The translations under genes and the position numbers were made by a program. A stretch of DNA of 64,000 bases from Candidatus Latescibacterota bacterium (GTDB lineage Bacteria; Latescibacterota; UBA2968). The DNA lies in assembly GCA_965204375.1 (NCBI GenBank), contig OZ241986.1, positions 1,792,001-1,856,000 on the forward strand, read 5' to 3'. The first letter of the stretch is position 1, and every line of letters begins with the position of its first letter. The notes under the pieces were generated by a model that saw only the letters and a list, made by a program, of their open reading frames with translations, had not been told where the DNA came from and did no database searches. Below, piece by piece: positions 1 through 64,000 of this stretch.

Positions 1-517
1 AGGAAAAATTTGGTGCTGGATCGACAAGGTCGCTTCTGTCCTTTAGATAACGGCGTTTTTGCTCCTCGGTTGGACGGAACATCGCCATTGACCACACGCA
101 CCTGTTTCTCTTTCTTCGCCTGGGTCGCGGGGTGATCCAACTCGAATATCCGCACGCTATCTGCGAGTTCCTTGTGGCGCGTGGAAAACGTATCGAGACC
201 GGCGCCGAGGATCACATACTGTCCGACGCCTTCCGATATCGCCTCCATGAGACGGTCTTCGGCATATCTGGCCCGCAGGAGCACCTCGGTGTGTACGGGA
301 CGGAACAAATGGAACACCTTGTGAACAACGAACCAGCCAAGCAGCCTGTTCTTAGCGATCACACGCCAGATAAACGGCACCATGTCAACCGCATAATCGT
401 CGGCAAAAACCGGGATTTACTCTGCTGTTGATGATACGCGCGTATGCTTGCTGCGAGTGCCGCCGTCTTGCTCGTCCTGTGCTTATGTGCAGATATTCCA
501 GATTGGAGTGAAGACAT
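1..517 (-). pseudogene. Class I SAM-dependent methyltransferase (LCM/TIGR00027-like), frameshifted and probably 3'-truncated
   Basis: ATG at 517 with GGAG RBS reads SKTAALAASIRAYH. After a frameshift near 410 the other frame reads VFADDYA...LLRARYAEDRL...QYVILGAGLDT...IFELDHPATQAKK, the typical family motifs. Similarity appears lost after 'VPSN' (~70). Not in the ORF track. Confidence 0.75.
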
Positions 518-552
518 GAAAATGGACTCCTTTTTTCGCCATCAGCCCTAAC

Positions 553-813
553 TCACCGGCGGCGGTACACTTCCCTCCGATGCCCAACTCGCACCACGAG
601 GACGATGAGCGCGCTATGGATCACCTCATATACAATGCGATAATTACCAACGCGCACACGTCGCAGGCCTTGGTACTCTCCTTTCAGAATGCGCCCTGTG
701 AGCGGATGCTCGCCTAAACGATCAATTGCACGCACGATGCGAATCCTATCGCAGTGCGGAATACGAGCCAATTCTTTGGTCGCACTCTGTTTAATCCGAA
801 CCGAGTAACTCAT
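553..813 (-). CDS. Type II toxin, RelE/ParE family
   Basis: 86 aa, basic; YSVRIKQSATKEL...LKGEYQGLRRVRVGNYRIVYEV...VVRVGHRREVY. Confidence 0.92.
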   Translation of the reverse strand: MSYSVRIKQSATKELARIPHCDRIRIVRAIDRLGEHPLTGRILKGEYQGLRRVRVGNYRIVYEVIHSALIVLVVRVGHRREVYRRR

Positions 814-1012
814 CCCTGACCTGTTTCCACTCCAGTATCGGATCGGCAGGATCGCGTAGCCTTTCCATGGCTACAGTGAGGTCTTCAAAGTCCTCTAAAT
901 ATCGTTCCAAAGCGTGGCGGATGATATCGGCGCGACTCTGCTTGAGTTCTGTGGCTGCTGCATCCAGTGCATCAACGAGCGCGTCGGGTACTCGTGCAGT
1001 AATTTGGCTCAT
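791..1012 (-). CDS. Type II antitoxin, ribbon-helix-helix (CopG/RelB-like)
   Basis: MSQITARVPDALVDALD...SRADIIRHALERYLED with an acidic tail; overlaps the toxin start. ATG at 1012 preferred over the upstream GTG. Confidence 0.88.
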   Translation of the reverse strand: MSQITARVPDALVDALDAAATELKQSRADIIRHALERYLEDFEDLTVAMERLRDPADPILEWKQVRDELLGSD

Positions 1013-1315
1013 ATATGCCCCTTTGAAATAATTGTATAAGATCGAAACGTTCCACAACCTTAGACGACACTACAATCGCATCTACCGCGACGCACACGCC
1101 GTACAACTTTTCGTAAATACGTGCCCTGATATCCGCCTCTCCGCCTCTTTGACGATAAGCAGATCGCCGTCACTGTTTCACGTCATTGTACCTCGCACGG
1201 CGGATCCGATTTTGGTCAAGTCTCTGTTTCTCTAGGACGTTTCCCACCTTATCAAACCAACATTGCCCATTTGTTCTGAGTGACTTACAATATATCCAAA
1301 AACTCCTTAACTACA

Positions 1316-4300
1316 TTAATAGGCGATTGCCATGAGCGTGTATAGCACCTCCTCCAATGGTGCGTCGTGCGATATGTCCTGTTCCTTGACTTTCTCGTAC
1401 TCGCTATCTGCATGTGTCACCGTCTTTATTATCGTCCATCCGTCGCTCGCTTCCAAGCTGTCCATGATCCACTGTGCCCATTCCTTAGGCATCCCGGCAT
1501 TCGGCTGCCAGATTACTTGATGCGGTATGGTCTCATTCAGGATCCATTGCACCGCTGCCACCGGTGTTTCTTTTCCCGTCATTCCAATCGGATCGTCCAT
1601 TACTTCTTGCACCAGAGCTTCGATTTTCTGCTGAAGAAATGTCAGATACTGATCTCTACTTTTGATCGTTATTTCTTCAGGCACCAATACCATTAGACAC
1701 TCATTTTCTCCCAGATCTCCTTTCGGTTGCCACCATACCTTTCCCCGCGTATCGAACTTCATACTGTCAGGTACTTCTTGGCGATTCTCTGCCTGCGTCG
1801 GTGGTATAGGAGAAAATTTAATCTCGCGCTCGCGATATGCCGGAGGGAAATCATTTAGGGAATCTTGCAAACTCTTCAGTTCCTTTTTTATTTTTTTGTC
1901 AATTTTGTCGGTGTCAGAGATAGGACTTTCGCCGAATTCGGCCTCCTCTCGCTGCACAAATTTAAGCTCTCCTTGTTCGCCAGCAGATTTCTTCTTTCTC
2001 TCCGCGCCTTCTGGGATATTAGTTGATAGCAAAGCCCCACCACGGTCCTGATTGTTGCCCTTTGCTTTGCTGCCATCTGTTTCACCGTCATCGTTCTCAC
2101 TCTCTCCAAGCTCAGCCCTTTGACGGTCCGCCGTTGCAGTGGGGAAAATTCCCCTTTCTTCTAACATGGGCCACAGCTTCTCCAGCGCGACCTCCCTATT
2201 TGCATAAAAGGCCGATTCTCGAACTCGAAAGAACTCCCAACCGCAACGCTCCAGTTGCCGCTGCCTCTCCATGTCCTTATCGTACTGATCTGGACCGTGC
2301 CATGTATCACCATCGCATTCGACCGCCAATCGCGCTTGACCGCCTTCAATGACAAGGTCAATTCTCCTGTCAGCAAACTCAACTTGAGGTTGAACGTTAT
2401 ACCCTTTTCGTACGAGTTCCAGCGCAACATCAACCTCGAACCAGCTATCGAAGGGATCGGGTGGGTTAATGACCTCTCGATTGTCCTGTGCGGCCCGACG
2501 TTCAAGTTCCTCTGCGGTTTGATCTATGCCAGCAATCTTTTGCGGTTTCGGATTCTCAAAGAACTCGAGCAATTTTCGACGTAGATCGGATTCGCTCAGG
2601 TCCTTGACGGTTACAGAATGAAAAAGAAACATCTGATCCCGGGCACGGCTTGCCGCGACGTTGAACCGCCGCTCATCTGCCGATCTCGTGAGCGATCCAA
2701 TCCTACCATCAGGTGCCGTGACCATAGACAGGAACATGACGTCACGCTCATCGCCCTGGAAACTATATGAGTTTCCGCAAATGAGACGCCGCCGCGCCAT
2801 CTCTTCTGCGCCCAGTCGTTCAAGTAATTTTCCCTCAATCAACCCTGCCTGTGCTTCACCCTGGAGAACAACAACGCCCATAGTTTTTCCGAAATATCGC
2901 TTGTCATCACATAACTCCAATATCTTCTCGACAATAGCATTCGCCTCCGGTCTATTCACTATCCTATTCCCAGAACCTTCGCGATATCCGTCTTCGATGA
3001 AAACATGCTCCAGCGGAGGCAAACGATCAGGCCCGTATTGCCTTAGCGGAATTAGCGTACCGAAATAACAGAGATCGTTGCTAAAACGGATAATCTCTGG
3101 CATGCAGCGAAAGTGCTCGCGCAAAGTGATATGTCCTTCATCATATAACCGCTTTCCATAGTCGAACAAGCTGCTCTGAACTGCAAAAGAGTCCTTAAAT
3201 TCAAAATCATATAATAAGTCGTTCATAAGGCGATGTACAGCATCAAGAGGCAAGCCAACAGCCTCGGGACTGATCTGCTTGTCGTCTCCTACAACGAGTA
3301 CTTTTTTTCCCAGATAAAAGAGCGGCAACGCCTCTGGTCCGCATTGCGATGCTTCGTCAATAATAACGACATCGAATATACCGGGAGCAGGATCTACCGT
3401 ATCCCAGACGCGATGTAGCGGCATGACCCATGCAGGGACTGCCTCACGGCATTCGTTCAGGTGCTGCTGTGCATCTCGTCGGTGCTTTGGAGCGTGCCTC
3501 CCGGTTCCTTTCCCAAGACGACCCATTGCTTGCTGCCAAGCGACCATGTGGCTGCGATGGCTACTTTCGATCCGAGATAAGCAAAACGACCAGGCATGGA
3601 GTTCTGCAAGTTGTGCAATGGCTTTGTTAATTTCATCCTCAATCTGGCGCGAACGTGCAGCAAGACTTGGGGCATCCTCCTTCTTTATATATTCATCGAT
3701 CCAGAACCTTGCTTGCGCCCAATGCCAAGCATCTCTTATCTGTTGAACGCGCTCGTCCCAACAAGACTCATTGTAGCTTTGCTCCAATCCCGCGATGAGA
3801 TTCGGCACGAATTGGCGTAGATTCTCAATATCTGCATCCAACTTTTGCATCCTCAGACATTCATCCTTCAGGCTTTGTATCTCGTTCTTGACCTGTTTGT
3901 ACACTTCGATATCTCGATTGCGAATCGCCTGAAGCAAGTCGCTTACGACGAAATGGGCATCCGTCCTCCCGGCAAGAGACCCTATTGGTTCTTCAATCTT
4001 CAAAATCTCCCTTTCAGCCAATTGCTTGAGCGTGCCCCTGCAAGAGGCAATCAATTGATCAATCTGAGCGTCGTCATTCCAATCAGGTGTTTGGAGAGCG
4101 GGGCACTGTCCCAGAGACTCGTTGCAATCATCGCGTCGTTTTCCAAGTGACAGAGCACGCTCAAGAGCACTGCACATATCCTTGAGAGCCTGAAATTGTA
4201 GGGTATCAGGTCCCTGGATTTGTTCCTCATATCCCTTCCAGACCGCCCAGGCTTTTTTAAGCTCACTACGCACGGGAAAAGAGCATATCAATTTACTCAA

Positions 4301-4821
4301 AAAATTGATTTTCGTTTCACGAACTATGGAAAGGCGTGGCTCTATGGCGTCTATTGCCGCTTGCGTCACACGATGACGTTCACGCCACAGCGATTCATTG
4401 CCGCTTGCGACATCGCGCAAGGCGTTGTCTATCCACGAATATGTCGATGTTGATAGCTGACGACGCAAATCGCTAAAAGCGGTAAGAGAATCTTGTATCG
4501 TCCTTATGGTATTAGCAGCAATACGCGACAGAGCATCTACATCTTGTTCGTCGCCTTCATTGGACGATAGTTCGTATTCGCGGTGCGCCCGTCGCTCTGA
4601 ATCGACAAGCTCGGCAAACTGCTCAGCAGACAAGAGTTCGTCAGGCCGTAAACGGCTCAATTCTTGCCGTTTCTCCGGACTGAAATGACGCAACCGGCTC
4701 AGCATATCTCGCAATTCATCTGCTGTAATCGGACAAGTCTTGTATACAGGAACAGTGTCGGTGAACCAGTCATAGTTGCTACGATTCCGATTGACTGACT
4801 TAGCTATTTGTGCTGCAGTAC
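1316..4821 (-). pseudogene. 3' part of an IS-interrupted SF1 (Upf1/DNA2-like) helicase with a C-terminal Vsr/DUF559-like restriction-fold nuclease
   Basis: Motifs FDVVIIDEASQ, VVGDDKQISP, LREHFRC, SFQGDERD, RFNVAASRARD; then FDSWFEVDV...RIDLVI...AVECDGDTWH...DMERQRQLERCGWEFFRVRES. Confidence 0.88.
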
Positions 4822-4866
4822 TGTAATGGTTCAAAGTAAAGTGGAATTTTGCGTGTTATAGTTAAG

Positions 4867-5860
4867 CTACAAATAGGCAACGGGTTTGACGGCTCTGAGT
4901 TGGGCACGCAGGCATTTTGCCTGCGCCAACTTGCGTTTTCGTTCTTTAACAATAATCGGTGCTCGACCACACAATTTATCAACAGGTGCGATATACCCAA
5001 TCCCGGCGTGGTATCTCCTGTGGTTGTAATGCGCGACAAATCTGGCAACGACCTCTCGCGCCTCCTCCAAATTCGTCGGTGTTTTGGGACGAATGCACTC
5101 GCGCTTGAGCGACTGGTGCCACCGCTCGATCTTGCCATTGGATTGCGGATAAAACGGCGAGGTTCGCACATGGGTCATCCCGCAGTGTCTAATAAAGGAC
5201 TTGAAGGCGTGCGCGATAAACTGCGGGCCGTTATCCGAGATGATACGCGGTGTAGCCTTCGGGAACTTTTCTCTACCTCTTTGAATAATGATCTCGACAT
5301 CTGCTTCTCGCATCGCTTCTCGGATCTCAAAATGGACGAGGTATCGACTATAGCCATCTAAAAGGGCACATAAGTAGTAGAAGGTCCCGCAGATATTCAG
5401 ATAGGATACATCCACATGCCAATGCTGGTGTGCGCCTGTTGGCTGGTCAAATCCTGTCCCCTTCTTTGAGACCTCTTTTAAAGTTCGACCAAGCAAATCG
5501 GCCCTTTTGAGCACGCGATACACGCTGCTGGGCGAAACGGCGACCACATCTTCATCTATCATCTGATACGAAAGACGACGATACCCCAAGTCGGGATGCG
5601 ATAAGGCATAAGTGATAATGGCTTGCTTCTCCCAGTCTAAGAGCCAGGATGTCTTGGGCAGTGATGCATAAGAGACATTGGGCACACCATACCGGGCTTT
5701 CCAGTCATAGTATGTGCTTTTGGATAACTCTAATAAGGATAAAAACTGACCGATGCAGATACCAGTTTGCTTGTGCCAATGGACGACAAAATCAATCACC
5801 GCATCGCGAATGGCACGCGATACCTTGCGCGGACTCAGGTCTCCCCAAGACTTTTTTTTA
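4867..5860 (-). CDS. IS3 transposase OrfB (DDE/rve integrase core), probably expressed as OrfAB by -1 frameshift
   Basis: WHVDVSY, IISDNGPQF, PQSNGKIERWHQSLKRE, YNHRRYHAGIGY. The 5' boundary is set at the frameshift site. Confidence 0.93.
5824..5859 (-). other. Programmed -1 ribosomal frameshift signal
   Basis: Minus strand AAAAAAAAG (A AAA AAG) followed by the hairpin-forming CTTGGGGAGACCTGAGTCCGCGCAAG at the orfA/orfB overlap. Confidence 0.8.
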
Positions 5861-6143
5861 GAAAAATGTGCTCTTCCATCAGTTCTGACAACACTTCGTT
5901 CTTTGTGGTCAATTTGGCCTGTAGGACCGCAATCTTTTTGGCTTGCTGTTTCTCGTGCACACTCTGCTTTGGCGCAAAGGCTGAGGCACCTTGCTCGAAA
6001 AACACCTTCTGCCACTTGTAGAACATCGTCGGGTGAATCCCATGGGCATCGCACAAATCTGACACGGGTACGCCATCTAACAGATGACGACGCAAAATCG
6101 ACACCTTCTCCTCAGGGGTATATTGCTTACGCTTCTTCGACAT
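5835..6143 (-). CDS. IS3 transposase OrfA (HTH)
   Basis: MSKKRKQYTPEEKVSILRRHL...VSDLCDAHGIHPTMFYKWQK; GGAG RBS upstream. Confidence 0.93.
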   Translation of the reverse strand: MSKKRKQYTPEEKVSILRRHLLDGVPVSDLCDAHGIHPTMFYKWQKVFFEQGASAFAPKQSVHEKQQAKKIAVLQAKLTTKNEVLSELMEEHIFLKKSLGET

Positions 6144-6220
6144 GGACTCCTCCTTTGTCTGAGCCCAATTTATAGCTTATCAAAGATCCGCAAAAGTCCA
6201 GTTTTATCTGAAGCATAACA

Positions 6221-7812
6221 GTACCTCGATATGTCCCTTCTGCAACGGATTGAGAATGCGTTTCGGATTCTCTGATGTCGCGTAGGCGTCTATCTACTTT
6301 GGCTTTCTCTTTTCGCAGCTCTTGTAGCTTGTTTGCGAGCGTCTTAATCTCGCTTTCTGCCTGGTCTTCGTTCCAATCTTCGTTCTTGCGAAGAATTTCG
6401 CCGACGCTCGATTCGAGAGATTTTCCTTCTTCCGGTCCCGAACCAAGCAGATTGATGTATAGCGGATGTAATTCTTCCGGCACCTGTCTATCAAGAACCT
6501 GGAGCGCACGCGGTGTCTTGGCGGTGATAAGCGTTCTCTGCCCTGTCGCGAGTAAGTGGCAGATGAGATTCGCAATCGTGTGGGATTTCCCTGTGCCCGG
6601 AGGCCCTTGTACAAGAACACCACTGGCAGTCCGTATCTTATCTACGATGCGGCGTTGTTCTTCATTCCAGAGTTTTGGAAAAAACAGTTCACCATCGAAT
6701 TTGCTATTCGTTTCGCCGGGGTCAGGCTCTGAAGTATCATCACTGTTCATCTGAATCTCGGCAAGGGCCTTGAATTGAGAGGGTATATCCTCCCCGTCCT
6801 CTATTTTTGCCTTAATCCGCTTCAAAGTCTCGGTAAGACCGCTTGCGGATCGCTTTCTCAGAATAAGGGCCGGTGCATATTCAACGACTGGTTTGGCCGA
6901 TGGCGGATTATTTGTCGCTTGTAGCGTGCTGTCGTATTCGCCTTGAGAACTGATTGAGTGAACGAGAGCCTGGAGGATACCTTCGACGCAGTCTTTGTTC
7001 CATGGATCATCGTCCCCGGCCTCAGATAGCGAAGCCTTTGCGGTTTCTTCTGCGCGTTCGGGTTGTTCCTCAATGTCCAACATGTCGAGTTCAGGACGAA
7101 CATTTGCGCCATCTTGCAGGGGCCGCACAGTGAACTTGCCCAATTTCGCTTCAAATTCAAGGATAGCATTTGCGACAATCAGGTGACGACGGACTCGCTG
7201 GCCGTTCGGCGTTTGCCAGATCAGCAGACCAATCGCAAGGACAAGTTCGTATTCTTCACTAAGCCGCAGTTGCTCCTGATGGATAGCAAAGAGCGTTGTA
7301 TAAACGCGATTTATGCTTTTCCAGTCGTTATGTACTTCCATCCAGGGGAGCCAATATTCTTCGACGTATTTATCCCAAGCCTCCTGAATATCAAAATGAT
7401 CTTCAAGAAGTTCAGTATGAGGAATAAATTCAGGTTGATCTGTCCCCTCTTGCCAATCAGGATTTTCTACTTGCCTCGTTATTTCAGTCAGAAGATCGGG
7501 AATATCGTTTTTGTTTCGAAGGGACTCATCTTCAACCCAGTCTTCGCAGACAGGAGGAACGCCAGGCAAAGGTGGTTCCTTCTGATTCTGGATTTCTATC
7601 CACACATCCGAATCGAAATCTTCTTCACGTCCCCATGCCTGTGTGAAACACCCTTTAAGCTTTGGAATATCCTTTAACCAAAGCACATTTTGATACTCGT
7701 CAACGTCCCTTGTGGTCCTGGTATGTAGCGATGCAATCTGGGTCAGATACTCGACAAGGCGACTAACTTTGTCTTTCTGTCCATCTTTCAAGGGAATCCT
7801 CCCGGAATACAT
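6221..7812 (-). pseudogene. 5' part of the IS-interrupted helicase-nuclease
   Basis: Walker A region NEEQRRIV...VLVQGPPGTGKSHTIANLICHLLATGQRTLITA. Joins in frame (YRGT|AAQIA) with the 3' part once the IS is removed. Confidence 0.88.
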
Positions 7813-8783
7813 CAATCCTTCCAAACCATCACCACGGCCATTGCTTCATCAAGGCGCGTGTACAACAAATCAAATGCCTCTGCGGCATCTTCACAGTTAA
7901 AACGGTGGGTCACCATTGTCCGGGTCTGGATCTTATCTTCCATCAACAATTGGATCGCCGTATCCGACCCCTGTGGCCGGTACGCGCTATCCAGATATCC
8001 CCCAATCAGGCGTTTGCCCTGAATTTTTGACGAATCCAGAGGCAACGGCTCGCCCTCATACAATCCCACAACCTGCAATAATCCACCCCCCCGCACCATA
8101 TCTTGCGCCTGTGAAAACGCCTGTGCGCCCGCACGTCCGCCCACCGCTTCAACCACAACATCTGCGCCCCGGCCATCGGTAAGCTCTTTCACCGCTGCAA
8201 TCGGATCGGTCTCGCCCGCATTCACCACATCATTCGCACCCAACTGTTCGGCCAAATCACAACGCAAGGACAATGCATCGACCGCGATCACACGGCAATC
8301 GTGCAAATGCCGCGCAACCTGCATGCAGCAACTCCCCACCAGACCTTGCCCCAAAATTGCCATAGTATCGTTTGGACCAGCCCCAGTTTCCCGCATCCAT
8401 AGCACCGAACTCGTAGTCAGAGGCCAAAAAGTCGCCGCTTCGGATGTAACCGCATCGGGCAGCGAAACCACTGCTGGTTTATGGCGCGAATTGACGACCT
8501 CAACAGCCACGTACTCGGCATGTGGTGCCAGAGCCGCCACCCGTTCCCCCATCGAAAAATCCTCGACCTGCGCCCCCACCTGCACAATCGTACCAGCGAG
8601 CGAATACCCCATAATCTGGTGATCAACCGCTTCTTCTCGCACATACCGCCGCCAGATCTCAGACCCCCTGCTAATCAGCGTGCGTTCCGTTCTGATGAGC
8701 ACCTCTGTCTGCCGAATTTCCGGCAAAGGCACCTCTTCAATCTCGACATGGTACGCGCCTTCGGGTTTAATCACGCGCTTCAT
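7812..8783 (-). CDS. Medium-chain (Zn-binding-type) dehydrogenase
   Basis: ISRGSE, GYSLAG and ILGQGLVG Rossmann motif. ATG at 8783 follows a GGGAGG RBS; the longer ORF start lies in repeats. Confidence 0.88.
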   Translation of the reverse strand: MKRVIKPEGAYHVEIEEVPLPEIRQTEVLIRTERTLISRGSEIWRRYVREEAVDHQIMGYSLAGTIVQVGAQVEDFSMGERVAALAPHAEYVAVEVVNSRHKPAVVSLPDAVTSEAATFWPLTTSSVLWMRETGAGPNDTMAILGQGLVGSCCMQVARHLHDCRVIAVDALSLRCDLAEQLGANDVVNAGETDPIAAVKELTDGRGADVVVEAVGGRAGAQAFSQAQDMVRGGGLLQVVGLYEGEPLPLDSSKIQGKRLIGGYLDSAYRPQGSDTAIQLLMEDKIQTRTMVTHRFNCEDAAEAFDLLYTRLDEAMAVVMVWKD

Positions 8784-8795
8784 GGAACACCTCCC

Positions 8796-8991
8796 GTAAG
8801 AAGTAAGAAGTGAGAAGCAAGAAGTGAGAAGTCCACCCAACACCGCCCAAAAGGCGGTAAAGCGGAAGAGCCAAGAGGTGGAAATCCATCTTACACTCTC
8901 ACATCTTGTATCTTTCATCTATGTTCAGGCTCAAATTATTCGCTGTCCTCTTGTTTTTCACACTTCATACTTCATCCTTCACACTTCCCAT
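8796..8991. repeat. Heptamer-armed intergenic element, copy 1
   Basis: (GTRAGAA)-type heptamers x5, then GTCCACCCAACACC, an internal CATCTTN tract and (TTCAYAC)-type heptamers x5. 24 bp are identical to the reverse complement of 30154-30177. Confidence 0.85.
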
Positions 8992-10890
8992 CACCCAATC
9001 GTACATCTCCCCAGCACGTTCGACAGCGCGATCTACATCTTCGCGCAACATCAACCGCTCCCCCACCAATTTCCGAGCGGCTTGCGCCACACAGTCCAAA
9101 TACGCTTCGCGGCTGCCATAGCGTTGAGCAATCGATAGTCGCGAATCGCCCTCGCGCTCATCCTCATCGCGCGCAAATGGTACCCACATCCCATCGAGGC
9201 CAACGAGCGCATCTGTCGCGCCGCGTTGTCGATAACGCCAGCCCGTAAACGTACCCAGAGGCGCGACCACCTCTGGCATGCGAATACCCGCGACCTCATT
9301 GCCATCTCGATCGACCTGGGGCACGCGCACCCCCAAAGGACGCCCCTTTTCAGGCGGCTCGATATCGATAATACCTGCATCCCATCTGTTCCCCCAGTTC
9401 AATCGCAGGGGGCGCCGCATGCGCCTGGGACTTCGCAAATCTGGAATAGTGGGAAATTTCAAATCATCCGCATCCACCAGAGAACCATCCGCAATGCGGC
9501 CATACCTGCTCTCAGGAGGAGCAACGCCCTCGCACACCCATCGATCTAACGCAACGAGAAGGGCGCGTTCTGCATAGCGAAAATTCACGGGATTTGGGGG
9601 CACTGCTCGCCCCGGTTTTGTGGGCACATCACCCGGACCATGTTTTGTACTTGCAAAATGATAAACGCGAACCGAAGGATGAATCTCGACATCCTCTTGC
9701 CCGCGTACATCTGTGTGAATCAAAGACGCGGCGCGATTCCAGTATTCGGTTGAGGTATTGGTATAAAAAATGTGAGGTGTCACCCCCGCAGCCTCACAGC
9801 GATCCAACAAACCGCCCGCTTCCCGCGTTTCCGTATCTATCTGCGACAAATCCGTAAATGGAAACTGCTCCGTGGGATACAACGCATCAAAATGTGCGCT
9901 GGCATGCCGCGAAGGCTGAGCAAACCGATGGTTAAATGACCCCCGTGCGCCGCCTGCAACATTGGCAAATATCCCATCGAAAACCTTTCGGCCAGCCTCA
10001 TCTCCATTAAAGCCCTCATACAACATGTGCCGCAAAAAACGCCCACTTTGCGACGACCCAAAAGCATACGCCCGCTCAATCGCACTGCCCAGCGGATTGC
10101 CATCCCTTTCGTACTTCAAAAACGATATAAAATCCCGGGTCGCGGCAAAACCCGTTCCCATCACAGTTGGATTTTTGCCTGTATAAACCAGATTGTAAAT
10201 GCGCCCCGGTTCAAATCCCTGTGGAAATCGGATCGCAGCGCGCCCATCTTCTAACCGATCAAAAGCCCATTGATTGCGCCCAATTTCCTCGGCTTCATCA
10301 TACGGATACGCCCGCACAGTGAGCACCGCATCGCCATCTTCCACGGGTTCATAGGGATCGTGATAGCGACTCCCCAGAGAATGCAAATCCGTCTCTGCAT
10401 CAACGACAATCTCACACGACACGGGACCGGTAACATCGACCACTGGCGCGTCCAATGTCATCAAATTGGTAGCGCCTTCTGCTTCAGACGGCACATCGGC
10501 CTGCCAACCACACGCGGCAATCGTATAACCCTGCCGCATCAAAAAGCCATCGCCAAAATTTGCGGCAGTCTCTGGCATATTCGACCCAGTTGCCAGATTA
10601 AACATGGGCAAAATATTTTTGCGCCCGCGATTGACCACATTGTAAAACACAGTACTGTTGCCCCGCGCGACATCAACCGGCTTGAGCAAATGCACATCGG
10701 CTCGAAAAATCACCCGCCCATTCTCATCAACGGGCGCGAGATTTAAATCGACAATCGCCTCGTTTTGTTTGTGATTGGGATCAAGCGCGAACCACGCACT
10801 GCCACATAGCGCTTCATAAGCCCCCACAGCGCCGTATAACTTGCCATCGAGCACAGTTTCCCGAGAAGTAATTTCCAATTGCGTGAGCAT
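8965..10890 (-). CDS. Alpha/beta hydrolase domain protein (Abhydrolase_10, tannase-like)
   Basis: YNVVNRG, CGWQAD, AFGSSQSGRFLR nucleophile elbow, TSTEYW, VDRDGNEVAGIRMP. Confidence 0.85.
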   Translation of the reverse strand: MLTQLEITSRETVLDGKLYGAVGAYEALCGSAWFALDPNHKQNEAIVDLNLAPVDENGRVIFRADVHLLKPVDVARGNSTVFYNVVNRGRKNILPMFNLATGSNMPETAANFGDGFLMRQGYTIAACGWQADVPSEAEGATNLMTLDAPVVDVTGPVSCEIVVDAETDLHSLGSRYHDPYEPVEDGDAVLTVRAYPYDEAEEIGRNQWAFDRLEDGRAAIRFPQGFEPGRIYNLVYTGKNPTVMGTGFAATRDFISFLKYERDGNPLGSAIERAYAFGSSQSGRFLRHMLYEGFNGDEAGRKVFDGIFANVAGGARGSFNHRFAQPSRHASAHFDALYPTEQFPFTDLSQIDTETREAGGLLDRCEAAGVTPHIFYTNTSTEYWNRAASLIHTDVRGQEDVEIHPSVRVYHFASTKHGPGDVPTKPGRAVPPNPVNFRYAERALLVALDRWVCEGVAPPESRYGRIADGSLVDADDLKFPTIPDLRSPRRMRRPLRLNWGNRWDAGIIDIEPPEKGRPLGVRVPQVDRDGNEVAGIRMPEVVAPLGTFTGWRYRQRGATDALVGLDGMWVPFARDEDEREGDSRLSIAQRYGSREAYLDCVAQAARKLVGERLMLREDVDRAVERAGEMYDWVMGSVKDEV

Positions 10891-10944
10891 TAATCCGCTC
10901 CAATTCTCAAAAATTCTCTACCAGTTCCGATATATCCGCACGAC

Positions 10945-11880
10945 CTAAAGCACAGTGAGATCGAAGGGATTGGACCACGCCTTGTCGCCATTTGGTGCAA
11001 TAATCTCAAAACGCACGTGTTTTGAGCCGGGCCGCAGCACGAAAGTGGCGGCCTCAAATAGCTTACCACCCTCGTGGTATTCGGTTCCCCTCGAATCTAA
11101 GACCGCAGCGATCCGCTGTGCGGGTGAGCATTTTACCGTGGCTTCAACCGTGCGACCTTCCCCACTATGCAACTGAATATCAAAAATCTGTGGCCCCGTT
11201 GACGAATAACCCGCACCAGATTCCAGTGCTTCGACAATGGCTTTGGGTGACCGTTCCTTCACACGCACCATAGTCCAGCCCTGATACGTATCGCGCTCTT
11301 CTGAATCAGCCGCGTGGGAATCGTCATTGCCCAGTGCCGGGAGCAATTGTCCGGACAAATCCATCCAATCGTCCCAGTGCACAGAAGACTCACCGCGCCC
11401 GGCGCACCGACAAGTCGTATTAAAAACTTCTATCCCCGCCAAACCCGTCAGCGGCATTGTATCGCGCAAAATATTGACCCCACTCCAGTGCGGATGTGCG
11501 AGCCAGATCGAACCCCCCTGTTTTTTTACTTCATCAATCACATGTTGCGGGGGCATCGCCCGGGCATCCATATCCTCTGAAATATTGAGTGCCACAAAGT
11601 GGTGGCGGTCGCCGCCAAAGGGATTGTCGGGATGCAATTCAGCACCCTGGATAAGCGTAAAATTTTCAGGACAGGTCAGTGTTTCGACAAATGTGATATC
11701 GTTATGATCTGATACACACAAATAATCGTAGCCCTGATTGATATACCCATCCACCCGTTCTTGCGGCGAGACCCGCCCATCTGAATTTGTCGAATGGCTA
11801 TGCAAATTCCCCTTCAGCCACATATAACCATCGCCATCAGATAAAACAAACGGATTTACCAACCCATTTTCCTCGGACAT
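10945..11880 (-). CDS. PHP-domain metallohydrolase (CehA/McbA-like)
   Basis: KGNLHSHSTNSDG, VSDHN, LAHPHWS, IEVFN, GNDDSH, AWSNP. Confidence 0.85.
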   Translation of the reverse strand: MSEENGLVNPFVLSDGDGYMWLKGNLHSHSTNSDGRVSPQERVDGYINQGYDYLCVSDHNDITFVETLTCPENFTLIQGAELHPDNPFGGDRHHFVALNISEDMDARAMPPQHVIDEVKKQGGSIWLAHPHWSGVNILRDTMPLTGLAGIEVFNTTCRCAGRGESSVHWDDWMDLSGQLLPALGNDDSHAADSEERDTYQGWTMVRVKERSPKAIVEALESGAGYSSTGPQIFDIQLHSGEGRTVEATVKCSPAQRIAAVLDSRGTEYHEGGKLFEAATFVLRPGSKHVRFEIIAPNGDKAWSNPFDLTVL

Positions 11881-11904
11881 AACAAACTCCTTTGATTTAA
11901 TTCC

Positions 11905-13038
11905 TCACTCCTGCCACCAGACCTTCCCATCCCGAACAGACGCGCGACAAACCAATCGCTGCTCACCCATCAACACCTGTTCCATCGCGTCGGTCAACTC
12001 AAATTTCCCTTTTTCCAATTCAAATACAGCGACATCGCCCGCAGCACCAACCCCCAGGTGTCCAAGATCATCCTCTCGATCAATCACCTGTGCCGGTTCA
12101 ATGGTTGAGCGTTGAATCACTTCCTCGAGCGACATGCCCAAATTCAGAAACTTGGACATCGTCGTCGGCAAGTCGTAAACAGGACCATCGATATTGTACG
12201 AATGGATATCACTGCTGATGGTATCGGGTGGAAAACCATCTTCCATCGCTGCGCGCCCCACGTCGTAACTAAAACTGCCCAATCCGTGGCCAATGTCAAA
12301 AATCACCCCGCGATCGCGCGCATCCCACGCCTCAGAAATCACCTTTCCCCGATTGTCGATAATCGACGCGGGTTGCGTACCGTGAAAACAATGGGTCACA
12401 ATATCGCCGGGGCGCAGAGGCTGAAGCAGGTCGCGCAAAGGCACATCGGCATTGCTGATATGAACCATCAGGGGTTTTTCGCACCGATTGGCGGCTTCCA
12501 GGGCAATTTGCAACAAATCGCGCACATCCGCATCGCCGCCCACGCCTTTGTACAAACGCACCTTAACGCCCAGTGCTGTTTTAGGGTGATTCAAAACCGT
12601 CTGCGCGCATTCGCTGGCCGACACATAGCCCTCATACACCATCTCGCCGCGCCGCCAGGGCAACCCGACACCCGACAGATTGACATAGGCCAAAATGCGC
12701 GTTGAAGACGGCTCCATCACATAGCGCTCCAATCCGCGATAATTGATCCATCCCGCCGTCCCCGTATCAACACTCGTTGTCACGCCCGTGCGCGGACACA
12801 AATCATCGGCCTCTATGCCAAAACTCGACACATCTTTGTACACATGGGTATGCAAATCGATCAGCCCCGGCATCACGAGACATCCGCTTGCGTCAATTAC
12901 TGAATCAGCCTCACCCAAATCGCGCCCAATAGCTGCCACCACGCCATCCTTCAACGCCACATCCAATGCGCCATGTACGCCATTGGCCGGATCTATCACC
13001 GTGCCACCTGTTATCAACACATCGTATTGACCAGCCAT
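11905..13038 (-). CDS. Amidohydrolase/deacetylase-family metallohydrolase (dihydroorotase-like)
   Basis: PGLIDLHTH, VDTGTAG, GVKVR, MVHI, THCF, DIGHG, SSDIH. ATG at 13038 after GAGGA. Confidence 0.85.
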   Translation of the reverse strand: MAGQYDVLITGGTVIDPANGVHGALDVALKDGVVAAIGRDLGEADSVIDASGCLVMPGLIDLHTHVYKDVSSFGIEADDLCPRTGVTTSVDTGTAGWINYRGLERYVMEPSSTRILAYVNLSGVGLPWRRGEMVYEGYVSASECAQTVLNHPKTALGVKVRLYKGVGGDADVRDLLQIALEAANRCEKPLMVHISNADVPLRDLLQPLRPGDIVTHCFHGTQPASIIDNRGKVISEAWDARDRGVIFDIGHGLGSFSYDVGRAAMEDGFPPDTISSDIHSYNIDGPVYDLPTTMSKFLNLGMSLEEVIQRSTIEPAQVIDREDDLGHLGVGAAGDVAVFELEKGKFELTDAMEQVLMGEQRLVCRASVRDGKVWWQE

Positions 13039-13045
13039 ATCATCC

Positions 13046-14044
13046 TCACGATCGCTCTGCAATATAGGTTTCCGCATCAATTTTTCCCTCGGCAATCAAT
13101 TCGCGGAACAGTACCACAGTTTCAGCCACGCCTTCTGTCAGCTGCTTGTGCGCCACTGTGCCAATCGCAGCCTCTAATCCACTGCCATCGACTTCCTGGG
13201 GAAACGGCAACTGAATATCTTCAAACGTAATCTTATCCGCAGCTTCAGGTGCTGCCCGATCAATCGCATCCTTCACATCCTGCATATCGGGTGCAAATCC
13301 CCCCAAATTAAATGCCCCGGCACCTGTGTAATCAGCCCGTGCAGCCTGAATAAACGCACGCGCCGTATCATCCGCATACTGAAAAACAGTGCGCCCACCA
13401 TAAGAAATGTGATAGGGCAAATTGGCTGCCGCTGCGAGCATAGCTGTCGTTGGCGTAGAAGTAATTCCCTGATCTCGCCCCACCCCATAGACCACATAGG
13501 GCCGAAAGCCGATAGAAGACACCCCCTCGTCGAGCCAATACACATGCGCGGTTCCCTCATTCGCCTGTTTGTACACGCCGTAATGCGTATGGGGCATCAG
13601 CGCGGAATCATCTCGCATCACAGCGCCCGGCTCGTAATCTTCGGGCGCGCCAAAAACAGCGACAGAGCTTGCATAGACCACTTTGCCAATGTGCTCCCGT
13701 CGGCGTTTCACAGCTTCAAAAACATTTGCAGTACCCACCACATTGACCCGCGCGCCGAGCGGCGGATCGGCCTTGCAAAACGGCACTTGAAGCCCGGCCA
13801 GATGAATGACATGGGTAATATCATTATCGTCCAGAGCCTCTTCAAAAGCAGGCAAATCCGCAATATCTCCTGCAACAAAATTTACCTGCGCCAATTCGTC
13901 ATCCGACAGCAACAATTGCAACCGCCGGGGCTTTGTCGCCAGATCGAATACCGTGACTGGCACCCCTTCACGCACCAGGTTATGCACGGTCCATGCGCCA
14001 ATACACCCCAATGCACCCGTAACTAAAAAACGCTCGTCAGCCAT
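13046..14044 (-). CDS. NAD-dependent epimerase/dehydratase
   Basis: LVTGALGCIG, HLAG, ASSVAVFG, YGVYK (YxxxK). Confidence 0.9.
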   Translation of the reverse strand: MADERFLVTGALGCIGAWTVHNLVREGVPVTVFDLATKPRRLQLLLSDDELAQVNFVAGDIADLPAFEEALDDNDITHVIHLAGLQVPFCKADPPLGARVNVVGTANVFEAVKRRREHIGKVVYASSVAVFGAPEDYEPGAVMRDDSALMPHTHYGVYKQANEGTAHVYWLDEGVSSIGFRPYVVYGVGRDQGITSTPTTAMLAAAANLPYHISYGGRTVFQYADDTARAFIQAARADYTGAGAFNLGGFAPDMQDVKDAIDRAAPEAADKITFEDIQLPFPQEVDGSGLEAAIGTVAHKQLTEGVAETVVLFRELIAEGKIDAETYIAERS

Positions 14045-14054
14045 AATTCCCTCT

Positions 14055-14093
14055 AAAAAAATCCGTTGGCATACACAATCACCAACGGATTTT
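14055..14093 (-). terminator. Intrinsic terminator closing the 14-23 kb membrane operon
   Basis: AAAATCCGTTGG-N12-CCAACGGATTTT hairpin with a U-tract on the minus strand. Confidence 0.75.
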
Positions 14094-14118
14094 CGTTATC
14101 AAAATGAACCCTTTGCGA

Positions 14119-16563
14119 TCAGAACAACAAGACCGATACCGACTTCTGGATCATGGCAATAGACACAGACGCCATTCCCACGAGGGCCATCCCTACGGAA
14201 AAGCCCACCGCCAATACTGTCGCATAAAGACGCCATTGTTTCTTGCCAAAACGCTTCCAAAAATAATAGCGGGCAATCAACGCACCGATGATCTGGGTGA
14301 TCATCGTATGTGGAATATTGGTCAAACTCTGCACATAACCAAAGATCAGCAAAATGGGCAACCCAAACACGGACAAAATAATAAAGAACACAAGTCCAAC
14401 GGCAAATCCGGTGCCAATAACCCAGGGTTTCAAAGCCTCGAACAAAATAGGCTGATCATCTGACGACTGCAAAAATGCCCCGTCAAAAGAAGGCACCTGA
14501 TCGATCTCGTATTGATAGAACAACTCTCGATCCTGCGGATCCATCGCCCTGGAAATGATCATTTCTGGATTTGGCGTATTCAGATGCGCGCCATCAGCCG
14601 CACTGCGTATTTCTGGCGCAGAAGGCAACCCCAGTGCTAAAGCTTCTGAAATATCGGGAGGAGCACGACTCAGCGTTGCGGGCGGGTATGGCGGAGGCTG
14701 TGCCTCATCAAAATTGGTATAAAAATAAGCAGTACTCGACCACGGCCCATACTTGCGATCTTCAATGGGTACACTATCCGGATCATCGGGCGTTGCCCGC
14801 ACCCGCCAGTACCACCACGCATTATTCGACAAATTGGCCGGCGTCCACGTTACAGTGCCCTCTTGCGAATAGTCAACTTCGCCGCGCATAGTGCTGGTAA
14901 TCCACACACATCGCTGAAGGGCGCGCAATGGCCAGAACAATTGCACGTAAGGATATGCATCGGACGGAATGGGCGCGAGTTTCCAGATATAGGACCAGTA
15001 CATAAAACTGGTCAGAAAAACCAGCGGCACCATAAAAATTTCGGCTCTCAGAATACTCCTGAAGCTGGTACCCGTCAACTCAATCTCTCGGAATCGCTGC
15101 GCCGCTGCCCCGTAGTTATCCAGGCCAAAATCCACAAACCAGATATGAATCCCTCTGAATCCGCTCAGGAAAATCGTGGCTTCTTTAATGTATGGAATAC
15201 TCACATTTTGCCCCACCATACCGTCTAAACGGGCATTCACAAATGAAATGAGGGGCGTATAAACAAATGCAAAAATAAAGAAAAACACCAACAAGGTGGT
15301 CGTCACCAACTGCGGAAACAAAATTTTTGATATTACAATGGTGTACAAGCTCGCCAGGCAAAACAACACCACGCAAATCCAAATCCTGAAATCACCTCGT
15401 CCGGGCGGCGTCTCCCACGATCCCTTCTCGGTCTTTTCAATCCGCGCGGTTCGCACCCCCCGCCACACCTGATAAAACCCGATAACAGTAATGGCAAACG
15501 TAATACCAATGCCAAAGCTCATCCAGAAATCAATACCCGTCACAAAGTGTGTCTGAATGGTGTCCATCCCCATAAACCAGTGGGGCATATATCCATACTT
15601 ATGTAAAAGTGGGCTTGCGATTGTATGGATGACCACCCCGACAAAGGACCCTATCACTGCCCAGAAGGGGGCGAGAAAGCCTGTAAAAATAGGTCCCAGA
15701 TGCAGGGTGAAGCCCAGAGGCGTCGCGGGTAAAAAATATCCTGTATATTGCGTAAAATCGACCCAGGGAATTGGAATAAGCTGCACGGGCTGTTCCATAA
15801 ACGCACCCGTAATAGCCGGCACAGCTACATAAACCATCCCCCACACCACACCGATCACTGCGCCAATAGAAAACATGCGCCAGCGCCACGTAATATCTCC
15901 ACTGCTCTCTTCTGCCAATGCCATAGCCCCATGCGCGTTGATGGGTGCAAACGGAAATGGCAGATTCTCGTAATCGGACGTGATTCGGAACAACACATAA
16001 CTGGCGGTAAACCAGGCAATGCGCCCCATAATCGTGCCCATCACCAAAAATGCAATGGGCCAAAACCAATCGGCGTGTAAAAACGTGCGCTCGATCAGTG
16101 CCTCGGAATTTGCAGGAGGTGCCCACCACCACAGTTCGCTCAATGACTTTTGTATGCCAAATTGTACGGCTGCAGGCGACTGCACAAAATACTGATGCCA
16201 CAACAGACCTTCAAAGGCATTGGACTCCCGGTTGACCAGCGAACTCGTCACATAAAACAGCAGATAGACTTCTTGCCGCTTGAGTATGGTAAACGAGCGC
16301 TTTGCCAGTTCGATAAACAAAATAATCGTGACCCACTGCGCTGCCGCGCCAATCGAGCCACCGATCATCAGATCCAGATAAATATTGCCGGGCACCATCA
16401 CAATCGACACAAATAACGCACCCACAATGGTCTTGCTATTGAACCCATTGACAAATTCGTCTGGATCGTCGAGCAGATCTCGATACTCTTCAATCTCTTC
16501 AAATTGCGTATTTTTCTTTGGTGGTTTGTCTTTGTTCCGTCTTAAAAGATTGCCTAAAGCCAT
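14119..16563 (-). CDS. OPT-like (oligopeptide transporter superfamily) polytopic membrane protein with an inserted FN3-like domain
   Basis: Many TM segments; AAAQWVTIILFIE, ENLPFPFAP, VSIPYIKEA, FREIELTGT. Soluble insertion at about 14455-14886. Confidence 0.7.
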   Translation of the reverse strand: MALGNLLRRNKDKPPKKNTQFEEIEEYRDLLDDPDEFVNGFNSKTIVGALFVSIVMVPGNIYLDLMIGGSIGAAAQWVTIILFIELAKRSFTILKRQEVYLLFYVTSSLVNRESNAFEGLLWHQYFVQSPAAVQFGIQKSLSELWWWAPPANSEALIERTFLHADWFWPIAFLVMGTIMGRIAWFTASYVLFRITSDYENLPFPFAPINAHGAMALAEESSGDITWRWRMFSIGAVIGVVWGMVYVAVPAITGAFMEQPVQLIPIPWVDFTQYTGYFLPATPLGFTLHLGPIFTGFLAPFWAVIGSFVGVVIHTIASPLLHKYGYMPHWFMGMDTIQTHFVTGIDFWMSFGIGITFAITVIGFYQVWRGVRTARIEKTEKGSWETPPGRGDFRIWICVVLFCLASLYTIVISKILFPQLVTTTLLVFFFIFAFVYTPLISFVNARLDGMVGQNVSIPYIKEATIFLSGFRGIHIWFVDFGLDNYGAAAQRFREIELTGTSFRSILRAEIFMVPLVFLTSFMYWSYIWKLAPIPSDAYPYVQLFWPLRALQRCVWITSTMRGEVDYSQEGTVTWTPANLSNNAWWYWRVRATPDDPDSVPIEDRKYGPWSSTAYFYTNFDEAQPPPYPPATLSRAPPDISEALALGLPSAPEIRSAADGAHLNTPNPEMIISRAMDPQDRELFYQYEIDQVPSFDGAFLQSSDDQPILFEALKPWVIGTGFAVGLVFFIILSVFGLPILLIFGYVQSLTNIPHTMITQIIGALIARYYFWKRFGKKQWRLYATVLAVGFSVGMALVGMASVSIAMIQKSVSVLLF

Positions 16564-16584
16564 AGATTTTCCCGTCTATAGATA

Positions 16585-19500
16585 CTATGCGTTGACCGCT
16601 GCTGTGGGAGCAGAGAGCAATTCCCGCCCTTTTTCCGTGTATTTGGCGCGATTACCTGGATCAACCGTTCGCCAGATCAAAAACTGTTTGCGAAGCGCAT
16701 TCATAAAGCCCTGATTGCCCCGTCGCCACGAAGCCACATCGCCCGAAAGCCGATCTATTGTCAGGGTCATCGAAAAAATATTGTGCTCTCCCGTGGGCAC
16801 GGCTTCAAAATGCACCTGCTGACTTACGCCCAAATCATAAGGTGCCAACCATATCGTCGTATCAATCGTATATCCCGCGCCGGTTGCTGCTTCAACCGAA
16901 TCAAAACGCGCGCCATCTGTATAAAACGCGCCCATGGACTCGCCCATGTGCGACTCGAAATAATCCACCAAAAACACCGACAGCCCAAATACATCTTTGC
17001 CGCCCACGGTAAATGGAAACTCAAAATGCCAGTGATCGCCTTCCGGATCGGGCAACTTCCAGCGGCGCGTCACATCGGGCACGGCCATCATTGACGCCTG
17101 GCGCGCGGGATAGATCGACGACAGCAAAACCACCACCATCACCAGTGCCGAAGAAATCACCGTTGACAATGCCGAATAATTCACATTAAGCCCTTGCAAC
17201 AACCCCTGCCACAACAAAATTTTGATCACCCCTTGCCCGAGCAAATACCCCGATACAGTACCCAGTACGGCATAAACGCACGCCTCGGCAATAAACAAAA
17301 AGGCGATGTGTACAGGTGCCAGGCCCACAGCAGAATAAATGCCGATCTCGCGGAAACGCTCGTACACCGACCCCATCATCGTATTCAGTACAATTAGCGC
17401 AGCCACCAGGATGGGAACAAACAAATTGGCAAGGCCGGGCAATGGACCCCATCCCAGCGAACTGTAAATTGACACCTGAATTTTGCCATCTTCCCCAGGA
17501 ATACCCGCGTACACAACCACCGACAACCGCGACACATATTCTTTGACCTGTTCCTCAACATTTACATCTTCGCGCAAACGAATCGCCACAGATTGCAGTG
17601 GGCTACCCACCTCTCGCAATATCTTATAGGGAATAATGGCAACATCGTCAGGATCAATATGCTCGAATGGCATGTTCTCGAGCTGAGGCTGTTCCAGGCC
17701 CTGTTTTTCGCGACTCTCCTGCTGAGTCATCTGAGAGATAATTTCATCATCCGTCAGCTTAAAATCTGCCGGACTCAACATCTCGCCATCCAGGTCCTTG
17801 AGATCGCGCATTTTTTCTGCATCGATCAACCCCACGATTTTCAACTGTTTGCCGAATAAGCGCACGCTCTTTTTGCCAACATCCTCTGGCTCTACCTTGA
17901 GCAATCCGGCTATTTTGCCTGGCAAAATACACGCGATCTCACCCTCTTCAAACCACCGTCCATGGCTCAACAAAGTATCGATGCTCGTGACTGCAGGCTC
18001 ATTGACCGATAGTCCCACTATCCCCAGCACTTTGGTCGATTTTTCAGGCGTTTCAATAGGCGTCTTTTTTAAGTCTCGCGTCACATACCAGCTGCGCGGT
18101 GCAATCTCACCCTGATCGAAAAAATTGATGCGGGCGTAATCATAAGCCGTATCCTCCAGCGGTCCCCAGAACTGGCTGCGGATCAACAGCCCTGGGTACT
18201 TACCTTCGGTATCATCCAGAGGGAGTTGATGAAAATCGAGCGTCGTCTTAATCGATGTAAAGGACAACACCGTAAATGTCAACAAGACCAGTGTCGCAAA
18301 TGTCAGACCGGTGCGCATTTTGCGCTTTTTCATGTTGGCAATACCCAACTGAAATGCTGCCACCGATGCGCTTATACGCCCCACATCCGTATCGTGCAAC
18401 AACACCTCTTCGGTACGCAACTGTCGGATATTGTCGTGAAACCGCCCCGACACAATGGCAATCACAAAAATTGCCAGTGCCAGAATCACAAAAGCCAGCA
18501 AAATCACAAACGGATTGGAGAGATCAAAAGCGGGATGCACCTGCGCGAGAACGATCCAGATCACCAAAAAAACCACGCCAAAACCGCCGATTTGTACCCG
18601 GATATCGGAAAAGGTAAAAAGCAACCGCTCGACAAAAAACGCACACGGAATGACCAGTAGCATAAAGAAAATTACGCCTCGAATCACATCGTTTTGCGTT
18701 GATTTTACGTCTGGATAGGCGCGCGATTCGAGGCCCATACCCGCGCGTGTGTGTTTGACAAACAAATCCCATTTCTTGTCTTGCATCGCTTCTTCAGCCA
18801 GATCCAGATGCTCTTTGGCCTGATCGTGCAAATTGGTCATTCGCTGGTTCTCAATCGAATACTTCGCCAATTCGCGCATTCGCGCCTCGTTCAGCGTCCA
18901 CATGTCTTTTGCGGCCTGGAACGAAGAGCGAATAAACGCCCCCCCGTGTTGCAAAATCTGAAACCCATCGCCACGCGCTACTTCCACACTTTCCGCACTC
19001 TTTGAGTTCAACAACAAATAGCGCACGCCGATCTCCCGCTCCCGCATCACAATTTTGATCCGTTCGCCCGGCGTTGTGAAAATGGTTCCCACCGGTTCTT
19101 CTGGACCAAAGCCAATGGCATAGCCGTATTCTTGCGGTGCCGTATTGCCGGGACCGAGCACGCTGATGCTCGTCAACTTGGTGAGATAACGAGGATCGAC
19201 TGTATCGTAAAAATCCGTAGCAATACACGGAAACAAAATCCGCGTGCGCTTGGATATCCACCAGTCCATATTAAACTCACCCCGGTATATGCGCGCCTGG
19301 CGACCGTGATTGGGCGCGTACGTAATTTCGCCGCTTTCTGGATCCATATAAAAAGCCTTCACATCCACGCGGCGTTCGGCAATGCCCGGCATGTAAAATT
19401 CGCCATTTTCATCGGCAATGTCGTAATAGACGCGGCGCACGCCTTTAATCGATTTGTCATTGCCCATTCGCAGCGAAGCCACAGCACCAGGGCGGGGACG

Positions 19501-21102
19501 GTCAGGGGTAATGCTCAGTCGGGGAAATGTACGCACAAAACCCTGTAACCCACGCATGCGATCGTCGGGGTCCAGCTTGTAATCGGGCAAAAAATCTTCG
19601 GAATTTAACCCGAGGTCGAGTACGCCTGCGAGCAGACGTACCTGCCCGGTGAGATTTTCGAAATTCACATGCTCGGGCTTATCCAGCGGGGTATCTACTC
19701 TGAAACGCGCATCGTTGACCGTAATGAGCGACAGTGCCGGCGTACCCGCTTCCAAAACGACCTCGCCATCTGTTTTCAGAATTTTCCCCGGAATATACAT
19801 ATCCCAGTTCATGCCGCCTTTGGGATTGATCCCATCGATGAGAGCATCGGCGGGGTCCAGATCAAAGCGCTCGGCTATCGCTTCTGAATAATGCACAAGC
19901 GATTTGCCAAATGGCGTGAAGAAACGCTTGTAATAAAAATTGCGCGTGCTGTTCCAAACCCCGATTTCATCTGTCTGACTCGTCAAATCCAGAGAAATCA
20001 ACAGCGGCAGTTCAAGGGGTTCGGTCATCAATGCGGCAAAATGCTTTTCCTTGCGAGAATGCCTGCTCAAAAAATCGCAAATGCCCCTGAATCCGAGATG
20101 ATGCGCGGAAGATGCGAGAAACAAAAGCGTGTGTTTGGGCGGGTACTTGCTGAAATATTCGGCCAACTTCATCACGCCCACAATCCCACACGCCATCTCT
20201 GCACCCGGCGCGCGCGCGGGCACCACAGACATCGCATCGTAATACGTATTGATCACTACGATTTTTTCGCTCAATACGGGATCGGTTCCGCGAATCCAGC
20301 CCAAAATATTCCGCGTCTCTTTCTTTTCCCAATCCATTCGCGCCTTCAAAGTGACATTGACCTCATCTTTTTGCGCGAGCAATCCCTTGAGTTTTTCGCC
20401 GCTCTCCTTATCTATCCAAAAACGCTCTACACTATTGGGCACCTGCAAAAATTTGGTCTCTGCCTGTGCGGTAAATGTGGAATCGGGTTCTATAAACACA
20501 ATCTGTTGCGCGCCGAGCATGGCGGCATTGAGCCAGTTGTTCCACGAATTAAATTCCATCAACACCACCGCACCCTCTACATCGCGCCCATTAAATTCCG
20601 ATACCTCGCCAGTGCCCCCCCACAAGAGATGCCCCCGAACTCCACCCGGAGGTAAGGTGGTTGTCTTGACCAGATTGGGCCACAAACCGTGAATGGTAAA
20701 AACCTCGTCGGTATCTTCCACCACTAAGCTGCCGCCCCGGTCTATGGGCACGGCCACGCCATACGTCTCGGCTTCTACGTCTTCCATGCCAAAACGCCGA
20801 AATTCAGATTCTATAAAATCCGCGATTTTTTCATGGCCGGGATAACCCACTACGCGTGAATCGTAACGCACAAACTGATCCATCAACATGCGAATTCCAT
20901 CTTCGCGCACAGCATCCAAAACCCGTGTACCCACTTCTTCTGCACGAGGAACGGGCACAGGAGGAACCTCGCCGGGCGTTTCCAATCCCAACAAAGCAGC
21001 TATATGGGGATTTACGCGATAGGGACCGGCAATCAGGAGCGCGGTGACAAAAATCCCCAGACCGATAAGGCTCCACACAATTTGCTTGTAATATTTATCC
21101 AT
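16585..21102 (-). CDS. M28-like/PA domain + FtsX/MacB-type ABC permease fusion (1505 aa)
   Basis: SRVVGYPG, NILGWIRG, YYDAMS, APGAE (M28 fold); KRKMRTGLTFATL and SVYERFREIGIYSAVGL...AEACVY...SIYPARQAS (FtsX permease signature). Confidence 0.82.
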   Translation of the reverse strand: MDKYYKQIVWSLIGLGIFVTALLIAGPYRVNPHIAALLGLETPGEVPPVPVPRAEEVGTRVLDAVREDGIRMLMDQFVRYDSRVVGYPGHEKIADFIESEFRRFGMEDVEAETYGVAVPIDRGGSLVVEDTDEVFTIHGLWPNLVKTTTLPPGGVRGHLLWGGTGEVSEFNGRDVEGAVVLMEFNSWNNWLNAAMLGAQQIVFIEPDSTFTAQAETKFLQVPNSVERFWIDKESGEKLKGLLAQKDEVNVTLKARMDWEKKETRNILGWIRGTDPVLSEKIVVINTYYDAMSVVPARAPGAEMACGIVGVMKLAEYFSKYPPKHTLLFLASSAHHLGFRGICDFLSRHSRKEKHFAALMTEPLELPLLISLDLTSQTDEIGVWNSTRNFYYKRFFTPFGKSLVHYSEAIAERFDLDPADALIDGINPKGGMNWDMYIPGKILKTDGEVVLEAGTPALSLITVNDARFRVDTPLDKPEHVNFENLTGQVRLLAGVLDLGLNSEDFLPDYKLDPDDRMRGLQGFVRTFPRLSITPDRPRPGAVASLRMGNDKSIKGVRRVYYDIADENGEFYMPGIAERRVDVKAFYMDPESGEITYAPNHGRQARIYRGEFNMDWWISKRTRILFPCIATDFYDTVDPRYLTKLTSISVLGPGNTAPQEYGYAIGFGPEEPVGTIFTTPGERIKIVMREREIGVRYLLLNSKSAESVEVARGDGFQILQHGGAFIRSSFQAAKDMWTLNEARMRELAKYSIENQRMTNLHDQAKEHLDLAEEAMQDKKWDLFVKHTRAGMGLESRAYPDVKSTQNDVIRGVIFFMLLVIPCAFFVERLLFTFSDIRVQIGGFGVVFLVIWIVLAQVHPAFDLSNPFVILLAFVILALAIFVIAIVSGRFHDNIRQLRTEEVLLHDTDVGRISASVAAFQLGIANMKKRKMRTGLTFATLVLLTFTVLSFTSIKTTLDFHQLPLDDTEGKYPGLLIRSQFWGPLEDTAYDYARINFFDQGEIAPRSWYVTRDLKKTPIETPEKSTKVLGIVGLSVNEPAVTSIDTLLSHGRWFEEGEIACILPGKIAGLLKVEPEDVGKKSVRLFGKQLKIVGLIDAEKMRDLKDLDGEMLSPADFKLTDDEIISQMTQQESREKQGLEQPQLENMPFEHIDPDDVAIIPYKILREVGSPLQSVAIRLREDVNVEEQVKEYVSRLSVVVYAGIPGEDGKIQVSIYSSLGWGPLPGLANLFVPILVAALIVLNTMMGSVYERFREIGIYSAVGLAPVHIAFLFIAEACVYAVLGTVSGYLLGQGVIKILLWQGLLQGLNVNYSALSTVISSALVMVVVLLSSIYPARQASMMAVPDVTRRWKLPDPEGDHWHFEFPFTVGGKDVFGLSVFLVDYFESHMGESMGAFYTDGARFDSVEAATGAGYTIDTTIWLAPYDLGVSQQVHFEAVPTGEHNIFSMTLTIDRLSGDVASWRRGNQGFMNALRKQFLIWRTVDPGNRAKYTEKGRELLSAPTAAVNA

Positions 21103-23086
21103 AGCGATGTACCCAATGTCCGCGTTCAGGGAACCAGATCATGTCGATTCCTATTGACAAAGCCACGCCGAGAATATATCCGACGAGCAAACCGATAAAC
21201 AGGGGTCTGGATTTGCGATAAACCGTTGGGCCGCCTACTTTTATGATGACAAACTTAATTAGCCACGCCAGAAAAGTTGTAAAGCTGGTGCGTCGAGCCA
21301 AAAAAGATCCCGAAATCGCCAGACCCACGGGATGTAACGGCCACCATACAAAGCGATAGCGCATATAGATCAATCCCGCCATCAAAAGACCGCCAATGCC
21401 CAAAAATACCGCTTGTTCGGGATTTTTCTCGTAAAACGGTGGCTCATCGGGTTTTTTGATTGCATCAACCGTGCTCTGAAAATGGCGTTCAGCGGCTCGC
21501 GTGATGTCCCAACTGTTGAAATTATAAGCCCCTTGATCGTAACCCAACCACACGGTGAACAGCATATTGAATAGCAAACTGACCATAAATACCAGACCAA
21601 GCGCGCCCATCAACCGCCGCCGCTGATTGCCGGGAACCCCCTCGGAAACGCGCCCGGCATGGGAAAGCGCGGGCATAAACAAGCCCTTAAAATTCTCGTT
21701 AATCAACACGGAAAAGCGAAAAGCAACGAGGGTGGAAAGCGAGATATTGCGCCTGCCGTAAAACGATGCAACCATACTCCATGAACCAATGGGTTTGCTC
21801 GCAAATGGCATGCCGGTATCGGCGAGGATCTTCGCCATACCCGTATAGACAAAAATCACTGCCAGAATGTATAAAAACCCTTTAAACGGATCGAAATTCA
21901 TCTGCGTCAGCCAGATAAACAAATACGCTATGCTGCACAGCAGACCTATGCAAGCGGCGCGATAAGACATCAATTCCTCGGAGTCATCCACTGTGGGGTC
22001 TCTCCCAAGTGCCTTCATCAACACATCGCGCAAATGTTTTCTCGCTACCCAGAATACCGAACCCACAAAAACGACAAAGGCTCCAAAAGTCTGCCAGTAA
22101 TACACTCCCGTGCGATAATAAGGCGTGGTGGCTTTATAGCCCCACTTGGTAAGTTGCCCGCCCTCAAAGATGAACACCAGATCAAAAAACCAGATTGAAA
22201 ACAGAACATCCAGGCTGGCAAAATAGGAAAAAAGAATGGTAAAAACGCCAAAGAATCCCCTGATAGGCGGCAATTGGCGATCAATCCAATACCAGCGCGC
22301 TCGGTAAATGGGAAAACGCGGAAAGCCCGGCAAAAAGTAATTGATACAATTCCAGGCCAGCACGCCAAACGCAATGGCAAATCCGATCCAGAACAAACGA
22401 TTGCGCATAAACTCGGGCAACCATCCCTCACCATCGCCCGGTTCAGAAGTCATATCGATCAACGGCGCCATGGCGGGAAAAACCAGGCGTTCGTTTTGCA
22501 CCCATTGTTTTCTGAAAACAGTCGCTACACAGGCCAGCATCAAAAAAGCCGCCGCCACAACCGTCGTCCACCAAAACAAGGGCAATATCCACACGCCCCA
22601 GGGGATAGTCGCACCGCTCGGCAAGCCTTCGTAAAACCACGCAATGGCATTGCCCTCGGGACTTGGCAATAGCCAGTTGGGCAAAAGCGGATGCAAATGC
22701 TCAGCCCACTGATTTTCTTCCGTAGCAAAATAATAAGGTGCCGTGATATAGCCGATCAAATAACCCGTCATTCCAAAACACGGCAGTGCTGCGCCCACAA
22801 GACCCATCGCCAAAATTGCATGCCATTCGCCTTTTGAGAGCACCCAGCCGGTCATTTTGGCAACAATGGCGAGTCCAATCATCAGAATCATCAGCACGAT
22901 CAACATGGCCATTGGGATGTGGCTATACGTCATCAGCGAAGCGTGCAAGATGTAGCGCACATACATAGCCAGCAGATCAAGAGCAATGACGAGAAATACG
23001 CCCAATCCCACAGCGCGCAATGTTACCGCGGGTTGTGAACTCGCATCATCTGCTTCCGTCTGAATATTTTGTATATCAAGAGCCAT
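21095..23086 (-). CDS. DUF6785/DUF6784-like polytopic membrane protein
   Basis: AVTLRAVGLG, RKQWVQNERLVFP, LDVLFSIWFF, WWPLHPVGL, GLLVGY; overlaps the next gene's start. Confidence 0.75.
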   Translation of the reverse strand: MALDIQNIQTEADDASSQPAVTLRAVGLGVFLVIALDLLAMYVRYILHASLMTYSHIPMAMLIVLMILMIGLAIVAKMTGWVLSKGEWHAILAMGLVGAALPCFGMTGYLIGYITAPYYFATEENQWAEHLHPLLPNWLLPSPEGNAIAWFYEGLPSGATIPWGVWILPLFWWTTVVAAAFLMLACVATVFRKQWVQNERLVFPAMAPLIDMTSEPGDGEGWLPEFMRNRLFWIGFAIAFGVLAWNCINYFLPGFPRFPIYRARWYWIDRQLPPIRGFFGVFTILFSYFASLDVLFSIWFFDLVFIFEGGQLTKWGYKATTPYYRTGVYYWQTFGAFVVFVGSVFWVARKHLRDVLMKALGRDPTVDDSEELMSYRAACIGLLCSIAYLFIWLTQMNFDPFKGFLYILAVIFVYTGMAKILADTGMPFASKPIGSWSMVASFYGRRNISLSTLVAFRFSVLINENFKGLFMPALSHAGRVSEGVPGNQRRRLMGALGLVFMVSLLFNMLFTVWLGYDQGAYNFNSWDITRAAERHFQSTVDAIKKPDEPPFYEKNPEQAVFLGIGGLLMAGLIYMRYRFVWWPLHPVGLAISGSFLARRTSFTTFLAWLIKFVIIKVGGPTVYRKSRPLFIGLLVGYILGVALSIGIDMIWFPERGHWVHRYG

Positions 23087-23246
23087 TGGCGCGATTTTTG
23101 TGAGACAAGGTGAAATTCCCTAAAAAATGTGCGGGAATAATTAACCCCCGCCCCTTGCTTTTGTCAAATGGTTTATATGTTTATAATTGTAATCCTGCAT
23201 ATAGCGCAACATCATTTCTGTTTGAGAAAAAACGCAAGCAAGAACC

Positions 23247-23275
23247 TTGACACCAATCAGCCGTTTTGTTAGATT
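23247..23275 (+). promoter_or_regulatory. Sigma70-type promoter for tRNA-Phe
   Basis: TTGACA-17 bp-TAGATT with an extended-10 TG. Confidence 0.65.
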
Positions 23276-23300
23276 TGGTAGTCTTATCGGGAAAGATGAT

Positions 23301-23376
<76 letters not shown>

Positions 23377-23429
23377 TTTTTTGCCTTGACCATACACAGA
23401 CGTATATTTCCTTTTAAAGTTCCAGGTAT

Positions 23430-23466
23430 AAAAAGGGTGTGAACACTGAGTGTTCACACCCTTTTT
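23430..23466. terminator. Bidirectional intrinsic terminator
   Basis: Perfect IR AAAAAGGGTGTGAACAC-TGA-GTGTTCACACCCTTTTT between the convergent tRNA and FGE-domain gene. Confidence 0.85.
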
Positions 23467-23488
23467 GTTTTTTGGTGAAAAATCGAAT

Positions 23489-24280
23489 TTACAAACTCTG
23501 AGCAACCCGAAACCCCACATAAAGACTTCCGGCAAAGGTCCTGTGTCGGTCGCGAGCAGCCGAGCGAAGGAAATACCCTTCCAGGTACCATGCACCGCCG
23601 CGCACCACGCGCGCAGTAGAGTCGCCGACCTCCCACGCAGACCCGTCATTGGGCGCGCCCACATATCTATTATTATAACGATCCAGAGTCCATTCCCACA
23701 CATTGCCGTGCATGTCGTGAAGCCCCCAGGCATTGGCCTCGAACGATCCCACAGGTGCTGACATCTCATTATCCCACTGACTGCCGCACCCATTGCAATT
23801 GGCGTGGTTGTGACCGAGATTATTCCCCCAGCTATACCTCGTCGCTGTTCCCGCGCGCGCCGCATACTCCCACTCTGCCTCACTTGGCAAACGATAGTTT
23901 TTTCCCGTCTGTTCCGATAACCAAGCTGTGTACGCCACCGCATCATCCCATGTGACATTGATCACGGGACGCCGTCCTCGACCAAAACCCCTGTCATCTG
24001 CCCGCTCGCGCCCCGTCGCATCCGTGAAGACATCGTATTCCTCAAACGTCACCTCGTACTTCGACAGCGCAAACGACGCAATCGTCACCTCATGCACCGG
24101 CCTCTCGGCATTGGTGCAACTTCTCCCCGAAACGCACCCCATCTTAAAACTTCCCGCAGGAATCACCACCATCTCTGGCGACTTAAAAGAAGCCCCTTCC
24201 TCCTGTGAAACCTGAGCGGATGCAACCGTGAAAAATCCCAATAAGACGAGAACAAAAATATTCCTGATCACACTCTGCAT
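23489..24280 (-). CDS. Secreted FGE-sulfatase-domain (SUMF1/C-lectin fold) protein, non-catalytic type
   Basis: Signal peptide; PAGSFKMG, RLPSEAEWEYAAR, NAWGLHDMHGNVWEW, RGGAW, GFRV. Lacks the FGE CxxxxC. ATG at 24280 after AGGAG. Confidence 0.9.
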   Translation of the reverse strand: MQSVIRNIFVLVLLGFFTVASAQVSQEEGASFKSPEMVVIPAGSFKMGCVSGRSCTNAERPVHEVTIASFALSKYEVTFEEYDVFTDATGRERADDRGFGRGRRPVINVTWDDAVAYTAWLSEQTGKNYRLPSEAEWEYAARAGTATRYSWGNNLGHNHANCNGCGSQWDNEMSAPVGSFEANAWGLHDMHGNVWEWTLDRYNNRYVGAPNDGSAWEVGDSTARVVRGGAWYLEGYFLRSAARDRHRTFAGSLYVGFRVAQSL

Positions 24281-24408
24281 GATATATCTCCTGTCATTAT
24301 TAACTGATAAATACTCATAACATAAAAAATAAGACAACTTCTTATGAATGAGAAATATATTTTGCACCATATCATCCATTCATCGCTCAAATATTAGATT
24401 TTCCAGTT

Positions 24409-25137
24409 TCAATGCACATCGCGTTTTACGATGGTCACATTGACCAGGACACCGGGGCGGACGTATTTTCCCGCATTCAAAAAAAGACCTGTTACTTTGC
24501 ACGTCCCATTTTCCGGATCAATAACAGGACTGATCCCGACAATGCGCCCGGGCAACGTGCGCTTTCCGCCAGCGGTCGGCACGGCAGACAGCGGCATATT
24601 CATTCGGATCGCGTTCAGCCTTTTCTCGGACACAAACAGATGCACCTGAAGATCCATGGGGTCAATGATCCGCGCGACCACGGTGTAAGCCAGTATCCAG
24701 TCCCCTGCCTTTACATTGACCTCAACCACCATCCCGTCCTGGGGTGCGATGATTGAGGTTCTGTCCAGTTCCATACGCGCGGCGACCCAGTTATAGTGTG
24801 CGACCTCGGCATCGAAGCGGACATTTTCGAGCTGCTGGTCACTGATCAGCTTCTTATCGTGCAATATTTCCAATCGCGCTTTCAGGGTCTGCGCCTTCTT
24901 CAGTGCAATCCGGGCTGCCGTTTCCTTCACATGCAGATCTCGGCGGGATAATACCATGAGGGTATCACCTTGAGTCACCCGGTCTCCCACCTCAAAGTTG
25001 ACCAGCTGAATCCGCGCGTTCATCCCGGCATAGACCGTCGCCGATCGCACAGGTACTAAAGGTGCTCTCAATATCAGTTCTTGTGCATTGACGCTTATGG
25101 CAATGAACATGCACAAAAACATCGCGTTGTATATCAT
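24409..25137 (-). CDS. Membrane-fusion protein / periplasmic adaptor (HlyD/RND-MFP family), short
   Basis: FEVGDRVTQGDTL, helical hairpin, IIAPQDGMV...VKAGD, ISPVIDPENGT, RPGVLVNV. ATG at 25137 after AGGAG. Confidence 0.85.
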   Translation of the reverse strand: MIYNAMFLCMFIAISVNAQELILRAPLVPVRSATVYAGMNARIQLVNFEVGDRVTQGDTLMVLSRRDLHVKETAARIALKKAQTLKARLEILHDKKLISDQQLENVRFDAEVAHYNWVAARMELDRTSIIAPQDGMVVEVNVKAGDWILAYTVVARIIDPMDLQVHLFVSEKRLNAIRMNMPLSAVPTAGGKRTLPGRIVGISPVIDPENGTCKVTGLFLNAGKYVRPGVLVNVTIVKRDVH

Positions 25138-25183
25138 AGTTGATCTCCTGTTAGACGGATTTGATCTCGTGCCCTTTAAATAG

Positions 25184-25200
25184 TGCAAAAATCGTGCCAA
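25184..25200 (-). promoter_or_regulatory. Sigma54 (-24/-12) promoter
   Basis: TTGGCACGATTTTTGCA on the minus strand, a full match to TGGCAC-N5-TTGCA, about 47 bp upstream of the MFP start. Confidence 0.85.
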
Positions 25201-25277
25201 AATTTTCCAAAAACCCGTAACTACTTGCAGGAGAGCGTGTTTTTAAAAAATGCCCCAAAAAAGGACATGCAGAAAAG

Positions 25278-25335
25278 TGTGTCATATGACACAGTAACTG
25301 TTCCAAATGAAACAGTTGGGACTATAATGAAACAG
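25278..25335. promoter_or_regulatory. Putative enhancer (three bEBP-binding sites)
   Basis: Perfect palindrome TGTGTCATATGACACA, then TGTTCCAAATGAAACA and ATAATGAAACA. The ATGAMACAG cores start at 25286, 25307 and 25327. Confidence 0.7.
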
Positions 25336-25361
25336 AGGGATTACAGAGAAAAATCACACAA

Positions 25362-25390
25362 AAAATGCCCTGAAAAACACAGGGCATTTT
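25362..25390 (-). terminator. Intrinsic terminator
   Basis: AAAATGCCCTG...CAGGGCATTTT downstream of 25464-27971. Confidence 0.65.
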
Positions 25391-25463
25391 GGAAGGTTTT
25401 TGGAACATACCATACAACGGGCTGTCATCATCGGTCCTGCGGACATTGTTTGCGTTTTGCCAT

Positions 25464-27971
25464 TCAATTTTCCCTCCCGATCTGTGTTCTGGTCGCCACG
25501 GCTTTTACAGCTTCTATGCCCAGTCGGTCTTCGAGCTGTTTCAAGTACAAACTGCGCGGAGAGACCTTCAGCCCATGTGATTCCCAATATCCATCTTCAC
25601 GCCTGTACCAGCCGTCTCGTTTCTCGCCGATGCAGCCGATGGCGTAATTCTGTGATGTTGGGGGTTTTTGCACGATAAAGCTCTCTGCCTCGCAGTTCCA
25701 CAATACTTTTTGTGCACCCGCCCAACCGTGGCCGGTGCCCGAACCTTGCCGATCCTGAACATTGATGGCATTGCCGTTCACGGTCACATTGTCAAACAGG
25801 GTACAAACAGACCACCGGTGATGGGGTCCTGAATCATTATGCGCGATATCCGCCGTGCAATCCAAAAACACATTTGGCCCCGGTACGCGTGCGTGTAGCA
25901 CATAATCGTGACGCCCTCGCCGGGTATAACACCGTTGCACGAGAGACAATTGCCCGTGGATGGGAAATGAATATCGCCGTCCCCCGGTGATCTGTGATAC
26001 GGGGTCGAGACACTGGCTATCCTGCACGGTCATCCATTTTGCCTGGTTGCCAATGGTTACACATGCATAGCCAAAGTGAACCGAGGTGATATTGCGCGCC
26101 CACGCATTCTGCACGCGTGAAAATACGACAAAGTTCCAGGCGTGATCTTCATCGATAAACTCATCCTCCCTACTTTCATCTTTTTCGCTGTCATCAAACT
26201 CCGATACGCCGCGCAAGTTCTCGATGCCGACCTGTTCAATGCGCCCGAGATATTCGTATTTGAGAACCCACCCGCCGCCGTATTCTCGTTCAAATGCATT
26301 GCCCATGGGCGCGTCGATTGTTATCCGGTTGCCTTCTATGGCAGTTATGGTGCGGTCAAAGCGAAAGTCGTAAGTGCCCGGTTCCCACTGCCGAACGTCG
26401 GGGTGTGACATCTCAATGCGATCCATCCCTATTGCCGCAATCCACTGAGCCGTACTGGGTCGATGCACGAGGATGTCATCGCCAACTGCAAAACCCAAAG
26501 CATCTGCGATGGCGAATGTTTTTGCGCCTACGGGGACATAATCATCTACAATCGCCTGTCGCGTTCCCCCTACCTCTTGCCAAAATGATCTGCCTTCAAA
26601 CTCGATCAATGTGCGCTGTTCTGTTCCCGTTGCAATCAATACCGTGCCGTTTTCACCTTCGCCTTCACCGCGCAGTACAACGCCACTTGCCCGAATGTAT
26701 AGGGTCCCACCAATCCGATATTTTCCGCGTTTGAGTAACAAGGTCCCCCGAAATCCATTGGCGTTCAGTGCGCGCGCAGATACGTCGTCGATTGCCGCTT
26801 GTAATCGCGCTGTGTCGTCTCCCCCGACCTGTGGCTGTACCGTCATCGCCACTGGCACATCTGGCAGAGCCACACCACCACCCATATAACCACAGTGTGA
26901 AAAGTCTGGAATGATATTGCCCTTCTCATCTGGTACATAGACCAGTCGTCCGTCAGGTCCCGAATATACCAGTTTACTGTTCTGAGGTACGTAAGATACC
27001 GAACTGCTCCGCGTTTGGATAAAATCTGCAACTTGCGCCCAAATTGGGATGGGATATATGGAGGGGTCGCGTGAGGTGAGAATATCCCGAGGAATTGGCA
27101 CGCGGATCCGGGTTGTTCCCGCCTCAATCGTCTGGGTCAACAGGATCTGCGTTTCGGTTCCCACCACAATGTTTAATGGTTGTGTGGTGGCGTTTTCAAA
27201 TGTGATGGGTATGTACCACTGCGTACCGCCAGATCCGAATCCAGCAGCAAAAGCGAGAAAATCACCAAAACCGATTTGTCCGTCAGAATCGAGATCGTAT
27301 ATGGGATCATATCCCGCATCGGTCTGCGTTGCACCGAATTTCTGAACAAAGAGGATAAAATCACTAAAATCAACGGCTCCATTGCCATCAAAATCGAGAT
27401 GGTCAATAGAATTTATTTCCTGTACTGGCGCGTCAACTTGCCAGGAAAAGGTCTGATCGACTGTTGCAATATGATCGATGAACAGGCGCGCATTTGAATT
27501 TTGACTGGTTTCGGTTCTATATGTGATGTATCGCCTGTTGTAATCGGGTTCACTGCCCCAGATCTCGTGGGGTTTTGCCAGTTCTACAACGGCAAGTTGC
27601 CACCCCTGAGACGGTGTTTGTCCCTCCCAGATCGTATATATGGCTTCCCTACCGCCGCCCAGAGGGTGGTTGCGAACCTTGATTTTGAGATCCCTCAGGC
27701 CATTGCCTTCTACTTTCCACCAGAAGCTCAAGCTGTGTCTTTGGGAGATGTTCTGTCCCGTGCTAAAAAAATTGTAGGTAAAGAATCCCGTTTGACCTGC
27801 GGGCAGAGAAGCCGCGATGGCAAAGCGACCCTCCTGGGCATCTCTGGATAACTGTACATTGTTGGACCAACCGGAAAGATTGTCGCAATAGGTCAGCGTT
27901 TGCACCGGATCGCTGGCAGAGCAAGCACAGGCCCACAGAAATACAATTGTACAGGTGATAATTGATCGCAT
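25464..27971 (-). CDS. Secreted modular protein: CBM-like domain + dockerin/EF-hand pair + pectin-lyase-like beta-helix
   Basis: Signal peptide; DFDGNGAVDFSDF...DLDSDGQIGFGDF; IPDFSHCGY, DDTARLQAAID, SGVVLRGEG, SGPHHRW, GHGWAGA. Confidence 0.75.
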   Translation of the reverse strand: MRSIITCTIVFLWACACSASDPVQTLTYCDNLSGWSNNVQLSRDAQEGRFAIAASLPAGQTGFFTYNFFSTGQNISQRHSLSFWWKVEGNGLRDLKIKVRNHPLGGGREAIYTIWEGQTPSQGWQLAVVELAKPHEIWGSEPDYNRRYITYRTETSQNSNARLFIDHIATVDQTFSWQVDAPVQEINSIDHLDFDGNGAVDFSDFILFVQKFGATQTDAGYDPIYDLDSDGQIGFGDFLAFAAGFGSGGTQWYIPITFENATTQPLNIVVGTETQILLTQTIEAGTTRIRVPIPRDILTSRDPSIYPIPIWAQVADFIQTRSSSVSYVPQNSKLVYSGPDGRLVYVPDEKGNIIPDFSHCGYMGGGVALPDVPVAMTVQPQVGGDDTARLQAAIDDVSARALNANGFRGTLLLKRGKYRIGGTLYIRASGVVLRGEGEGENGTVLIATGTEQRTLIEFEGRSFWQEVGGTRQAIVDDYVPVGAKTFAIADALGFAVGDDILVHRPSTAQWIAAIGMDRIEMSHPDVRQWEPGTYDFRFDRTITAIEGNRITIDAPMGNAFEREYGGGWVLKYEYLGRIEQVGIENLRGVSEFDDSEKDESREDEFIDEDHAWNFVVFSRVQNAWARNITSVHFGYACVTIGNQAKWMTVQDSQCLDPVSQITGGRRYSFPIHGQLSLVQRCYTRRGRHDYVLHARVPGPNVFLDCTADIAHNDSGPHHRWSVCTLFDNVTVNGNAINVQDRQGSGTGHGWAGAQKVLWNCEAESFIVQKPPTSQNYAIGCIGEKRDGWYRREDGYWESHGLKVSPRSLYLKQLEDRLGIEAVKAVATRTQIGREN

Positions 27972-28221
27972 TGTGTGTTCTCCTGACCGCTTGTTTCTAT
28001 ATTTGCGATTATCTGCAATTTACTCGAAAAAACAGGGGTTTGCAATGGCATTTTGGCGTATAAAGATAATTATGCAAAAATTAAGACCTTCAAAATGTCT
28101 CAATGCGAGGATCCAAAAGATTGATTCTACCGTGGGTCTTTAAGCCCCCGTTTACAAATTCCTTCTCCGAAAATACGATTGCACACTTTCGGGATGATGT
28201 CTAACTGCGGATGCATCCGTG

Positions 28222-28257
28222 AAAAAAAATAGGGCAGACCTTGTGTGGCCTGCCCTA
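28222..28257 (-). terminator. Intrinsic terminator after the ABC ATPase
   Basis: Minus strand TAGGGCAGGCC-ACACAA-GGTCTGCCCTA followed by a T-tract. Confidence 0.75.
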
Positions 28258-28317
28258 CTATTGGGATTATTTTGCGTCAGGGCGAACCCATGAACGCTTT
28301 AAAGCTATGTAATACAC

Positions 28318-29097
28318 TTACTCAGCCGTTGGATCAAAGCCTTCAATACGCCCTTCCTGAATCTCGATCTCATCGCGGCGTCTCACCCGCTCAACCTGCC
28401 CATCGCGCAAATCGACCACGCGATCCGACACGCCGAGCATCTTGTGGTCGTGGGTATTGGTCACAATGGTCACACCGCTTTCGCCCTGCATCTTGAGCAA
28501 CAACTCGATAATTTCCTGCCCGGTCTTCAAATCGAGATTTCCTGTCGGCTCATCGGCCAAAATCAAATCGGGATCATTGGCCATAGCCCTGGCAATTGCC
28601 ACGCGCTGCTGCTGCCCACCTGATAGTTCGTAAGGTTTGTGGTGCAGACGGTCAGAAAGGCCCACCAGCGACAATTTGTGTGCTGCTTTCTCTTCGTAAT
28701 CTTTGCGCGACATACCCGAAAACACCATGGGCAAAGCCACATTTTCAAGCGCCGTCATCACGGGAATCAGGTTAAACGACTGAAAAATATACCCCACACT
28801 GTGACAGCGCAAATAGGCAATTTGCCCCTGGCTCATATCGCCCATATTGGCACCATTGACCAATACGGTTCCCTTAGTGGGCGTATCCAATGCCCCGACC
28901 ATGTTAAACATCGTGGTTTTGCCTGATCCCGAAGGACCCATAATGGACAAATACTCACCGCGAATCACATCGAGGTTCACGCCTTGCAGGGCATGCACTT
29001 CCTGGTCGCCCATCCGATAGGTCTTCCAGACCCCTTGAACTTTGATAATATAATCTTCAGCATCAACCTGTTGTTCAGCAGCCGATTCCTGAGCCAT
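28318..29097 (-). CDS. ABC ATP-binding protein, MacB/LolD type
   Basis: GPSGSGKT, GYIFQSFNLIP, LSGGQQQRVAIARA, ILADEPTGNLD, THD. Confidence 0.95.
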   Translation of the reverse strand: MAQESAAEQQVDAEDYIIKVQGVWKTYRMGDQEVHALQGVNLDVIRGEYLSIMGPSGSGKTTMFNMVGALDTPTKGTVLVNGANMGDMSQGQIAYLRCHSVGYIFQSFNLIPVMTALENVALPMVFSGMSRKDYEEKAAHKLSLVGLSDRLHHKPYELSGGQQQRVAIARAMANDPDLILADEPTGNLDLKTGQEIIELLLKMQGESGVTIVTNTHDHKMLGVSDRVVDLRDGQVERVRRRDEIEIQEGRIEGFDPTAE

Positions 29098-29141
29098 TGT
29101 GTTCTCCTCTGAAACAATAAAGTTCACCATTGAACTCACGT

Positions 29142-29170
29142 ATGGTAGCGAAAACCCATGGGCATGTCAA
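29142..29170 (-). promoter_or_regulatory. Sigma70-type promoter for the ABC ATPase
   Basis: TTGACA-17 bp-TACCAT. Confidence 0.6.
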
Positions 29171-29287
29171 GCCATTTTAATCGCAATAAAATTCTACGTG
29201 ATTCCAAAAGCGTCTTCTACTATATTCTTAGCCTAATTTTCCTATAGACCTCTCGCATCACCAAAACCAATACGAAAGGACCGCATC

Positions 29288-30112
29288 ATGAAACTCGCAG
29301 TATGCAATGAATTTTTCGAAGATTGGAAAATCGAGGACGTCTTTAACTACGCAGCGGAAATTGGCTGTGACGGCGTTGAACTCGCGCCTTTTACACTCGC
29401 GGAAAGCGTCACGCAAATCTCTGCCAAACAGCGCGGCGACATTCGCAAAGCCGCAGAAAAAGCCGGCGTAGAAATCGTTGGCCTGCACTGGCTACTCGCC
29501 AGTCCCCCAGGGCTTTATCTCACACACCCGGACAAAGCCATCCGCGACAAAACTGAGGACTATATCAAAGCATTGATCAACTTCTGCGGCGATCTGGGCG
29601 GACAGGTTATGATCCACGGCTCACCGGCACAGCGCAACATCCAAAAAGGCTGGGACCGCGAAGAATGCTGGAAATACGCCGTCGATGTCTTTTCAAACTG
29701 CACCGCAGAAATGCAACAAAACAACGTCACCTATTGCATCGAAGCACTCACGGGCAAAGAGACCAATATATTGAACTCCATCTCTGAAGCCCTCAAAATG
29801 GTTGCCGATATCGGTCACCCAAATTTCCAGACCATGGTCGATACCAAAGCCGCAGCCGCTGAAACCAAACCCCATGTGGATGTAATCGCCGAAGCCGGCA
29901 AAGCCATGCGCCATGTCCATGTCAACGACCCCAATTTGCGCGGTCCGGGATTTGGCGACTTGCAATTTGCATCCATCCTCCGCGCCCTCAAAGACCGCCA
30001 CTACGATGGTTATATATCCGTAGAAGTCTTTGACTTCAAACCCGATGCACAAACCATTGCCGCACGCAGCATTGGATATCTGAAAGGTATTTTGGAAGGG
30101 TTGGAAGTATGA
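29288..30112 (+). CDS. Sugar phosphate isomerase/epimerase (ketose 3-epimerase-like TIM barrel)
   Basis: DGVEL, CIEAL...ETN, MVDTK, HVHVND..LRGPGFG, SVEVF. Confidence 0.88.
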   Translation: MKLAVCNEFFEDWKIEDVFNYAAEIGCDGVELAPFTLAESVTQISAKQRGDIRKAAEKAGVEIVGLHWLLASPPGLYLTHPDKAIRDKTEDYIKALINFCGDLGGQVMIHGSPAQRNIQKGWDREECWKYAVDVFSNCTAEMQQNNVTYCIEALTGKETNILNSISEALKMVADIGHPNFQTMVDTKAAAAETKPHVDVIAEAGKAMRHVHVNDPNLRGPGFGDLQFASILRALKDRHYDGYISVEVFDFKPDAQTIAARSIGYLKGILEGLEV

Positions 30113-30217
30113 AGGGTGAAGTTTGAAGTGTGAAGAAACTCCCGCTCTGGGGTGGTGTTGGGTGGACTTCTCACTTCCCACTTCTCACTTCCCACTTCTC
30201 ACTTCCCACTTCTCATT
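30097..30217. repeat. Heptamer-armed intergenic element, copy 2 (inverted relative to copy 1)
   Basis: GAAGTAT GAAGGGT GAAGTTT GAAGTGT, then GGTGTTGGGTGG and (ACTTCYC)x7. Confidence 0.88.
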
Positions 30218-30285
30218 TAACCCCGGCAGAACCCGCCTGCGCGACCTGATTCCGCACGGGACGAGGTGCCTGTTGTTTGGCTTTA

Positions 30286-31131
30286 TCAATCATCAGAACC
30301 TCCGCGTTCTGGCAACCGCTCTGCCACAAAACCCAATTCTTCTTTAATCCGACTCACATCGTAAACACTATCGTATTCATGCCCGGGCCGTTCAAAATGC
30401 GACAGATCCACCTCGTCGCCCCACCAGGCGCGAAAAATCTCCGCCACGGGGACGGCAACCCACGCCTTTGGACCCGCGGCATTCATGATGCGAACCCCAG
30501 GTTTGTGCGGTGATTCTGCAGACAGCGTGAATACACGAACTGCATCTGGCAAATCCATAATGGTCATGCTACCCAGACCCCACTGTCGCGTCGGAGAAAT
30601 ATCGCGCAAAGGCGGCAAGCCAGCGTGCGGCACTGAAGACAGACGCAAATTAATCACATCGATATCGCCATTTTGCCGCGCATAGAACTTTGTGATCTCC
30701 TCCATCAAAAATTTTGACAAACCATACCCATTGAGATCCAGACATGGGTGTTCATCGGGAATCGGCAATGTCTGTGGACGAAAAGCCGGATTCTGCATCC
30801 CAACCGCTGCGATCGAACTCGCCATCACAAATTTGCGGCATCCGCGATCCATCAAATAGCGCATCAAACACCGCGTACCCTCTACATTGACAATCAGCGC
30901 GTCGCGCTCCGAACAACCACCGGTCACAGCCGCGAGATGAATCACCACATCAATCGCCTCATCATTGAGCTGTTGCAAATCTTCAAAAGAGCCAAACTCG
31001 CCGTTCACATAGGGCAAATCCAACTCTGGATTTTTTCGACTCATACAAATCACCCTGTGCTCTTTCGCCATCGAGACCGACAGTGCCCGACCGATAAAAC
31101 CACTCGCTCCAGTAATCAGTACTGTACTCAC
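30286..31131 (-). CDS. NAD-dependent epimerase/dehydratase
   Basis: LITGASGFIG, HLAA, ASSIAAVG, YGLSK. Confidence 0.9.
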   Translation of the reverse strand: MSTVLITGASGFIGRALSVSMAKEHRVICMSRKNPELDLPYVNGEFGSFEDLQQLNDEAIDVVIHLAAVTGGCSERDALIVNVEGTRCLMRYLMDRGCRKFVMASSIAAVGMQNPAFRPQTLPIPDEHPCLDLNGYGLSKFLMEEITKFYARQNGDIDVINLRLSSVPHAGLPPLRDISPTRQWGLGSMTIMDLPDAVRVFTLSAESPHKPGVRIMNAAGPKAWVAVPVAEIFRAWWGDEVDLSHFERPGHEYDSVYDVSRIKEELGFVAERLPERGGSDD

Positions 31132-31144
31132 AATCCCTCCTCAT

Positions 31145-32377
31145 TTAATCGCTAAAAATATCACTCGCCCCACTCAAAACATCTGCGATAACCTCCCCCT
31201 CTTTCATCACCATCTTCACCTGCCGCAAGCAGGCAATATCTTCAAGTGGATTGCCGTCCAATACAATCACATCTGCGAACATCCCAATGCCAAGATGTCC
31301 AACGCAATCCGCCATGCCCAACATTTCAGCCGTATTCGTCGTTACCGCCTTCAGCGCATCCACTTCTGACACACCCAGCCCAACGAGTTCTTTTGCCTCG
31401 CGCCAGAGCGTCGCATGCGTGCTATCGGTCCCCAAACACACTTTCACACCCGCCCGCACGGCTTCGGGAAGATATTTTGCCGTCAAATCGCGCGCGCGTT
31501 CCACCCGCTCGCGCCACCAATCCCACGCCCACGTATCAAAAGACGCAAAACCCACTTCATCGTCGAAAAACAGTTGCAAATTTGGATCGCTCAAATACGC
31601 GCCCGATTTTACAAATAAAGCCACATCATCTTCGGTCAGCAAATTGGCGTGTTCAATACTATCGATCCCCGCTTCCATTGCCCAGCGCATTGCTGGCCCA
31701 CCAATCGCGTGTGCGGCCACCGGAATTCCCAGATCGTGTGAAACAGCAATCGCCGCATCAATTTCCCGCCTCGAATACGCCGCCACATCTGTCAAATCGC
31801 CTCGAATATAGTCCTGATACGAATCGCCCTGCCGCACATTGGTAATAAATAACTTGGTCCAATCTGCCCCCTGAGAAAAATTCTCTCTGATTTTTAATGC
31901 CAGATCTTCTTCTCCATCCGCGGGAAAACACAAAAAAGGCGCGGTCCCATGACTCGGCCTCAATGCCCGCACACACACCTTCAACCTGGGCCCCACGGCT
32001 TCGCCGCGATCAATCGCACCCTGAAAAGCCTTCTCAACACCCGGACGATCTCCCAGAGTGCGCATGGTCGTCACGCCCGTGTTCAAATCACTTCGCAAAT
32101 TCATCGCACCGCGCAACACAGCCGTTGTCGCATCCAGATCGAAATGCGCGCTCAAAGGCAATTTGAACCGATTGTTAATCGTAATATGCACATGGGAATC
32201 AATCAACGCTGGCATCACAGTATATGACGAGCAATCCACCACATCGGCGTCTAAAGGCACATCTACTTCAGTTCCGACATCAACCACGCGTCCCTTGTTC
32301 ACCACGACCATCCCCTGCGGAACGGGTACACAATCGGGATGAACAATTAACAATTTGGATTTAATCACTTTTGACAT
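31145..32377 (-). CDS. Amidohydrolase family protein (prolidase-like subgroup)
   Basis: PALIDSHVH, GADWTKL, AAHAIG, SIEHA, LGTDS, ADVIVLDGNPL. Confidence 0.88.
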   Translation of the reverse strand: MSKVIKSKLLIVHPDCVPVPQGMVVVNKGRVVDVGTEVDVPLDADVVDCSSYTVMPALIDSHVHITINNRFKLPLSAHFDLDATTAVLRGAMNLRSDLNTGVTTMRTLGDRPGVEKAFQGAIDRGEAVGPRLKVCVRALRPSHGTAPFLCFPADGEEDLALKIRENFSQGADWTKLFITNVRQGDSYQDYIRGDLTDVAAYSRREIDAAIAVSHDLGIPVAAHAIGGPAMRWAMEAGIDSIEHANLLTEDDVALFVKSGAYLSDPNLQLFFDDEVGFASFDTWAWDWWRERVERARDLTAKYLPEAVRAGVKVCLGTDSTHATLWREAKELVGLGVSEVDALKAVTTNTAEMLGMADCVGHLGIGMFADVIVLDGNPLEDIACLRQVKMVMKEGEVIADVLSGASDIFSD

Positions 32378-32445
32378 ACTTATTTTGTTTGTATAATGTA
32401 GGTGGAACAACAAACACCGTCATCTTGATCACCGGAGATCTATTC

Positions 32446-33705
32446 ATGCAATTTGGCATCTTTTACGAACACCAGATTCCCCGTCCATGGGCAGAAGGCG
32501 AAGAACACCAGCTTTTCAAAGACGCGCTCGAACAAGTCGAAGTCGCCGACCGGATCGGCATTGAATATGTTTGGGAAGTTGAACATCACTTTTTGGAAGA
32601 ATACTCCCACTCCTCAGCCCCCGAAGTCTTTCTCGCCGCATGTAGCCAACGCTCGAAAAATATCCGCCTGGGACACGGCATTGTACTCATGCCTCCCAAT
32701 TACAACCATCCGGCTCGCGTTGCCGAACGCATCGCAACCCTCGACCTGATCAGCGACGGGCGCGTTGAATGGGGCACAGGCGAATCGGCCTCCCGCGCAG
32801 AACTCGAGGGATTCAACGTGCCGCCCGGAGAAAAAAAAGCAATGTGGGCGGAAACCGTCCGGGAAACCGCCAAAATGCTCGCATCGGATCCGTATCCCGG
32901 ATATGACGGCGAATTTTTCTCAATGCCCGAACGCAACATCTTGCCCAAACCCCTGCAAAAACCCCATCCACCGCTGTGGGTCGCCTGCTCCAACCGCGAA
33001 AGCATTCGCTGGGCGGGAAAACACGGCATTGGCGCGCTCACCTTTGCCTTTATCGAACCCGAAGACGCCAAATACTGGGTTGACGAATACTACACCGCAT
33101 TTGAAAACGAATGTGAACCTCTCGGACAAGCTGTCAACCCCACCATCGCCATGGTCGCTGGATTTATGTGTCACGAAAACGGAGAAAAAGCGCGCGCACA
33201 GGGCCTCGAAGGATTCCAATTTTTCGGCTATGCACTCTCCCATTACTACCGCCACGGGACTCACATCCCCGGCAAATTTGACATCTGGGCAGATTTCCAG
33301 CAAAACAAACCCGAACGGAAAAAAGGTTCGGGATCAGGCTGCATTGGCTCCCCGGACGAAATACGCGCGCACCTCGAATCAATGGAAGAAATCGGCGTCG
33401 ATCAGGTCGTCTTCCTGCAGCAAGCCGGCAACAACAGACACGATCATATATGCGAATCGCTCGAATGTTTCGCTCAAAATGTATTGCCCGACTTCAAAGC
33501 GCGACACGAAATATACGCCGCACAAAAAGCAGAACGACTCGGCCCCGCCATCGAAAAAGCACTTTCTAAAATTCCACCAATTGACAAACCCAAATCCACA
33601 CCCTTCGAAGCCTATCCGCTCTTAAAATCACCCGACGAAAAGCAAGAAGACCTCGAAATTGTGGAATCTGTTGCAGGAAAGAAGATAAAAGAAGACAGCG
33701 AATAG
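32446..33705 (+). CDS. LLM-class flavin-dependent oxidoreductase
   Basis: MQFGIFYEHQ, WEVEHHFLEEYSHS, HPARVAERIATLD, PKPLQKPHPPLWVA. ATG at 32446 after GGAG. Confidence 0.92.
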   Translation: MQFGIFYEHQIPRPWAEGEEHQLFKDALEQVEVADRIGIEYVWEVEHHFLEEYSHSSAPEVFLAACSQRSKNIRLGHGIVLMPPNYNHPARVAERIATLDLISDGRVEWGTGESASRAELEGFNVPPGEKKAMWAETVRETAKMLASDPYPGYDGEFFSMPERNILPKPLQKPHPPLWVACSNRESIRWAGKHGIGALTFAFIEPEDAKYWVDEYYTAFENECEPLGQAVNPTIAMVAGFMCHENGEKARAQGLEGFQFFGYALSHYYRHGTHIPGKFDIWADFQQNKPERKKGSGSGCIGSPDEIRAHLESMEEIGVDQVVFLQQAGNNRHDHICESLECFAQNVLPDFKARHEIYAAQKAERLGPAIEKALSKIPPIDKPKSTPFEAYPLLKSPDEKQEDLEIVESVAGKKIKEDSE

Positions 33706-33834
33706 ACGAATCTACGAATCTGCGAATCAACGAACCCCGCCCATCCTCCCAAAATCAGGGTGTATTGCCATTCGTCTATGAACTGGTCTGGAAAACGACC
33801 AGTTTTACCCCGTTCCGTCTATTCGTCCAATCGC
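33698..33834. repeat. Octamer-armed element between convergent genes
   Basis: CGAATAGA CGAATCTA CGAATCTG CGAATCAA CGAA on the plus strand. Inverted octamers at the other gene end (CGATTGGA CGAATAGA CGGAACGG on minus). Internal hairpin at 33781-33804. Confidence 0.7.
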
Positions 33835-35022
33835 CTCGCGCACTGCTTCTATCGTATCTTCAATATCCGCTTCCGTATGTGCCAGAGAGAGAAACATCGG
33901 ATGCGAGGGATGTAAGTAATACCCCTGTGCAAGACATCCCCGCAACATCTTCATGCAGCGATCGCGGTCAGAATCGTCTATCGCGGGACGCGGCATTGGC
34001 CCGACGCCAATGAGATGATAACTCAGTCCCTCTGCTTTGCAAACAGCGTTGATGCCTTCGATCAATCGATTCCCAATCTTCCATTGATAGGCAATCCCAT
34101 TCCGCCTCTGCAGTTCCCCTATCACGACCTCCATTGCCGTCAAACTGAGCGGATCTCCGTGCGCGGTACCTGTCATCCACACCGACTGGCATGCTTTTGA
34201 TCCCAGAATCTCGCGCTTCCCGGCAATAAAACTCCCGGCATACCCATTGCAACAGGCTTTGCCAAACGTCGCAATATCGGGTACAACCCCATAATATTCA
34301 CCTGCGCCGCCCATCGCCACGCGAAAACCCACCTTTGTCTCGTCAAACACGCAGACTGCGCCGTGTGCATGTGCCAGATCCACACACCCTTGCAAAAACC
34401 CATCCGGCGGCCCGCTCCCTTGAATCGTCTCCACCACCACACACGCCACCTGATTGTCATACTTCTTCAAACGCGATTCCAGAGCGTCTAAATCGCCGTA
34501 GGAAACCGCACAGGTCAACTCGCTGACGGATTTCGGGACACCCTCATCGTCCGGACGCGCCCAATCGTGCCAGCCGTGATACCCACACATAATCACTCTA
34601 TCGCGCCCCGTATATACCCGCGACAGGCGCACCGCACTGGAAGTCGCTGCACTGCCCCCAATAAAAAAACCCACCATCTCTGCACACGGAATCACCTCGA
34701 TGAGCAATTCTGCAACCGCCAACTCCCTGGGATGTGCCAGACTGTACACCGTGCCATTCGCCACCTGCTCGTGTATTGCACGGCACACAGCAGGATCATC
34801 ATACCCCAGAACAATCGGCCCGAAACCCATTACATAATCCAAAAACTCATTGCCATCCACATCCCAAAACCGCGCCCCTGCCGCACGCTGTACAAATGCG
34901 GGGTAGTCCATATCGACCTGACCAAAAATATTCTTATGCGGAATGTATCCGCGCACCAGAACATCGCCATAGCGATTCAACAGAGCCTTTGATTTTGCAA
35001 TCGTATAATTCTTTTTTGACAT
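33805..35022 (-). CDS. Class III PLP aminotransferase (GSA-aminomutase-like paralog)
   Basis: WDVDGNEFLDY, GYHGWHDW, VFDETKVGFR, DIATFGKA. Confidence 0.88.
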   Translation of the reverse strand: MSKKNYTIAKSKALLNRYGDVLVRGYIPHKNIFGQVDMDYPAFVQRAAGARFWDVDGNEFLDYVMGFGPIVLGYDDPAVCRAIHEQVANGTVYSLAHPRELAVAELLIEVIPCAEMVGFFIGGSAATSSAVRLSRVYTGRDRVIMCGYHGWHDWARPDDEGVPKSVSELTCAVSYGDLDALESRLKKYDNQVACVVVETIQGSGPPDGFLQGCVDLAHAHGAVCVFDETKVGFRVAMGGAGEYYGVVPDIATFGKACCNGYAGSFIAGKREILGSKACQSVWMTGTAHGDPLSLTAMEVVIGELQRRNGIAYQWKIGNRLIEGINAVCKAEGLSYHLIGVGPMPRPAIDDSDRDRCMKMLRGCLAQGYYLHPSHPMFLSLAHTEADIEDTIEAVREAIGRIDGTG

Positions 35023-35200
35023 TTCGACCTCCTCCGCGCGTAAATTGAACCTCTTTTTTAACAAACAACCTTCTCACACAGACACAAGCACAAAATAGAC
35101 TGCTTCCACGCTCCTATTGTACTTGCCCCCCGTCTTTTCTTGTCTTATCCTATTTTCGAACTGCGACCAGTTGCGTCTCTCACTTCTCACAGGATAATTT

Positions 35201-36235
35201 ATGCCGCGCGAACTCATTGCAGACCGGCCGGGACACACGACATTGCGAGAATACGACGAAGAGCCCCTCAAACGCGATCAAGTGCGCGCAAAAAGCTCGT
35301 TTTCAGCAGTAAAACACGGCACGGAGTTCCGGGGTTTCCAGGCCAACACGCTCGATGCGTCCGATGTTTTTAGCTGGGAATGGCGCATGCACATGCGCGG
35401 ACAAAAACAGAAAGAGGCGTTTCCAAAACGGCTGGGCAATATGTACGTCGCCGAAGTGACAGACGTGGGACAAGACGTATCAAATATTCGGGTGGGAGAT
35501 CGGATTTTTGGTCATGGTCCCGTTCGAGAGACGCATACACTCTCGGCGGACCGCGTAGAAAAAGCACCGGATGAAGTCTCGTGGCAGGCTCTAATGGCTA
35601 CAGACCCCGCAGGCGTTGCCCTCGGCGGCGTCAGAGATGCCAATATTCGCATTGGGGATCGCGTCGCGGTCTTTGGCCTGGGAGCAATTGGACTAATGAC
35701 CGTACAACTCGCCCGCATCGCAGGCGCGCGCTGGGTTGCGGCAATTGACCCCATAGAAAAGCGATGCTTGATTTCCGAAGCCTACGGTGCAGACACCGTC
35801 CTGGACCCGCGCGAAGCTGATGTGGGCCTGGTCATTAAACAAGCCACCGCAAAACTCGGCGTCGATGTATCCATGGAAACCAGTGGATCGTCCGCCGCAA
35901 TGACCGATGCACTGCGCTCAACGCGCTATCAGGGCACGGTTGTATCCACGGCATATTACAATGCCCCCATGCAAAACCTGCATTTAACCGGTGAATGGCA
36001 TCGCAATCGGATTCAGATTATATCCGTGAGATCCGACAGCGAACCCTGGATGGATTACGGATGGGACAAAAAGCGCGGAAATAAAGAAGCCTACGACCTG
36101 CTCGTTGAAGGCCGTCTAAACGCCGAGGGCTTAATCGATCCCATCGTGCCATTTAATCGCGTTGCCGAAGCCTATATGCAAATGAATGAACACCCGGAAA
36201 CGGGCATCAAACTCGGTGTGGATCATTCCCTTTAA
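35201..36235 (+). CDS. Medium-chain dehydrogenase (YcjQ-like)
   Basis: KHGTE, VAVFGLGAIG, DVSMETSG. Confidence 0.85.
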   Translation: MPRELIADRPGHTTLREYDEEPLKRDQVRAKSSFSAVKHGTEFRGFQANTLDASDVFSWEWRMHMRGQKQKEAFPKRLGNMYVAEVTDVGQDVSNIRVGDRIFGHGPVRETHTLSADRVEKAPDEVSWQALMATDPAGVALGGVRDANIRIGDRVAVFGLGAIGLMTVQLARIAGARWVAAIDPIEKRCLISEAYGADTVLDPREADVGLVIKQATAKLGVDVSMETSGSSAAMTDALRSTRYQGTVVSTAYYNAPMQNLHLTGEWHRNRIQIISVRSDSEPWMDYGWDKKRGNKEAYDLLVEGRLNAEGLIDPIVPFNRVAEAYMQMNEHPETGIKLGVDHSL

Positions 36236-38724
36236 TGGGTGATCTCACCACTTTAGTCATGCAAAAAATTCAAACCATAGCGATATGTCTATCCATCTTG
36301 TTGACCACCGCGAACCTGCTGGCGAGTGAGGGCACAGTGCAGCAAGTTTCGGGAGACCTTGTTTACGTCACGGGCATGAACGGTTTGGCTCCGCTCTGGT
36401 CAAATCTCACAGTGCAGAATGGACAGGACACAGGCGCGGAACTCGAAGTCATCAAAGAATTGCCAGAACTGGTCGTAACGAGAATCGTAGAGGCCAATGG
36501 AACAGCGGTGAATACCGGTGATGTGGTCGCACTGAGTAGTACACAATCACATGCGCCAGCGCGGAAATCCAGGCGAACTGTTTACGCCACCCGCGTTGAC
36601 AAAAATCCAACTGTAGATGGCGTACTGGACGACGCCATATGGTCGCAGGCGACGCCGATCAGGGGCTTTGTCCAGCGCGATCCAAACTACTGGATGCCGA
36701 GTCCCGAACAAACGGTCGTGCGAATTATCTACACGGACAAAAGCATCTACTTTGGTTTTGAATGCCTCGTCCCGGACTCCTCTCAATTAATCGCAAATAA
36801 CATGCGACGAGATTCCGAAATCCGCGGCGATGACAATATTCAAATCCTGCTCGACACGTACAATGATCGACAAAATGGCTTCTTTTTCTCTGTCAATCCC
36901 CTTGGGGCGCAAAGCGACTTAATGCTCTCCAACGAGGGGCGAACCTATAACCGCGATTGGGATTGCAATTGGGTTGCACGCACCAAACACTATCCCGACC
37001 GATGGACAGTCGAAATCGAAATTCCGTTTAGCCAATTGCGGTTTAAGCAAGCAGACGACGTCACATGGGGCATCAACCTCGCGCGTTATCTTGCCCGAAA
37101 AAATCTGGCGACCCAACTCGTCGTCGGTCTGCAAAGTTCCTCATCTACAGAGCGGTATCGCATGGCGGACATCGGCGAACTCCACGGCCTCCAACACATT
37201 CGCGCCAGACGCCCTATTTACCTCAAACCCTATGCTTTGCCGGGCACGACCATCGACGACCAGGCAACCAGCCCCTCTGAAAGCCGCACCTTTGAAACGG
37301 GCCTTGATCTGCGCTATGGCATCACGTCAAATATCTCGCTCGACTTATCGTACAACACGGATTTCGCACAGGTAGAAGGCGACCAGGAACAAACCAACCT
37401 GACGCAGTTCCGCCTCTTCTTCCCCGAAAAACGCGAGTTCTTCCTCGAAGGGGCCAACCTCTTCCAATTTGGCGAACAATCGCGAGTAACCGGCAGCGGT
37501 ACCAGACCGCCCACCCTCCTCTTTTACACCAGACGCATCGGCCTTGAAAAAGGCAAAAAAATCCCGATTATCGTGGGTTCAAAAATCGCCGGAAAAGAAG
37601 GGCGAACCAGTATTGGCGGCCTCAATGTGCTGACCGATGCAGCATTATTTGCAGAAGATGGCGATACAGTCCAGGTACACCGCACCAACTACTCGGTAAT
37701 CAGAATAAGACGCGACGTATTCGCGCGGTCAAACTTCGGTTTCATCATGGTCAACAAACAAATTGATGACCCTCACAAGGGATGGAACCAGTACAACCGC
37801 GCGGGCGGCATTGATTTCAACTATTCCCCAACTACAAACCTGAATTTCCAGGCCTTTGTAGCGCGAACATGGGATTCACAGGTTGAAAACGCAGACGATG
37901 CGCGATTTGTCTCTATGAACTATCGCGGCACCAAGTATTGGGCGCGGCTCAAATTTCTCGATGTCGAGGAACAATTTGAACCCGCCGTGGGATTCATCAA
38001 TCGCAGAAGTGGATTGGAGGGTTTCAGGCGCTATGACCTCTATGCCCGGTACAGACCCAGGCCGAAATTCGCCAATATTCGCTACATGTCTATCGGTCCC
38101 GAAGCGCAAATCTTTACGGACCAAAACAACAATGTGAAATACTGGACAGCCGAACTCTCGACATTTACCATCTTCAATACCGGCGACTACTGGCGGTTCG
38201 AATTAAAGCGCACGCACGACGTGGTCGATGAGGCATTCGAGCCATCCGCACGCCGCAAAGATGTGAGCATTCCCGCCGGAAAATATACCTTCACGACATT
38301 TGTCACGGGACCGCGTCCCAGCCGAGCCAGAAAACTGCGGCCCGGCATTGTTCTCGAGGTCGGCACGTACTATACGGGAAGACGCTATACCATACGCTCG
38401 GAAAGCTCTTTTCGCCCCTCTGGCCGACTGTCTTATGAAGCGGAATATCAGGGCGACTGGGTCCGACTTCCGCAGGGTAACTTTAACATCCACACACTCA
38501 GCAATCGCCTGCAGTACTCCTTTTCCACAGACTTTTTTGTCAAACTCTTTGTGCAGTGGAACAACGACAAAGAGTTCGCAAGCGCGAATTTTCTTCTCAA
38601 CTACCGATATCGCCCCGGCAGCGACATCTTTCTCGTCTTCGACAGCGCTTATGGCACCGACCCGACTTTAACCCGGCGAAACCGCTCGGTACTTCTCAAA
38701 CTCTCCTATCTCCTGGGTCTGTGA
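36235..38724 (+). CDS. CBM9-like + DUF5916 outer-membrane protein
   Basis: PTVDGVLDDAIW, WTVEIEIPFSQLRF, NTDFAQVEGD, LFFPEKREFFLEG; C-terminal beta-strands ending LKLSYL. Confidence 0.85.
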   Translation: MGDLTTLVMQKIQTIAICLSILLTTANLLASEGTVQQVSGDLVYVTGMNGLAPLWSNLTVQNGQDTGAELEVIKELPELVVTRIVEANGTAVNTGDVVALSSTQSHAPARKSRRTVYATRVDKNPTVDGVLDDAIWSQATPIRGFVQRDPNYWMPSPEQTVVRIIYTDKSIYFGFECLVPDSSQLIANNMRRDSEIRGDDNIQILLDTYNDRQNGFFFSVNPLGAQSDLMLSNEGRTYNRDWDCNWVARTKHYPDRWTVEIEIPFSQLRFKQADDVTWGINLARYLARKNLATQLVVGLQSSSSTERYRMADIGELHGLQHIRARRPIYLKPYALPGTTIDDQATSPSESRTFETGLDLRYGITSNISLDLSYNTDFAQVEGDQEQTNLTQFRLFFPEKREFFLEGANLFQFGEQSRVTGSGTRPPTLLFYTRRIGLEKGKKIPIIVGSKIAGKEGRTSIGGLNVLTDAALFAEDGDTVQVHRTNYSVIRIRRDVFARSNFGFIMVNKQIDDPHKGWNQYNRAGGIDFNYSPTTNLNFQAFVARTWDSQVENADDARFVSMNYRGTKYWARLKFLDVEEQFEPAVGFINRRSGLEGFRRYDLYARYRPRPKFANIRYMSIGPEAQIFTDQNNNVKYWTAELSTFTIFNTGDYWRFELKRTHDVVDEAFEPSARRKDVSIPAGKYTFTTFVTGPRPSRARKLRPGIVLEVGTYYTGRRYTIRSESSFRPSGRLSYEAEYQGDWVRLPQGNFNIHTLSNRLQYSFSTDFFVKLFVQWNNDKEFASANFLLNYRYRPGSDIFLVFDSAYGTDPTLTRRNRSVLLKLSYLLGL

Positions 38725-38729
38725 GGAAT

Positions 38730-39914
38730 CTAATATTCACCTATTCGTCTAACAGCCAGCGCGACGGCCTCGCCTCCGCCAATGCACAGTGAGGCAATGC
38801 CAATGCGCTTGTCGGTGCGTTTCAGAGCGTGAATAAGAGTTACGAGAATGCGCGTGCCGCTCGCCCCAATGGGATGTCCCAGTGCAACAGCACCGCCATT
38901 GACATTGAGTTTTTCCGCCGGGATGCCCAAGTCATGGGCTGCCGCCATTGGAACGCCGGAAAAGGCTTCGTTGATCTCAAACAGATCGATATCCGAGACC
39001 GCAAGGGAGAGCCTGGACAGAAGTTTGGAAATGGCACCGATAGGCGTGAGCGTGAACCACTCCGGCTCCTGTGCGTGTGTGGCATACCCCAAAATCTCAA
39101 CTTCGGGTGCAATACCACAATCTTCTGCTTTTTCGCCTGAAAGGACGATAACAGACGCCGCGCCATCGTTTATACTCGACGCATTGCCGGGCGTCACAGT
39201 GCCGTCTTTTGAAAACGCAGGGCGCAGTTGGCGGAGTTTGCACTCGTCAAATCTCAGGGGTTCTTCATCCTGGTCTATGGTCGTAATAGTCTTGCCAGAA
39301 GATGCTTTTACGGGTACAATCTCGCTGCGAAATCGGCCTTCTTTATCGGCGCGAAGTGCTCTTTTATAACTTCTGATGGCAAAATCATCCTGGTCTGCGC
39401 GTGAAAAATCGTAGCGTTCAGCACACCGGTCACCACATGTGCCCATGTGCAAATCATTGTACACATCCCATAAGCCATCGCGGATCATTGAGTCAACGAG
39501 TTCGCCTGTCCCCAGTCTGTAACCCGTTCGCGCATTTTCGAGAAGATAGGGCGCGCGGCTCATGTTTTCCGTGCCTCCTGCGAGAATCAAGTCGGCATCG
39601 CCACACTGGATAGCCTGCGCGGCGAGCATAACGGATTTGAGGCCCGAACCACAAACTTTATTAATCGTTGTCGCCCCCACCGACGTATCGAGACCCGCGC
39701 CAATAGCAACTTGACGCGCGACATTTTGACCCAGCCCCGCACTGAGCACATTGCCAAAAATTACTTCATCGACTTCATCGCCGATCAGGCCCGCCTGCGC
39801 TATCGAAGCTGCCGCGACCACACTGCCCAATTCAGGTGCAGATACCTCGGCAAAGCCGCCCATAAATCCGCCAATAGCTGTGCGCTTGCTCCCGGCGATA
39901 TAAATGTGTTTCAT
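38730..39914 (-). CDS. Acetyl-CoA C-acetyltransferase (thiolase)
   Basis: NKVCGSG, EINEAF, NGGAVALGHPIGASG, LCIGGGE. The RBS spacing favours ATG 39914. Confidence 0.95.
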   Translation of the reverse strand: MKHIYIAGSKRTAIGGFMGGFAEVSAPELGSVVAAASIAQAGLIGDEVDEVIFGNVLSAGLGQNVARQVAIGAGLDTSVGATTINKVCGSGLKSVMLAAQAIQCGDADLILAGGTENMSRAPYLLENARTGYRLGTGELVDSMIRDGLWDVYNDLHMGTCGDRCAERYDFSRADQDDFAIRSYKRALRADKEGRFRSEIVPVKASSGKTITTIDQDEEPLRFDECKLRQLRPAFSKDGTVTPGNASSINDGAASVIVLSGEKAEDCGIAPEVEILGYATHAQEPEWFTLTPIGAISKLLSRLSLAVSDIDLFEINEAFSGVPMAAAHDLGIPAEKLNVNGGAVALGHPIGASGTRILVTLIHALKRTDKRIGIASLCIGGGEAVALAVRRIGEY

Positions 39915-39988
39915 GGTCATTCCTCCATTTTGTAAGGCTATCCAAGATACATTCAGAACGGGAAATGACGCAAGAAATAAGAGGTAGA

Positions 39989-40339
39989 ATGAAATATTTA
40001 ATCGCCATTGCCCTGTGTAGTATCCTGTGCGCCTCAATCCTCATGATAGCCTGTTCTGCACCCCCCGATGGCCAAACTGTATTTATCGAATCGGGCTGTA
40101 CAAGATGCCATGAAATCAATGGCTCTGGCGGATCTCAAGGACCGCAATTAGAGGGCCTGCAAAGCAAATGGACACCCGAATCACTGGAAGAATTTCTGAC
40201 TGATCCTCCTGCTTACGCAAAAAACGATCCCCGATTGCTGGCGTATCAAAAAAAATACCCAACGCCAATGCCCAGACTTGAAATCGCGCCTGCACGGCGA
40301 AAAATACTCGTCCAATATCTCCTTAAAAGGTATCCATGA
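39989..40339 (+). CDS. Monoheme cytochrome c, probably a lipoprotein
   Basis: Signal peptide ending MIAC, CTRCH heme motif, GPQL, distal Met in TPMP. Confidence 0.85.
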   Translation: MKYLIAIALCSILCASILMIACSAPPDGQTVFIESGCTRCHEINGSGGSQGPQLEGLQSKWTPESLEEFLTDPPAYAKNDPRLLAYQKKYPTPMPRLEIAPARRKILVQYLLKRYP

Positions 40340-40656
40340 GAAATCAGATCGATAAAAAATACGAGCGGATATACAGAGAAGTTGCCAAAATCCCCGAAGG
40401 TACTGTGGCAACTTATGGACAGATTGCCGAGCGGGTTGGGTGTGGACCGCGCGAAGTGGGCAGAGCGCTATCGGAATTGCCGCCGCATACATCCTGTCCC
40501 TGGCATCGGGTCATCAACGCGCGGGGAATGGTATCCATCCGCAGTGGGAATCACACGGCACATCACGACCAGGAAGCCCGCCTTGAACGAGAAGGCATTG
40601 TATTTGTCAATGGCCGCGTCGATCTCGAAATTTACAGGTGGGAGACAGATTTTTAA
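40336..40656 (+). CDS. Alkyltransferase-like protein (ATL, MGMT family)
   Basis: IPEGTVATYGQIA, PREVGRAL and PWHRV (Trp in place of the catalytic Cys). Confidence 0.9.
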   Translation: MRNQIDKKYERIYREVAKIPEGTVATYGQIAERVGCGPREVGRALSELPPHTSCPWHRVINARGMVSIRSGNHTAHHDQEARLEREGIVFVNGRVDLEIYRWETDF

Positions 40657-40700
40657 GGCATGAATGCAATATCACCAGCAAGAGCGTGCAAATTTGTGTA

Positions 40701-40729
40701 TTGACAAGGGTACCCGGTTTTTTTATCAT
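40701..40729 (+). promoter_or_regulatory. Sigma70-type promoter for the HU unit
   Basis: TTGACA-17 bp-TATCAT. Confidence 0.7.
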
Positions 40730-40780
40730 TCACGCGCTTAGGGGAGAAATACGTCTGTAAATAATGAGAAAGGGGATGCA

Positions 40781-41077
40781 GTGACCAAAGCTGATATTGT
40801 CAATCAGATTGCCGATGCTACGGGGTTGACCAAAACAGATACTTCTGTCGTTGTAGAGGGCTTTCTCGCCTCGCTCATTGCGGCAATGCAGCAGGGTGAA
40901 CACATCGAAATTCGCGGTTTTGGCACATTTAAGATCGTGCACCGCGCACCGCGCACAGGTCGCAATCCCAAAACGGGTGAGGTTGTCAAAATCCCCTCGC
41001 GCGCAATGCCCGTGTTCAAGCCCTCACGCGAACTGCGTAATTCTATTTCTGAGGTTTCTGTTCTTCCATCCAGCTAA
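40781..41077 (+). CDS. HU/IHF-family DNA-binding protein
   Basis: MTKADIV...IEIRGFGTF...RTGRNPKTGE...PVFKPS. Confidence 0.95.
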   Translation: MTKADIVNQIADATGLTKTDTSVVVEGFLASLIAAMQQGEHIEIRGFGTFKIVHRAPRTGRNPKTGEVVKIPSRAMPVFKPSRELRNSISEVSVLPSS

Positions 41078-41098
41078 TGCACCCACAGGAGGTAGCTC

Positions 41099-41191
41099 TT
41101 GCCCAGCGGAAAAAAGCGCAAACGCGCAAAAATCGCAACGCATAAGCGAAAAAAAAGGCGCCGAAGAGACCGACATAAAAAGAGAATCTAA
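41099..41191 (+). CDS. Small basic ribosomal protein bS22 (AURKAIP1/COX24/mS38-like), 30 aa
   Basis: AGGAGG RBS and TTG start; MPSGKKRKRAKIATHKRKKRRRRDRHKKRI*. Below the ORF-track length cutoff. Confidence 0.85.
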   Translation: MPSGKKRKRAKIATHKRKKRRRRDRHKKRI

Positions 41192-41196
41192 AGGCG

Positions 41197-41342
41197 AGAT
41201 ACTACACTGGTGTTATGGATTTAGCCCCTGACCTTGGACCTGGATATGCCGGCGTTTTCAGCCACAAACGGCTGTGATACACGCTGGTATAGACCATGAA
41301 GGTAGGGGCCTATCCATAGTCTGCCCGTCAGAGGGGTCATCT
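41197..41342 (+). ncRNA. Candidate structured RNA (long irregular rod; 6S-like is possible but unconfirmed)
   Basis: Nested pairings TTATGGAT/ATCCATAG, GCCCCT/AGGGGC, ACCTT/AAGGT, TATGCCGGCGT/ACGCTGGTATA, CAGCC/GGCTG. Confidence 0.5.
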
Positions 41343-41419
41343 GCGGCATTAGCTCAGTTGGATAGAGCACTGGTCTCCGGAACCAGAGGTCACAGGTTCG
41401 AATCCTGTATGTCGCACCA
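41343..41419 (+). tRNA. tRNA-Arg(CCG)
   Basis: GCGGCAT/ATGTCGC acceptor stem, CTGGT-CTCCGGA-ACCAG anticodon arm, GGTTCGAATCC, CCA. Confidence 0.97.
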
Positions 41420-41424
41420 CAACC

Positions 41425-41465
41425 AATGGGGCGAGAGTCGTTTGCGACTCTCGCCCCATTTTTTT
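41425..41465. terminator. Intrinsic terminator between tRNA-Arg and obgE
   Basis: AATGGGGCGAGAGTCG-TTTG-CGACTCTCGCCCCATT followed by a T-tract. Confidence 0.88.
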
Positions 41466-41485
41466 GCGTCTCACCTTCGCTACAC

Positions 41486-42466
41486 CTATGCGTCTATTTG
41501 CCTTACCAGACCTCGCAACGCCTGAATAAGCGCGTCCAGCCCCTGACCTGTGACAGAGGAAATTCCCATATCTGTTTGGCCCTGAAAAAATGGCGCCTTG
41601 CGGTGTTCGGGTGGCAACAAATCCAGCTTGGTAGCAATGAGCATCGCGGGTTTCTCGCGCAATTTGGGACTGAAACGACCGAGTTCTTCTCTCAAAACTG
41701 TTAGATCGTATTCGGGATTGGGGCTGGTGACATCGACCATAAAAAGGAGAACGCGTGTGCGTTCAATATGGCGCAAAAACTGAAACCCAAGCCCTTTGCC
41801 GCGATGCGCCCCTTCAATCAGGCCGGGAATGTCTGCCATAACAAAGCTATCGTAATCACCGCATTTGACAATGCCCAGATTGGGTTGCAGGGTCGTAAAG
41901 GGGTAATCCGCGATTTTGGGTCGCGCCGCAGATACTCTTGATAGAAGGGTCGATTTACCCGCATTTGGATGGCCGACCAGACCGACATCGGCGATGAGTT
42001 TGAGCTCGAGTTCCAGATGGCGTTCTCGTCCCGATTCTCCGGGCTGGACATACTCTGGTGCTCTGTTTGTCGGCGTGGCAAAACGCGCATTGCCACGGCC
42101 ACCGCGACCGCCCTCGAGCAAAACAACGCGCTGATCTGGTTCAGTCAAATCCGCGAGAATTTCACCCGTTTCTGTATCCTTGATGAGCGTGCCAACCGGT
42201 ACGGGAATTTCAGCATCATCGCCCCGCCTGCCCGCTTTCTTTTGCCCCGACCCATGTTCTCCATGCCCTGCGCTCAAGTGTTGTTGATACCGATAATCGA
42301 GCAGCGTGGAAAGGCGCGGGTCTGCAATAAAAACGACATCTCCCCCCTTGCCACCATCGCCGCCATCTGGCCCCCCTCGCGGCACATGCTTTTCTCGGCG
42401 AAAACTTTTGCATCCATTGCCGCCATTGCCCGAACGGGCATAAATTCTGGTTAGATCAACGAACAT
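41486..42466 (-). CDS. obgE: GTPase ObgE/CgtA
   Basis: GGPDGGDGGKGG, VGHPNAGKSTL, KIADYPFTT, ADIPGLIEGAH. Confidence 0.97.
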   Translation of the reverse strand: MFVDLTRIYARSGNGGNGCKSFRREKHVPRGGPDGGDGGKGGDVVFIADPRLSTLLDYRYQQHLSAGHGEHGSGQKKAGRRGDDAEIPVPVGTLIKDTETGEILADLTEPDQRVVLLEGGRGGRGNARFATPTNRAPEYVQPGESGRERHLELELKLIADVGLVGHPNAGKSTLLSRVSAARPKIADYPFTTLQPNLGIVKCGDYDSFVMADIPGLIEGAHRGKGLGFQFLRHIERTRVLLFMVDVTSPNPEYDLTVLREELGRFSPKLREKPAMLIATKLDLLPPEHRKAPFFQGQTDMGISSVTGQGLDALIQALRGLVRQIDA

Positions 42467-42477
42467 GGGAAAATTCG

Positions 42478-43236
42478 CTATGTTGCGGACTCTGCCTGTG
42501 CGCTATTTCTCAAAAGCAGAGCCTCTTCAATGGGGATGTGCTCATCTGCGCTGTTGATGAGGTCCCTCGCCGTATTGTAGGTAAAGGAAATGACCTCAAC
42601 GCGCGGTCCCAGAGTTTTAACGAGATCGACCAGAGGTACAAAATCACCGTCACCACTCACGAGAACCACGACATCGAGTTTATCGACAAATCTCATGATA
42701 TCAATGGCCATACCCATGTCCCAATCGCCTTTAGCCGATCCATCGCTGCGCTGCCGCAAATCTTTTCTTTTTACTTCATAGCTCTTTTGTTGGAGCATTG
42801 AGATAAAGTTGCTCTGGTCAACATCTGGCGATTGCACGACATAGGCAATAGCGCGGATCAAGCGGCGTTTACCCACACTGAGTTCCAGCAGTTTTTCAAA
42901 ATCGAGACGCGCATTAAACGGTTTGGCAGCATAAAAGATATTCTGTACATCGACAAATATCCCAACTCGCAATTCAGTCGGGGGAATGGCTGTACGGCGA
43001 TCTAACCGGGTGCGGGCATTGGCCTGTAGAGCGGCGATATTTTTCTGGATGGTATCGAGAGTAGAAAAAATTTCTCGGCGTTCTCGAGCACCGCTAATAG
43101 CTTCTTTATAGACCCTATTCTTAATTTCTCGAAGGTCTCGGATTGAAGCCTGTGCCGTGTTAATCTGATCTAATTTTTGCTCAATACGCGCTATTGCCTC
43201 TTGTATTTGCACAATCTGATCTTTAAAGTCTGCCAT
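42478..43236 (-). CDS. NYN (LabA/DUF88) domain protein with an N-terminal coiled coil
   Basis: IFVDVQNIFY, KGDWDMGMAID, VSGDGDFVP. Confidence 0.88.
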   Translation of the reverse strand: MADFKDQIVQIQEAIARIEQKLDQINTAQASIRDLREIKNRVYKEAISGARERREIFSTLDTIQKNIAALQANARTRLDRRTAIPPTELRVGIFVDVQNIFYAAKPFNARLDFEKLLELSVGKRRLIRAIAYVVQSPDVDQSNFISMLQQKSYEVKRKDLRQRSDGSAKGDWDMGMAIDIMRFVDKLDVVVLVSGDGDFVPLVDLVKTLGPRVEVISFTYNTARDLINSADEHIPIEEALLLRNSAQAESAT

Positions 43237-43239
43237 TTG

Positions 43240-44097
43240 TTATGAAGTCTCCGATATGAGTTTGTGTAACCCTGCGCCAAAGGCAAGGGCAAATCTGCTC
43301 GCCAGTCCGAGTTTTGAGCGATCTCGTTCTGGCAATTGCGCAGTGTCTATACCGCGAAATATTGGATGTTCCGCAAGGCTGAGGTCCGTTGGAGGATCAA
43401 TGGCCGGTATGTCCCCCGATAGATAAACCCGTTTGCAGGGGCGGTGTGAAGTACTGGCGAGAGAGAACCAGCGTTGTAACCTTGAAGTACCAGGACCAGC
43501 TGTTTCAACACCGATTAAAATACCATTTTCAACGGAAATATAAAAAGCTCCAGAGGGGTCGCAGTGAATAGCCATTTGCCTACCCGCCTCCTCCCATAGG
43601 CGAGCGGGCAGTCCCGCACAAAATAGAGCCAGCGGAGCGACGGAAAGATGCAGGTGGGTTTCGCCCAGTGCAGAACACAGGGTTTCGTATGCGTCAATCA
43701 CCCCGTTGCGTACTGCGGTCCAAAAAGCCACGCGTCCCACCGCAATAAAGTCGATCACGCTATTGTCAACAGGAGAAATAAGTGCCTGCGATGCTTCCCA
43801 AAAAATCTGTTCGCGGCGGTCTTCTTCCCCCGCGACTTCGAGAGGAATTTTTTGGATGTGATACAGGCCACCCGAAAGACAAAACGAAAGCGTGCCAATC
43901 GGTTTTGGCAGGCTTTCAAGCGCTTGACCCAATTCCTCAACAAAGGATTTGGACACTTCTTTTTCGGGATTAAAATCAAAAGCCTCCGATACGCGCTGGT
44001 TAATAAGGCCCCTGAGATAATATACATTATCCAATTTTTCAAGATGGACCACGCGCAATGTGTTGCCCGAAATATGAATGCCCGTCGCTGTACTCAT
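43240..44097 (-). CDS. Divergent PilM-like (actin-fold) protein
   Basis: TGIHISGNTLRVVHL, QIFWEASQAL, RVYLSG, FALAFGAGL resemble PilM motifs. Confidence 0.5.
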   Translation of the reverse strand: MSTATGIHISGNTLRVVHLEKLDNVYYLRGLINQRVSEAFDFNPEKEVSKSFVEELGQALESLPKPIGTLSFCLSGGLYHIQKIPLEVAGEEDRREQIFWEASQALISPVDNSVIDFIAVGRVAFWTAVRNGVIDAYETLCSALGETHLHLSVAPLALFCAGLPARLWEEAGRQMAIHCDPSGAFYISVENGILIGVETAGPGTSRLQRWFSLASTSHRPCKRVYLSGDIPAIDPPTDLSLAEHPIFRGIDTAQLPERDRSKLGLASRFALAFGAGLHKLISETS

Positions 44098-44543
44098 GGC
44101 GTACTCATCGTAAGGTGTGGCCGCAAGCGCTCGAGGGTTTTGGGACCAATACCCTTGACCTTTGTAATATCGTCAATGCGTTTAAATGCCCCATTCTCTT
44201 CGCGATAAGCCACAATGCGTCCCGCAATTTGAGGCCCAATACGGGGCAGCCGCTCCAACTCTTTTGCCGTTGCCGAGTTGATATCGATTAATTTCCCCGC
44301 CGGGGGAACATTTTCTTTAGGCGATGGGGCTTCCGGCGGACTCTGATCCTGTGTTAGAGATGTCGCCGAAGGAACTTCTGTATTCTCCTCTGGCGATGGA
44401 ACTTCCACGGCATTTTTTCGCACCTCAAAATCGGAAATGCGATCCGGATCTCTACTATCGAGATAACGGATAACAATCCCCACAATAAGAATGCCGCAAA
44501 GCATCAACAGAATAATTTGTTCGTTGCGGTTAAAAGTGAACAT
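44094..44543 (-). CDS. comEA: ComEA-family helix-hairpin-helix DNA-binding protein
   Basis: N-terminal TM, Pro-rich linker, IDINSATAKELERLPRIGP...VKGIGPKT. Confidence 0.85.
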   Translation of the reverse strand: MFTFNRNEQIILLMLCGILIVGIVIRYLDSRDPDRISDFEVRKNAVEVPSPEENTEVPSATSLTQDQSPPEAPSPKENVPPAGKLIDINSATAKELERLPRIGPQIAGRIVAYREENGAFKRIDDITKVKGIGPKTLERLRPHLTMSTP

Positions 44544-44555
44544 GGAAAAGTCCAA

Positions 44556-47500
44556 TTATTGAAATCCGATTTCGCCCCAGAATCGAAAATCCCAGGTCAC
44601 ATTGGTGAGGTCGCGCAGGTGGTCTTTGCGCCGTTCATGGCGAAACGTGGTGCCGCCTGTAAATCGCGAGCTAAAGGCATATTGCGTACCCAGGCTAACA
44701 GACCAGGATGTCGAGTTTTGACGGATAATGGGTTCGGCTGGCACATCGGGTTCGGCACTTCGAGGCATTTCGGTTTGTGTATTCAAATTGCGCGAAAAGG
44801 AAAGCGTGAGGTCGAGCGTGCGCTGAAATCTTCCGCGCAGCGAATAGCGCACATCTGCTTGCAATGTGCCGTTTTCCGTCAAAGTGGTTCCGATCAGGCG
44901 ATCGGCAAGGGTCGGTTGAACAGAAGCTGTATCGGCAGTCACATTGCGCTGATAGCGGATTTCATCGTTGCTGCTTTGGCGGCGGCTAAATGTCGTATTC
45001 ACATCGCCTTTCCAGCGCGCGCTCCACTGAAAAAGCGGATTGTATGATATTTCTCTTGCATCACTTGTCAGATAACGCGACGAGAGACTGAGACTGCCAT
45101 CACCCCGTCGGGTGCGCGATTCCTGGTACCCAAAAGTGGCATTGGAACTGACCCAAAACCAGCCGATCAAAGGCACGCGCTCAAGACCGCGCCAACTCGC
45201 GTCAAATTTGGGAAAGATGACCTGATCGTCTTTGCCGAGTGTATTGCCTGTGCGTTCGTTTTCGGAATAATTGGCAGAGGTGTTAAAATTCAGCCCCAGA
45301 GGCAGCCGAATACCACTGGATACCTGCGCCTGTCTTCGCACATTGCTGGCATTGGTCCTCGTTCCCGTGCTCGCGACCACAATGGGGACCTGGATCGTAT
45401 CTTGAAAACCAAATTGATAGGCCAATGAGGGACGGGCCGTGAGACCAAACAAATTATTTGATTTGTTCTGAGAAACACTGCTCGTCACATTCTGAAGGCG
45501 GCCACCCACTTTTCCAATCCACTGCAAAATGGAAAAACCATCGTCTTTACCGGTCTTGCGCGTCCAACGTTGAAACAAGCTGGGCAAGTTGAGATTGATG
45601 CGCGCGTTCGCCGTTTGCTGGCTATTGACCGTGAGTCCGCGCCGAACGCTACCGTACTGCACGCGCTCCCCACCGATTTCAAAGCGATCCGTGTACGTAG
45701 CCGAATACGACGGATTCACGGTAATCCAGTTGGAAATGCGTGGCGTATATCTGAAGTTGAGCGATTGGTTGCGCGATATTTCGCGTCCAAATTGGAGTTG
45801 GGTCAGGGCGTAGCCATTTCGCAAATCGCGGTTGAGAGTGAGCGAATAATCGGCATTCAGACTGCGAAATGGCGAGAGTTTAATGGCATAACTTTCGGTC
45901 AGGTTAAAAGTCTCTCGCACTGTATCAATCACATTTGAAGTGTCGCCTGCGATGGCGCGAAATGAGGTCTGATCCGATACCCCGCGATTAAAGCGCAGAT
46001 TGTAATTGATGCTGGAGGGCAAATAAAAAAACTGCGCCTCTTTGAGCGGTTTGTAAAAGGGCACCCACTTGAAAATGGCGAGCGCTTCGCGCTGAGACCA
46101 CACCTGATTATAGGTCATATTGCCGTTTAGGTTCTCGTTCAGGCTTCGCCTGCGCTGTGTAATCGCACCCGTTGTCGATGCGTCAGAACTATAGTTGAGT
46201 GACGTGGAGGCTTTGTCAAACAAAATGCGAGACAGCAAGCTCGGGTCTTCGCGTGCTGGCCGCTTTCTCAGCGAGATGGTAAAGCGCGTCTGAGAGCGCA
46301 CATCGCTTTCGTTGATTTTTTGTTCGGGAGTGAGCACAATATCCGATCCCGGGCGTATGCGGGGGCTTGATGTATAGCGATTATAGCTGAATCGGACGGG
46401 CATGGAGGTATTCCATTCTTTGGGAAAGAATTTGTCGATATTGAACTGGCTGTCAAAGTTAAAGCGCGTGGTGGTGTTGCCCGAAGCCCTGCCTTGCAGA
46501 TCTTGAAAATCGCCGCTTCGGCGTTCCAGATTGACCGTCAAATTACCCAGATCGGCGAGGGTTATGCGCGTATCGGCCAGGGCAGATAAGGCGGGTTTTT
46601 TGCGGATATCATCAACGCGCAATTCATCCATCCAAACTTCGTTTTCGCCAATGAGAATCTCATCGCCGCGGTTGCGAATCCCCACGGTAAAGGCTCTGAT
46701 CGAAGCCAACGCGGGATTGCCGCGCACGATATAGGTGCGACCATCCACATCGATCTCTATGCGATTGCCCTCTTTGTCGTAGCGAGCGAGAAAATCGCCA
46801 CGGCGAAGCGACACACTAACGGTATCAGACACTTGCTCGGTGGCTTGAAGACCCAGCAATTGGCCTTTGAGTTGCGACATGACCTCGAGGTCTAAACGGA
46901 CGGTATTGGTTTCTTCTGCCCAACCGCGATAAACCAGCGAGCGGTATTCGTAATAGTTGAGAGAATCGTCATTGATGGGGGCAAAACGCATAAAAAATTC
47001 GATGGGACTGGGGCCCGTACTCAAGGAATCTGCGGCGTCTGAAAAATTGGTGCCATACGTCGGATCGGCCGGGTTGCCGCCGTGCAAAAACAGCGTCATA
47101 ACACCGTATTCGGTATAGTCCTCGCCAGCGGCGAAACTGCGGGATGCAGAGATGGATTCGCCCGGGTAGAGATCGACAAATTCGAGCACCAGAGAATTTT
47201 CAGACAAACGAATACCTGTGGTGGGGTCAATTTCTCGCTCGAGACCCGGAGGAGATTCGTAAAAGGAGTTGTTTGTCCCGATAGTCGAAACCTGAAAATC
47301 GCCCGATAACTGCCCGAACGCGACCGGGTCTTCCTGCCATTCACTGCCGGTCGCACTAAATGTATAGATTTCGACAGAGGTGGTGTCGTTGTGTTCGAAC
47401 CAGACGCGCACAAAGTCAATCTCGCTGGCAAATGTGGTGTCGGGACTACCCTCAAAGGTACGGGGCGCGTCTTGCCCTTTGAGGGGAATGCGCAATAAAC

Positions 47501-50500
47501 GCCACGGGGGATCTGTAATACCGCCCAATTCGGGAAAGAGATCGGATTCCGTGCCGGGCACAAGCATAGATGGGCCAATAAAGGAGCCCGATGCGGAAGA
47601 CAGGCCCCTGTTGCTGGACAAATCGACGCTATATCGGATAAAACTTTCGCGCTGGTCGAGAAAACCATTGCCGTTGAGGTCTTCGGTATCGGGGCGTGAT
47701 TGGCGCTCTGCCCTGTTGCCCTCTGTCCCATTGAGACCAGAGGGATAGCGACGCAGGATATCCGTCGTGTTTTGATCTACGTCCTCAAAATTATCTCCCG
47801 AAGGATCGTTGGGCACAGTTACACCTGGAAATATTTTTCGAAAGACCTCGGTCTCTTCGGCGTCGGTCAATCCATCCAGACCAATGTCTTCTTCGTCAAT
47901 GACGATATCGTCCCCTGTGGGCAAGCCTCCGATGGGTTTGTCTTCTGTGCGAAAACCACTTGGAAATCGCTCTCGATCACTGGGGTCGTTGTACATGGGG
48001 TGATCGAGGGGCAGGCGGACGCGCTCAGAAATATCGCCCAAATCAATGTGCAGATGCCCATCGTCTCCCCGAATCCAGAGTTCGAGAAATTTAGACCGCG
48101 ACAAATCGAGACCATTGACATAGCGCATAATCCCCGCCCATGATTGTTGGGGAATGCCATTTTCGTTGTTCTGCGAACGGATGGGAAATCCATTACTGCG
48201 CGCGGGATCGAATCGCAGTTTGAGAATATCGACAATGTCTTGTTCCGCGCTTATGTCATCGCGGGTGGGCTGAATTCGAGAAAGCGATGCCCTGTCGCGG
48301 TCAATGGGATTATACCACGTCAATCGCCCCTGTGGCAATGTGAGCATTCTGCTGTTGCGAATGGGAACACTTGCGCGATTCCATCCTATTTTGCCAATCG
48401 CAAACGCCGTGCTGTTCAGAGCGCCTTCAAAATCATCGATATAGGCCACATTTTTGGTATTGGGATTGGGCAAACTCTGCGCGATTTCAAAGTCCATATC
48501 GATAGACGACGGGGCCTGTGTGTTCACGAGTGGAATTGAATTGACGAGGTCGCTCAACAGTTTGGGTTGCATCCGGAAGCGCGCATTGGCATCCCACAAA
48601 ATAGTGCGCGTTGGTTCTTGCCCAACCCGCACGCGAGGCGAGGCAGTACTTTGACTGCCGTAGAGCAAGGTCATGCCAATAAGCGAATACTGATCGTCAA
48701 AGGGACGCTCGAGACGCACGCCCAAAAGGCTTTTGGACTGACCAAAACCAAATTGGTCTTTGGTCTGATACGAGATGTCCAGATCAGAGGAAGGATCCGA
48801 AACCTCGTTTTCGGCATCGCCTATAAATTTTAAACGGCCTGTCACATAATTTATCGTGTAGTCTGTATCGCGTGTTAAGGTTCGGTTGTTCAGACGCACG
48901 ACTTCGCTGTTTTCAACCAGTCCAAGAAATCCGAGGTTGTATTCGGTCGATTTGCTCGTCGAACTCACCCGCAGTTCATACCGTCCCGCTTCCTGGCGGT
49001 TGGACGTGTTGGTCTCGTTGTAAATGCCTGGCACGCGCACCTCGAGGTCGGGTGCCCCCAACCCTTCCTCTCCAAAAGGCTCGAGAAAGGGAAAGACGAG
49101 ATGCCCTCTGGCGAGACTCAGCCCGGGGATCTCATTACCCGTACCAATATCGATGAGTCGATCTGGAGGAGAAGATTCAGAAGACCCGTTGGTGTGCCGG
49201 TCGAGGCCAAAAATTTCCAGGTATGATCTGCCCTCCTGATTGTCCTGCGGATTTTCACCCGGCACATTGCGAAAAATGCCGACGAACAGGCCCTCGGGAC
49301 TGATGTTGCGCCCACCCAGGCTATAAACATTGCGCCACGCAAGCCCCCATGTCGGGTCTGTGGGGCGTTGTTGCCTGGCTTTGATGAGCTTGAGCTGAAT
49401 TTTTTTATCTGGATTTCCCGGATCGGGAATAAATTGTATGTCGCCAAAATTTTGACCCGACGCGGTTTGATAAGCTACCGCAAGCGTGTAGCCCCGTGAA
49501 ATCGAACCGCGATTATGGATGAGATAGCCTTCGGGTAGAGGCGTAAATTCGGAGGGGTCGAGTTCGTGAAACGTACCTTCTTCAACGCCCTTGTCAGAAC
49601 GACGCGACGCACCTTCATCGGGCGATCCATTGTTCCACACGAGATATGCGATACCGGGAATGGCCGAGTCTTCGAGGTCGTTTTGAGCGTTGTAGTCGTT
49701 TATGAATACGCGCACGCTTTGCTCATTGACGCGATCGCCCGGCGCAGGTAACAAGCCATTGCGGAAATTTTCTCGATAAGTGTTATCCAGAAAAAAGTAG
49801 GTGTTTTCAATGTACCTGTAATCGGGAATTGCATCAGCCCTTCCTTGCCCTTGCCCCGTCTGCCCTTGCCCCGTAAAGGTTTGGCGACCACTCGACGATT
49901 TGTCCTGAGATGTGACAACTGTAAAATTGATAGCGCCAACCCGCCCCCGCGTTTTGATGCCAAACAGCCCACCTCTACTGCCGCCGCTAAATCCAATCAG
50001 TCGCGTGCCGGGCAAAGCCAGTGTCGTATTGCCCGCTTCTATGGTTTCAATAATGCCGTCTTCATCGCCTTTGTATTGCAGGCGCAGGCCCTCGGTCAGA
50101 TCAAAGCTTTGTCGTTCGCTATCTTGCTCCAGCGAAACCAGGATCCGATCGCCAATAGAGCCTTCAACAGTGAGTCGGGCTTCTTGCTCAAAATTGATGG
50201 TGGGAAAACGCGATGTGCGCGTGAGAGCTGCTTGCGCCTGTCCCAAAGTGTATTGCGAGAGGCCCGACAACTCGATGCGGCGGTACCCCCGTATGGTGAG
50301 ATTGGCAGCCCCTTCCCCAGTAATCGCACTCAACCGCTGGGGGACGCGAATCGGAATTTTGACATCGATTATACCCTCACCTTCTCCATCCTCATCCAGG
50401 CGACCTCCCAATCGCTCCAGTGCAAGGCGATGGGTATCATGGTAGAACTTGTAGCGCATAAAGTCGCCCAGACTGATAATCACCGGAAGGCCGTAAGGCG

Positions 50501-50759
50501 TACCACCCAGATCGCGGAACACCATCAGTGTATATTCGGCTTCTGTTTCTATCAGTTGCGCCGCAGGAGTCGCATATGGGCGTCTTCTGGGAAAATAAGA
50601 AGTGGATCCGGGTGTATCGCGCAAAAAGGCTTCAAGCGTTGACACACCTATTTGCGGGCGCAAACCCGGCGTGGCAAGAGCAATACTCGGGCAGAGCAAC
50701 GCGAGAGAAAACAAAACACTGAGGCCGCGCGACCACAGGTGAATGTGAATAAACTTCAT
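44556..50759 (-). CDS. sprA: SprA-like giant outer-membrane beta-barrel (T9SS translocon homolog)
   Basis: About 2070 aa; LQYKGDEDGIIETIEAGN, GLFGIK, WRNVYSLG, GHLVFPFLEPFG, DYTINYVTG, AYIDDFEG, PDTEDLNGNG, VWMDELRV. Confidence 0.88.
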   Translation of the reverse strand: MKFIHIHLWSRGLSVLFSLALLCPSIALATPGLRPQIGVSTLEAFLRDTPGSTSYFPRRRPYATPAAQLIETEAEYTLMVFRDLGGTPYGLPVIISLGDFMRYKFYHDTHRLALERLGGRLDEDGEGEGIIDVKIPIRVPQRLSAITGEGAANLTIRGYRRIELSGLSQYTLGQAQAALTRTSRFPTINFEQEARLTVEGSIGDRILVSLEQDSERQSFDLTEGLRLQYKGDEDGIIETIEAGNTTLALPGTRLIGFSGGSRGGLFGIKTRGRVGAINFTVVTSQDKSSSGRQTFTGQGQTGQGQGRADAIPDYRYIENTYFFLDNTYRENFRNGLLPAPGDRVNEQSVRVFINDYNAQNDLEDSAIPGIAYLVWNNGSPDEGASRRSDKGVEEGTFHELDPSEFTPLPEGYLIHNRGSISRGYTLAVAYQTASGQNFGDIQFIPDPGNPDKKIQLKLIKARQQRPTDPTWGLAWRNVYSLGGRNISPEGLFVGIFRNVPGENPQDNQEGRSYLEIFGLDRHTNGSSESSPPDRLIDIGTGNEIPGLSLARGHLVFPFLEPFGEEGLGAPDLEVRVPGIYNETNTSNRQEAGRYELRVSSTSKSTEYNLGFLGLVENSEVVRLNNRTLTRDTDYTINYVTGRLKFIGDAENEVSDPSSDLDISYQTKDQFGFGQSKSLLGVRLERPFDDQYSLIGMTLLYGSQSTASPRVRVGQEPTRTILWDANARFRMQPKLLSDLVNSIPLVNTQAPSSIDMDFEIAQSLPNPNTKNVAYIDDFEGALNSTAFAIGKIGWNRASVPIRNSRMLTLPQGRLTWYNPIDRDRASLSRIQPTRDDISAEQDIVDILKLRFDPARSNGFPIRSQNNENGIPQQSWAGIMRYVNGLDLSRSKFLELWIRGDDGHLHIDLGDISERVRLPLDHPMYNDPSDRERFPSGFRTEDKPIGGLPTGDDIVIDEEDIGLDGLTDAEETEVFRKIFPGVTVPNDPSGDNFEDVDQNTTDILRRYPSGLNGTEGNRAERQSRPDTEDLNGNGFLDQRESFIRYSVDLSSNRGLSSASGSFIGPSMLVPGTESDLFPELGGITDPPWRLLRIPLKGQDAPRTFEGSPDTTFASEIDFVRVWFEHNDTTSVEIYTFSATGSEWQEDPVAFGQLSGDFQVSTIGTNNSFYESPPGLEREIDPTTGIRLSENSLVLEFVDLYPGESISASRSFAAGEDYTEYGVMTLFLHGGNPADPTYGTNFSDAADSLSTGPSPIEFFMRFAPINDDSLNYYEYRSLVYRGWAEETNTVRLDLEVMSQLKGQLLGLQATEQVSDTVSVSLRRGDFLARYDKEGNRIEIDVDGRTYIVRGNPALASIRAFTVGIRNRGDEILIGENEVWMDELRVDDIRKKPALSALADTRITLADLGNLTVNLERRSGDFQDLQGRASGNTTTRFNFDSQFNIDKFFPKEWNTSMPVRFSYNRYTSSPRIRPGSDIVLTPEQKINESDVRSQTRFTISLRKRPAREDPSLLSRILFDKASTSLNYSSDASTTGAITQRRRSLNENLNGNMTYNQVWSQREALAIFKWVPFYKPLKEAQFFYLPSSINYNLRFNRGVSDQTSFRAIAGDTSNVIDTVRETFNLTESYAIKLSPFRSLNADYSLTLNRDLRNGYALTQLQFGREISRNQSLNFRYTPRISNWITVNPSYSATYTDRFEIGGERVQYGSVRRGLTVNSQQTANARINLNLPSLFQRWTRKTGKDDGFSILQWIGKVGGRLQNVTSSVSQNKSNNLFGLTARPSLAYQFGFQDTIQVPIVVASTGTRTNASNVRRQAQVSSGIRLPLGLNFNTSANYSENERTGNTLGKDDQVIFPKFDASWRGLERVPLIGWFWVSSNATFGYQESRTRRGDGSLSLSSRYLTSDAREISYNPLFQWSARWKGDVNTTFSRRQSSNDEIRYQRNVTADTASVQPTLADRLIGTTLTENGTLQADVRYSLRGRFQRTLDLTLSFSRNLNTQTEMPRSAEPDVPAEPIIRQNSTSWSVSLGTQYAFSSRFTGGTTFRHERRKDHLRDLTNVTWDFRFWGEIGFQ

Positions 50760-50825
50760 AAGGACTTTGGGAAACAGGCGGAAAGTTGTATGAGCGTGCG
50801 GGTAATAGGTCGTTAAACAAAGTAC

Positions 50826-50853
50826 ATAATAGCACAAGCCACATGAAAGTCAA
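50826..50853 (-). promoter_or_regulatory. Sigma70-type promoter for the sprA operon
   Basis: TTGACT-16 bp-TATTAT with an extended-10 TG. Confidence 0.5.
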
Positions 50854-50970
50854 GGTAAAATCCGCAGAAATTGGCGGGAGATAAACATCGGTAAGCGCGT
50901 CTTTTTTTCAGAGGTAAAAAGCCGTATATTCCGTTGATCGTTAAACTCATTTTTTTAAAAAAGGTTCCTC

Positions 50971-52245
50971 ATGCGCTTGCGCCGGTATGTGATATCCGAA
51001 CTGATAATGCCGTTTTTATTTAGTTTTACCGTGATCATATTTCTTCTCGTCATCGATCTCATTTTGCAAATGCTCGACCACATTCTGGGAAAAGGCGTAC
51101 CCATAGGTGTGGTTTTTGAGTTGTTTTTTTTGAACACGGCCTGGATGATTGCCCTCGCCGTTCCGATGGCTGTGCTGGTCAGTACCCTGCTGGCATTTGG
51201 TCGCTTGAGTGCCGCGGGTGAAATTGTGGCCATGCGCGCATTGGGCATTGGGATTCATCAGGTTGTTGTGCCGGTTCTGCTTGTCGCCGCGCTGCTGGGA
51301 ATTGGGCTGGTAATTTTTAATGATCGCATTTTGCCCGAATTTAATCACCGCGCCCGCGTTTTGATGACAGATATTCACCGCAAACGCCCCGCGGTTGCAC
51401 TCGCCGACAAAGCCGGTGTAATGATTGGCGATTTCAAAAATTACCAGATTTTATTTGATCGCGCCGATGCAGGAGGAAATATACTCCATGACGTACTGGT
51501 ATATAGTTTTAATAGCGATGGATTTCCCGAAACAGCGGTTGCCGATTCGGGCGTTGTCGAATTTGACGAAGCGCGAGACGAGGCCCTGCTCTATCTCTTT
51601 AATGGGGAAATGCACCGCATTGATCCAGACGATCCCACAGTCTATGCGCTCACAACATTTGCCAAATCCAGATTGCGGCTCGGAGATGCGGGCCAACAGT
51701 TGTCGCGGTCGTCATCGGCATATCGCAATGATCGAGAAATGGATATCGCCACCATGCAGCATAAAATTGCACAGTACGAAAGCGAATTACATCAGGCGAA
51801 AGTCAAAAGAGCAAATCTCCTGAATGCGTTTGTGCGCGACGTGTTAATAGATTCTACAGATACGAAACCCGTGCAGTCGCTGCGCGCTGTATTGGGGCGC
51901 GTGGCAGCCGATACGCGAATTGCACGCCATAAGTTGAGAGCAGCAGACCGGTTGCGCGTGGAGGTACACAAAAAATTTTCAATTCCCGCAGCCTGTGTGG
52001 CATTCGTGCTGGTGGGCGCGCCAATCGGCGTGTGGGCGCGCAGTAGCAATGTGGCAATTGGCGCGGCGATCAGCATTGGCTTTTTTTTGATATGGTGGAT
52101 TTTTCTCATCGGCGGTGAAAAACTGGCTGACCGCGGGGTGCTCATGCCCTGGTTTGCGATGTGGATACCCAATGTATTGACCGCCCTCGTCGGCGTTGTC
52201 CTATCTGCTCGTATTATCTGCGAGTGGGGCGTAAAAAGGAGATAG
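50971..52245 (+). CDS. lptF: LptF/LptG-family LPS export permease (LptF position)
   Basis: AVPMAVLVSTLLAFGRLSAAGEIVAMRALG, EVHKKFSIP, AMWIPN. Confidence 0.85.
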   Translation: MRLRRYVISELIMPFLFSFTVIIFLLVIDLILQMLDHILGKGVPIGVVFELFFLNTAWMIALAVPMAVLVSTLLAFGRLSAAGEIVAMRALGIGIHQVVVPVLLVAALLGIGLVIFNDRILPEFNHRARVLMTDIHRKRPAVALADKAGVMIGDFKNYQILFDRADAGGNILHDVLVYSFNSDGFPETAVADSGVVEFDEARDEALLYLFNGEMHRIDPDDPTVYALTTFAKSRLRLGDAGQQLSRSSSAYRNDREMDIATMQHKIAQYESELHQAKVKRANLLNAFVRDVLIDSTDTKPVQSLRAVLGRVAADTRIARHKLRAADRLRVEVHKKFSIPAACVAFVLVGAPIGVWARSSNVAIGAAISIGFFLIWWIFLIGGEKLADRGVLMPWFAMWIPNVLTALVGVVLSARIICEWGVKRR

Positions 52246-52247
52246 CC

Positions 52248-53318
52248 GTGCGTATTTTGAGCCGCTATGTCGTCGTCCAATTTACAATGCCCTTTGGCGT
52301 CAGCTTGCTGGCTTTTACCGTTGTTTTTGTCGTAATTGATCTGGTGGATCGCCTCAGCGCGTTTATAGACCGCGAAGTCAGCCTGGGAACAATTTTATAT
52401 TATTATTTCTGCTATATGCCCTATATTGTCGTCCTCGTGCTTCCAATGGCGGTCTTACTCGCGGGATTGTTCTGCATGGGCGGGCTGATACAGCGCGGGG
52501 AATTGCTGGCAATGAAAAGTGCCGGCATAAGTCTTTATCAAGTCGTGATTCCATTGCAAATACTGGCCCTTGGAATCAGTATTTTGGCCGCTATAATGGC
52601 AGATCAAGTCGTGCCGCGTGCAAATCGGGCGCGATCGAAAATCGAGCAACCGCGCCGATCAGCAGTCGGGCCTCAGTCCATCCGCGTGCAAATCGCGCTG
52701 CGAGATACGGGCAGGCGCGTTTTGTCAATGAGAGAATACGACGCCAAAGCCATGAAAGGACGGCAGGTGGTGCTCGACAAATATAAAGCCGGGTCACTCA
52801 CAGAGCGCGTTCGCGCCGAAGAAGCTGTTTGGACCACCGCAGAATGGCATTTTATGAACGGTGATCGGCGCGTATTTTCAGATGGAAAAGAATTTTATCG
52901 CGCATTTCGCGTGTGGGTGGCAAAAGATATAACACTAACGCCTGAAGACCTCGTACGCGATGTCGTGCCCGAAGATCAGATGACGTATTCTGAACTGACG
53001 GATTTTATCCATCGCAAATCGCGTAACGGCAGCCAGACGCTTCGAGAATCTGTGGCACTTCACCTGCGTTTGGCATTTCCATTTGCGAACTTCGTTATCG
53101 CCCTTTTTGGCCTGCCTCTGGCTTCTCGCATGCAGCGGACGGGACGTCCCATCCAAATTGGCATGTGCTTGCTAATCTGCTTTGCATTTTACGGATGCAT
53201 TCAACTCGGACGCGCCATGGGTTGGAACGACGTGCTATCCCCTGCATGGGGTGCCTGGGGGGCAAATGCGATCTTTGGCGCAATCGGGATTATCACGCTC
53301 CTCACAACGCGGAAATAG
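52248..53318 (+). CDS. lptG: LptF/LptG-family LPS export permease (LptG position)
   Basis: GTG start reading RILSRY; GELLAMKSAGISL, RLAFPFA, GAWGAN. Confidence 0.85.
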   Translation: MRILSRYVVVQFTMPFGVSLLAFTVVFVVIDLVDRLSAFIDREVSLGTILYYYFCYMPYIVVLVLPMAVLLAGLFCMGGLIQRGELLAMKSAGISLYQVVIPLQILALGISILAAIMADQVVPRANRARSKIEQPRRSAVGPQSIRVQIALRDTGRRVLSMREYDAKAMKGRQVVLDKYKAGSLTERVRAEEAVWTTAEWHFMNGDRRVFSDGKEFYRAFRVWVAKDITLTPEDLVRDVVPEDQMTYSELTDFIHRKSRNGSQTLRESVALHLRLAFPFANFVIALFGLPLASRMQRTGRPIQIGMCLLICFAFYGCIQLGRAMGWNDVLSPAWGAWGANAIFGAIGIITLLTTRK

Positions 53319-53345
53319 TTAACACCTTAACATTCGAGGATCCAC

Positions 53346-54797
53346 ATGAAATACAATATTCTCCTGATGATCTCCGATCAGCACAGCAAATATCACATTG
53401 GCGCTTACGGAGACCCCCTCGTGCGCACGCCCCATCTCGACCAACTCGCAGAAAACGGTATGCGCTTTACCAGCGCGTATTGCGCCTCACCCGTTTGCGT
53501 ACCCAGCCGCATGTCATTTATGACGTGTCGCATGCCTTCGGCCAATCGCGTGTGGAACAACAATCACCTGCTGCATTCGGGCATTCCCACCTGGGCACAT
53601 GCCATGGGACTCGCCGGGTATGAAACATCGCTTATTGGGCGGATGCACTTCAACGGACACGACCAGCGACACGGCTTTGAAAATCGTCCCTTCGGCGAAT
53701 ACGGTGCCACACACCCGGGTGCAAACAGGCAGGGCGCGCCCCTCTTCAAAAGCATTTCAACGGCGACCACCGGACAAAATCGCACGGCCGTCGAAGTTGC
53801 CGGACGGGGATATGGCTCATATCACGTTTTTGACGAAATGGTCGCGGAAAGAACCAGCGCGTATTTGCGCGACAAAGCGAAAAATCCCGGCGACCGCCCC
53901 TTTGCTGCCGTGGCGGGATTTCTCTTGCCTCACTGTCCCTTCATTGCTCACAAAGAGCTTTTTGATTATTATTACGAACGCGTAGATATCCCCCAACACA
54001 CGCCCAATGAACCCGAAGCCATTCGCAAATTCAAACAGCTTCGCGGCCTCTATCCCCCCCTTGACGAAGAACGCATCCGCGTTGCTCGCGCCGCTTATTT
54101 TGGCATGTGCGAATACCTCGACCTGCAAATCGGGCACATCCTTCAAACCCTGCGAGAAACGGGCCTTGACCGCAACACTCTGGTCATTTATTGCTCGGAC
54201 CACGGCGAAATGGCCGGGGAACACGGCTGCTGGTGGAAAAGTAGTTACTACGAAGGCTCTGTCGGCGTTCCCCTCATCGCAAGCCTCCCCGGCGTGATCG
54301 CGCCAAACGCGGAAAACAACCAGATATGTAATCTGATGGACATTGGTCCCACCCTACTCGACATGGCAGATGGAAATCCCATGCCGGACATTCACGGACA
54401 CTCGCTCTGGCCGCTGCTCGCGGGGCGAGATGCTGGCGATCATCCCAATGAAACATTCAGCGAACACCTGGGGATAGAACGCACGCCTTCGTGTATGATT
54501 CGAACGGGTCCCTGGAAATGTTACACATATCACGACGATACCGCGCCCGTCCTCTACAACCTCAAAGACGATCCCAATGAAATGCACAATCTGGGCAGCG
54601 ATTCCAATCATGAACACATCCGCGACCGCCTCATATCCCGCATTTTTGAACATTGGGATCCCGAGTATGTACTCAGAGAATGCGCGGATATCGACCGCGA
54701 TATACGCCTGATTACCCGCTGGGGACAAACCATTCAACCCACCTTGCCCGACAGCGTCCCGGTACCCGATGATGCCGAAGATATTGAATGTTTGTGA
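53346..54797 (+). CDS. Sulfatase (choline-sulfatase-like)
   Basis: NILLMISDQH, CVPSR (CxPxR), GRMH, SDHGEM. Confidence 0.92.
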   Translation: MKYNILLMISDQHSKYHIGAYGDPLVRTPHLDQLAENGMRFTSAYCASPVCVPSRMSFMTCRMPSANRVWNNNHLLHSGIPTWAHAMGLAGYETSLIGRMHFNGHDQRHGFENRPFGEYGATHPGANRQGAPLFKSISTATTGQNRTAVEVAGRGYGSYHVFDEMVAERTSAYLRDKAKNPGDRPFAAVAGFLLPHCPFIAHKELFDYYYERVDIPQHTPNEPEAIRKFKQLRGLYPPLDEERIRVARAAYFGMCEYLDLQIGHILQTLRETGLDRNTLVIYCSDHGEMAGEHGCWWKSSYYEGSVGVPLIASLPGVIAPNAENNQICNLMDIGPTLLDMADGNPMPDIHGHSLWPLLAGRDAGDHPNETFSEHLGIERTPSCMIRTGPWKCYTYHDDTAPVLYNLKDDPNEMHNLGSDSNHEHIRDRLISRIFEHWDPEYVLRECADIDRDIRLITRWGQTIQPTLPDSVPVPDDAEDIECL

Positions 54798-54941
54798 AGC
54801 TAACCGCTAATCGCTTTTGTTTTTAAGTGACAAATGATTCTTTTTTACTTTACTTTAACACCCTTGAATTATCCGTTGTCGCATTATACCACCTTTTTAG
54901 CTGAATAGTTTTTCGAGCTATTTTTACAGAGGGCATATTTT

Positions 54942-57749
54942 ATGCAACGCAAGTTTTTAATCCCAACCATATTTGTCATTGTCATCGGACTCGCGTGGTT
55001 ATCATCCTATTACACCGACTGGCTGTGGTTCTCGAGTCTCGATTTTCAGGCTGTCTTCTGGACCACCTTGAAAGCGCGTTTCCTCTCCGGCATATTTTAC
55101 GGTCTTATTGCCGCTGTAGTTATTGGTATCAACCTCCATTATGTCGGCCGGTTCACCCGCTCCGCGCTCGAAGCAGATGCCTCACTTTACGAAGGTGAAA
55201 TGCCCGGCGCAAGCCTGCTGCGCTCAAATACTGGCTATATGTTAATCGCCGCTGTCCTCGTCCTCATTATGGGCAATGTCGGCTCCTCCCAGTGGCCCAC
55301 CCTGTTGCGTTACTGGTACGGCGGATCATTTGGCACTTCCGATCCCCTCTTTGGACGCGACGTTGGATTTTATGTCTTTGATTTGCCCTTTTACCAGTTT
55401 ACAGTCGGTTTTCTCATCGGCACAGTAATCGTATCAGCCCTGGCATCCGGGGTTATTTACATGGCCACAGGCGGTATTAGCCTGCAAGAACGCATTCAGG
55501 TCATGCCGCGCCCCGTCGCACACCTGTCTGCCCTTGCCGGGCTATTCTTGCTGTTTTCGGCTATCAATTATTACCTCAAAATCTACGGCTTACTCTATTC
55601 TCCTGGCGATGTCTTTTTCGGTGCAGGATTTGTCGATGTCAATGTCCAACGCTGGATATATTGGCTCCTCATAATAGCCTTTATCGCAACTGGCATCATG
55701 CTCTTGCGAAATATCAAAGCGCGTGAAGCGCGCCCACTTCTCATCGGTGTTGGCGTCTTTCTCGTTGGAACCATCGGGCTGGGCAGTATCCCGGGTGCAA
55801 TTGTGCAAAAACTCATCGTAGATCCCACTGAACTCCAGCGCGAAACCCCCTACATCAAAAACAACATCGAATTCACGCGAAAAGCATACGCACTCGACAG
55901 GATCGTGGAACAACCTTTTGAGGCATCCGAAAATCTCACCGCAGCAGACATCGCCGCCAATCCTTTGACCATTCGCAACATTCGCATCTGGGACGAACGC
56001 CCAATGGTGCAAACCTATCAGCAAGTCCAGGAAATTCGCCCCTATTATGTCTTTCCCAGCGTTGATGTTGATCGCTATACCGTTGACGGCGTTTACCGCC
56101 AGGTGATGCTCTCAGGACGCGAACTCGACACCAATCGCCTGCCTGCTCAGGCTCGCAACTGGGTCAATGAAACCCTGCAATATACACACGGATACGGCGT
56201 TGCCATGAGCCCGGTTACGCACGTCACGCCCGAGGGTTTACCTGCGTTTATGATCAAAGATATTCCCCCGGTGTCCGACTGGGCAGAGCTACAAATTTCC
56301 CGACCGGAAATCTACTATGGCGAACGCACCTACGGCAACGTAGTCGTCAAAACCAGTGCCGAAGAATTTGACTATCCCCAGCGCGATGGCAATGCGTTTA
56401 CCACCTATGAAGGCAATGGCGGAGTGCCCATGGGCAGTTTCATCAACCGCCTGGCATTTACCATTCGCATGATGGATCCCAATTTGCTCTTGAGTACCTA
56501 CATCCTGTCTGAGAGCAAAATTATGTACCATCGGCAGATCGCCCAGCGGGCACGCGAGATCGCACCTTTCCTCTTCTTCGACTCCGACCCCTATCTCGTT
56601 ATCTCCGAAGGCCGTCTGTACTGGATATTAGATGCGTACACAACCACCAACATGTATCCCTATTCCAAACGCATGGGCCGGTCGCAGATCAACTACATCC
56701 GCAACTCGGTCAAGGTCGTTATGGATGCCTATCACGGTTCCGTCACCTTTTATCAGGCTGAAGATGAACCCGTGATTGCCGCTTATGCCGCGATATTCCC
56801 CACCCTGTTCAAGTCAATTGACACTATGCCTGCTGATTTGCGCGCCCATGTGCGGTATCCCGTCGATCTCTTCCGCATTCAAGCGACGATGTACCGCGAA
56901 TATCACATGCAAGAAGTACAGGTGTTTTACAACCAAGAAGACCTGTGGGAAATTCCAAATGAGATCTACGGCCAAAACGACCGCACACAGCCGATGGAGC
57001 CGTATTATATCATCGTCAAGTTCCCCGGTGAACAACGCGAAGAATTTCTGCTGCTCGTGCCCTTCACACCCGCCCAAAAAGACAACATGATCGGTTGGCT
57101 GGCCGCCCGATGCGATGGAGAAAACTACGGCGACTTGCTGGTCTATCTCTTGCCCAAAGAAAAACTCATCTTTGGTCCAATGCAGCTCGAAGCACGCATC
57201 GACCAGCAACCAGATATATCGAGCCAACTCACCCTTTGGGGACAGGGCGGCTCCGAAGTCATTCGCGGCAACCTTCTGGCCGTACCCATCGAATCGTCTT
57301 TCCTATACGTTGAACCCATCTACCTGCAAGCCCGTCAGGAATCCAATCAATTGCCACAACAGGGTTTTGAAGGCGAAGGCGGTGGACAGCCCCAGCAAGG
57401 ACAACCACCGCGTCAACTCCAGCAAAGCACGGCCATCCCCGAACTCAAGCAAGTAATCGTCGCCTTTGGCGGACAGGTCATCATGCGCGATACATTTGAA
57501 CAGGCCCTCAACGAACTATTTGGCTCTGGTGCGGGAAAAACCCTGGAATCCCCAGGTTCCGAAGAAACATCCGAGACCACATCAGAACAACCCACTGAAC
57601 GCACCGCAGCAGCGTTGGCTTCAGAAGCAGATGTGCAATTCCAGCGCGTGCGGGAATCACTTCAAAAGTGGGATTGGACAACCGCGGGTGAGGCGATGAA
57701 GCAGTTGGAACAATCGATTCTCGAATTGAAAAAGACACTGGAGCAATAA
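54942..57749 (+). CDS. UPF0182 family membrane protein
   Basis: YTDWLWF, DPLFGRDVGFYVF, NIRIWD, DVDRY, YTHGYG, NYIRNSVK, GNLLAVP, YVEPIY. Confidence 0.93.
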   Translation: MQRKFLIPTIFVIVIGLAWLSSYYTDWLWFSSLDFQAVFWTTLKARFLSGIFYGLIAAVVIGINLHYVGRFTRSALEADASLYEGEMPGASLLRSNTGYMLIAAVLVLIMGNVGSSQWPTLLRYWYGGSFGTSDPLFGRDVGFYVFDLPFYQFTVGFLIGTVIVSALASGVIYMATGGISLQERIQVMPRPVAHLSALAGLFLLFSAINYYLKIYGLLYSPGDVFFGAGFVDVNVQRWIYWLLIIAFIATGIMLLRNIKAREARPLLIGVGVFLVGTIGLGSIPGAIVQKLIVDPTELQRETPYIKNNIEFTRKAYALDRIVEQPFEASENLTAADIAANPLTIRNIRIWDERPMVQTYQQVQEIRPYYVFPSVDVDRYTVDGVYRQVMLSGRELDTNRLPAQARNWVNETLQYTHGYGVAMSPVTHVTPEGLPAFMIKDIPPVSDWAELQISRPEIYYGERTYGNVVVKTSAEEFDYPQRDGNAFTTYEGNGGVPMGSFINRLAFTIRMMDPNLLLSTYILSESKIMYHRQIAQRAREIAPFLFFDSDPYLVISEGRLYWILDAYTTTNMYPYSKRMGRSQINYIRNSVKVVMDAYHGSVTFYQAEDEPVIAAYAAIFPTLFKSIDTMPADLRAHVRYPVDLFRIQATMYREYHMQEVQVFYNQEDLWEIPNEIYGQNDRTQPMEPYYIIVKFPGEQREEFLLLVPFTPAQKDNMIGWLAARCDGENYGDLLVYLLPKEKLIFGPMQLEARIDQQPDISSQLTLWGQGGSEVIRGNLLAVPIESSFLYVEPIYLQARQESNQLPQQGFEGEGGGQPQQGQPPRQLQQSTAIPELKQVIVAFGGQVIMRDTFEQALNELFGSGAGKTLESPGSEETSETTSEQPTERTAAALASEADVQFQRVRESLQKWDWTTAGEAMKQLEQSILELKKTLEQ

Positions 57750-57774
57750 TCGTTCCACCCACTTTGCCCGATTC

Positions 57775-57816
57775 AAACATGGATAGGCGGAATAATTCTG
57801 TCTATCCGTGTTTTTT
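57775..57816 (+). terminator. Intrinsic terminator
   Basis: ACATGGATAGGCGGAA-TAA-TTCTGTCTATCCGTGT followed by a T-tract. Confidence 0.75.
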
Positions 57817-57839
57817 AGGGCTTTACAGAAAGGAAAAAA

Positions 57840-58817
57840 ATGGCCGTAAAAGTCGGATTTATCGGAACTGGCGGCATTTCACGCCCCCACCGAAAACATC
57901 TCAAAAATATGGATGATGTAGAAGTGGTCGCAATGTGTGACCTCGAAGAAGACCGCGTCGCAGAAGCCGCCGAAGAATGGAACGCAACTGTCTATACAGA
58001 TTACAAAACAATGCTCGAAAACGAAGAAATGGACGCGCTGTACGTATGCATCCCGCCCTTTGCACACGAAGAACAGGAAATCATGGCCGCCGAAAAAGGC
58101 ATTGCCCTCTTCGTAGAAAAACCCGTATCCGTCACAATGGAAAAAGCCCGCGAAGTCGATGCGGCCATTCGCAAAAACAACGTGGTATCGTGCGTTGGAT
58201 TTCAAGGACGCTATTTAGACATTATCGCACAGACAAAAGACCTGCTCAAAGACCGTCTCGTTGGTATGGCAATGGGATACTGGATGGGAGGAATGCCGCA
58301 AGTGCCCTGGTGGCGACGCAAAGAAATGTCGGGTGGCCAGGCCGTTGAGCAAACCATTCACGTCACCGACATGGCGCGGTATCTCTTTGGCGAAGTAAAA
58401 TCCGTCTATGCGGCGGGGCGCACGGGTTTAATGACCGATGTGCCCGACTACAACATTGAAGACAGCAGCGCAGCCACGCTCGTCTTTGAAAACGGCCTTG
58501 CCGCCACTATCTTCTCCGCGTGTTTTCTATCGGGAGGACGAGGCAGAGGCGGTATTGACATCTTCACCAAAGACCTGAACATCGAATATCGCGAGCGCAG
58601 ATCCATCACCATCATTCAAAATGGCAATTCAGAACTGGTCGAAGTGCAAAACGATTTCTGGCAAGACATGGACAACGACTTTATAGATGCCGTGCGAAAA
58701 GGCGACGACTCCGCACTCAAAACCACGTACGCCGATGCCGTCAAAACACAGGAAGTCGTCATGGCCGTAAACCGCTCAATAGAAACGGGCGAAGTGGTTC
58801 AGATATCGGATATGTGA
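57840..58817 (+). CDS. Gfo/Idh/MocA family oxidoreductase
   Basis: VGFIGTGGI, FVEKP, SGGQAVEQTIH. Confidence 0.92.
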   Translation: MAVKVGFIGTGGISRPHRKHLKNMDDVEVVAMCDLEEDRVAEAAEEWNATVYTDYKTMLENEEMDALYVCIPPFAHEEQEIMAAEKGIALFVEKPVSVTMEKAREVDAAIRKNNVVSCVGFQGRYLDIIAQTKDLLKDRLVGMAMGYWMGGMPQVPWWRRKEMSGGQAVEQTIHVTDMARYLFGEVKSVYAAGRTGLMTDVPDYNIEDSSAATLVFENGLAATIFSACFLSGGRGRGGIDIFTKDLNIEYRERRSITIIQNGNSELVEVQNDFWQDMDNDFIDAVRKGDDSALKTTYADAVKTQEVVMAVNRSIETGEVVQISDM

Positions 58818-58824
58818 AGAATCA

Positions 58825-59961
58825 CTATAAAAACCGTTCAAGGCGATAGTGCCTCAAAAAATCTATTCGCGCACCATCCAAAATCTCAATCGCCGCGCAT
58901 TCGCCAATTAAAGGTGCGAGCGTAACCCCGCTGTGTGTCACAGACAAATAGAGATTGGGAACCCGTTGGGAAAATCCGAGAATGGGGTGTCCGTCCTTCG
59001 GAATTGGTCGTCGCCCGCGCCGCACCTCGCGCACGGGCACGCCTTCAATTGCCGGCAAAAAACGCGCCACAGCATCGACCACCCGCTGCACTTCTCGATC
59101 AGACTGCCCAAGCGAACCGCCATCGTACACGCGACCGTGCGCCCCACCGTGAAGCATCACCGAACCATTGGGCAACTGCCTGAAATTGGTCTGTGGAGGA
59201 CAATCGCGGGGCGAATGCACCACCGATACGGTTTCAAAAACAGGTGGCACAGGCTCTGTCAAAATCGTACATCCAAACGTGTAATACATCGGCACATCAA
59301 CATCTGCCATTGATGCGAGACTTGCCATATCTGCTCCCCCTGCAAGCACGACCGCATCACATGCGATCTCTCCCCTGTCCGTCACCACAGCCGCAATATC
59401 CGCCCCCGAACGCGCCAGCCCTGTGACGCGCGTCTGAAACAAAATATCTGCGCCCCACTCCTTTAACCGTTCAACACACGCCCCAACAACAGCCCCCGTA
59501 TCCGCGTGTCCTTCTATGTCCGTATAAGAAGCTGCCGTCACAACGCCCGGCTTCAAACGCGGCTCCAATGCTTCAACCTCCTCCCCATTCAACAGACGGA
59601 TGGGATATCCCCACGACTGCAAAACACCCGCGCGTCTCACAATTTCTCGCGCGCCGTCATCTGTAGAAGCCCACCGCAATTCACCGCCCCATGTCGCACT
59701 TTGTGGAATGCCCAGCCGCTCGACAAATCGCACCCACATATCCACTGAACGCCGGTTGAAAAGGTGATAATGTCTGGGATTTTTGTCGCGTGCGTTCATC
59801 CAAGCAAAAGATACAGCAGTTGCCGGTTGAATAGCTGATTTCTTCCCGGGTTCACCCGCATCAATCAGCGTGACCTTTGCATCGCGTCTCGCCAAGTGAA
59901 ACGCGATTGATGCCCCCACGATACCTGCACCAATCACAGCGATATTTGAAAAATTATTCAC
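58825..59961 (-). CDS. FAD-dependent oxidoreductase (DAO/glycine oxidase family)
   Basis: AVIGAGIVG, RPIPKDGHPILG, HSGVTLAP. Confidence 0.9.
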   Translation of the reverse strand: MNNFSNIAVIGAGIVGASIAFHLARRDAKVTLIDAGEPGKKSAIQPATAVSFAWMNARDKNPRHYHLFNRRSVDMWVRFVERLGIPQSATWGGELRWASTDDGAREIVRRAGVLQSWGYPIRLLNGEEVEALEPRLKPGVVTAASYTDIEGHADTGAVVGACVERLKEWGADILFQTRVTGLARSGADIAAVVTDRGEIACDAVVLAGGADMASLASMADVDVPMYYTFGCTILTEPVPPVFETVSVVHSPRDCPPQTNFRQLPNGSVMLHGGAHGRVYDGGSLGQSDREVQRVVDAVARFLPAIEGVPVREVRRGRRPIPKDGHPILGFSQRVPNLYLSVTHSGVTLAPLIGECAAIEILDGARIDFLRHYRLERFL

Positions 59962-59986
59962 TTGTCTTTCGCCTTTCAGCATACAG

Positions 59987-60019
59987 AAAACGGGTTCTCC
60001 TTAAAGGCGAACCCGTTTT
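59987..60019 (-). terminator. Hairpin/terminator after the amino-acid symporter
   Basis: AAAACGGGTTC..CC-TTAAA-GG..GAACCCGTTTT. Confidence 0.65.
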
Positions 60020-60038
60020 ATCTTTCCGCACAGCTCAA

Positions 60039-61580
60039 TTATTTGTACACCGTCAACTCACCCGCCTTGTAACGCCCCCAGTATTCTTTGAGCACCGCCT
60101 TGATTTGCGGGCTTAAGATAATGCCGCCGATAATATTCGGGAACGCCATCCCCAGGATCATCGCATCGGAGAAATCGAGCACATTCTTTAATGCCGTAAC
60201 AGCCCCGATAAACACAAAACACACAAAAATAATGCGATAAGCCAGAATGGATTTTATACCAAAAAGATATTCCCACGCTCGCTCGCCGTAATAAGACCAG
60301 GAGATCATCGTCGAATACGCAAAAAGCATTACGGCAAATGCGAGCACATAACGCGCCCCGGGGATAAACGAATCAAATGCCGCAGCCGTCATTTTAGCAC
60401 CCACGAGAGATTCACCCTGCTGAAACTCCAACTGATATGCACCTGTAATCATACAAACCAATGCCGTCATCGAACATATAATAACGGTATCGATAAAAGG
60501 TCCGATCATTGCAACTATCCCTTCACGCGCGGGCTCATCGGTCTGCGCTGCTGCGTGGGCAAATGCTGCAGAACCCAATCCCGCCTCATTTGAAAAAGCC
60601 GCCCTGCGTACCCCGTGAACCAGAACCCCCAGGAAGCCGCCATACATAGCTTCTGGCGTAAACGCCTGTGAAATAATATTCGCAATAAGCACAGGCACTT
60701 CAGTAATATGCGACAGAATAATCAAAATTGAAGTCAGAACATATAGTCCACACATAAAGGGCACAACGCGCGATGTCACATTGCCAATGCGCTTAATACC
60801 ACCAATAATGACAATAGCGACCATCGACGCCATAAAAAGCCCGATAACCCAGTTATATGTCTTAAATCCTTCGGCCACAGTACCGAGAATTTCAACCGTC
60901 TGATTTGCCTGAAACATATTACCGCCGCCCAGAGACCCGCCAATCGTCAACAGGGCAAAAAGGATGGCAAATGGACGCCCCAATGCCCGGAGACCTTTTC
61001 CTCCAAGACCGTGCTCCAGATAATACATCGGACCACCCGACACGCGGCCATCGGGGTGGATTTTTCTGTGCATAACCGCCAGCGTACAGGACGCTAACTT
61101 TGACGCCATACCAAAAAACGCCGAGACAATCATCCAGAAAACAGCACCGGGACCACCTGCACTCACAGCAATGGCAACGCCCGCGATATTCCCCAATCCC
61201 ACAGTTGCAGACAGCGCACTGGTCAATGCCTTAAAATGCGAAATTTCACCGGGATGATCGGGGTGATCATACCGCCCGCGAATCACATTGAGCGAATGCT
61301 TGAATCCGCGGAAAGTAATCCAACCAAAATAAAAAGAATAATAGACGCCACCCCCGACCAGCACAATAATGATCAGTGGCAAGCCCAGACCAAAATCAAA
61401 GAAAAAAATCGAAAACAGAAAATTGGCTGCAGCCCCCAGGTGTTCATTCAACGCCGCGATAAACATCTGTATCGCACCATCCGATTCATCCGACGATGCT
61501 TCCTGTGCAAATGCATAGCCGACCACAAACAGCCCCAGAAGCCAGGCAAACCAAAAAAACGTGCGATTCTTAAAAGACAT
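60039..61580 (-). CDS. Alanine/glycine:cation symporter (AGCS family)
   Basis: SATVGLGNIAGVA, GGPGAVFWM, GGPMYY, FSNEAGLGS, GPFIDT. Confidence 0.95.
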   Translation of the reverse strand: MSFKNRTFFWFAWLLGLFVVGYAFAQEASSDESDGAIQMFIAALNEHLGAAANFLFSIFFFDFGLGLPLIIIVLVGGGVYYSFYFGWITFRGFKHSLNVIRGRYDHPDHPGEISHFKALTSALSATVGLGNIAGVAIAVSAGGPGAVFWMIVSAFFGMASKLASCTLAVMHRKIHPDGRVSGGPMYYLEHGLGGKGLRALGRPFAILFALLTIGGSLGGGNMFQANQTVEILGTVAEGFKTYNWVIGLFMASMVAIVIIGGIKRIGNVTSRVVPFMCGLYVLTSILIILSHITEVPVLIANIISQAFTPEAMYGGFLGVLVHGVRRAAFSNEAGLGSAAFAHAAAQTDEPAREGIVAMIGPFIDTVIICSMTALVCMITGAYQLEFQQGESLVGAKMTAAAFDSFIPGARYVLAFAVMLFAYSTMISWSYYGERAWEYLFGIKSILAYRIIFVCFVFIGAVTALKNVLDFSDAMILGMAFPNIIGGIILSPQIKAVLKEYWGRYKAGELTVYK

Positions 61581-61805
61581 ATACACTCCTTTGTTTGGTG
61601 AGGCACCGTAAACGGACTTTCTCGCTTAAGTGCGGTTTTATATTCACCTGTGAAACACGGCGTGCGACTAACGGAAAACATAATACAAACAAAACGGGGG
61701 GATGTATAGCACTTTTACACCCTCCGTGACTTTCTCCTTGCACTTTCCCTTTGCGTTGAGCAGATTAAATATCCGGATAGAACAACCATACAGTATGGAA
61801 TACAC

Positions 61806-63578
61806 ATGTCAAATTCACTACTCCATCGCTATCTGCCTTTTCTCAACTGGATTGGAGAACTCAAAGACCGGCACATCCTGCGCGCCGATATCATTGCGGG
61901 CATCACCCTCTCGCTGGTATTGATCCCACAGGCCATGGCCAATGCCCAACTGGCCGAGATGCCGCCCTACTACGGCTTCTATGCGTCATTTGTACCCATC
62001 ATCGTCAGCGCCCTCTTCGGGTCTTCTCGCCAACTCTCCACAGGACCAGTCGCACTCGTCGCCTTGATGGTCGCCTCTGAATTGGGACAACTCGCGGTTG
62101 ACGAACAGGCGTATATCGCCTATGCGATCCTTCTGGCTCTCATGGTCGGCCTGTTGCAATTTGGACTGGGCGTATTGCGCCTGGGCGTATTGGTGAACTT
62201 TCTCTCACATCCCGTGGTACTCGGCTTTACCAATGCCGCAGCCATCATCATCGGCACATCGCAAATCGACAAATTATTCGGCGTCACCGTAGAACGCGGC
62301 GGGGCACATTACGAACGCATGATACGCATGTGGGATGTGATTTCAGCGGGTTTTCACACCCCCACCCTGATCATGGGTCTCTCTGCCATCGCATTATTAT
62401 TTATTTTGCGCCGCATCAGCCCGCAAATTCCGGGGGTGCTACTTGTCGCCATCACAACAACAGGCATTTCGTGGCTCATCGGCTTCGAACAAAATTACGG
62501 CGGACAGGTCGTGGGCAACATCCCCGAAGGCATCCCCGCATTTGCACTGCCAATAATTGATTGGGGCATCGTACCGCATATTCTCAGCGCCACCATAACC
62601 ATCGCACTCATCGGATATCTGGAAACCATTTCAATCGCCAAAGCCATTGCCACGCAGACCCGTCAACGCATTGACGCCAACCAGGAATTGCTCGCACAGG
62701 GCTTGAGCAATATTGCCGGCAGTTTTTTTCAGAGTTTTCCCGTCTCCGGATCCTTTGTCCGTTCAACCGTCACCTTGCGCGCTGGCGGCCAAACCGGCTT
62801 TGCATCTGTCATCGCCGGGCTGGTCGTTATTTTGCTACTCCTTTTCTTCACCCAACTCTTATACCACATGCCCCTATCCACCTTAGCGGCAATTGTCATC
62901 GTCTCTGTCACCGCACTGATTAACGTCAAACCCATCGCAAGCGCGTGGAAAGTACACAAACACGACGGTATTGTCGCCATATCGTCATTTGCGCTCACCC
63001 TCATCTTCGCGCCACACCTCGACCAGGGCATCTTGATCGGTGCGACCTTATCAATCGCCCTCTATCTCTACCGCACGATGAAACCGCGCGTGGCCTTCCT
63101 CGCCCGCCATCCCGATGGCGCGTTTCGAGACGCCGTAGAACACGATCTGGAATTGTGCGATGCGATTGCCACCATCCGATTTGACGGCTCATTGTACTTT
63201 GGCAGCGCAGGTGCTTTTGAAGACGCCGTATTGGAACGGATTCGCGATCCAAAATTGCGCTATGTAATTGTCGATGCCGAAGGTGTGAATGAGATTGATG
63301 CGACTGGGAAAGAAATGCTGGTCGGCGTGGTACAGCGATTACATGAGGCTGGCATTGAAGTACTCTTCACACGAACAAAAAAACAGATCATGGACGCACT
63401 CAATCGCGCAGGCGTACTCGAAGAAATTGGCCGCGACCGATTTTACACCACCCTCGACCGCGTATTAGCTCATGTTTGGGAGGCACTGGGAGATCAGTAT
63501 CCCTGCGACAGATCGTGTCCCGCCGAGTGTCCACTCCATCGCCCCAGACCAGATGGATACGTATTTTATCGCGTGTAG
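61806..63578 (+). CDS. SulP-family anion transporter with STAS domain
   Basis: DIIAGITL...IPQAMA, GSSRQLSTGP, NQELLAQG, RFDGSLYFG, IDATG. Confidence 0.95.
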   Translation: MSNSLLHRYLPFLNWIGELKDRHILRADIIAGITLSLVLIPQAMANAQLAEMPPYYGFYASFVPIIVSALFGSSRQLSTGPVALVALMVASELGQLAVDEQAYIAYAILLALMVGLLQFGLGVLRLGVLVNFLSHPVVLGFTNAAAIIIGTSQIDKLFGVTVERGGAHYERMIRMWDVISAGFHTPTLIMGLSAIALLFILRRISPQIPGVLLVAITTTGISWLIGFEQNYGGQVVGNIPEGIPAFALPIIDWGIVPHILSATITIALIGYLETISIAKAIATQTRQRIDANQELLAQGLSNIAGSFFQSFPVSGSFVRSTVTLRAGGQTGFASVIAGLVVILLLLFFTQLLYHMPLSTLAAIVIVSVTALINVKPIASAWKVHKHDGIVAISSFALTLIFAPHLDQGILIGATLSIALYLYRTMKPRVAFLARHPDGAFRDAVEHDLELCDAIATIRFDGSLYFGSAGAFEDAVLERIRDPKLRYVIVDAEGVNEIDATGKEMLVGVVQRLHEAGIEVLFTRTKKQIMDALNRAGVLEEIGRDRFYTTLDRVLAHVWEALGDQYPCDRSCPAECPLHRPRPDGYVFYRV

Positions 63579-63800
63579 AGAGCAGGATGTATGCTGATCT
63601 CTTTGAGTTTACAATCTGTAACAATTTATTACAGTTCACTACTAATCGTCACGATTATTATTGATTTTTTTAAAAAAAATGATACCTTAAGTGGTCGATT
63701 TTTTGCATCGTAACAGATTGTTTCCCTTCAATTTCGGGCAATCTGATTCAGTTCTAATACGAAACAGCACAACTGTCCCTTTCACCACAGGAGGAAGTCT

Positions 63801-64000
63801 ATGAGACAGACGAGTCTGTTTTTCTTTTTATTCATAGCCCTGGCATTCTCAGCCAGTGCTGTTTTTGCCGGATCAACCGGTAAAATTGCGGGCAAGGTCG
63901 TGGATAAATCCACGGGCGAGACCCTGCCCGGTGCCAATGTCGTTATTGAAGGCACCACATTGGGCGCAGTAACAGATCCCGATGGTAATTATTTCATCAT
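63801..64000 (+). CDS. TonB-dependent receptor-type protein (signal peptide + carboxypeptidase-regulatory-like domain), partial
   Basis: AGGAGG RBS; MRQTSLFFFLFIALAFSASAVFA-GSTGKIAGKVVDKSTGETLPGANVVIEGTTLGAVTDPDGNYFI; runs off the window end. Confidence 0.8.
   Translation, partial: MRQTSLFFFLFIALAFSASAVFAGSTGKIAGKVVDKSTGETLPGANVVIEGTTLGAVTDPDGNYFI

Follow-up and report, generated by a model that had tools for sequence, protein, structure and literature searches.

The window, a stretch of 64,000 nucleotides from a Candidatus Latescibacterota genome, contains three large genes in the same orientation. Coordinates given below are those of the window, and features lie on the minus strand unless stated otherwise. 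According to the ORF listing, gene 1 (21095..23086) encodes a polytopic protein of 663 aa with DUF6785 and DUF6784 domains, gene 2 (16585..21102) a protein of 1505 aa, hereafter the giant, in which a PA/M28-like ectodomain is predicted to be joined to a MacB/FtsX-type permease, and gene 3 (14119..16563) a polytopic protein of 814 aa with a predicted OPT/Yellow-Stripe fold. Genes 1 and 2 overlap by 8 bp (21095-21102), while genes 2 and 3 are separated by 21 bp (16564-16584). Homologs in the hundreds to thousands, or strong Pfam matches, were found for each of the three proteins, and therefore these are real genes, not chance ORFs. An intrinsic terminator was found 3' of gene 3 by direct reading and folding (14055..14093); in the direction of transcription, from 14093 to 14055, it consists of AAAATCCGTTGG, a 12-nt loop, CCAACGGATTTT, and a T run. 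The hairpin folds at -18.3 kcal/mol (z -4.6), a value reached in none of 200 shuffles, and it is absent from the output of the consensus scanner because the loop limit of the latter is 8. The layout given in the preliminary description was thus confirmed throughout, in the common orientation of the genes, the overlap, the gap, and the terminator. The upstream end of the unit is closed by a plus-strand tRNA-Phe gene (GAA anticodon; 23301..23376; found by ARAGORN, Rfam tRNA 67.7 bits), which lies directly upstream of the triad, and by a 19-bp palindromic hairpin between an A run and a T run (23428..23468), identified by the scanner and direct reading and acting on both strands as a bidirectional terminator. 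RNA-library contigs from coral and sponge samples (two studies) span all three genes and bridge both junctions; DNA carry-over is possible in these libraries, and a single transcript is not implied.

Gene 1 matched the Pfam families DUF6785 (E 2.5e-100, 336.8 bits) and DUF6784 (E 1.1e-21, 77.3 bits), both above the cut-off. Gene 3 had no match among Pfam and NCBIfam families, and one of its homologs carries the NCBI name OPT/YSL family transporter. The AF2 models of the two proteins (pLDDT of 92.8 for gene 1 and 71.6 for gene 3) each had barley YS1 as the sole PDB match in Foldseek at E <=0.001. For gene 1, the match had an E value of 2e-7 and TM scores of 0.60/0.65, and VIA aligned 540 residues with Z 23.5 and rmsd 4.1 (runner-up Z 4.8); for gene 3, the E value was 1.2e-7, and VIA aligned 538 residues with Z 18.3 and rmsd 4.6 (runner-up Z 6.1). 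A match was also obtained between the profiles of the two proteins (hhalign probability 85.9, E 5e-6). The OPT family of Pfam, PF03169, did not match either gene at E <=0.1, and a six-frame search of the genome gave only two sub-threshold OPT matches, to the C-terminus of gene 3 (19.9 bits) and to a DUF6785 paralog (20.3 bits; cut-off 25.8). Judging by the models, genes 1 and 3 encode two permeases of the OPT/Yellow-Stripe fold that are distant relatives. The earlier view of the 814-aa protein as OPT-like is therefore upheld at the level of fold only, and the DUF6785 protein, taken before for a separate kind of subunit, appears by the same match to barley YS1 to be a second OPT-fold permease. 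Gene 3 also seems to carry an inserted Ig-like beta-sandwich at residues ~558-702 (14458..14892), which is missing from the DUF6785 protein; it was recognized from the strands of the model and from immunoglobulin-type VIA matches of Z 5-6, indicative at most for such a common fold.

OPT proteins characterized so far are importers and operate as solitary secondary transporters. The genome under study contains 47 DUF6785 copies, 45 of which have no giant nearby, so the OPT-fold permeases evidently work alone. These other 45 copies sit amid sulfatases, lyases, and oxidoreductases. With 47 copies, many of them beside sulfatases and lyases, the DUF6785 proteins are probably the family on which Latescibacterota chiefly rely for substrate import, which bears on the feeding of uncultured glycan and protein degraders. 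For annotation, the models assign an OPT fold to DUF6785 and DUF6784, for which Pfam gives no function, and to one family with no previous assignment.

The giant contains an FtsX domain (PF02687) at residues 1228-1337, with a score of 57.8 bits (cut-off 25.5), and about eight transmembrane helices (counted by eye). FtsX was also found in all of 15 relatives, accompanied by M28 in 8, MacB_PCD in 7, and PA in 2. The MacB_PCD family PF12704 itself had no match in gene 2 at E <=0.1; the family profile of the giant matched MacB (5lil) at 8.9e-10. Residues ~1165-1338 (17089..17610), which align to residues 482-655 of 5lil and also to YtrF, LolC, and LolF, comprise the end of a presumably MacB-like periplasmic domain and FtsX helices TM2-TM4. 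This segment includes the conserved cytoplasmic loop GSVYERFREIGIYSAVGLA between TM2 and TM3, near-invariant as G(S/A)VYERFREIGIYS(A/S)VGLA in 21 of 21 giants; in MacB and LolC, the corresponding loop is the element that couples to the ATPase. It is followed by a conserved cytoplasmic C-terminal domain with many invariant residues (~1340-1505; 16588..17085), for which Pfam gave no family and the Atlas no usable match. By its sequence, the giant is assigned to the MacB/FtsX-type (type VII ABC) permeases, and its earlier description as a combination of M28-like and MacB/FtsX parts holds on the evidence of Pfam, of the domains of relatives, and of the family profile.

The periplasmic head of the giant (residues ~61-500; 19603..20922) was delimited by HMMER alignments to the PA/M28 aminopeptidases 2ek8 and YwaD, which the family profile matched at 4.4e-14 and 1.1e-10, respectively; the PA plus M28-like region is detectable by profile across residues 61-354. 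Gene 2 had no match to Pfam M28 (PF04389) at E <=0.1, and the eight relatives that pass this model include both paralogs in the same genome. In the alignments, HHD is replaced by YYD, NDDASG by AE-MA(C/S)G, and EE by HH, so that YYD, GAE, and HH stand in place of HxD, D, and EE. At the positions which we take to be the metal-binding and catalytic ones of M28, Tyr occupies that of the first His ligand, Glu or a gap that of the bridging Asp, and His-His, Phe, or Cys that of the catalytic Glu-Glu. Neither the first-ligand His nor Glu-Glu was retained in any of 21 diverse giants. Y288, D289, E302, and H334 of the head do not vary among 15 sequences; since the substituting residues are themselves invariant, the site appears to have been repurposed rather than to have decayed. 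It apparently represents a remodelled, non-catalytic site, and processing of a substrate by the M28-like domain as a peptidase, suggested in the preliminary description, is unlikely because the canonical Glu-Glu, His, and Asp ligands are missing in 21 of 21 family members. The giant could still be conceived as an active membrane-anchored aminopeptidase that trims periplasmic peptides, with the two OPT-type transporters importing the products. The profile matches to PA-domain aminopeptidases, the eight relatives passing Pfam M28, and the fact that OPT is a family of oligopeptide transporters speak for such an enzyme; given the replaced residues, none of the 21 members being canonical, and the lack of an M28 match in gene 2 itself, we regard it as highly improbable.

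An orphan ABC ATPase of the LolD/MacB/FtsE type is encoded at 28318..29139; LolD was its best NCBIfam match (7e-70), followed by DarD, DevA, FtsE, and MacB. It is located 7.2 kb upstream of the giant in another transcription unit, with the tRNA gene and the bidirectional terminator in between, and the intervening stretch contains no other FtsX permease. At seven loci, all with more distant orthologs, an ortholog of this ATPase precedes the giant by 2.7-3.9 kb and lies directly ahead of the DUF6785 gene. In total, the ATPase was found in cis at 10 of 75 loci, and also in the cluster of genome G011, while at the other 65 no ATPase was present within 10 kb. Genome-wide, there were 20 matches to the ATPase at E <=1e-30, including a paralog with 59% identity, and 79 FtsX-domain matches, so that its role as the energizer of the giant is no more than probable. 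The ATPase named in the preliminary description is therefore of the right type and does accompany the triad in the seven distant orthologs, but here it belongs to a separate transcription unit.

The gene order proved to be conserved. The full triad occurs at 35 of the 62 related loci for which both flanks are available. One OPT-fold partner or more lies within 400 bp of the giant, on its strand, at 53, and an adjacent partner is absent at nine; DUF6785 genes occur on both sides of the giant at three loci. In clades with 40-55% identity and in unrelated contexts, the genes remain in this order and closely spaced (from -8 to about +150 bp). The surroundings are catabolic here (amidohydrolases, epimerases, and hydrolases, with synteny down to about 66% identity), and RelA/SpoT and RecD2 are the neighbours in a clade with 54% identity. 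Of 121 genomes of the phylum, 108 encode the giant and 107 the gene-3 type. All 107 also carry the giant; one genome (57% complete) has the giant only, and the 13 that lack both belong to family f10, so that the two phyletic profiles agree in 120 genomes. DUF6785 was likewise not found in five of five f10 genomes. On the DUF6785 tree, 11 of the 17 giant-adjacent proteins fall into one clade of 13 (SH-aLRT 100), and the adjacency label requires 6 changes against 15.0 in shuffles, none of 500 being as low. Giant-adjacent DUF6785 proteins thus form dedicated lineages. The neighbourhood check proposed earlier therefore revealed a syntenic unit, and we regard the triad as a single, conserved module in the cytoplasmic membrane of Latescibacterota.

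Upstream of the hairpin at 23428-23468, which parts them from the triad, lie an FGE-sulfatase-like (PvdO-like) gene and a gene for a short HlyD/RND-type periplasmic adaptor (23489..25200 together, the adaptor at 24409-25200), assigned by Pfam and NCBIfam. They accompany the triad only in orthologs with at least 92% identity. The adaptor recalls the known MacB-type systems, which are exporters with HlyD/MacA-type adaptors. The three genes could accordingly be co-regulated yet mechanically separate, the OPT-fold proteins acting as ordinary proton-driven importers, and the giant joining a LolD-type ATPase, and perhaps also the HlyD adaptor, in a MacB-like efflux or extraction pump for a by-product or toxic compound; the operon would then be shared only because one pathway is served. 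The many DUF6785 copies without a giant and the partnerless giants fit such a separation. Against it stand the narrow distribution of the adaptor and its cut-off by the tRNA gene and terminator, the persistence of order and spacing at 40-55% identity in unrelated contexts, the matching phyletic profiles, and the dedicated DUF6785 lineages, and we consider it unlikely.

Two further genes come after the triad at 21 loci and in the distant genomes G005 and G011; they encode a protein of 290-330 aa without known family and a peptide-binding protein of the PqqD type. Both genomes continue with a short FtsX gene resembling LolC/E, to which G011 adds an ATPase gene resembling LolD; the contig of G005 stops short of the place where an ATPase could appear. 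In the genome under study, the pair with the PqqD-like gene and the pair of short FtsX and ATPase are scattered to other loci. This extension raises a further alternative, an envelope system for peptide handling or signalling instead of a nutrient importer. The giant would be an FtsEX/LolCDE-like mechanotransducer whose pseudo-peptidase head binds, releases, or exports a peptide or lipoprotein, possibly one recognized by the PqqD-like protein, and the OPT-fold proteins would export or recycle the same peptide. Besides the extension, the near-universal presence of the giant in the phylum, down to small genomes that have a single copy, and its often housekeeping contexts agree with this role. 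The family profile also matched nicalin (E 4.9e-5), in which a catalytically dead M28-like ectodomain acts as a binding module. On the other side, OPT proteins characterized so far import, both gene pairs are dispersed in this genome, and no precursor-peptide gene was noticed in an unsystematic look; the probability of this alternative is judged to be low.

The triad is real, conserved, and uncharacterized, and is most likely an ATP-assisted uptake device. In our tentative reading, which we place somewhat below an even chance, the triad works with a LolD/MacB-type ATPase, and an ATP-driven head feeds proton-driven OPT-fold permeases. The giant would be powered by the ATPase at 28318-29139 or by its 59%-identical paralog, and the resulting motion of its periplasmic head would capture and present an oligomeric ligand, peptide-like as a best guess, which the OPT-fold permeases would then carry inward using the proton-motive force. 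We infer that the three proteins are in contact, which ATPase powers the giant, which way transport runs, and what is carried. Uptake is preferred because OPT proteins are importers, the DUF6785 copies sit amid sulfatases, lyases, and oxidoreductases, and the triad is surrounded by amidohydrolases, epimerases, and hydrolases. Several observations were counted against the uptake device: 45 of 47 DUF6785 copies lack a giant, 9 of 62 loci are partnerless, and 65 of 75 have no ATPase within 10 kb; here the ATPase belongs to another transcription unit, and an HlyD-type adaptor is encoded upstream; and the PqqD-like extension could point to peptide maturation or export. A more specific form, possible but doubtful, is a previously undescribed kind of hybrid transporter, in which a MacB-type mechanotransducer is physically docked to two proton-driven OPT-fold permeases, cytoplasmic ATP hydrolysis moves its periplasmic pseudo-peptidase "hand", and this hand loads the secondary carriers. 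If this is true, a type VII ABC system would import by proxy, and the module would be a main nutrient gate of a whole phylum.

The type VII ABC systems characterized so far serve for export, extraction, or signalling. None is known to import, which counts against the uptake reading; a conserved partnership of such a system with OPT proteins would be a new coupling of ATP to uptake. A literature search found no published description of the triad module, in line with the earlier statement that no characterized system is known to combine FtsX and OPT proteins, and no paper naming DUF6785 or DUF6784. Gene 1 is a full-length member of these two Pfam families, to which the OPT fold is assigned from models in the present analysis. 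Both flanking proteins match the whole-protein fold of OPT/YSL transporters (PF03169; HvYS1, PDB 7wst/7wsr) over about 540 of 600 residues, but they differ from them in having 10-15% sequence identity and scores below the Pfam OPT cut-off, and gene 3 in its predicted Ig-like insert. With the PA-domain M28 aminopeptidases (2ek8; YwaD, 6hc6), the giant shares the PA plus M28-like region, whereas the canonical metal and catalytic residues are replaced by other, invariant ones. As in nicalin (7tm3), the M28-like ectodomain, apparently inactive here, is part of a membrane protein, and a functional likeness may be supposed. Like MacB, LolCDE, FtsEX, YtrEF, and LolF, the giant has a C-terminal FtsX domain, a probable MacB-like periplasmic domain between TM1 and TM2, an ERxREIG-type TM2-TM3 loop, and, encoded nearby, a putative partner ATPase of the LolD/MacB/FtsE type. 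It differs from these type VII systems in the near-obligatory pairing with OPT-fold permeases, which we found described for no member, in the ATPase being out of cis at most loci, in a conserved cytoplasmic tail of 165 aa that belongs to no known family, and in about 900 extra N-terminal residues, comprising a signal anchor, the PA/M28-like head, a beta-rich/helical region without known family, and three transmembrane helices (by eye).

Three large genes lie in the same orientation on the minus strand of the window: P0001 (21095-23086, 663 aa), P0002 (16585-21102, 1505 aa; hereafter the giant) and P0003 (14119-16563, 814 aa). The ORF listing returned the same coordinates as the preliminary description, with an 8-bp overlap between P0001 and P0002 and a 21-bp gap between P0002 and P0003. 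The terminator that this description placed behind the triad was also seen on direct reading 3' of the P0003 stop codon, where AAAATCCGTTGG, a 12-nt loop, CCAACGGATTTT and a T run occupy 14093-14055 and fold at -18.3 kcal/mol (z -4.6; 0 of 200 shuffles folded as well). The pattern scanner accepts only loops of 3-8 and did not list this hairpin. The epimerase gene starts 11 nt past the T run, so read-through beyond the terminator is possible. A tRNA-Phe (GAA) gene (23301-23376, plus strand) with a promoter-like site at 23247-23275 separates the triad from the FGE-like gene. Next to it is a 19-bp palindromic hairpin (23428-23468) that has the appearance of a bidirectional terminator, being bordered by an A run and a T run at its two ends. 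With the tRNA gene and this hairpin upstream, the triad should be a transcription unit of its own, apart from the ABC-ATPase, 835-aa, HlyD and FGE genes. In an Rfam search of 13000-30000 (E 1 or better) the tRNA alone scored; the 5' leader yielded no riboswitch. A GC-rich hairpin with a T run at 23131-23151 (minus strand), about 35 nt 5' of the gene 1 start codon and just past a TTGACA, matched no Rfam family and may be a leader or attenuator element.

Contigs of RNA libraries covered all three genes in a coral metatranscriptome (X1) and in the sponge runs X2, X3 and X5 (second study). The P0001/P0002 junction was bridged by contigs of X1 (20078-21547) and X2 (20835-21258), the P0002/P0003 junction by contigs of X2 (16352-16999) and X5 (16359-16866), and one X1 contig (13710-14850) crossed the terminator. 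RNA libraries may hold DNA and a two-gene contig does not equal a single transcript; the coverage is consistent with expression and co-transcription of the triad. Upstream of 23425 the window was nearly uncovered in the sponge contigs; their source organisms are relatives (95-99% alike) in which those genes may be missing. The occurrence of 13000-25500 or its close relatives in coral and sponge metatranscriptome libraries (X1-X5, two studies) hints at a host-associated marine habitat.

The three genes of the triad are tightly spaced, and across the phylum they keep their order and occur together. The scan for giant relatives, limited to one genome per species, found 569 stretches, and 75 loci were kept, which are not independent, many being from one genus; their record titles read Latescibacter* (58), Gemmatimonad* (11), uncultured bacterium (5) and Planctomycetota (1). 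A gene counted as a partner if phmmer matched it at E 1e-5 or better and it lay no more than 400 bp away on the same strand. Directly upstream of the giant, DUF6785 was found in 51 of the 69 loci with enough flank, while the gene directly downstream was of the P0003 type (homologs of the 814-aa protein) in 43 of 65 and DUF6785 in 3. Among 62 loci with both flanks, the full triad was present in 35, at least one partner in 53 and no adjacent partner in 9, and the neighbourhood conservation proposed earlier as a check was thereby borne out. These last 9 loci comprised six with DUF6785 2.9-8.5 kb upstream, one with both partners 1.1-1.4 kb off, one with a tandem of two giants followed by a P0003 type, and one with neither partner. 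The pattern is kept across giant clades of 92-96, 86, 77, 65-70, 58, 54 and ~40% identity in unrelated contexts; in the 54% clade the triad stands between RelA/SpoT and RecD2.

The genome of the window contains three giants, namely that of the triad, a 70% paralog and a 1641-aa copy with a P0003 paralog downstream. At the 70% paralog, an IS605-type TnpB and a Gp49/HTH (HigBA-like) pair (L020:10177-12371; G000:C1:5018177-5020371) are inserted between DUF6785 and the giant, displacing DUF6785 by 2.3 kb; at this site in related genomes DUF6785 lies 2.9-8.5 kb from the giant. Of 121 sampled genomes of the phylum, 108 contained the giant and 107 the P0003 type, with both in 107 and neither in 13; the sole genome with a giant and no P0003 type is 57% complete. 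All 13 genomes devoid of both belong to one family (f10), and DUF6785 was not found in any of five f10 genomes that are 91-97% complete. In a quick tree of 61 DUF6785 proteins, 11 of the 17 giant-adjacent ones fell into one clade of 13 (SH-aLRT 100), and the giant-adjacent label required 6 changes versus 15.0 in shuffles (as low in 0 of 500); judged from their sequences, the giant-associated copies appear to be a special lineage. The flank of the triad (8965-14044 and 29288-32413) is conserved as well and encodes an NAD-epimerase, an Amidohydro_3/1 protein, a CehA/McbA-type PHP metallohydrolase, an Abhydrolase_10 protein, a xylose-isomerase-like TIM barrel, a second epimerase and a second amidohydrolase, the first three of these genes being syntenic down to ~66% giant identity.

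P0001 consists of full-length DUF6785 (E 2.5e-100) and DUF6784 (E 1.1e-21). P0003 matched no family in Pfam or NCBIfam; of 8000 candidates scored, 2394 were homologs at E 0.001 or better, and those with names were mostly from Latescibacterota, one being labelled OPT/YSL family transporter. The P0001 model (52-sequence alignment, pLDDT 92.8) matched barley YS1 in Foldseek (E 2e-7) and in VIA-align (Z 23.5, rmsd 4.1, 540 aligned, next best Z 4.8), as did the P0003 model (31-sequence alignment, pLDDT 71.6; E 1.2e-7; Z 18.3, rmsd 4.6, 538 aligned, next best Z 6.1). In the PDB, only the two barley Yellow Stripe 1 entries matched each model at E 0.001 or better. An Ig-like beta domain is inserted in P0003 at residues 558-702. 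The kinship of the two proteins is not visible by BLASTP (best E 0.19, not significant), and therefore profiles and folds were needed: a profile of 47 DUF6785 paralogs aligned with the P0003 family over ~200 N-terminal columns (hhalign probability 85.9, E 5e-6), and just two sub-threshold OPT Pfam matches exist in the whole genome, one DUF6785 copy and the P0003 C-terminus. Going by the predicted structures, P0001 and P0003 are both remote OPT-fold permeases. The OPT-like transporter of the preliminary description thus stands at the fold level, and its DUF6785-like protein, correctly named, itself has the OPT fold too.

The giant carries an FtsX domain at residues 1228-1337, and among 15 relatives (40-93% identity) FtsX was detected in 15, M28 in 8, MacB_PCD in 7 and PA in 2. 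Its family profile matched the PA-domain aminopeptidases 2ek8 (4.4e-14) and YwaD (1.1e-10) at positions 61-354, nicalin at E 4.9e-5, and MacB, YtrF, LolC and LolF at ~1165-1345. Alignments with the aminopeptidases showed YYD in place of HHD/HYD, AE-MA(C/S)G in place of NDDASG/NDNGSG and HH in place of the catalytic EE; none of the 21 giants, representing all clades fetched, had His at the first position or Glu-Glu, and the replacement residues Y288, D289, E302 and H334 are conserved among them. Hence, of the M28/FtsX giant described earlier, both folds were matched but the canonical catalytic residues were absent. An active aminopeptidase feeding the importers would agree with the matched fold, but not with these replacements, and is very improbable. 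By eye, the topology comprises an N-terminal anchor, ~780 periplasmic residues, three extra TM helices, a MacB-type TM1, a periplasmic domain, TM2-4 and a conserved 165-aa cytoplasmic tail, which belongs to no known family and gave no usable match in the Atlas search. The cytoplasmic TM2-TM3 loop GSVYERFREIGIYSAVGLA is near-invariant in the 21 giants. The giant is a permease of the MacB/FtsX type; its ATPase-contact loop is intact, and its pseudo-peptidase head is remodelled and conserved.

Candidate fusions in two other genomes (G110 and G082), where open frames of 2097 and 1929 aa occur at the giants, were rejected as Arg/Gly/Pro-rich read-through of GC-rich upstream DNA, and these frames did not match the DUF6785 or gene-3 HMMs. 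No fused gene-3 relatives longer than 1425 aa were found, which is weak evidence by the tool's own warning. The predicted complex of gene 1 with giant residues 800-960 (the extra TM helices and TM1) scored 0.00 in two runs, the fold of the partner itself being uncertain, and so speaks neither for nor against binding.

Upstream of the triad, the same strand encodes an FGE-sulfatase/PvdO-like protein, a short HlyD/RND-type adaptor, an 835-aa secreted protein (25464-27971) and an ABC ATPase (28318-29139). The secreted protein, which is not a permease, contains a stretch resembling dockerin/EF-hand sequences and weakly matches (E 7e-12) the BT3328 hyaluronic-acid endo-lyase family; its gene, between those of the ATPase and the adaptor, is present in close relatives only. 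The best NCBIfam matches of the ATPase were LolD, DarD, DevA, FtsE and MacB, and no second FtsX permease was found near it. In seven orthologous loci (L028, L037, L042-L044, L046 and L055; 65-77% identity) the ATPase ortholog lies 2.7-3.9 kb before the giant and directly ahead of DUF6785; the lyase-like, HlyD and FGE genes are missing there and therefore look like an insertion in close relatives. A LolD-type ATPase in cis was found at 10 of the 75 loci (in some close relatives it would lie beyond the 10-kb flank) and also in another genome, G011. The separate ATPase at 28318 invoked previously agrees with these data in type (LolD/MacB/FtsE) and in its place beside the triad in the orthologous loci, but in the window it is not part of the same transcription unit. 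That it serves the giant is a good inference from sequence; since the genome also encodes an ATPase paralog 59% identical to it and contains 79 FtsX-domain matches, the pairing is inferred rather than demonstrated.

This paralog adjoins a 223-aa LolC/E-like FtsX protein almost devoid of a periplasmic domain, the pair being located between a glycosyltransferase gene and trpE (G000:C1:2956248-2957713, minus strand; L155:8251-9713). Since orthologs of the pair close the triad cluster of G011, a giant/short-FtsX heterodimer is conceivable. Long arrays of duplicated ~800-aa FtsX/ADOP-type permease genes occur at G000:C1:4741720-4786621 and 3504094-3540519.

The 6.34-Mb genome contains 47 copies of DUF6785, and two genes on each side were inspected for 45 of them in 40 loci (L107-L146). 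Sulfatases were found in 11 of these loci, and other neighbours included heparinase II/III, rhamnogalacturonan and pectate-lyase-like proteins, fucosidase, PhyH dioxygenases, GFO/IDH/MocA oxidoreductases, enolase-superfamily enzymes and TonB-type receptors. With such sulfatase, lyase and oxidoreductase neighbours, DUF6785 looks like a general substrate importer of the catabolic gene clusters of this organism, and its loci look like polysaccharide-utilisation-type clusters using an OPT-fold importer. An FtsX permease lay within two genes of DUF6785 in one locus of 40, as separate importers plus an efflux pump might have it; set beside the phylum-wide conservation of the triad, this reading seems unlikely to us. 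Directly 5' of several DUF6785 copies is a gene pair for proteins of 717-806 and 320-357 aa that have no Pfam family (plus strand, L120:1668-4913, L130:1503-4745, L131:1573-4899 and L138:1230-4652; mirrored in L123, L124 and L133). The smaller protein is weakly PorV-like in L131, and the two may serve the importer as an outer-membrane pair. One DUF6785 copy (G000:C1:3727110-3728624, minus strand; L133:5001-7058) has a single in-frame TGA, which may reflect a recoded codon, a pseudogene or an error of sequencing.

Clusters of distant families are longer; that of G011 has the order DUF6785, TPR protein, giant, P0003 type, 293-aa protein, PqqD-like protein, short FtsX and LolD-like ATPase, and the cluster of a further genome (G005) has the same order as far as the contig end. 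The gene for a 290-330-aa protein, overlapping that for a PqqD-like peptide-binding protein, lies 3' of the triad in 21 of 75 loci (L061:17086-18451 and 20 more) and in two distant genomes (L148:4014-5365 and L149:10237-11669); in the genome of the window the pair stands alone, away from the triad (G000:C1:6107886-6109285, minus strand). The 290-330-aa protein had no match in Pfam, NCBIfam or PDB sequences. By analogy, our best guess is a peptide-like ligand, on three grounds: the head is of aminopeptidase descent, the partners are descended from oligopeptide transporters, and peptide binders of the TPR and PqqD-like kinds are found in the extended clusters. A system for handling or exporting envelope peptides could likewise employ such binders, and we regard it as unlikely beside the OPT-fold partners.

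Our tentative reading, to which we give somewhat less than an even chance, is that of ATPase-assisted uptake of a peptide-like oligomer. The LolD-type ATPase would energise the giant, presumably dimeric like other type VII permeases; the giant would move its periplasmic head and pass the captured oligomer on to the OPT-fold permeases, which would import it at the expense of protons. It is more doubtful that the triad is a hybrid ATP-plus-proton uptake machine. The full-text literature search found no description of the module and no paper naming DUF6785 or DUF6784, in line with the earlier remark that no characterised system combines these parts. For FtsX together with 'OPT family' the match was a transporter census; nothing relevant to the pairing of FtsX, M28 and OPT was among the matches listed, and those listed for Latescibacteria transporters and sulfatases turned up no account of the module. 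Compared with known systems, neither P0001 nor P0003 reaches the Pfam model of the OPT family, and the giant head fails the catalytic-residue test of peptidase M28; the parts themselves are of known kinds, namely type VII ABC permeases, the OPT fold and the M28 fold.
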